From the NCBI GenBank assembly GCA_965662175.1, contig CBFIGT010000027.1, forward strand, positions 1 to 23,391: 23,391 nt of DNA, read 5' to 3'. The notes beneath the pieces were generated by a model that saw only the letters and a list, made by a program, of their open reading frames with translations, was not told where the DNA came from and ran no database searches. The position numbers were made by a program, and so were the translations under genes. Position 1 is the first letter of the stretch; the number at the start of each line of letters is the position of its first letter. The stretch comes from Arcobacter sp. Its GTDB lineage: Bacteria; Campylobacterota; Campylobacteria; Campylobacterales; Arcobacteraceae. Shown here in pieces: positions 1 through 23,391 of this stretch.

Positions 1-77
<77 letters not shown>

Positions 78-179
78 GATTTGGGATTAGAATATTAACA
101 AATAAAACTTTTATTTTACATAAAAATAGAATGCTAAACTTATTTAGGTTATTATATAATAAACTTAGAGGGGAAAATA

Positions 180-2768
180 ATGAATAAAACTAAATCAATA
201 TTTTTAACTATATTTTTCATAATTTGTTTAAATCTTTTAGCTTTTGAGTATATCTCTATGTCTACTAAAGCTCAGTTGAAACTCTCTGAAGAGATGGTAT
301 TAAAAGAGTCAAAAGCATTATTTAATAGCGTTGTAAATACCAGAAACTGGAACTCTCAATATGGTGGAGTTTATGTTAAAGGTAATGAAATAAAACCAAA
401 TAGTTATTTAGTAAATAATCATATTTTCACAAAAGATAATGAAATGCTTGTCAAAATAAATCCAGCTTGGATGACAAGACAAATATCTGAAATATCAAAC
501 CAAAAAAGCGATTACTATTTTAGAATAACAAGTTTAAATCCAAAAAATCCAGATAATAAAGCAGATAAACTAGAAACAAAAGCATTAAAAAGTTTTGAAA
601 ATAGCGAAAAACTTGAATATTATGAGTTTAATCAAACAAAAACCAAATTCAACTATGTAGGTGCTTTAAAAGTAGAAAAAAGCTGTTTAGAGTGTCATTT
701 TTCTCAAAATGAAAAAATTGGTGATATTAGAGGAGCAATTAGAATTACCATACCAAGTGATAGTTACAATAAATTCTATTTTGATTTAAAAGAGAATAAT
801 AGAATAATAAAAACTATAATCATAATCTCTTCTATATTTTTACTACTTATTTTAGTTTGGTTTATAAATAGTATATTTGATAGACAAAAAGTAATTGAGC
901 AGATTTCAGAAAAACACAAAGTTTTAAAAGAGAGATATGAGTTAGCAATTGAGGGTTCAAATGATGGTCTTTGGGATTGGAACTTGATTACAAATGAGGT
1001 CTTTTTTTCAAAAAAATGGAAAGAGATGCTTGGATATAAAAATAAAGAACTAGCAAATGTATTAGATACCTGGAACAATTTAATTCATCCTGATGATAAA
1101 GAAAAAGCTTATGAAGATATAGAGGCAAATCAAGAAAAAAGAACAAAACAGTATGAAAATATTCATAGGCTAAAACATAAAGATGGACATTGGGTTTGGA
1201 TTTTAGATAGGGGTAAAACAATATTTGATGAAAATGGAAAAGCTATTAGAATGGTAGGTTTTCATACTGATATTACAAAACAAAAACTATTAGAGCTTTC
1301 ACTTAATGATTCCCAACAAAATCTTCTAAAAGCTGAGAAGATGGCTAATTTAGGGCATTGGTGTTTAGAAATAAAAACTATGGATATTGATATTTCTGAA
1401 AATATCAAAAATATCTTTGGATTAGGAAAAGATGCAAAATTTGGGATTAAAGAGTTATTTAAAACTTTTGTTTATGAAGAGGATAGAAAAAGAGTTTCTG
1501 ATAAATTAACCCAATGTGTTAAAGATAAAAACTCTTATCAAATTGAGTACAGATTCAATAAATTTAATGATGATGAAATTAGATATATAAATTGTAAAGT
1601 TGAACTTGAGATAATAAATGGAAGAGTTAATAAAGCTATTGGAACAATACAAGATGTAACAGATATAAATCTAATAAAAAAAGAGTTACATATTTTAAGA
1701 GCTGCCATAGAGCATGCACCAATTTCATTTGTGATTACAAATAAAGATGGTTTTATTGAGTATGTAAATCCTTGCTTTACTAAAACAACTGGTTATACCT
1801 ATGAAGAGGCTCTAAATCAAAATCCAAGAATTTTAAAATCTGAATTTACAAAAGAGGATGAATACGAAAAACTTTGGGATACTATTTCCAATGGAAAAGT
1901 ATGGAGTGGTACTTTTAAAAATATAGATAAATTTGGTAAAGAGTTTTGGGAGATTGCTGTAATTGCGCCAATTATGGGTAAAAATGGAGAGGTTCTTAAC
2001 TACTTAGCAATAAAACAAGAGATTACAAAAGAGATATTTTTAAAACAAGAACTACAAAATAAAGAGGAGCTTATGATAGCTCAATCAAGACATGCTGCTA
2101 TGGGTGAAATGATTTCTATGATTGCCCACCAATGGAGACAACCAATAGCTGTTGTTGCTATGGGAGCTAATAATATATTAGCTGATATTGAGCTTGATAT
2201 AGTAAATACAAAGAGTTTAAAAGAGAGTTTAGATGAAATAATCTCACAAACTGAATATTTATCTCAAACTATTGATGACTTTAAAAACTTTTTTAAACCA
2301 AACAAAGAGAAAGATTTAGCCTCTGTAAAAGAGATTTTTGAAGAGACCTTTAAAGTAATGGGAAAAATGCTTGAGAATAATGAGATTACTGTAATACAAG
2401 AGTATAAATCGGGACTTCAAATCTATACTTACTCAAAAGAGTTACTTCAAGTATTTATAAATATAATAAAAAATGCAAAAGAGGTTTTAATTGAGAAAAG
2501 AGAAAATAATAGAATTATAAAAATAAATGAGTATTTGAAAAATGACCATGTAGTAATTGAAATTTCTGATAATGCAGGTGGAATAAAAGAAGATATTTTA
2601 GATAAAATATTTGACCCATATTTTACAACTAAAAATGAACTTGGAACAGGATTAGGACTTTATATGTCAAAAACAATTATAGAAAAACATCTAAATGGAG
2701 AGCTTAAAGCTTATAATAAAAATGATGGTGCTTGTTTTGAAATAAAATTTTCAGTAAAGGATTTGTAG
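180..2768 (+). CDS. Membrane sensor histidine kinase with periplasmic c-type-heme (DUF3365/Tll0287-like) domain and three PAS domains
   Basis: Two TM segments flank a periplasmic domain with 'NPAWMTRQISE', 'RITSLNPKNPDN' and CxxCH (KSCLECH). PAS_3 ('DGLWDWNL...IHPDD...HKDGHWVWILDRG'), a second PAS and a NifL-type PAS ('NQNPRILKS') follow, then H-box 'MIAHQWRQP', N-box 'NIIKNAKE' and G-boxes 'DNAGGI', 'GTGLGL'. Confidence 0.92.
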   Translation: MNKTKSIFLTIFFIICLNLLAFEYISMSTKAQLKLSEEMVLKESKALFNSVVNTRNWNSQYGGVYVKGNEIKPNSYLVNNHIFTKDNEMLVKINPAWMTRQISEISNQKSDYYFRITSLNPKNPDNKADKLETKALKSFENSEKLEYYEFNQTKTKFNYVGALKVEKSCLECHFSQNEKIGDIRGAIRITIPSDSYNKFYFDLKENNRIIKTIIIISSIFLLLILVWFINSIFDRQKVIEQISEKHKVLKERYELAIEGSNDGLWDWNLITNEVFFSKKWKEMLGYKNKELANVLDTWNNLIHPDDKEKAYEDIEANQEKRTKQYENIHRLKHKDGHWVWILDRGKTIFDENGKAIRMVGFHTDITKQKLLELSLNDSQQNLLKAEKMANLGHWCLEIKTMDIDISENIKNIFGLGKDAKFGIKELFKTFVYEEDRKRVSDKLTQCVKDKNSYQIEYRFNKFNDDEIRYINCKVELEIINGRVNKAIGTIQDVTDINLIKKELHILRAAIEHAPISFVITNKDGFIEYVNPCFTKTTGYTYEEALNQNPRILKSEFTKEDEYEKLWDTISNGKVWSGTFKNIDKFGKEFWEIAVIAPIMGKNGEVLNYLAIKQEITKEIFLKQELQNKEELMIAQSRHAAMGEMISMIAHQWRQPIAVVAMGANNILADIELDIVNTKSLKESLDEIISQTEYLSQTIDDFKNFFKPNKEKDLASVKEIFEETFKVMGKMLENNEITVIQEYKSGLQIYTYSKELLQVFINIIKNAKEVLIEKRENNRIIKINEYLKNDHVVIEISDNAGGIKEDILDKIFDPYFTTKNELGTGLGLYMSKTIIEKHLNGELKAYNKNDGACFEIKFSVKDL

Positions 2769-3887
2769 ATGTCGGATCTAATTAAGCTAAGAGATAAGGC
2801 AACTAAACTAAGTGCTTTAATCGTAGAAGATAGTTTAACTATTCAAAAACAAATGAAAATATTTTTAGAAAAACTATTTGAAAAAGTTTATGTAGCTTCT
2901 GATGGTTTAGAGGCTTTAGAGCTTGTAAAAAGAGTTAATCCTGACATTATTCTAACAGATTTACAAATGCCAAGAATGGATGGCCATGAATTTATAGAGA
3001 ATTTAAAAAAGATAAATGATTCATCAGAAATTATTGTTTTTTCAGCATATGGCCACTCTGAAAATGTAATAAAGTTTTTAAGAATGGGAATAACTGACTT
3101 TTTACAAAAGCCTGTAAATTTTACACAATTAACAACATCTTTGTTAAAAGCAATTAACAACTTAAATGGAACAAAAAATTATGATGAAGAGAGATTTGAA
3201 GATGAAGTTTTACAAGATTTAAAAATCATAAAAGATAGTAAAAGCAGTGTTCACTTGGTAAATCATTATAAAGGTCTTCCTTTAATCCATGATGGATTTA
3301 TAAGCTCAGTTACAAAAGAAACCATATCAATACAAACACAAAAAATACAAACAAGAGCAATAGTTTATGAAAAATCCACTACAATTGAGACTGATAAGTT
3401 TATACTACAAGCTTCACTGAAATTTCATGATACTAGAAATAATGAGCTAGTTTTATTTGATTTAAAAAAGATTCCAAGGTCACCTAGGGATAGAGAGGTT
3501 TTAAGAGTAGACCCAAGAGATAATTTTACTGCAACTATATTTTCTAGTACTGAAAGATATAATATCAAAGTTAAAGATTTATCAACAAAATCACTCTCTT
3601 TCAAAATCAAATATTTTGATGAAAGATTAAAAATTGATGATCAACTAAATTTAATTATGGGCTTTAATACCCTATATTCAACCTCATATCATAATACAAT
3701 TACCCACAAAGAAAGAGTTGATTGCAAAGCTAAAATTTACAGAATAGAAGATCTTGGTAATAGCGAAACTAAAATAGTTATTTTATTTGATTTAAATCCT
3801 GCAAATAAAAAAATATTAGAAAAATATATTTATCAAAGGGAGATTGAAATCATCAAAGAGTTCAAACAACTCTCTTTTGACACATAA
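2769..3887 (+). CDS. Response regulator, receiver domain plus C-terminal PilZ-like domain
   Basis: REC motifs 'LIVEDS', 'ILTDLQMPRMDG', 'FSAY', 'FLQKP'. The C-terminal part has RxxxR ('REVLR') followed by 'DLSTKS' and the Campylobacterota-type tail 'LEKYIYQREIEIIKEFK'. The ATG directly abuts the kinase stop codon. Confidence 0.85.
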   Translation: MSDLIKLRDKATKLSALIVEDSLTIQKQMKIFLEKLFEKVYVASDGLEALELVKRVNPDIILTDLQMPRMDGHEFIENLKKINDSSEIIVFSAYGHSENVIKFLRMGITDFLQKPVNFTQLTTSLLKAINNLNGTKNYDEERFEDEVLQDLKIIKDSKSSVHLVNHYKGLPLIHDGFISSVTKETISIQTQKIQTRAIVYEKSTTIETDKFILQASLKFHDTRNNELVLFDLKKIPRSPRDREVLRVDPRDNFTATIFSSTERYNIKVKDLSTKSLSFKIKYFDERLKIDDQLNLIMGFNTLYSTSYHNTITHKERVDCKAKIYRIEDLGNSETKIVILFDLNPANKKILEKYIYQREIEIIKEFKQLSFDT

Positions 3888-3955
3888 ATAAACATTATTT
3901 ATATACAAATTATCTCTTTATTAATATAAACTAAAATCAATAAAGGAGATATTAT

Positions 3956-4735
3956 ATGAAAGTTGTATTAACAATTGCTGGAAGTGATAGCAGTGGTGGA
4001 GCGGGTATTCAAGCTGATTTAAAAACTTTTGAAGCCTTTGGAGTGTTTGGTTGTAGTGTTATTACAGTTTTAACAGCACAAAATACAAAAGGTGTTAGCC
4101 AAATACAAGAGTTACCTGCTTCTTTCATAAAAGCACAAATAGCTGCTGTTTTAGATGATTTTGATGTGGCTTGCATAAAAATTGGTATGCTTTTTTCAAA
4201 TGATATAATCAATGCTGTTATTGAGTCAATAAAAGATTTAAATATTCCTATTGTTTTTGACCCTGTATTTATATCAAAAGCTGGTTCTAAACTTTTAAAT
4301 GAAGATGCCATAGAGAACTTAAAAAATATTTTAGCTTTTTCTACAGTTACGACACCAAATTTATATGAAGCAAAAGAGCTTTTTTCATATGAGTTTGAAA
4401 ATAGTAACTCCCTAAATGGAGTTTTTAACTCTCCTTGCAAAGTTTTAATCAAAAATCAAATTATGGAAATAAATAATAAAAAAATATCTGTTGATAGCTT
4501 GTATAATGGAAAAGAAAAAAGAGAATTCAAATCAGATTTTATAGAGACTGAAAATCTTCACGGTACAGGATGTAGTTACTCAAGTGCAATTGCTGCAAAT
4601 TTAGCAAGGGGAAAAACACTTGAAGAGGCTATTGCCATATCTAAAGAGTTTATTTATCAAGCTATTAAAAACGCTCCAAATATAGGCCATGGAAAAGGTC
4701 CAATAGCACATAAAATAGGTTCTCAACTATGCTAA
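3956..4735 (+). CDS. thiD: Hydroxymethylpyrimidine/phosphomethylpyrimidine kinase
   Basis: 'LTIAGSDSSGGAGIQADLKTF', 'KIGML', 'DPV', 'TPNLYEA', 'HGTGCSYSSAIAA'. SD AAGGAG upstream. Confidence 0.95.
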   Translation: MKVVLTIAGSDSSGGAGIQADLKTFEAFGVFGCSVITVLTAQNTKGVSQIQELPASFIKAQIAAVLDDFDVACIKIGMLFSNDIINAVIESIKDLNIPIVFDPVFISKAGSKLLNEDAIENLKNILAFSTVTTPNLYEAKELFSYEFENSNSLNGVFNSPCKVLIKNQIMEINNKKISVDSLYNGKEKREFKSDFIETENLHGTGCSYSSAIAANLARGKTLEEAIAISKEFIYQAIKNAPNIGHGKGPIAHKIGSQLC

Positions 4736-5346
4736 ATGGTTTATATGTTATTACAGATAATAAATTAACTCCAAACAAAACTATTTTAAAACAAATAGAA
4801 CAAAGCCTAAAAGCAGGAGCTAAAATAGTTCAATTAAGAGATAAAAAGAATAGTATTGAAACTATTGAAAAGCTAGCTATTTCTATTCAAGATTTATGTA
4901 AAAAGTATAATGCCCTATTTGTTTTAAATGATGAAATAGAGTTAGCTATAAAACTAAAATGTGATGCTCTTCATATTGGAAAAAGTGACCATCACAACTT
5001 TGAAAAGATAAGAAAAGAGTTTAAAGGTATTATTGGAGTTTCCTGTTATGGAAATCTATCTTTAGCAAAAGAGTTTGAACTAAAAGGTGCAAATTATGTC
5101 GCTTTTGGTTCATTTTTTTCATCACCTACAAAACCACAATCAACTATAGTTCCATTTGATGTTTTAACAAAAGCAAAAGAGAGTTTGAGTATTCCTATTT
5201 GTGCAATTGGTGGAATTAATAGTGAAAATGTAAATAAATTACTAAAGTATAAACCTGATATGATTGCTTTAATAAGTGATATTTGGAGTGATGATATTAC
5301 AAAAAAAACAAATTTTTATAATAATATTTTAAAAGGAAAAGAATGA
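4729..5346 (+). CDS. thiE: Thiamine-phosphate synthase
   Basis: 'GLYVITD', 'VQLRDK', 'LNDE...DALHIGKSD', 'GVSCY', 'YVAFGSFFSSPTK', 'AIGGI'. Overlaps the end of thiD. Confidence 0.94.
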   Translation: MLNGLYVITDNKLTPNKTILKQIEQSLKAGAKIVQLRDKKNSIETIEKLAISIQDLCKKYNALFVLNDEIELAIKLKCDALHIGKSDHHNFEKIRKEFKGIIGVSCYGNLSLAKEFELKGANYVAFGSFFSSPTKPQSTIVPFDVLTKAKESLSIPICAIGGINSENVNKLLKYKPDMIALISDIWSDDITKKTNFYNNILKGKE

Positions 5347-5699
5347 AAGCCTTAGTTTTAATTGCCCACGGAAGCAAAAAAAAACAATCAAATGATGAAT
5401 TTAGAGAGTTAGTAGGATTAATAAGAGAACAAAACTCAGATAAATATGAGAAAATAATAGCCTCATTTTTAGAGATGGAATCCCCAAGTATTACAAATGT
5501 AGTTAAAGAGTTATCCTCAAAAAAAGTTAGCTCAATTACTTTTTATCCATTTTTCCTAAATTCAGGAAAACATGTAATAGTTGATATTCCAGATATTGTA
5601 GAAGAGTTAAAAAAAGAGTATCCAAATATTGAGTTTAAAATACTTCCTCATTTTGGACAATCATCTAAAATTGTTTCAATAATATCTCAAGATATATAA
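5343..5699 (+). CDS. Small single-domain CbiX/SirB-family (CbiX-S-like) tetrapyrrole chelatase
   Basis: 'LIAHGS', 'FLEMESPSI', 'PFFLNSGKHVIVDIP' include the two metal-binding His of class II chelatases. ATGA overlap with thiE. Confidence 0.85.
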   Translation: MKALVLIAHGSKKKQSNDEFRELVGLIREQNSDKYEKIIASFLEMESPSITNVVKELSSKKVSSITFYPFFLNSGKHVIVDIPDIVEELKKEYPNIEFKILPHFGQSSKIVSIISQDI

Positions 5700-5700
5700 A

Positions 5701-5744
5701 CTAACATTTTTTAGCTACTAATTTTTAAGCTCTTATTTTATACT
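5701..5744 (+). promoter_or_regulatory. Putative regulated sigma70 promoter: motif CTAACA-N5-TAGCTA, 21 nt, -10 TATACT
   Basis: CTAACA at 5701-5706, TAGCTA at 5712-5717, TATACT at 5739-5744. Same architecture as the sites at 10484-10527 and 14989-15032. Confidence 0.6.
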
Positions 5745-5765
5745 TAAATAAAAAAAGAGTTTAAA

Positions 5766-6668
5766 TTGAATATAGCAATAATTGGTGCGGGAATTAGTGG
5801 TTGTAACATCTATAATAGACTAAAAAAACAAAATCACAATATTACTATTTTTGATAAAGCTAGGGGAGTTGGTGGTAGATTATCAACTAAATATGTTGAT
5901 GATAAGTTTATAGACCATGGAACTTCAAGCTTTAAAGTCAATAATAGTTTATTTAAAGAGTTTTGTGATGAACTTATTTCAAATAAGATATTAATAAAAA
6001 AAGATGATGAATATTTTCCACTAAATGGTATAAATAAATTATGTTCATACTTAATAAATAAAAATGATTTAATAAAAAACCAAAGAATAACAAAAGCTGA
6101 GTTTATAGATAATAAGTGGAGCTTGATAAGTGAAGATGGCAATAAATATGATAGTTTTGATAAACTAATCATCACAATACCAACTCCACAAATACTACAA
6201 ATGCATATAAATCTAAGTGAAAATACAAAAAATTTATTAAATAGTGTAAGTTATGATAGCGTTGCAACGTTAATTTGCTATAGTAACAATATTATAAATT
6301 TAGAGCATCCAAAACTTTTTGAATCAGCACTATTTTCAAAAATTATAAATAACTCTAAAAAATATAACTACAAAAAGTTTTCAAGTTATGTTTTTCATAC
6401 AAATAGTGAATTTGCAAATAGTATTAATGAGTTATCAAAAGAGAAGATTGGCAAAAAAATCTACAAAAAAATTGAAGACTTGATTGGTGTTAATTTAGAT
6501 GAAGAGTGTTATACAGTTCCCCATCTTTGGAAATATGGAAAAGTTAAAAGCTATCTAAGTCAAGATTTTATATATGAAAATAGTTTGGGAATTTGTGGTG
6601 ATTATTTCAATGGAAATAGTTTGGAAAGTGCATATATTAGTTCAACAAAACTAAGTGCCAATATATAA
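5766..6668 (+). CDS. Renalase-like NAD(P)/FAD-dependent oxidoreductase (COG3380-type)
   Basis: Rossmann motif 'IAIIGAGISG', 'FDKARGVGGRLST', 'DHGT', 'PTPQ', 'HLWKY', 'GICGDYF...LESAYIS'. TTG start. Confidence 0.85.
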   Translation: MNIAIIGAGISGCNIYNRLKKQNHNITIFDKARGVGGRLSTKYVDDKFIDHGTSSFKVNNSLFKEFCDELISNKILIKKDDEYFPLNGINKLCSYLINKNDLIKNQRITKAEFIDNKWSLISEDGNKYDSFDKLIITIPTPQILQMHINLSENTKNLLNSVSYDSVATLICYSNNIINLEHPKLFESALFSKIINNSKKYNYKKFSSYVFHTNSEFANSINELSKEKIGKKIYKKIEDLIGVNLDEECYTVPHLWKYGKVKSYLSQDFIYENSLGICGDYFNGNSLESAYISSTKLSANI

Positions 6669-6683
6669 ATATAAGGAAAAAAG

Positions 6684-6947
6684 ATGTTAAAAGAGTTACT
6701 AAACACAGGGTTTGGAGCAGCTGCTATTTTAAAAGAGAAAATAGAAGAGGAGATGAAAACCTTAGAAGATAAAGGGAAAATCAAAAAAGAGGATGCAAAA
6801 TCTTTTTTAGAATCTTTAGAAAAAAAAGGTAAAGAAGAGGAGCAAAAAGCAAAAGATGAGATTAAAAAGCTTTTAAAAGAGGCAATTGATGAGTTAGGAC
6901 TTGCTACAAAAGAGGACTTAGCAAAATTAAAAGAGGATTTAAAATAA
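6684..6947 (+). CDS. Phasin-like/PHA-granule-associated (COG3937-type) small coiled-coil protein
   Basis: 'GFGAAAILKEKIE...KGKIKKEDAK' and 'LGLATKEDL' pattern, helical and highly charged. SD AAGGA upstream. Adjacent to an ABC1 kinase, a common pairing. Confidence 0.75.
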   Translation: MLKELLNTGFGAAAILKEKIEEEMKTLEDKGKIKKEDAKSFLESLEKKGKEEEQKAKDEIKKLLKEAIDELGLATKEDLAKLKEDLK

Positions 6948-8479
6948 ATCATTATTCACCAAAAAGAGTATTAAGTGTTTTTCTTTTTTTACTTACAATT
7001 TATTTAGTTATAAAAAGAAAAGATAGCTTTCTATTTTTAAAACCATTAAAGCCAAAAAAGCTAAAACATACTATTGTTAATTTGGGAGCTAGTTTTATAA
7101 AATTAGCTCAAGTACTAGCTACTAGGTCTGATTTTTTTTCAAAAGAGTATTTAGATGAATTAAAAGATTTACATGACCAAATTCCAGCTATGAACAAAAG
7201 CTCCTTTGATAAAATTTTTTACAGAGCATTTAGTGATAATAGCTTTGAAAAGTTTGATAAAAAACCAATTGCTTCTGCTTCCATTGGACAGGTTCATGTG
7301 GCTTATTTGAAAACAGGAGAAAAAGTTGCTGTAAAACTTAGACGAGATGGAATTAAAAAACAGGTTTTAGCCGATATAAAAATCATAAACTTTTTTAATC
7401 TAATCTTTAAACCTCTTTTTTCACACTATACAAAAAACTCAATAGAAGCCGTAATTGTAGAGTTTTCAAAGATGATAAAAGAGGAAGTTAGTCTTACAAA
7501 AGAGCTACAAAATCTACAAAAATTTTCCCATGTTTATAAAGATAGTGCTGTAAAATTTCCAAAAGCTTATGAAGAACTCTCTTGTGATGATGCTATTGTT
7601 ATGAGTTTTGAAGAGGGTTTTAGATTTGATGATAAAGAGAATATTTTTAAACACAATATTGATTTTAAAAAGATAATTGCAAATTTGGTTGATTTTTACA
7701 CTACACAAATGCTTATAAATGGATATTTTCACGCAGACCCACATCCAGGGAACTTACTTGTAAACAAAAGAGGTGAGTTAATCTTACTTGATTTTGGGAT
7801 GGTAAAAACTGTACCAAATGATAAAAGAATAGCTATTATTGAGCTTATAAAAGCAGCAAACGACCAAGATTATGAGCTTTATATAAATGCTAGCAAAAGA
7901 TTAGGAACTATCTCTTATGAAGCACCAACCTCTGAATTAGCTCTTTTTACCCAATCTATGTTTGATATTTTTTCAAATGATAATTTATCAAGTGAATCAA
8001 TGCAACAATTAGCTTTTGAAGTTTTGGAAACCACAAGAAATCTACCCTTTAAACTTCCAAGTGATGCAATATATATCTTAAGAGTGAGTGCTATTATTGA
8101 GGGATTAGGTACAACTTATATCGAAAACTTCAATGGAATAAAAGATATTTTACCAATCTTACAAAAAAATCTTCCAAAGGCATTGGGAGCAAAAGAGAGT
8201 ATAACTGAGACTATAATTGATGAGATAAAAGATTTACCTTTTTTTGTAAAAGATTTAAAAACTGTAATAAAAAAAGCTAGTGAGGGAAATCTTGAGATTG
8301 AGCTTTCAAACAATCAACTAAGCTATATTGCAAAAGAGTTAAAAGATTATACAAAAAGCACTCTAAGCTCTTTTGTAATTATTTTTTCAAGTTTTTTTGT
8401 GATACTTTATGATAAAGATTTAAAAGAGTTGGCTTTGGCTTTATTTGTAATTGGGGCTATAAAACTTATTTATAAATAA
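6944..8479 (+). CDS. ABC1/AarF/UbiB-family atypical kinase (start probably the non-canonical ATA at 6944, not TTG 7082)
   Basis: 'LGASFIKLAQVLATRSD', 'ASASIGQVH', 'VAVKLRR', 'FHADPHPGN', 'LLDFGM', plus two C-terminal hydrophobic segments. The frame is open upstream of 7082 back to a stop at 6890. Confidence 0.88.
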   Translation: MNHYSPKRVLSVFLFLLTIYLVIKRKDSFLFLKPLKPKKLKHTIVNLGASFIKLAQVLATRSDFFSKEYLDELKDLHDQIPAMNKSSFDKIFYRAFSDNSFEKFDKKPIASASIGQVHVAYLKTGEKVAVKLRRDGIKKQVLADIKIINFFNLIFKPLFSHYTKNSIEAVIVEFSKMIKEEVSLTKELQNLQKFSHVYKDSAVKFPKAYEELSCDDAIVMSFEEGFRFDDKENIFKHNIDFKKIIANLVDFYTTQMLINGYFHADPHPGNLLVNKRGELILLDFGMVKTVPNDKRIAIIELIKAANDQDYELYINASKRLGTISYEAPTSELALFTQSMFDIFSNDNLSSESMQQLAFEVLETTRNLPFKLPSDAIYILRVSAIIEGLGTTYIENFNGIKDILPILQKNLPKALGAKESITETIIDEIKDLPFFVKDLKTVIKKASEGNLEIELSNNQLSYIAKELKDYTKSTLSSFVIIFSSFFVILYDKDLKELALALFVIGAIKLIYK

Positions 8480-8512
8480 AAAAATAGGAGATATTAAATT
8501 TGTAACTTTAAT

Positions 8513-8539
8513 AGGGAGTAGTTAAAACTTCTACTCCCT
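8513..8539. terminator. Hairpin between convergent ABC1-kinase and hemH genes, probable bidirectional terminator
   Basis: AGGGAGTAG (8513-8521) and CTACTCCCT (8531-8539) form a perfect 9-bp inverted repeat. Confidence 0.7.
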
Positions 8540-8546
8540 TTAAAAA

Positions 8547-9479
8547 CTAAACAGCCTTATTATATAGTTCAACTAAAGTTTCCATAAAATATGGATGATG
8601 ATTAGGAGCTTTACAAACTCTATAATCTTTTATTCCAACCTCATCAGCTATCTCTTTATACTCAATAACTAGCTCAAACTCTGTTTCTGAATTATCAACT
8701 GTAAATGAAACAGGATAAACTATAACTTTTTCTTTTCCTAACTCTTTTAGTTTATCATCCATATATGGACGTAACCACTCAAGAGGTCCAAGTCTTGATT
8801 GGTAAGCAACTTGAATATCTTTAAACTTTATACCCTGTTTATTTAACTCTTTTTTAGCAGCTTCAACATTTGCTAAAATATGTTTTTGATAAAGGTCACC
8901 TTTATCTATAGTTCTTTTTGTTAAACCATGGGCTGAAAATAGTAATACAAACTCTTCACTATTATCCTTACCTATACACTCTTTGATTCTTTCAACTATT
9001 GCTTTATTGTAGTTTTCATTATCATAATATGAATCAACTGTTTTAATCTTAGCTTTTATACCTTGTTTTTTTACAGCCTTTTCAAAATCCTCAATTGATG
9101 ATTTTGTAGTTGTACTTGAATAGTGTGGATACATAGGGAGTGCTACTATTTCATCATACTCTTTTAGTTTTTGAACAACCTCTTTTGAAAAAGGTGGAGT
9201 ATATCTCATCACATGAAAAACATCAGCATCAAGTACTCTATTCAGTCTTCTAACAAGTCTTTTTGTATGTCCAACAATAGGTGACATTCCACCAAGTTGT
9301 GCATAATTCTCTTTTGCCTCTTTTGTTCTTAAAGTAGTAATTAAAAGACCTATCATAGCTCTTATTGGTTGTGGAGCTCCAATAATATATTTATCATTGA
9401 ACATATTTGTTAAAAATACTTTTACCTCATCTAAATTATTTGGTCCGCCCATATTCATTAGCACAACTGCTTTTTTCAT
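8547..9479 (-). CDS. hemH: Protoporphyrin ferrochelatase
   Basis: 'LMNMGGP', 'FLTNMFND', 'MRYTPP', 'LPMYPHYSSTTT', 'LFSAHGL', 'YQSRLGPLEWLRP', 'SFTVDNSETEFEL'. Confidence 0.96.
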   Translation of the reverse strand: MKKAVVLMNMGGPNNLDEVKVFLTNMFNDKYIIGAPQPIRAMIGLLITTLRTKEAKENYAQLGGMSPIVGHTKRLVRRLNRVLDADVFHVMRYTPPFSKEVVQKLKEYDEIVALPMYPHYSSTTTKSSIEDFEKAVKKQGIKAKIKTVDSYYDNENYNKAIVERIKECIGKDNSEEFVLLFSAHGLTKRTIDKGDLYQKHILANVEAAKKELNKQGIKFKDIQVAYQSRLGPLEWLRPYMDDKLKELGKEKVIVYPVSFTVDNSETEFELVIEYKEIADEVGIKDYRVCKAPNHHPYFMETLVELYNKAV

Positions 9480-9480
9480 C

Positions 9481-9930
9481 CTAATCCCTTATCTGTAATA
9501 ATTTTTTTGTTTGTTTATGTCTATATTCAAACATATTTTCTAGTTGATTTTCCATAAAGCCTGAGAATATATTTCCCAAAAAACCAAAAGGCAACTCATA
9601 CTCAACCACATCTTTTAACTCACAAACATCACCTTTTTTTGTGAAAATGTGTGAATGTCTCCAAAAACTAAATGGAGATTTTATAGCTGTATCAACTAGC
9701 ATATTTGGCTCTTTTATCAAAGAAATCTCTACACTCCAAATAGTTGGAATAAAAAATTTTGTAGTTTTTATATTTAAAACTTCACCCTCTTTTGCAACAA
9801 AGTTTTTATTTAAAAGTTCAACTTTTGTATCTTTTGGAGTAATTTTTTGTATATTATTTGAGTCCAAATGAAAGGCGAAAAGCTTCTCAATAGGACATGA
9901 TATTAATGTTTTTTTTTCATATTTTTTCAT
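9481..9930 (-). CDS. SRPBCC (START-like lipid/ligand-binding) family protein, COG4276-type
   Basis: 'LFAFH...NIQKITP', 'W...I...VD...SPFSFWRHSHIF', 'LKDVVEYELPFGFLG', 'MFEYRH'. ATGA overlap with the peroxidase. Confidence 0.85.
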   Translation of the reverse strand: MKKYEKKTLISCPIEKLFAFHLDSNNIQKITPKDTKVELLNKNFVAKEGEVLNIKTTKFFIPTIWSVEISLIKEPNMLVDTAIKSPFSFWRHSHIFTKKGDVCELKDVVEYELPFGFLGNIFSGFMENQLENMFEYRHKQTKKLLQIRD

Positions 9931-10460
9931 AATAACTCTAAAATATCTTTTTCAATTTCACTAGGTTCTGTTGATGGTGCATATCTTTTTATAACTTCAC
10001 CTTTTTGGTTAACTAAAAACTTTGTAAAGTTCCATTTGATTATTTTACTACCCAAAAAACCTGGTTCTTTCTCTTTTAAGTACTGATATAGTGGATGTGT
10101 ATTTTTACCATTTACATCTATTTTACTAAACATATCAAATTTCACATCATAATTTAGTGAACAAAACTCTTTTATCTCCTCTTCTGTTCCAGGTTCTTGT
10201 GATAAGAACTGATTACAAGGAAAACCTAAAATACTTAAGCCCTTTGAAGCATATTTATTATGTAAGTTTTGTAAGCCCTCATATTGATAGGTATATCCAC
10301 ACTTACTAGCCACATTTACAACTAAGATAACTTTATCTTTATATTTTGATAAACTTATCTCTTCATTATCTATCGTTTTTACTTTTATATTATAAATATC
10401 CATATTTGCAACTCCTAATAAAGGAATAAGAAAAAGAAATAAACTTATTAATTTTTTCAT
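9927..10460 (-). CDS. Cys-type glutathione peroxidase family protein with N-terminal signal peptide
   Basis: 'VNVASKCGYT' (peroxidatic Cys), 'GFPCNQF...QEPG', 'FC' resolving-Cys position, 'KWNFTKFLV'. N-terminus MKKLISLFLFLIPLLGVA resembles a Sec signal. SD AAGGAG. Confidence 0.94.
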   Translation of the reverse strand: MKKLISLFLFLIPLLGVANMDIYNIKVKTIDNEEISLSKYKDKVILVVNVASKCGYTYQYEGLQNLHNKYASKGLSILGFPCNQFLSQEPGTEEEIKEFCSLNYDVKFDMFSKIDVNGKNTHPLYQYLKEKEPGFLGSKIIKWNFTKFLVNQKGEVIKRYAPSTEPSEIEKDILELL

Positions 10461-10483
10461 AGAAACTCCTTCTATTTTTAATT

Positions 10484-10527
10484 ATTTTATCATGAAATAA
10501 TAAGAGTTAATAGTTGTATTCTGTAAG
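10484..10527 (-). promoter_or_regulatory. Putative regulated sigma70 promoter: motif CTTACA-N5-CAACTA, 21 nt, extended -10 TG-A-TAAAAT
   Basis: Minus strand reads CTTACA GAATA CAACTA TTAACTCTTATTATTTCATGA TAAAAT upstream of the peroxidase SD. Confidence 0.68.
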
Positions 10528-10528
10528 T

Positions 10529-11239
10529 TTAAAGACTTCTTCTATCTAAATACTCCCTAAACTCTTTAGCTCCATCTTTAGAACTTGTTACTATTGAATC
10601 AATATCTTCAAAACTAATAGTTAGTTTTGATTGCTCTACGCTTTCCATTGATTTAATTTTATCAACATTTACTATAATTGACCTATGAATTCTAAAAAAC
10701 TTTTTCTTATCAAGAAGTTTTTCCAAATCTCCTATTTTTCTTTTTACATAAACATCTGTATCTTTTATACGAATTATAACCTCATCTAAATCAGCTTTTA
10801 TAAAATATATATCATCTATTTTTATTAAATATATTTTATTTCCCCTTTTTCCTAAAAGTTTTTCATCACTTTGATTACCACTTTGTTTAAAGGCTTTAAT
10901 TTTTTCAAAAACTCTTTTTATTTCACTATTCTCAACAGGCTTTAATAAATAATCAATTCCACCTATTTTAAAAGCCTCAATTGCATACTCACTATAAGCT
11001 GTTTGAAATACAATAAAAGTTTTTGGCTCAATTGAAAGAATAGTATTAGCTAGCTCTAAACCACTCATTTGAGGCATTGATATATCCATAAATATAACAT
11101 CAAACTTTGTTTTTGTAGCTTCAACTAAAGCTTCAGTTGGAGAGTTGAAACTCTTTATATCTTCATAACCCTCATCATTTAAAAGTCTTGTTAATCTACT
11201 TATTGCTAACTTTTCATCATCTACTATCATTATCTTCAT
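10529..11239 (-). CDS. LytR/AlgR-family response regulator (REC + LytTR DNA-binding domain)
   Basis: 'IVDDEKLA', 'FMDISMPQMSGLE', 'FQTAYSEYAIEAF...DYLLKP'. LytTR signature 'FFRIHRSIIVN'. Confidence 0.95.
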   Translation of the reverse strand: MKIMIVDDEKLAISRLTRLLNDEGYEDIKSFNSPTEALVEATKTKFDVIFMDISMPQMSGLELANTILSIEPKTFIVFQTAYSEYAIEAFKIGGIDYLLKPVENSEIKRVFEKIKAFKQSGNQSDEKLLGKRGNKIYLIKIDDIYFIKADLDEVIIRIKDTDVYVKRKIGDLEKLLDKKKFFRIHRSIIVNVDKIKSMESVEQSKLTISFEDIDSIVTSSKDGAKEFREYLDRRSL

Positions 11240-12225
11240 ACATCACTCCTGTGAATTGTAAATTTCATTTTATTATTTTCAATTGAACTCTTTAAATAAC
11301 CTATTTTTAATATTTTTAATCTTTTTTGCAAATTATTAAGTCCAACTCCAAAAACCACATTTGAGGTAATTTTTCCACTATTTACTACTTCTATTCTATC
11401 GGCTTTTACATTAACATCTATTTTTAAATTATCACCCACAAAACCATGTTTTATTGCATTTTCTGCAAGTAATTGAATTGAAAACTTAGGTAGAAGCATA
11501 TCATAATATTTTTCATCACAATTTACATTAAACTCTATTTTCTCATCAAACCTAATATTTTCTATATGTAAATAGGTTTTTACCATTTCTATTTCACTCT
11601 TTAAATCAATCAAACCTTTTTTAGTAATTGCATTTCTTAAAAACTTTGAGAGTTTTAAAACAGACTCTTCTGCTCTTTTTTGGTCTTGATAAATAAGCTC
11701 TGAAATTGAGTTTAAGGCATTAAATAAAAAATGAGGATTTAATTCACTCTCCAAAGCTTCTAGTTTTGTCTCCAAAATCTCACTATTTGCTAACTCATTT
11801 TTGTATTTCATTGAGATAAATTGATGTAAAATCAAACCAATTAAAAATGTCAAAAGTCCTATAGTCATACTAATTGAAAACCAATATGGCTCTATTAAAC
11901 TAACTATTGGAATACTATTTGGAAATAGTAAATATGCTAAAAAAAATCCAAACCAACCAGCTAAAAAAGAGAAAAAGAAACTAATCAAATACCAAAACTT
12001 TTTATTTAAATTTGGCAAAATATAGTAGTTTGAAATGGAGATAAATAAAAAAGAGTTAAAAGAGATTAAAAAAGCACAAAAGGTTGAAAAAAGTATTGTA
12101 GAGATAAAACGAAGCTGCTCATTTATATAATAAAAAACAAGTGAAATTAAAAAACCAAAAAAAATCCCGATTATTATTATATAAACCCAATCTTTTATAG
12201 ATATTTTTAATTCAAAATCTTTCAT
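11236..12225 (-). CDS. LytS/YehU-type (His_kinase family) sensor kinase with about four TM helices and no large periplasmic domain
   Basis: H-box 'LNPHFLFNALNSI', 'YLHIENIRF', 'QLLAENAIKHG', 'GVGLNNLQKRL'. The N-terminal ~135 aa are hydrophobic. ATGA overlap with the regulator. Confidence 0.92.
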   Translation of the reverse strand: MKDFELKISIKDWVYIIIIGIFFGFLISLVFYYINEQLRFISTILFSTFCAFLISFNSFLFISISNYYILPNLNKKFWYLISFFFSFLAGWFGFFLAYLLFPNSIPIVSLIEPYWFSISMTIGLLTFLIGLILHQFISMKYKNELANSEILETKLEALESELNPHFLFNALNSISELIYQDQKRAEESVLKLSKFLRNAITKKGLIDLKSEIEMVKTYLHIENIRFDEKIEFNVNCDEKYYDMLLPKFSIQLLAENAIKHGFVGDNLKIDVNVKADRIEVVNSGKITSNVVFGVGLNNLQKRLKILKIGYLKSSIENNKMKFTIHRSDV

Positions 12226-13633
12226 TTAACTCCTTGTTTAAAACCTTTGCACCAAGTGCAACTCCAGGCCAACCTTGACCTGCAAATATAGTATCACCAA
12301 CATTATATAAACCTTTAAAAGGTGTTTTACAAGATGGCGTTGCTAAAATTGTTTTTGCATTTATGGAACTTCCTCCACAATTTACTCTTCCAATATATCT
12401 TTGAAAAGTCATACTTGTAGCACTAAATGCTTTTGTTATTTCTTCAGCTCTTATATTATCAAAATAAGCCAAAAACTCTTTTATTAAAAACTCTTGAGTT
12501 TTGTTTTTCTCTTTTTTATACTCATCTTTTGATAAGTTTTTCCAAAAAAGTGCTTTTGTATGGCTTGAAATAGTTACTGAGTATCCATTTTTACTAAGTT
12601 TTTCATCTTCAAGTTTTGAAAAAGAGATAAAAAATGAGTTTGAGATACAATTTGGAATATCATTATTTAAAATTATTTGATAATGTTCTAAAAAGGCTTC
12701 TTTACTGTTTATTGTTAAATATAAGGTAAAAGCACTTTGATCTGAAAATTTAAAACTATCATAATATTTATATATTTTAGTATCAAAGAAAAGCTCTTTT
12801 GTATCATAAATTGTAGAGTTTAAAACAACATTTTTTGCAAAATATTTATCTTTGTTACTTACTAGTAAATATCCATCATCTAATCTCTCTATATATTTTA
12901 TCTCTTCATTATTTTGAACATTTACACCTTTTAAAATTCCCTCAATAATATTTCCCATACCTTTATTTGCATAAAATACCTTATGAAAAGGGTAAGAAAG
13001 TCCTAAAGCCATAGATAAAAGCGACACATCTTTTGACTTACTTTGAACTGTTATTAAAAGTTGTGCATCAATAAAACTTTGATACTCTTTTGAAATATCC
13101 CCTAAATTTTCTTTTATAAAACTACTAGCACTTTTAAATAAATCTATTTTAAATGTACTTAATAAACCAATAAATGATTTTAGACTTTTAATATAAGCAT
13201 TTATGCTATGTTTTACAAAATATATATCTTTTTGTTGCCAAAACTTTTCATCTATCTCTTTGATTTTTGACCAAAAAGCTCTATTGTTTTTATTTGGATA
13301 TAAACTATCTATTTTGGCTAAAAACTGTTCAAAATCTTGAATCCTATCCAAAACTTTTCCATTTTGAACTGTTCTTATTGCTATTTGGGACTCTTTTATA
13401 TCAGGTTTAAATCCTATTTCATCAAATATCTCTTTTATAATATGATTATCTTCATAACCTACAAAAGTAGTTGCCCCAGCATTATAATAATTCCCATATC
13501 GCTTAAAAGTACTTGCACATCCACCAAGATTATTATCTTTTTCAAAAAGTATATGATTTTTCTCTTTGTTTAAAGCAGCTATCAAAGCCCCGCCAATTCC
13601 AGAGCCAACTATTGCTAAATCAAGCTTTTTCAT
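12212..13633 (-). CDS. Phytoene-desaturase/CrtD-like FAD-dependent oxidoreductase (COG1233-type)
   Basis: 'IVGSGIGG', 'FEK...LGGCASTFKRYG...NAGAT', 'ATSMTFQRY...G', C-terminal 'TPFKGLYNVGDTIFAGQGWPGVALGA'. Confidence 0.82.
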   Translation of the reverse strand: MKKLDLAIVGSGIGGALIAALNKEKNHILFEKDNNLGGCASTFKRYGNYYNAGATTFVGYEDNHIIKEIFDEIGFKPDIKESQIAIRTVQNGKVLDRIQDFEQFLAKIDSLYPNKNNRAFWSKIKEIDEKFWQQKDIYFVKHSINAYIKSLKSFIGLLSTFKIDLFKSASSFIKENLGDISKEYQSFIDAQLLITVQSKSKDVSLLSMALGLSYPFHKVFYANKGMGNIIEGILKGVNVQNNEEIKYIERLDDGYLLVSNKDKYFAKNVVLNSTIYDTKELFFDTKIYKYYDSFKFSDQSAFTLYLTINSKEAFLEHYQIILNNDIPNCISNSFFISFSKLEDEKLSKNGYSVTISSHTKALFWKNLSKDEYKKEKNKTQEFLIKEFLAYFDNIRAEEITKAFSATSMTFQRYIGRVNCGGSSINAKTILATPSCKTPFKGLYNVGDTIFAGQGWPGVALGAKVLNKELNERF

Positions 13634-14966
13634 TTTTTGCCATTTTAAAAGAGTCTATTGCTTTTTGTCGACTTAATTTTATATCAACAATTGGAGGGAT
13701 ATAGTATGAAAAAAGTCCATTACTTAAAGCACCCTCTTTATGAAAAAGTTTTGAATCCACATCTTTTAGACTTGGAATTACACTTTTTATAAAAATCCCA
13801 TCTTTATCAAATTTTTCAGATTGAGAATAGGGATTAAAAACTCTAAAATATGGAGCCGCATCAGCTCCTGTACTAGCACTCCACTGCCATGAACCAATAT
13901 TTGAACTAGCCTCATAATCAAGAAGTTTTGAAGCAAAATACTCTTCTCCTCTTCTCCAATCTATAAAAAGATTTTTTGTCAAAAATGAAGCAACTATCAT
14001 TCTTAGACGATTTGGCATTGTTCCTGTTTTATTTAGGTGTATCATTGCAGCATCTACAATTGCCACCCCTGTTTTTCCCTCGCACCACTTTATAAAATCA
14101 TCCTCATTTTGATTCCAGTTTAGATTAATTCCATTCCAGTTTTGATTTTCACTTTTTGGAAAATGGTATAAAATATAGTTAAAAAACTCTCTCCAAAAAA
14201 GTTGTCTTATAAAGACCTCTACATTTTTGTGATTTGATTTTTTATATTTATTAAATAGTATTCTAGGGCTTATTGTTCCAAATCTTAAATCAACTCCTAA
14301 ATTTGAGGTTCCATCTTTATAAAAAATATCTCTATTATCTTTATATTCATCTAGTTTTTCTTCAAAGCTATCTACTCTCTCTTTTACACTTAAGGTAAAA
14401 AACTTCTCCAAACTAGCTTTTTTAAAGCCCATCTCTTCTAAACTTGGTATCTCTTTTTTTTCATATTTTATTAGTTTGATATTTGGATTTATTTTTGACT
14501 CAGTTAATTTTGAACTCTCCCATAACCAAGAAAGAGATTTATAAAAAGGTGTAAATACTTTATAAGGGGTTTTATCAGCTTTCAAAGCCTCATTTGGATG
14601 GGTTAAAAAAGAGTCATAAAATCTTCTCATAGGAATAATTTGCTCAATCTCTTCATCTCTTTTTTTTGCATATGAATCAAAATCACAAGAGCATAAGACC
14701 TCATCAAAACCCATAGGTTTTAAGCTATTAAAAACATTTTTAGCTTCATCATAAAAAACATATAAATCAAGTCCAAGATTTTGTAAAGATTTTTTTAAAT
14801 TTAAAACAGCATCATAAATAAAAGTAACTCTTTTATCATCACTTTTTAATTTAGATAAAATGTTTTTATCAAATATAAAAATAGGCATCACTTTGCCACT
14901 AGATTGCTCTAATATTTTATTATCTTCAACTCTTAAATCTCTTCTAAACCAAACTATTTGTTTCAA
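13620..14966 (-). CDS. phrB: Deoxyribodipyrimidine photolyase (class I CPD photolyase-like)
   Basis: 'VWFRRDLRVEDN', 'PYKVFTPFYK', 'RQLFWREF', 'WCEGKTG..IVDAAM', 'NRLRMIVASFLTK', 'IDWR.GE.YF', 'NIGSWQWSASTGADAAPYFRVFNP..QSEKFD'. TTG start with SD AGGGA. Confidence 0.94.
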   Translation of the reverse strand: MKQIVWFRRDLRVEDNKILEQSSGKVMPIFIFDKNILSKLKSDDKRVTFIYDAVLNLKKSLQNLGLDLYVFYDEAKNVFNSLKPMGFDEVLCSCDFDSYAKKRDEEIEQIIPMRRFYDSFLTHPNEALKADKTPYKVFTPFYKSLSWLWESSKLTESKINPNIKLIKYEKKEIPSLEEMGFKKASLEKFFTLSVKERVDSFEEKLDEYKDNRDIFYKDGTSNLGVDLRFGTISPRILFNKYKKSNHKNVEVFIRQLFWREFFNYILYHFPKSENQNWNGINLNWNQNEDDFIKWCEGKTGVAIVDAAMIHLNKTGTMPNRLRMIVASFLTKNLFIDWRRGEEYFASKLLDYEASSNIGSWQWSASTGADAAPYFRVFNPYSQSEKFDKDGIFIKSVIPSLKDVDSKLFHKEGALSNGLFSYYIPPIVDIKLSRQKAIDSFKMAKNEKA

Positions 14967-14988
14967 GCTAATCCCTAATTTTATTTTT

Positions 14989-15032
14989 ATAATATAGGAA
15001 CAATAAGATTTTTGGTAGTTGAAATTTGTAAG
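14989..15032 (-). promoter_or_regulatory. Putative regulated sigma70 promoter: motif CTTACA-N5-CAACTA, 21 nt, -10 TATTAT
   Basis: Minus strand reads CTTACA AATTT CAACTA CCAAAAATCTTATTGTTCCTA TATTAT upstream of phrB. Both hexamers are identical to those at 10511-10527. Confidence 0.68.
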
Positions 15033-15038
15033 ATAATG

Positions 15039-15065
15039 ATAAAAAGAGCTAAAAGCTCTTTTTAT
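15039..15065 (-). terminator. Intrinsic terminator after mltC
   Basis: ATAAAAAGAGCT-AAA-AGCTCTTTTTAT is a perfect inverted repeat with a T-tract on either strand. It lies downstream of mltC and just upstream of the phrB promoter motif. Confidence 0.8.
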
Positions 15066-15117
15066 ATTAGTTCATATCGGGTTTTGAAGTATTTTCTGTA
15101 ATTATTATAATTAAATC

Positions 15118-16284
15118 TTATAGATTTATAAAGTTCTTTTTAAAGTTAATCACTTTTTGCAAATATCTTCTAGTCTCTTCATAAGGAAGTTTTTTTATTA
15201 AAGTATTATAAACATCCAAGGGATTTTTACTATTAATTATCCTTTTTGCACGATTTCTATCTTTATTAAAGGTTTTTAAAACATTTCCACTTCCTGTATT
15301 ATAAGCACTAATTACACAATACTCTTTTGAAATAGGATTAGTAATTCCATCAAGATATTTTTTATCAAGAATTTTTAAATAAGCAGCTCCTAACTCTATA
15401 TTATTACTAGCATCAAAAAGGTATGATTTACTTGGAGTCCAAGATTTACCTTTTGTATATTTGTATGCATCACGACCTGCACTTGTTGGAACTATTTGCA
15501 TAAGCCCATAAGCATTTGCACTACTTACAGCAAATTGATTAAAATTACTCTCTGTTCTTATAATTGCATAAATTAAATTTTCACTTAAATCAAACTTTTT
15601 AGCATATTTTTTAACAAGAGGTTTAAATTTGGCAACCCTAATATCAGCATGGTCTTTTACCATAGGAATATCCACATAATGTACACTTATATTTTTACCA
15701 TTTTTTTCGATACTTTTCTTTTTTATGTTTTTATTTATTAAGATATTAGCAAACCTATTTGCTCTCCATTCATATCTAATCTCCTTATTTTGGTCATCTT
15801 TAACCTCACCTAATAAATAAGGAGTTGCTCCAAGTTTTACACTTTTTGCTTCATATAAATTAACAGCTCGTGGGTCATCGGGAAGTAAAAGTGTAGTTAT
15901 AATTGCATTTTTTAGACTATTTTTATAATCCTTTTCATCAAGAGTCTCAACTCTTACTAAACCCTTATCAAAATCTACTAAAGCTCTACTTTTATAGTTT
16001 TGTAGATATTTAACATACTCTTTCTTTTTTGGGACTTTTACATTCTTCTCACCCCAAATATTTGTAATCTCTTTTACAAAGCTAACAATACTATTTAAAT
16101 CATTTGATAATTTTTTAGGATTTCTTGCATACTCAACTGTTTTATTTTTTGCTATTTGTTTAACAGCACTTGAGGGATCTTTTGTAATTACAGCTTGAGC
16201 AATGTTTTGAACATCACTTACACTACAAGAAGAGAATAAAAAAACAAAACTTAAAACTAAAAGTTTAGTTTTCATTATAATCAT
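15118..16284 (-). CDS. mltC: Membrane-bound lytic murein transglycosylase C-like lipoprotein (DUF3393 + SLT)
   Basis: Lipobox-like 'FSSC', 'YVKYLQNYKSRALVDFDKGLVRVET', SLT motifs 'IIRTESNFN..AVS.ANAYGLMQIVP.SAGRD', 'NNIELGAAYL', 'SAYNTGSG', 'ETRRYL.KV'. The true start may be ATG 16275. Confidence 0.9.
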   Translation of the reverse strand: MIIMKTKLLVLSFVFLFSSCSVSDVQNIAQAVITKDPSSAVKQIAKNKTVEYARNPKKLSNDLNSIVSFVKEITNIWGEKNVKVPKKKEYVKYLQNYKSRALVDFDKGLVRVETLDEKDYKNSLKNAIITTLLLPDDPRAVNLYEAKSVKLGATPYLLGEVKDDQNKEIRYEWRANRFANILINKNIKKKSIEKNGKNISVHYVDIPMVKDHADIRVAKFKPLVKKYAKKFDLSENLIYAIIRTESNFNQFAVSSANAYGLMQIVPTSAGRDAYKYTKGKSWTPSKSYLFDASNNIELGAAYLKILDKKYLDGITNPISKEYCVISAYNTGSGNVLKTFNKDRNRAKRIINSKNPLDVYNTLIKKLPYEETRRYLQKVINFKKNFINL

Positions 16285-16352
16285 TAAAAGAGTTTTTTAT
16301 TAAAGCTATCATATTTATTTCCTTAAAAATAATATTTTAGCTTGTAGGCTAT

Positions 16353-16688
16353 CTACTTTCTGTTTAAACTACAATAATAATTTTCTAATATCTCACATTT
16401 AGTACACTCCAAGGTTCTTTCATCTTTTTCACAAGAAACACAAGGACTTGATTGAGTAAAATCTCTTTTTACAAAGCAATTTGGATTATTAACAGCCATA
16501 TAAGATACATTTTCCACAGGGTCATAGGCTAGTTTCTCCAGTAATTCAGGTGATGAATTTTTATTTCTAGCAACTGCTCTTCTTATATTAGCATCCATAT
16601 TTAATGTGAGTATATTTAAAATATCTAAACTACTAGTACTCTTTGCTATATTTAAAAGCTCTTCTTTTGGCATAACTTGAGTATTCAT
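16353..16688 (-). CDS. Small protein with leucine-rich-repeat-variant (LRV/HEAT-like) repeats and C-terminal CxxC-x8-CxxC
   Basis: 'NIRRAVARNKNSSPELLEKLAYDPVENVSYMAVNNPN' is LRV-like, followed by 'CVSCEKDERTLECTKC'. ATG 16688 has SD AAAGGA, so it is preferred over the TTG 16724 in the ORF track. Confidence 0.72.
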   Translation of the reverse strand: MNTQVMPKEELLNIAKSTSSLDILNILTLNMDANIRRAVARNKNSSPELLEKLAYDPVENVSYMAVNNPNCFVKRDFTQSSPCVSCEKDERTLECTKCEILENYYCSLNRK

Positions 16689-16715
16689 TTTACATCCTTT
16701 AAATTTAATAATAAA

Positions 16716-16747
16716 ATTATACAATAAAAAAGTGTTAAAAAAGTGTT
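16716..16747 (-). promoter_or_regulatory. Promoter of LRV gene: -10 TATAAT with a perfect 11-bp tandem repeat immediately upstream
   Basis: Plus strand TAAAAAAGTGT occurs twice (16725-16735 and 16736-16746). Minus-strand TATAAT at 16716-16721. Confidence 0.55.
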
Positions 16748-16850
16748 GTTTTTCAACTAATTAGTATAAAAATACTTATGGCAAACAAATTTAAATAATA
16801 TTTTAAATAAAACTATACTTGATATTTTAGTTATTTATTATACTTTTTTA

Positions 16851-19625
16851 TTATTTTATCTCTTTGGTAAACTCCTCAAAAAGATAAGTGGAAAGGGGTT
16901 TTTCTAACTTTAACTCTAACTCTATGGGTCTGTTATTTTTATATTTATGATTTTTTGCAAGACCTAAATATATAAAATTTTGTACTTTTTTATCAACATG
17001 TGAAAATTTCCTTACAAAAATATGAAGTTTTACTCCAAATTTATCAATATTTATCAATTTTTCACCATCACCTTTATCAATTGACATACTTGGTTTGCTA
17101 ATATAAGTAAAACGCTCTTTGTCTAAAAAGTCATTTTGATATTTTGAAGCTTTTGAAAACTTATCCTTTTCAATAGTAATAAAAAGAAAAAAGTCATTTT
17201 GGTATTTTAAAAATCCGCTTCCCCTAAAAGAGCTATGTATTTTTGGAAAATTACAAAGTTTTGCAATATTTAACATATTATAAGATTCATAAAGTTTTAA
17301 AAATGGTATTCCATAATCTTTTATACCAAAACTCTTTTCATAAACCAAAATCCCATAATTTATAAGATCTAAAAAATACTCTTTAAAGCTGCTATTTTCT
17401 AAAAGCTTTTTAAACTCTTTTGTTTTTATTAACTTTTCATCTTCAAACTCAACAAGTTTTAAAAATCTTCCAACTTGAGCACTATCATGAAACTCTTGAT
17501 TTAAAAATCTAAAACTATGATTTATACTCTCTTTTAATGGCTTTTCCAAATAGTTTTCAAGTACTTTAAATATGCTATTTTCATCACAAAAACTATTTTC
17601 ACAAAGATACTTAAGTATAGAAAATTCATATACTCTTTTTATAGGTAAAAGTGATTCTAGGAATCTACAAGCTTTTATAAAATCACTATTTTTACACATA
17701 AGAAGAAACTCATCTTTTTTTTCAACTTTTGCCAAGAACTCTATATAAGAGCGACTTTCACTAATAAAAGGAAGAGGTGAGATAAAATCATCATAAGCAA
17801 TATAATCCTCTAAAGTAGCTATTTTATTTCCTAAAATAGCTTTAAACTCAAAATATTTCTCTTTTAAATACTTCATACAATTAAAGTTTTCATCATCAAT
17901 TTGCTCTAATATTCTATTTTTAGAGATTTCATCCATACTTATATATGCATTTTTTATATTTGCAAAGTTATTTAAAATTGATAACTTTATACTCTCTTTA
18001 TCAATCTTTTTATTTCCCACTAATGCCAAAGCTATTAAATAAGCTTTTTTATGATTTCCAATAAAATCCAAAAGTGTCAAGAACTCTTTTTTATCACTTT
18101 TTCTAAGTCCACGTCCAAGTTGCTGTACAAAAATAATTGCTGAGTTTGTTGGTCTTAACATCAAAACTGTATTTATTGATGGAATATCAATCCCCTCATT
18201 AAAAATATCAACAGAAAAAATCACTTCCAAACTACACTTATCATTTTCAAGCTCTTTTATAATCTTTTCTCTTTTTTCTATTGAGTCATTACTTGTTAAA
18301 TAAGTTGAAACAACTCCTCTTTTATTAAACTCTTCACTCATATAAAAAGCATGCTCTTTTGAGACACAAAAAGCTAAAGCTTTTCTTTTATTTCCACTAA
18401 AACCATAAAAGTTCATCTTCTCTATTATAAAATCAACCCTTCTATTTACCATCAAAAGTTTTGCTAATAAATCTATTTTTGATAAATCTATTTCACTATA
18501 ATCTATAGATTCAATATCACTTATTCCATAATAATGAAATGGTGTAATAAGACTATTTTCCAAAGCATCATTTAGTCTTATATCACAAGCAATATTTTCA
18601 TCAAAAATATCATAAATAGATTTTTTATCACTTCTATTTGGAGTTGCTGTTAAACCTAATAAAAAACTTGGTTTAAAATACTCAATTACCTTTTCATATG
18701 AATTAGCGCTTATATGATGGGCTTCATCTACAACTATATAATCAAACTCTTTTTGAGAAAAGTTCTCATAATTTGAACTTAGGGTTTGAATAGTTGCAAA
18801 TATATAATCCTTTTCTAGCTCTTTTTTATTTCCTGTATATAATCCACAAGATTTATTTGAAATAATATTTTCAAAACTCTCTTTTGCTTTTATTAAAATA
18901 TTTTCCCTATGAACAATAAAAAGTGCCCTTTTTGCTTTGAAATTTTTTATATCAATTGCAGCTAAATATGTTTTTCCTGAACCCGTTGCTGCTATACATA
19001 AGGCTTTTGATTGATTGTTTTTTCTAAAAAAGTTTAATTTTTCCACTGCCTCTTTTTGCATATGATTTAAAATAAACTCTTTTTTATAAACAAACTTCTC
19101 TAAAACTTGTTTTTTACAAAATTCATCATAAGCCTTTATAAACTCTTCATCAACACTGAGTGAATTTTCAAATAATGAGTTAAACTCAAAAAAAATCTCT
19201 TTTGTAAAAATATCATCTTTTTTTGATATGCTTTTTATATTCCATTCGATATTTGTCTTAAAAGCACTAGCTGTTATATTTGAAGAACCAAGTAAAATCT
19301 TATACTCATTTTCATACTCAAAAATATAAGCTTTTGTATGAAAACCCCTATTTTCCATATTTGAATCATATATTTTCAACTCAATATTATCAAAGTTCAA
19401 TAAACTTAAAAGAGCTTTCCCTTGGGTAAAATTTAGATAAGTTGATGTTAGAATCTTCCCTTTAATACCTTTTTTTCTACAAGTTTCTAAGCTATCAAGA
19501 AGTAATTGAACTCCTGAAAAATTTACAAAAGCTACACTAAAATAGAAACTTTTACAATCTTTTAAAAGATTTGTAATATGATTATAAAAATTTGAAGCCT
19601 CACTATTTACAATAAGTTTATTCAA
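16851..19625 (-). CDS. PLD-nuclease / SF2 helicase / DUF3427 fusion, SauUSI-like type IV (modification-dependent) restriction enzyme
   Basis: PLD 'FHTKAYIF...GSSNITASA...NIEWN', Walker A 'ATGSGKT', 'DEAHH', 'LTATP', 'DIFNEGIDIP', 'QQLGRGLR', C-terminal 'FLFITIEK...YQNDF...LHIFVRK...FIYLG' (DUF3427-like). No adjacent methyltransferase. Confidence 0.85.
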   Translation of the reverse strand: MNKLIVNSEASNFYNHITNLLKDCKSFYFSVAFVNFSGVQLLLDSLETCRKKGIKGKILTSTYLNFTQGKALLSLLNFDNIELKIYDSNMENRGFHTKAYIFEYENEYKILLGSSNITASAFKTNIEWNIKSISKKDDIFTKEIFFEFNSLFENSLSVDEEFIKAYDEFCKKQVLEKFVYKKEFILNHMQKEAVEKLNFFRKNNQSKALCIAATGSGKTYLAAIDIKNFKAKRALFIVHRENILIKAKESFENIISNKSCGLYTGNKKELEKDYIFATIQTLSSNYENFSQKEFDYIVVDEAHHISANSYEKVIEYFKPSFLLGLTATPNRSDKKSIYDIFDENIACDIRLNDALENSLITPFHYYGISDIESIDYSEIDLSKIDLLAKLLMVNRRVDFIIEKMNFYGFSGNKRKALAFCVSKEHAFYMSEEFNKRGVVSTYLTSNDSIEKREKIIKELENDKCSLEVIFSVDIFNEGIDIPSINTVLMLRPTNSAIIFVQQLGRGLRKSDKKEFLTLLDFIGNHKKAYLIALALVGNKKIDKESIKLSILNNFANIKNAYISMDEISKNRILEQIDDENFNCMKYLKEKYFEFKAILGNKIATLEDYIAYDDFISPLPFISESRSYIEFLAKVEKKDEFLLMCKNSDFIKACRFLESLLPIKRVYEFSILKYLCENSFCDENSIFKVLENYLEKPLKESINHSFRFLNQEFHDSAQVGRFLKLVEFEDEKLIKTKEFKKLLENSSFKEYFLDLINYGILVYEKSFGIKDYGIPFLKLYESYNMLNIAKLCNFPKIHSSFRGSGFLKYQNDFFLFITIEKDKFSKASKYQNDFLDKERFTYISKPSMSIDKGDGEKLINIDKFGVKLHIFVRKFSHVDKKVQNFIYLGLAKNHKYKNNRPIELELKLEKPLSTYLFEEFTKEIK

Positions 19626-19717
19626 AACACCCTCTTTTTTTTTAAATATAGTTTACATAATTATTTATAAAACACATGAAAGAAATAAAGTTCAAACATT
19701 TTATGTTATTATATTAA

Positions 19718-21997
19718 ATGCAAAATGAATTAGAAAATAAAACAAAAAAATACAATAATAGTCTATATATTGTATTAACGATAGTTTTTCTTTTATTACT
19801 ATCAACAACTTATTTAGATATTAAATCAAAAAATACTCATTTAAATGAACACTTAAGAGTACTTGAAAATAATGTAATAAGTGAGTATGAAATAAGATTA
19901 AAAGAGTCTATTCACACAACAACAGCTTATATTGATAATCTTTACGAATTTTACCTAAAGAAACAAAATAATAACAATAAAAACCTAAATGAAGAAAATT
20001 ATAAACTTTTTGAAGAAAATGTTAGAGAGTATTTATATACAAGTATTTATGGAAAAGTTAGATATACATGGGTTAATAAAATTCTTAATTTTAGTGGTGG
20101 TGATAATTATGCAATAAGATTAATTCACCCAAATTTGAAAAATAGCGAGGGTATTTATCTCTCCACAAATCTTAAAGATATAAAAGGAAACACTCCTTAT
20201 TTAGAAGAGTTAAATGGTATAAATAAAGAGGGTGAAATCTTTTATTCCTACTATTTTAAAGAGTATAAAACAAATATAATTACAAAAAAACTATCCTATG
20301 CAAAACTATACAAAAGATTAAACTGGGTAATTGCTACAGGTATTCCTTTGGATTTATTAAACCAAAAAATTGATTTACATAAACAAACACTTCAAAAAGA
20401 GTATGATAAATATCTTCTTATTATATTGAGTATAAAAAGTTTACTTCTATTGATTTTAGTATTAGCTGTATATATTCTAAAATCAAAAACAAGTAAATAT
20501 CTTTTTGAAAATCTAAATAAATCATATAATGATTTAAAATATTTAAATGAAAAACTATCTATTGCCACACAATCAGCCAAAATTGGTATTTGGAAATGGA
20601 ATATCAAAGAAAATATTGTTGAGTGGGATGAAAGAATGTATCAAATTTATGAACAAAATCCAAGTAAAAGTAAAAATACCTATGAACTTTGGAAAAACTC
20701 GCTCTATAAAAGTGATAAAGAGATTGCTAGTAGGGAGCTTTTAGATACTGTTGAAAAAAATCAACTCTATTTTGCAGTTTTTAGAATTAATACAAAAAGT
20801 GGAATTAAATATATAAATGCAACAGGAAAAACTGTTTATGATAATAATAAGAATCCCCTTTATGTTGTAGGGACTAATCGTGATATAACAAAAGAGAAAG
20901 AGCAAGAGATTTTAATCAAAAGACAAAGTGACTCTATTAGTAAACATGTTATTTACTCAAGAACAGATATAAATGGTATTATTTATGATGTAAGTGAAGC
21001 TTTTTGTAAAATCTCAGGATACTCAAAAGAGGAACTTATAGGTAATTCACACAATATGCTAAGAACACCTGAAATGCCTGATAAACTCTACAAAAAATTA
21101 TGGGAAAACTTAAAAGAAGAAAAAAATTGGCAAGGGGAGATAAAAAATAGAAAAAAAGATGGAACTTTTTATTGGGTTTATTCTGATATATCCCCTGAAT
21201 ATGATAATAATGAAAACCTAATAGGATATATATCTATTAGAAGTGATATTACTATAATCAAAGAGCTAGAAGAGAAACAAATTCAATTTTTAGAACAATC
21301 AAAAATGGCATCTTTAGGTGAGATGATTGGAAATATTGCACACCAATGGAGACAACCTCTAAGCGTAATAACAACAGCTTCAACAGGAATAATACTACAA
21401 AAAGAGAATGGAATATTAACAGATAAACTTCTTTATGATGAATTAAATGAGATTAATGAAACAGCACAATATCTATCTGAAACTATTAATACTTTTAGAG
21501 ACTTCGTAAAAGAAAAAAAAGTTTATAAAGAGGTTCTTTTACAAGATAGAGTTAATCAATCGCTAAAACTTTTAAACTCAACAATTAAAAGTAATCATAT
21601 TACACTTATAAATAATATAGAGAAAAAAGAGCCTGTTTATATCTCAATTGTTTTAGGAGAGCTTTCTCAAGTTTTAATAAACATAATAAATAACTCAAAA
21701 GATGCAATAATAGAAAATAAGATTGTTGAACCATTTATTAAACTTGATTTAGAACTATTTAATGATAAAATTATACTAACTATTGAAGATAATGCAGGTG
21801 GAATTCCCCAAGAGTTTATATCTAAAATTTTTGAACCATATTTTACAACCAAACACAAAAGTCAAGGTACAGGACTTGGTTTATATATGAGTCATAAAAT
21901 TATTCATGATAGCTTAAAAGGAAAACTTTATGCTAAAAATACTCAATATGGAATTAAATTTTTTATTGAACTACCATTAAAAAAGATAAAAAAATAA
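19718..21997 (+). CDS. Sensor histidine kinase with periplasmic Cache domain and two PAS domains
   Basis: TM-periplasm-TM with Cache-like 'KKLSYAKLYKRLNWVIATG', PAS_3 'IGIWKWNI', Aer-like PAS 'SRTDING...SHNMLRTPEMP...KNRKKDGTFYWV', 'IAHQWRQP', 'DNAGGI', 'GTGLGL'. Confidence 0.92.
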   Translation: MQNELENKTKKYNNSLYIVLTIVFLLLLSTTYLDIKSKNTHLNEHLRVLENNVISEYEIRLKESIHTTTAYIDNLYEFYLKKQNNNNKNLNEENYKLFEENVREYLYTSIYGKVRYTWVNKILNFSGGDNYAIRLIHPNLKNSEGIYLSTNLKDIKGNTPYLEELNGINKEGEIFYSYYFKEYKTNIITKKLSYAKLYKRLNWVIATGIPLDLLNQKIDLHKQTLQKEYDKYLLIILSIKSLLLLILVLAVYILKSKTSKYLFENLNKSYNDLKYLNEKLSIATQSAKIGIWKWNIKENIVEWDERMYQIYEQNPSKSKNTYELWKNSLYKSDKEIASRELLDTVEKNQLYFAVFRINTKSGIKYINATGKTVYDNNKNPLYVVGTNRDITKEKEQEILIKRQSDSISKHVIYSRTDINGIIYDVSEAFCKISGYSKEELIGNSHNMLRTPEMPDKLYKKLWENLKEEKNWQGEIKNRKKDGTFYWVYSDISPEYDNNENLIGYISIRSDITIIKELEEKQIQFLEQSKMASLGEMIGNIAHQWRQPLSVITTASTGIILQKENGILTDKLLYDELNEINETAQYLSETINTFRDFVKEKKVYKEVLLQDRVNQSLKLLNSTIKSNHITLINNIEKKEPVYISIVLGELSQVLINIINNSKDAIIENKIVEPFIKLDLELFNDKIILTIEDNAGGIPQEFISKIFEPYFTTKHKSQGTGLGLYMSHKIIHDSLKGKLYAKNTQYGIKFFIELPLKKIKK

Positions 21998-22016
21998 ATA
22001 TATTAATAGGATAAAA

Positions 22017-22379
22017 ATGAACAAACTAATAATTAAATCAAATAATAGTAAAAAATTTACTTTATATTGCCCATTTACAAATGAAAAACTTGATAATGAT
22101 AATAATTCATTTGAAATATATGAGGGTGCTGGTAACTATTTATTTTCTATGTGTGAAGATTGTCTTTTTTTTGATGCAGGAAATAATGCTGAAATCGAAA
22201 AATATTGGAGGGACTCTGCACTTGAAGCTATAGAGAAATTTGTAAATAATCATAAAGAAGAGAACATTCTAATAATCGAAGTAGAAGATAAAGATGATAC
22301 ATATTTTTATGGCTTTTTAAATGAAGATAATATAGAACTAAGTAATGAAGAGATTAAAAAAAGATTTATAAACTATTAA
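22017..22379 (+). CDS. Hypothetical acidic protein with CPF and CxxC motifs
   Basis: 120-aa ORF with SD AGGA, 19 nt after the kinase stop, followed by a terminator hairpin. No family recognised. Confidence 0.7.
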   Translation: MNKLIIKSNNSKKFTLYCPFTNEKLDNDNNSFEIYEGAGNYLFSMCEDCLFFDAGNNAEIEKYWRDSALEAIEKFVNNHKEENILIIEVEDKDDTYFYGFLNEDNIELSNEEIKKRFINY

Positions 22380-22406
22380 ATAATTAGAAGTTTTCTTCTA
22401 ATTATT
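22379..22406. terminator. Bidirectional terminator-like hairpin
   Basis: AATAATTAGAAG-TTTT-CTTCTAATTATT is a perfect 12-bp inverted repeat between two convergent ORFs. Confidence 0.7.
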
Positions 22407-22410
22407 AATA

Positions 22411-22548
22411 TTACTTTGTAGTACTAGATGATTTACTAGATACTTTAATACCAGCTTTGCTACAAGCATCTTTTAGATTTTCATTGTTTTGAATTAATCT
22501 AATAAACACTTCAACTTTTTGGGCTAATTCCATATTTGTTATTGACAT
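22411..22548 (-). CDS. Unannotated 45-aa small protein, HTH-fragment-like
   Basis: ATG at 22548 preceded by AAAGGA. Translation MSITNMELAQKVEVFIRLIQNNENLKDACSKAGIKVSSKSSSTTK*. The stop is immediately followed by the hairpin at 22379-22406. Confidence 0.62.
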   Translation of the reverse strand: MSITNMELAQKVEVFIRLIQNNENLKDACSKAGIKVSSKSSSTTK

Positions 22549-22621
22549 ATTTATCCTTTCTATTTTTCTAACTAGGATAAGAATTCAGAATGTGAGATAT
22601 TTAGATTTCTATAATAGTATT

Positions 22622-22698
<77 letters not shown>

Positions 22699-22938
22699 GT
22701 TTGAAAATAAAAATATTAAAAACAATATTTGTAGTAAATGTAGCAAATGATTAAAAATGAAGTTTTGAGTTAAATTTTTAAGATAATACTAAGTAAATGA
22801 TAAAAGCGATAGTCTTCAACTTTTATAGGAGTGAGTATATCTGAACTTTCTTAATAAGAGATTATAAAACTACCTATAAACCATATAATAAACTTTAATC
22901 TGATATAATCATTAAAAATTCCTTAAAGGAAAAATATA

Positions 22939-23391
22939 ATGAGTGGTACAGGCCATCTTATCCTAATGTTTGCTGAAGCTTTCTTTTTGTCAATATTTCT
23001 TTATATTTTAATACGTTTAAAGCCATGGCTTGGATTTAGTCCTTTATTTGTAACAGTAGGTTCGTTACAATTTGTTCAAGTAATACTTGCAATGAGTCTT
23101 TATATTGAAGTTTTCCCTGGCCTACTCATTAGTCCTGGTTCATCAGTATTTTTTGTAGGAACAATTTTAGGGGTATTACTTGTTTATATTGTAAATGATG
23201 CGTTAAGTACTAGGAAATTGATATATAGTTTATTAATTGCCAATGTATTTTTGAGTTTAATAACAATCTCAATAAGTCAACATTTTTTAGGAGAAGATAT
23301 TCATTTCTTTGTTGATTTACCTCGTGAAGTTTTTTTACAACACCCTAGAGTAATGATTGTTGGTACATTAGCATTATTTATTGACACTATT
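22939..23391 (+). CDS. Multi-pass membrane protein, VUT/YhhQ-like, truncated by the window edge
   Basis: ATG 22939 with SD AAAGGA and an open frame to the window end: MSGTGHLILMFAEAFF...ISPGSSVFFVGTILGVLLVYIVNDALSTRKLIYSLLIANVF...LQHPRVMIVGTLALFIDTI. At least five hydrophobic segments. Family assignment is from motif resemblance only. Confidence 0.75.
   Translation, partial: MSGTGHLILMFAEAFFLSIFLYILIRLKPWLGFSPLFVTVGSLQFVQVILAMSLYIEVFPGLLISPGSSVFFVGTILGVLLVYIVNDALSTRKLIYSLLIANVFLSLITISISQHFLGEDIHFFVDLPREVFLQHPRVMIVGTLALFIDTI

Follow-up and report, generated by a model that had tools for sequence, protein, structure and literature searches.

Based on a comparison of orthologous promoters, we propose that a conserved promoter element of an Arcobacter genome is the activator site of the response regulator LytR encoded beside it, a protein that would activate a regulon of photo-oxidative defence; we put the probability of this reading at roughly 0.75. 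The element contains a repeat, keeps a fixed distance from the -10 box, is placed before defence genes and is co-distributed with lytR. The gene types behind it are photolyases, cryptochrome, ferrochelatase 2, peroxidase, lipocalin, cfa and ybgA, and a photo-oxidative regulon run by LytS and LytR likely exists in free-living Campylobacterales. The features of the window (the whole stretch of 23,391 nt that was analysed) are as follows.

3883..3932, plus strand: operator and -10 box before thiD-thiE-cbiX, score 15.2 (repeat 1 3883-3894, repeat 2 3904-3915, -10 TAAACT 3927-3932)
3956..5699, plus strand: thiD-thiE-cbiX
5695..5744, plus strand: operator and -10 box before the renalase-like operon, score 23.4 (repeat 1 5695-5706, repeat 2 5716-5727, -10 TATACT 5739-5744)
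5766..6668, plus strand: renalase-like FAD/NAD(P) oxidoreductase
6684..6947, plus strand: 87-aa protein with no Pfam match, here labelled "phasin-like"
6944..8479, plus strand: ABC1/UbiB atypical kinase, its frame open from an ATA at 6944 which overlaps the upstream stop codon
8547..9479, minus strand: second ferrochelatase, hemH2 type, with a 46%-identical paralogue on contig C67
9481..9930, minus strand: SRPBCC (polyketide cyclase-like) protein, a weak Pfam match (E 7e-4)
9927..10460, minus strand: glutathione peroxidase family protein (gpx) with a hydrophobic N-terminus
10484..10533, minus strand: operator and -10 box before gpx-SRPBCC-hemH, score 17.4 (repeat 1 10533-10522, overlapping the lytR stop codon; repeat 2 10512-10501; extended -10 TGaTAAAAT ending at 10484)
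10529..11239, minus strand: LytR, receiver and LytTR response regulator, 236 aa
11236..12225, minus strand: LytS-type histidine kinase (PF06580), 329 aa
12212..13633, minus strand: CrtD/CrtH-like FAD oxidoreductase (crt)
13620..14966, minus strand: DNA photolyase (phr)
14989..15038, minus strand: operator and -10 box before phr-crt-lytS-lytR, score 16.7 (repeat 1 15038-15027, repeat 2 15017-15006, -10 TATTAT 14994-14989)

The preliminary description had reported three of these promoters, and its strings, 21-nt spacers and -10-like hexamers are indeed present at 5701-5744 (plus), 10527-10484 (minus) and 15032-14989 (minus); the site before thiD at 3883-3932 had been overlooked. Its exact consensus, CTWACA-N5-YARCTA, was overfitted, matching just 5 of 197 orthologous sites, and when used as a search pattern it failed, even in relaxed form, to pick up the promoters of the closest relatives. 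What is conserved in orthologous promoters is a longer element in another register, TAYnAAYTRACA-N9-TACWAAnnnnY. The string TCTTATT does occur in all three spacers but in only 2 of the 197 sites, which rules it out as a third element.

The conserved element is an imperfect direct repeat. Its best self-match, of 28 offsets tried, falls at 21 bp in both directions, the arrangement of a LytTR-family operator, and 21 bp is also the best offset in the 103 sites that lie free of the preceding gene. The imperfection lies in the YTRACA half, which is strong in copy 1 only, and the next-best offsets are 13 and 17. An inverted repeat between the boxes found no supporting offset, box 1 alone being a weak self-palindrome. 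A stop-codon artefact, conceivable where two window sites overlap a TAA, was ruled out by the same logo in these 103 free-lying sites. Downstream of the repeat, TAnnnT stands at position 42 or 43 in 192 of 197 sites, compared with 7-42 sites at ten other position pairs, although the -10 box had been left out of the matrix. The distance that had been described as fixed is thus near-constant but varies by one base (position 43 in 147 sites, position 42 in 45). With the -10 box at one of two adjacent positions, the proximal repeat falls on the -35 position: copy 2 begins 22-23 nt upstream of the -10 box, which puts it on the -35 itself, and the orientation of the element relative to the gene is constant. 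The sigma70 promoters of C. jejuni are without a -35 element, and a generic sigma70 scan does not discriminate here (64 matches versus 68.7 in shuffles). Of six public RNA runs listed, each with a small share, the three examined contribute contigs only and carry nothing on transcription starts.

In the genome of 2,595,773 bp, the full pattern including the -10 box occurs three times, always inside the window, and the core pattern without it four times. Since these exact-pattern counts are post hoc, we used an independent matrix built from 171 sites, all of them in other genera. With it, the three starting sites ranked 2nd, 6th and 9th of 19 genome matches (score of at least 8, -10 box at the right distance) and, when the -10 box was ignored, 2nd, 10th and 23rd among 5.18 million positions.

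In the 668 upstream regions examined, 188 sites were found; the genomes are related, and the counts therefore overstate independence. Within 100 lytR loci plus the window, sites precede ybgA in 49 of 59 cases, hemH in 24/25, the TIGR01777 epimerase gene in 21/24, SRPBCC genes in 16/18, the 87-aa gene in 12/15 and lipocalin genes in 11/13. All other genes in lytR loci have a site in just 15 of 519 upstream regions, and most of these 15 regions belong to genes related to the set, among them the renalase, LRV and SDR genes. In loci of the same family, 76 of 80 carry a site, a circular figure, as matrix and search pattern were derived from lytR loci; in the held-out test on other families, a site was found in 12 of 20 loci, and 8 of 20 had none scoring 12 or more. 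On a spread beyond the phylum, the 76 more distant LytTR loci listed give little indication: photolyase, crt, ybgA and hemH appeared in none of the fetched flanks and gpx in four. The upstream regions of thiD in related loci score at least 12 in 11 of 19 cases, and thiD-thiE-cbiX are likely peripheral members of the regulon. The targets also include pdxH, ovoA and EAL genes which, like thiD, are not light-specific.

In the window's own genome, 8 of 1383 upstream regions score at least 12. Outside the window, sites lie before the genes for a DASH cryptochrome and a lipocalin and before two operons, one photolyase-related and the other the cfa operon, whose site scores 14.3 and has no -10 box at position 42/43; neither ybgA nor the TIGR01777 gene is directly preceded by a site in this genome. 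Three of its photolyase/cryptochrome genes stand in site-headed operons. The proposed joining of operons is supported, but the ten genes first proposed were too few: with thiD-thiE-cbiX, 13 window genes are included, and at least three operons lie elsewhere.

The LytS/LytR system is present in two thirds of the Arcobacteraceae genomes searched, and the motif follows it. In 99 genomes with lytR, there were 6.23 matches per genome versus 1.87 for the reversed-pattern control, a count that is partly circular because matrix and pattern came from lytR loci; in 51 genomes without lytR, the values were 1.59 and 1.45. In seven of eight mixed genera, counts were higher in the members with lytR, and 9 of 13 photolyase loci in genomes without lytR had no site. 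The main exception is G130, a single-contig genome (99% complete) with three sites (scores 18.6, 19.0 and 12.0), in which searches for a LytTR domain, lytS and crt found nothing; one lytS search, on five genomes, had no positive control, and two other absence searches had one. Because hemH2 and nmt1, cassette neighbours in that genus, were likewise not found there, the sites may be relics of a lost cassette. The fragmented lytR-less genomes G100, G113 and G057 also carry sites, and in G100 alone the contig visibly breaks inside crt, just before lytS.

The proteins fit a LytS/LytTR two-component system: the PF06580 kinase adjoins a receiver-LytTR regulator whose phospho-acceptor Asp, D52, is intact. 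In LytR, D7, D8, D52, T80, K100 and the F-R-H-R-S motif (F181-S187) are conserved in at least 95% of 101 orthologues, as are the H165 box and the N box (N256) of LytS in 98 orthologues. The 145-residue LytS sensor has four predicted membrane helices with short loops and almost no outside loop. In the window protein it has no Pfam family match, and no photoreceptor or cofactor domain can be recognised in LytS; the sensor matched no PDB sequence, and its first Atlas matches, at 0.90, were without a family. Its homologues number 478, and the few named among the 120 matches listed are Campylobacterales. The sensors of BtsSR, YpdAB and LytSR consist of 5TM-5TMR_LYT plus GAF; by its own sensor and by equivalog scores below the cut-offs (BtsR, 122.5 bits against 246; LytR, 115.3 against 375), the present system stands outside all three. 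The genome encodes one LytTR protein and one sigma70 region-2 match, in a 655-codon frame (genome 94% complete). In 82 of 98 loci, crt is the gene immediately before lytS; a carotenoid-pathway role for it was rejected, as no phytoene synthase was found in the genome.

Taken together, conservation in orthologous promoters, the 21-bp geometry, co-distribution with LytR and the single LytTR protein support what the preliminary description suggested: these operons would be joined by an operator in an activator position, and the LytTR protein encoded nearby is its candidate binder. In the mechanism that we propose, LytS would, on balance, detect a signal within the membrane, probably lipid or quinone that has been oxidised, or singlet-oxygen damage driven by porphyrins. 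From what is known of the family, phosphate would very likely pass from H165 of LytS to D52 of LytR. Two LytR-P domains would then, as we expect with good confidence, bind in tandem to the two repeats, and the proximal LytR-P would probably replace the -35 element and recruit RNA polymerase. The site before phr-crt-lytS-lytR would provide positive feedback by autoregulation.

The same regulator might answer to oxygen or peroxide stress, or to a metabolite such as a CrtD-like product or a heme precursor, instead of light. This alternative, which differs from our proposal only in what LytS senses, draws support from the sensor lacking a recognisable photoreceptor, from the targets that are not light-specific and from Shewanella RpoE2, which responds to H2O2 as well (PMC4336711); the three photolyase/cryptochrome genes in site-headed operons, of use in light only, speak against it, and we rate it the less probable reading. 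That LytR binds but represses, covering the -35 region until a signal releases the polymerase block, is unlikely. The proximal repeat does overlap the polymerase footprint, AgrA represses one promoter, bsaA, until oxidised (PMC4227749), and sites kept after loss of lytR, as in G130, would be harmless if the regulator were a repressor; however, repressor sites need no fixed phase, while the two adjacent -10 distances in 192 of 197 sites and the constant orientation fit polymerase contact.

We regard it as similarly improbable that another, unlinked regulator binds and that LytS/LytR are merely regulon members. G130 has its three sites without LytR, the repeat is imperfect with spacings 13 and 17 next best, and the genome encodes a ChrR-like cupin and a stand-alone B12-binding protein. 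Yet the 51 genomes without lytR show background-level counts as a group, the repeat has a 21-bp period, no site lies upstream of the cupin gene, and the 231-aa B12 protein looks, on inspection, too short to hold a DNA-binding domain at its N-terminus. Least probable by far is an alternative-sigma promoter or ordinary AT-rich promoter texture: the element does lie in the core promoter region of a genome of 28% GC, and a periodic signal is described upstream in Campylobacter promoters (PMC3847290), but the gene specificity (15/519 other upstream regions; 8/1383 in the own genome) has largely refuted this already, and the -10 box is of sigma70 type, with one sigma70 region-2 protein found in the 94% complete genome.

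Our proposal that LytR activates from this site predicts what an orphan two-component system of Arcobacteraceae does, and it bears on how these bacteria, carried by water and food, withstand sunlight. Even for ChrR, the means by which singlet oxygen is detected in non-phototrophic bacteria is an unsettled question (PMC3546557), and a kinase with a 145-residue sensor offers a small, testable handle on it. If true, the proposal would plainly exemplify a regulon that has been rewired to a regulator of unrelated origin, would place a LytTR site in an unusual promoter position and would put light-damage defence, elsewhere under a special sigma factor, under LytTR. No description of such a regulon was found in the literature searched, which covered few subscription papers.

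The adjoining PF06580 kinase and receiver-LytTR regulator with its FxRxHRS motif recall YpdA/YpdB, BtsS/BtsR and AgrC/AgrA, from which the system differs in its four-helix sensor without a family match and in falling below the BtsR and LytR equivalog cut-offs. Tandem direct repeats with a period of about 21 bp are shared with LytS/LytTR operators, whose repeats of 9-11 nt are separated by 11-13 nt (PMC4847170). Characterised LytTR repeats are found 4-11 bp before the -35 (PMC6193735), and those of AgrA near -60, upstream of the -35 (PMC4227749); here the position is equally fixed, but the proximal repeat sits on the -35, and the targets are photoprotection genes. LRS systems (HdrRM, BrsRM) likewise pair a membrane partner with a LytTR protein and are autoregulated, as predicted here, and have 9-bp repeats 12 bp apart (PMC6193735); their repeats are placed 4-11 bp ahead of the -35, and they use a non-kinase membrane inhibitor without phosphosignalling, whereas our partner is a histidine kinase and the regulator's receiver residues are intact. 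LitR/CarH and MerR-type light regulators are one-component repressors of photolyase and light-stress genes. A MerR role in Vibrio is described in PMC5241685; no such regulator accompanies the cluster here among the commonest 45 families listed.

In gene content, the closest likeness is to RpoE-ChrR (sigmaE/RpoE2) of Rhodobacter, Shewanella and Vibrio: photolyase, a photolyase-related protein, ybgA, cfa with a flavin oxidoreductase operon, and glutathione peroxidase with a second ferrochelatase. The core targets photolyase, cfa and the flavin oxidoreductase operon all stand behind sites here, a likeness by family that need not extend to orthology with RSP1091. The content matches the Shewanella RpoE2 list of pgpD-hemH2, ybgA-phrB-cfa and a photolyase-related protein (PMC4336711) and agrees with the Rhodobacter core regulon (PMC3546557). 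No ECF sigma was found in the 94% complete genome, and its ChrR-like protein is a 205-aa double cupin, unlike the ECF sigma with its ChrR anti-sigma in those systems. The promoters carry a sigma70 -10 box and the repeat in place of TGATCC...CGTA, and control would be by phosphorylation. Tentatively, and at somewhat less than even odds, a membrane histidine kinase of a new sensor type and a LytR-P replacing the -35 element might form a two-component substitute for RpoE-ChrR in free-living Campylobacterales, a phosphorelay that responds to singlet-oxygen or light damage and reads out photo-oxidised membrane, the kinase possibly working with the CrtD-like flavoenzyme.

The genes in question are arranged on contig C27 of the 2.6-Mb genome (27.8% GC) as follows:

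Minus strand, in this order: phr, crt-like oxidoreductase gene, lytS, lytR, gpx, SRPBCC gene, hemH
Plus strand, facing the minus-strand cluster: renalase-like gene, 87-aa gene, ABC1 kinase gene
Preceding the renalase-like gene: thiD-thiE-cbiX

LytR is 87-88% identical to Arcobacter proteins, including that of A. iocasae. This hemH is a second copy (46% identity to the hemH on C67), of a type present in 60/99 family genomes with LytR versus 5/51 without. The conserved open frame of the ABC1 kinase gene extends from a non-canonical codon (window 6944-6947, +) in a 4-nt overlap with the upstream stop; this overlap reads ATAA in 20 of 25 loci, CTAA in 2, TTAA and ATAG in 1 each, and canonical GTGA in 1. 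An ORF finder places the start at 7082; the overlap suggests a conserved ATA-type start used by translational coupling. A 12-pair hairpin (15039-15065), probably the terminator of mltC, abuts repeat 1 of the phr promoter on its upstream side. An LRV-repeat protein gene (16353-16724, -) has no scoring site upstream in the window; relatives in two other loci (L136, L152) do (scores 21.3 and 25.0). A PLD-helicase-DUF3427 protein gene (16851-19625, -) is possibly a restriction-like defence gene; loci L114 and L150 likewise have one close to the cluster.

The preliminary description had reported CTWACA-N5-YARCTA 21 nt before the -10 box at three window promoters. The three strings are exactly as stated, and the full pattern has 3 genome matches, all within the window. 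Since the pattern was built from these sites, it was tested on other genomes. The exact pattern failed in close relatives, and a shifted, longer element was present there. LytR orthologues were found in 100/151 family genomes and, among 301 order-wide genomes, in 26 that belong to 10 other families; flanks of ~9 kb each side were taken for 80/99 family matches and 20/26 others. A matrix seeded with 34 sites, chosen by a pattern written from close relatives' promoters with the window excluded, settled on 188 sites among 668 upstream regions, with a core made up of T-n-A-A-Y-T-R-A-C-A, a stretch of eight A/T-rich bases and M-T-A-C-W-A-A. It gives the three original sites scores of 23.4, 17.4 and 16.7 and picks out a fourth, upstream of thiD, that scores 15.2. 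A site occurs in 76/80 family loci, a circular figure because those loci trained the matrix; held-out loci from other families (n = 20) have one in 12 and none in 8. With a matrix trained outside the genus only, all four window sites rank within the top nine -10-bearing genome matches. The element is almost certainly real.

Among 197 sites, 147 have a TAnnnT beginning at position 43 and 45 have one at position 42, versus 7-42 at ten other position pairs; the -10 is not in the matrix. Therefore, the second box, TACWAA, ends 16-17 nt before the -10, in the exact place of a -35 hexamer. The sigma70 promoters of C. jejuni have gnTAnaAT and no -35 (PMC3847290), and by analogy Arcobacter promoters may lack one too. 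When the motif is compared with itself at shifted positions, the best match for columns -1..10 is at offset 21 (28 offsets tried) and for columns 20..31 at -21 (34 tried), followed by 13 and 17; the result persists in the 103 sites that do not touch the preceding gene. The unit common to both copies is TAYnAAnnnnC, and the direct repeat is imperfect, YTRACA being strong in copy 1 and TACnAA in copy 2.

In the own genome, 8/1383 upstream regions score at least 12:

C27: four window sites
C34: site upstream of a DASH cryptochrome gene
C99: site upstream of a lipocalin gene
C69: site upstream of a flavin oxidoreductase-cfa-SDR-lipocalin operon, no -10 at 42/43
C41, 3821 (-) (locus L248): site upstream of ovoA (ovothiol synthase)

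The ovoA site is patchy (4/17 genomes with LytR versus 0/10 without, among those checked); ovoA would add an antioxidant pathway to the regulon. Another site with a -10 (score 18.7) is located 209 nt upstream of pdxH, the first gene of an operon that also includes a photolyase-related gene and two genes for DNA repair. The ~150-nt pdxH leader (C99, 6456-6247, -, L249) holds a long-range inverted repeat that is perfect over 10 bp; folding of the whole leader is not significant (z = -0.85). Across loci, sites precede ybgA in 49/59, hemH in 24/25, TIGR01777 in 21/24, SRPBCC in 16/18, crt in 15/24, phr in 8/15, gpx in 7/11 and thiD in 11/19, and all other genes in 15/519. Own-genome matches of at least 17 number 7 versus 0-5 in shuffled-column controls. 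The remaining matches scoring above 15 fall within genes or abut them and seem to be chance hits. Inside the gene for a 250-aa protein, ahead of two small Cys-rich ORFs, there is a high-scoring site with a -10 (C72, 10536, -). Comparable strings occur among the listed matches of same-genus genomes, and the site could reflect either coding constraint or an internal promoter. A borderline site (11.9-12.9) with a -10 precedes the ribonucleotide reductase beta subunit gene (C14, 6831, +).

From sequence comparison, we propose that LytR, the one LytTR protein of this genome, would bind the element (probability about 0.85) and would probably act as an activator. In 150 family genomes, the pattern including the -10 averages 6.23 matches per genome with LytR (n = 99; reversed-pattern control 1.87) and 1.59 without (n = 51; control 1.45), and members with LytR are higher in 7/8 mixed genera. 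These counts lend support rather than test significance, since the genomes compared are related and the pattern itself was derived from lytR loci. A LytTR-domain query that found three distant positives had no match in the 51 genomes without LytR. Three C-terminal LytR stretches, A149-E153, F181-S187 and S219-K225, which by analogy with AgrA would be DNA-contact loops, are largely conserved in 101 orthologues down to ~37% identity, as expected if binding specificity is kept. Photolyase loci in genomes without LytR (n = 13) lack a site in 9 and have one in 4, three of these being fragmented assemblies (the contig of G100 stops within crt). G130 (L225, L233), the fourth, is complete on one contig and has three intact sites; LytTR, lytS, crt, hemH2 and nmt1 were not found in it. 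An unlinked protein might bind these sites; we read them as relics after recent loss of the block. G130 offers a natural case in which to study relic operators.

With LytR as the binder, LytS would supply the signal. LytS has four hydrophobic segments, predicted to fold into four long helices joined by short loops (pLDDT 89.6), and its sensor matches no Pfam family and no PDB sequence; L6, D12, W13, L70, P71, W78, G90, G123 and T126 are invariant in 24 aligned sensors. Since it has no outside domain, the simplest reading is sensing within the membrane. A CrtD-like flavoenzyme gene directly precedes lytS in 82/98 loci, and no phytoene synthase was found in the own genome. Because cfa and RSP1091 are required for sigmaE activation in Rhodobacter (PMC3546557), we conjecture that this enzyme might synthesise the sensed lipid or modify it. 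The signal is somewhat more likely than not to be light or singlet oxygen. The sensor profile matches 19/301 phylum genomes and 0/214 of the two largest families sampled, presumably host-associated lineages to judge by their genome sizes of 1.5-1.8 Mb.

Both the LytS/LytTR family and the target gene set are already known; what appears new is that the two are paired, and that the site lies on the -35. No description of these was found in a literature search largely confined to open-access papers: a term search of PMC9239204 gave no LytTR mention, and PMC5241685 yielded no account of the pairing. LytTR sites are described in PMC4847170 as 9-11-nt repeats, 11-13 nt apart, with no common consensus. 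Characterised examples are located upstream of the -35 (PMC6193735, PMC4227749), whereas the second box here lies on it, so its position is atypical. The own genome has a stand-alone ChrR-like double cupin (205 aa; C197, 167-781, -) with no site upstream, and a single sigma70 region-2 match, no ECF sigma being found. The genes headed by the site match both the Shewanella RpoE2 target table, which includes pgpD-hemH2, ybgA-phrB-cfa and a photolyase-related protein (PMC4336711), and the core sigmaE regulon of Rhodobacter (PMC3546557).

What the first reader, a model, noticed from the sequence alone, without database searches (positions are those of the whole stretch)
5766..14966. Candidate photo-oxidative stress system controlled by a LytS/LytTR two-component pair
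Seen: phrB, the CrtD-like desaturase, LytS kinase and LytTR regulator overlap each other (14, 14 and 4 nt). They are followed by peroxidase-SRPBCC-hemH, which converges on renalase-like/phasin-like/ABC1-kinase. Established: photolyase, ferrochelatase, glutathione peroxidase and such oxidoreductases are typical of light or singlet-oxygen regulons governed by RpoE-ChrR or MerR-type LitR/CarH in Proteobacteria. No such regulator and no LOV, BLUF or B12-binding domain is present in this window. Inference: the same cargo has been placed under a LytS/LytTR system, positively autoregulated because it is transcribed from the motif-bearing phrB promoter. I know of no described example of this arrangement.
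Basis: partly seen in the sequence, partly recalled or inferred. Interest (0 to 1): 0.85.

Follow-up and report, generated by a model that had tools for sequence, protein, structure and literature searches.

The report
LytTR pair runs photo-oxidative stress regulon
In this Arcobacter-type bacterium, genes that repair light and oxygen damage share one promoter signal that tracks a neighbouring membrane kinase and its LytTR regulator across relatives, so this pair likely switches on a defence set that other bacteria control with a special sigma factor.

Summary
Genes, overlaps (14, 14, 4 nt) and orientation are confirmed. The core CrtD-like flavoenzyme, kinase and LytTR regulator is conserved across Arcobacteraceae and some other Campylobacterota; the cargo around it is shuffled. 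A promoter element, found unseeded in relatives, is a TAYNAA direct repeat with the 21-bp LytTR period, ending 17 bp before a sigma-70 -10 box. It heads four promoters in the window and, elsewhere in the genome, cryptochrome-DASH, a photolyase-related operon, the cfa operon and ovoA: largely the Shewanella RpoE2-ChrR cargo. No ECF sigma or LitR was found in this 94%-complete genome. Across 151 family genomes the element exceeds its control only where LytTR is present (3.96 vs 1.34; absent 1.08 vs 1.49). Published A. butzleri RNA-seq shows the orthologous operons induced 4- to 21-fold by paraquat plus jar opening, kinase and regulator 2- to 3.5-fold. Binding, activation versus repression, the signal and light induction are untested. 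One complete genome lacking the pair keeps a strong site. The kinase lacks the LytS 5TM and GAF input. The scan noted this system before in four findings on other genomes; I found no paper describing it.

The parts
13620..14966 (-). phrB, class I CPD-type DNA photolyase, first gene of the regulator operon
   Evidence: PF00875+PF03441; best NCBIfam PRK10674 E 1.9e-90, under its cut-off
12212..13633 (-). CrtD/CrtH-like FAD oxidoreductase of unknown substrate; part of the conserved core
   Evidence: TIGR02733 128.6 bits vs cut-off 549.7; within 8 kb of the kinase in 53 of 54 testable loci, abutting in 40
11236..12225 (-). Histidine kinase with PF06580 core, four predicted membrane helices, no extracellular, GAF or PAS domain
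   Evidence: (H165, N256, G284, G295 invariant in 32 sequences)
10529..11239 (-). Receiver-LytTR response regulator, the only LytTR protein found in the genome
   Evidence: D52 invariant in 27 sequences
9927..10460 (-). Glutathione peroxidase with hydrophobic N-terminus, likely periplasmic like Shewanella PgpD
   Evidence: PF00255; hydrophobic residues 1-23
9481..9930 (-). SRPBCC-like protein
   Evidence: weak PF03364 E 7e-4; in 34 of 63 loci
8547..9479 (-). Second ferrochelatase (hemH2); a paralogue at 46% identity lies on contig C67
8507..8545 (.). Inverted repeat between the converging hemH2 and ABC1 genes, likely a shared terminator
6944..8479 (+). ABC1/UbiB-family atypical kinase, likely starting at an ATA codon coupled to the upstream stop
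   Evidence: PF03109; open frame from 6944; same ATA overlap in relatives
6684..6947 (+).
5766..6668 (+). Renalase-like FAD oxidoreductase; accessory, 1 of 63 related loci
14989..15038 (-). phrB promoter: operator (score 16.6) and -10 TATTAT
10484..10533 (-). gpx promoter: operator (16.4) overlapping the regulator's stop codon, -10 TAAAAT
5695..5744 (+). Renalase-like gene promoter: operator (22.5, best in the genome), -10 TATACT
3956..5699 (+). thiD-thiE-cbiX operon, likely a fourth unit of the regulon
   Evidence: thiD in 17 and thiE in 14 of 63 loci; 13 motif sites before thiD

Best explanation
The four-helix membrane kinase and its LytTR regulator likely form the master switch of an oxidative and photo-oxidative damage regulon, the regulator being predicted to bind a 21-bp-period direct repeat found at about -56 to -30 of each target promoter and to activate sigma-70 transcription. 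Shown: the genes, the repeat and its fixed spacing, its genome-wide targets, its co-occurrence with the pair, and stress induction of orthologues in A. butzleri. Inferred: on stress the kinase phosphorylates D52 from H165; a regulator dimer binds the distal half (TAT-N-AACTDACA) and the proximal half (TAC-N-AA), which occupies the -35 position that this organism's ordinary promoters leave unconserved, and recruits RNA polymerase. Outputs: dimer repair (three photolyase-family proteins), peroxide removal (Gpx, ovothiol), removal of photosensitising protoporphyrin (HemH2), membrane lipid modification (cfa operon, lipocalins, ABC1 kinase) and cofactor salvage (thiDE, pdxH). The pair sits downstream of one of its own targets, giving modest positive feedback. 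The stimulus is most likely oxidative damage or an oxidised lipid in the membrane rather than a photon, since the kinase has no chromophore-binding domain.
For: Unseeded Gibbs search in 57 regions downstream of the regulator recovered the motif. Held-out promoters scored >=10 for ybgA 21 of 34, hemH 8 of 10, phr 7 of 9, phasin-like 6 of 7, lipocalin 4 of 4, against 11 of 290 for other families. Columns outside the matrix show TA[TC] exactly 21 bp before the proximal TAC in 82 of 134 sites against 5.8% background; the distal half read on the other strand matches the LytTR consensus of PMC5600425 at 7.5 of 9 positions against 4.6 background. TACnAA is not a generic -35 here. Genome targets: cryDASH, pdxH-DPRP-radical SAM, lipocalin, COG2907-DUF1365-cfa, ovoA. 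In 151 family genomes: pattern 3.96 per genome vs reversed control 1.34 in 100 with LytTR, 1.08 vs 1.49 in 51 without; photolyase in 96 of 100 vs 13 of 51; two hemH in 59 of 99 vs 7 of 52. No site at the photolyase loci of 11 of 11 LytTR-lacking genomes of the class sample. A. butzleri log2 induction: ybgA 4.4, phr 4.2, flavoenzyme 4.1, kinase 1.8, regulator 1.3, next gene 2.8, cfa operon 3.5-4.4, ovoA 2.6; housekeeping hemH, uvrA, nrdAB unchanged.
Against: No binding, mutant or light data. G334, a one-contig genome lacking kinase, regulator and flavoenzyme, keeps a score-18.7 site before ybgA-phr; it lacks a whole 13.8-kb block present in a close relative, so a relic is plausible but not shown. 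G226 keeps a weaker site (11.1) without the pair. Photolyase lacks the site in several genomes with the pair: 4 of 5 distant ones, and G322, G331, G227; 2 of 7 distant regulator loci have no site. In this genome ybgA has no site. The proximal half overlaps -35 whereas AgrA repeats lie upstream of it. Deleting CemR raises the basal level and damps induction. Genomes are kin, so the p-values overstate. I did not see RM4018's own promoter DNA, only a locus with the same gene order (L228, L127).
Confidence: 0.72

Rival explanations
1. The LytTR regulator binds the repeat but acts as a repressor covering the -35 region; stress switches the kinase to phosphatase mode and releases it.
For: The proximal half sits exactly at -35 to -30, where repressors such as LitR/CarH bind (recalled).
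Against: Ordinary promoters of this genome have almost no -35 consensus, so the fixed phase to -10 (offset 20 in 36 of 40 training sites) fits an activator contact better; LytTR regulators are described as activators (PMC5552118).
Confidence: 0.12
2. Another factor (an unlinked regulator, or CemR) binds the motif, and the two-component pair is cargo with a different task.
For: G334 and G226 keep sites without the pair; CemR deletion changes basal and induced levels.
Against: Motif excess vanishes in genomes without LytTR, also within one genus; the repeat has LytTR period and consensus; at least 8 of the 14 genes still induced without CemR belong to this regulon, and the authors ascribe these to other factors; no ECF sigma or LitR in this genome; BLUF is in only 16 of 151 and the B12-binding protein in 2 of 61 genomes.
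Confidence: 0.09
3. The CrtD-like flavoenzyme is a third signalling component: it makes, removes or senses (through its flavin, possibly by light) the membrane molecule that the kinase reads.
For: It is the tightest partner of the kinase (53 of 54 testable loci; 95 of 100 LytTR genomes), stays when photolyase is elsewhere, is translationally coupled, and has no carotenoid pathway to serve. In Rhodobacter, regulon lipid enzymes are needed to activate sigma-E (PMC3546557 abstract).
Against: G321 and G327 keep kinase, regulator and sites without it; G226 and G244 keep it without the pair; two distant loci have other genes before the kinase. It is induced like cargo (log2 4.1).
Confidence: 0.25
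4. The cluster is a chance grouping of stress genes and the motif is an AT-rich artefact.
For: The genome is 28% GC and gene order is shuffled between genera.
Against: Shuffled-matrix, reversed-pattern and spacing controls all fail to reproduce it; unlinked motif-bearing operons are co-induced.
Confidence: 0.02

Closest known systems
RpoE2-ChrR regulon of Shewanella oneidensis (and sigmaE-ChrR of Rhodobacter, ChrR of Vibrio cholerae)
   Same: Cargo: periplasmic glutathione peroxidase-hemH2, ybgA-phrB, cfa, photolyase-related protein with a short-chain dehydrogenase; autoregulation; induction by oxidants (PMC4336711 passages).
   Different: No ECF sigma found; promoters have a sigma-70 -10 box and an upstream direct repeat instead of TGATCC/CGTAAT; the regulator is a phosphorelay pair; extra targets ovoA, thiDE, pdxH, ABC1 kinase.
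LytS/LytTR two-component systems (BtsS/BtsR, YpdA/YpdB, LytS/LytR; AgrC/AgrA for the operator)
   Same: PF06580 kinase core, receiver-LytTR regulator, imperfect direct repeat with 21-bp period and a half-site matching [TA][AC][CA]GTTN[AG][TG] on the opposite strand.
   Different: No 5TM-5TMR_LYT or GAF input but a family-specific four-helix sensor; about nine target promoters rather than one transporter; proximal half overlaps -35; stress-repair output; a coupled flavoenzyme.
LitR/CarH MerR-type light regulators
   Same: Photolyase and membrane-protection cargo; operator over the -35 region (recalled).
   Different: The only MerR found is an HspR-like gene beside a DnaJ-like gene; the B12-binding protein has no helix-turn-helix and is rare in the family.
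CrtD/CrtH carotenoid desaturases and isomerases
   Same: Fold family; best solved relative is gamma-carotene desaturase 4REP, E 2e-11.
   Different: Far below family cut-offs, and no phytoene synthase was found in the genome.

Membership tests
LytS/LytTR two-component system | Kinase core of PF06580 with phosphorylated His and ATP-binding boxes | tested here: met
   PF06580 E 2.9e-24; H165, E255, N256, G284, G295 invariant in 32 sequences
LytS/LytTR two-component system | 5TM-5TMR_LYT (PF07694) plus GAF input domain (PMC5552118) | tested here: not met
   No such Pfam hit; four hydrophobic helices run directly into the DHp helix; definition
LytS/LytTR two-component system | Cognate receiver-LytTR regulator with phospho-Asp | tested here: met
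   regulator in 61 of 63 kinase loci
LytTR operator | Imperfect 9-bp direct repeats 12-13 bp apart (21-22-bp period) | tested here: met
   TA[TC] 21 bp before the proximal TAC in 82 of 134 sites, background 5.8%, columns not in the matrix
LytTR operator | Half-site consensus [TA][AC][CA]GTTN[AG][TG] | tested here: met
   Opposite strand: distal 7.5 of 9, proximal 6.6 of 9, background 4.6; matrix selection inflates part of this; consensus
LytTR operator | Repeats lie upstream of the -35 element | tested here: not met
   Proximal half occupies -35 to -30 relative to the predicted -10; start sites not mapped
LytTR operator | Bound by the regulator | not testable with these tools
   Needs EMSA, footprint or ChIP
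RpoE-ChrR system | ECF sigma factor | tested here: not met
   One Sigma70_r2 hit (655-aa RpoD) and no Sigma70_r4_2 hit in a 94%-complete genome
RpoE-ChrR system | ChrR anti-sigma beside the sigma gene | tested here: inconclusive
   A stand-alone double Cupin_7 protein beside an FMN reductase on C197, with no sigma and no motif
RpoE-ChrR system | Core cargo (phr, ybgA, cfa, pgpD-hemH2) | tested here: met
LitR/CarH | MerR helix-turn-helix fused to a B12-binding or class II sensor domain near the cargo | tested here: not met
CrtD carotenoid desaturase | Family score over cut-off and a carotenoid pathway in the genome | tested here: not met
   128.6 vs 549.7 bits; PF00494 not found
Light-induced regulon | Induction by light or singlet oxygen | not testable with these tools
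   Only a paraquat data set was found, and its stressed sample also differs by 25 min after jar opening

The most novel reading that the evidence does not exclude
Campylobacterota of sunlit, oxygenated water have an undescribed three-component sensor, a flavoenzyme plus a four-helix kinase plus a LytTR regulator, that reads singlet-oxygen or light damage in the membrane and has taken over the whole RpoE-ChrR regulon, giving a phosphorelay route to the still unknown membrane signal of the singlet-oxygen response.
Probability: 0.25. Interest if true: 0.85.

Novelty: new variant of a known kind. Interest (0 to 1): 0.68.

Why it matters
It would be a third regulatory solution, after RpoE-ChrR and LitR/CarH, for the same photo-oxidative gene set, and the first such regulator proposed for Campylobacterota in the papers I could search. 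It names a candidate for the CemR-independent stress response left unexplained in A. butzleri, a genetically tractable species, and a compact membrane sensor whose ligand could reveal how bacteria detect oxidised membranes. It also gives a new sensor type and a multi-target regulon to the LytS/LytTR family.

Tried and rejected
Structure prediction of the flavoenzyme-kinase complex gave no verdict (score 0.01). A fold search of the kinase model could not be run, and no RNA runs for this DNA were obtained, so co-transcription in this organism is open. The ESM Atlas gave only borderline (0.90) unnamed Bacteroidota look-alikes for the sensor region and generic desaturase-like clusters for the flavoenzyme. 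A regex for the recalled LOV motif found no convincing protein. A 13-bp-period reading of the motif and a generic -35 reading were dropped. BLUF and the B12-binding protein were rejected as the regulon's regulator because they are too rare, though all 16 BLUF genomes also have the LytTR gene. Weak sites before uvrA and nrdB (scores 8-9) were rejected as members because these genes were not induced in A. butzleri. The strict pattern was too insensitive and caught one recurring, probably coding, match. The metagenome scan covered 2 of 64 parts; of 80 loci only 4 had the flavoenzyme, and none suggested the module outside Campylobacterota, which is weak evidence. The generic promoter scan was at chance level. 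The A. butzleri ECF paper has no mention of phr, hemH or cfa in its main text (supplements not read).
Full report
Observation. The kinase's closest relatives are named Arcobacter (79-82% identity). Three details change. The ABC1 frame is open from an ATA at 6944 that overlaps the upstream stop, and the same overlap recurs in most of the 23 phasin-like gene ends printed. hemH is a second copy; a 46%-identical paralogue is on C67. The CrtD-like protein scores far below the CrtD cut-off and no phytoene synthase was found.

Other regulators. In this 94%-complete assembly there is one LytTR protein, one sigma-70 region-2 hit, RpoD, no ECF region-4 hit and one MerR, which I read from memory as HspR beside a DnaJ-like gene. 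Outside the window lie a stand-alone BLUF protein, a B12-binding protein without DNA-binding domain and a double cupin. BLUF occurs in 16 of 151 family genomes and the B12 protein in 2 of 61 with that query, too few to run a family-wide regulon.

Synteny. Of 63 kinase loci, 61 have the regulator, 57 the flavoenzyme, 44 photolyase, 34 SRPBCC, 32 hemH, 17 thiD, 7 gpx and 1 the renalase-like gene. After dropping one distant Cellvibrio locus and loci cut short, the flavoenzyme is present in 53 of 54 (abutting in 40), photolyase in 39 of 47, and the contiguous phr-flavoenzyme-kinase order in 29 of 47. Named loci include Aliarcobacter, Halarcobacter, Poseidonibacter, Sulfurovum, Sulfurospirillum and Sulfurimonas. 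In a class-wide sample the regulator was found in 13 of 221 genomes and in none of the two largest families (0 of 71, 0 of 93). So the core is conserved and the cargo is shuffled.

The promoter element. I first saw a shared element by eye in three window promoters. An unseeded Gibbs search on 57 regions downstream of the regulator in relatives recovered it. A matrix built from 40 distinct sites in relatives, with a TAnnnT box 20 nt after the proximal TAC in 36 of 40, found four window promoters, all 68-70 nt before a start codon: phrB, gpx, renalase-like and thiD. Held-out promoters scored 10 or more for ybgA 21 of 34, hemH 8 of 10, phr 7 of 9, phasin-like 6 of 7 and lipocalin 4 of 4, against 11 of 290 for other families. 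In 134 sites not next to the regulator's stop, columns outside the matrix show TA[TC] exactly 21 bp before the proximal TAC in 82 (background 5.8%), so the element is a TAYNAA direct repeat with two-turn period; on the other strand the distal half matches the LytTR consensus at 7.5 of 9 positions (consensus from passages of PMC5600425). Ordinary promoters of this genome show no conserved -35 in 442 aligned cases, and TACnAA is not enriched at 17 bp. Genome-wide there are 10 intergenic hits against 0-2 for 12 shuffled matrices.

The regulon. Outside the window the element precedes a DASH cryptochrome, pdxH with a photolyase-related protein and a radical SAM/DUF4130 pair, a lipocalin-DUF2805 unit, ovoA and, with a looser -10, the COG2907-DUF1365-cfa operon; two of the ten hits (C10, C59) fit no cargo and are probably chance. 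In other genomes it also precedes an EAL protein, an NMT1-like protein, an LRV-repeat protein and a chemoreceptor-like gene. This is largely the Shewanella RpoE2 set: pgpD-hemH2, ybgA-phrB-cfa and a photolyase-related gene (passages of PMC4336711).

Does it track the pair? In 151 family genomes, 100 have the LytTR gene (99 full hits and one cut at a contig end; one sub-threshold hit counted as absent; one of the 100, G240, looks like an unrelated LytTR). A fixed pattern occurred 3.96 times per genome against 1.34 for its reversed control in those, and 1.08 against 1.49 in the other 51. Photolyase is in 96 of 100 against 13 of 51, two ferrochelatases in 59 of 99 against 7 of 52, the flavoenzyme in 95 of 100 against 5 of 51. 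Kin are not independent, so I give no weight to the p-values. Photolyase loci of 11 of 11 LytTR-lacking genomes from the class sample have no site, including one with nearly the full cargo. Of 11 further LytTR-lacking family genomes, 7 have none, 2 weak sites, and 2 strong ones: G317 (200 contigs) and G334 (one contig). G334 lacks kinase and flavoenzyme; against a close relative it lacks a 13.8-kb block holding the pair, with the flanks joined. A relic site after recent loss would explain it, but it remains a counter-example, as does G226. Photolyase also lacks the site in several genomes with the pair.

Expression. In supplementary table S2 of PMC11334517 (I read parts 1, 9 and 12 of 56, searched rows, section 6 and passages), A. 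butzleri RM4018 has the order ybgA-phr-flavoenzyme-kinase-LytTR-EAL-small protein-ABC1. Log2 induction under stress was 4.4, 4.2, 4.1, 1.8, 1.3, 2.8, 2.2 and 1.9; the lipocalin unit 3.1; the unlinked cfa operon 3.5-4.4; ovoA 2.6. Its single listed hemH, uvrA, nrdAB, pdxH, the radical SAM gene, the TIGR01777 gene and one thiE were not induced, and another thiE fell. The step up after the regulator matches an internal site at that place in a locus with the same gene order (L228). Of the 14 genes still responding without CemR, at least 8 belong to these two operons; the authors assign them to other factors and name none in the section read. The stressed cultures got 1 mM paraquat for 25 min while the controls were taken at jar opening, so air or light may contribute. 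I did not see RM4018's promoter DNA.

Mechanism. The kinase has four membrane helices with short loops leading straight into the DHp helix and invariant polar residues in that region (D12, W13, N66, W78, S86, T126), with no 5TM-LYT or GAF domain. I infer an intramembrane stimulus, most likely oxidative damage or a modified lipid, then transfer from H165 to D52, dimer binding at the repeat and activation of sigma-70 polymerase. Rhodobacter offers a parallel: regulon lipid enzymes are needed to activate sigmaE (abstract of PMC3546557; furan fatty acid pathway, search listing of PMC7380195). The flavoenzyme may feed that signal, but two genomes keep the pair and its sites without it. Repression by the same protein (0.12) and another binder (0.09) remain possible.

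Novelty. Six searches bearing on prior description and term searches in the A. butzleri genome and ECF papers showed no account of this pair or motif; the library lacks most subscription papers. Four earlier notes of this scan, seen after my own motif and co-occurrence tests, describe the same system in other genomes; they are not independent evidence. It works like an RpoE-ChrR regulon and is built from a LytTR phosphorelay with a non-LytS sensor: a new variant of a known kind, interest 0.68.

Noticed in passing
window 6944-6947; L002-L006, L062, L070, L081-L084, L091, L092, L115, L118, L128, L135: The ABC1 kinase likely starts at an ATA codon overlapping the stop of the phasin-like gene; the ATA overlap is conserved across genera, a rare start codon kept under selection.
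   Followed up: partly
G000:C12:16057-17537 (L097): A stand-alone BLUF gene is divergent from ybgA (DUF523/DUF1722), which here has left the phrB operon and has no motif; all 16 BLUF-bearing genomes also have the LytTR gene.
   Followed up: partly
G000:C155:233-916 (L098): Stand-alone CarH-like B12-binding protein without DNA-binding domain, followed by a gene that looks like a sensor protein; found in 2 of 61 family genomes.
   Followed up: partly
G000:C197:164-1300 (L099): Double ChrR-type cupin behind an NADPH-dependent FMN reductase, with no sigma factor and no motif.
   Followed up: partly
window 16353-16724: LRV-repeat protein; homologues carry strong motif sites in L043, L050 and L123, but the window copy has none.
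   Followed up: partly
window 3956-5699: thiD-thiE (and an NMT1-like gene in relatives) recur as regulon members, suggesting thiamine salvage after photo-oxidative loss.
   Followed up: partly
L134:3368-4600, L136:4724-5956, L123:8523-9578: A chemoreceptor-like gene and an EAL phosphodiesterase carry the motif, hinting at motility or c-di-GMP output.
   Followed up: no
L163, L216: Two higher-GC metagenome loci place a cfa homologue beside a distant LytS/LytTR pair.
   Followed up: no
window 16851-19625: PLD-helicase-DUF3427 protein, unrelated to the regulon, possibly a defence gene.
   Followed up: no
window 22939-23391: VUPS-domain membrane protein cut by the contig end.
   Followed up: no
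L131:5752, L102, L101: Weak, conserved motif-like sites before nrdB and uvrA; not induced in the A. butzleri data, so possibly another factor's site.
   Followed up: partly
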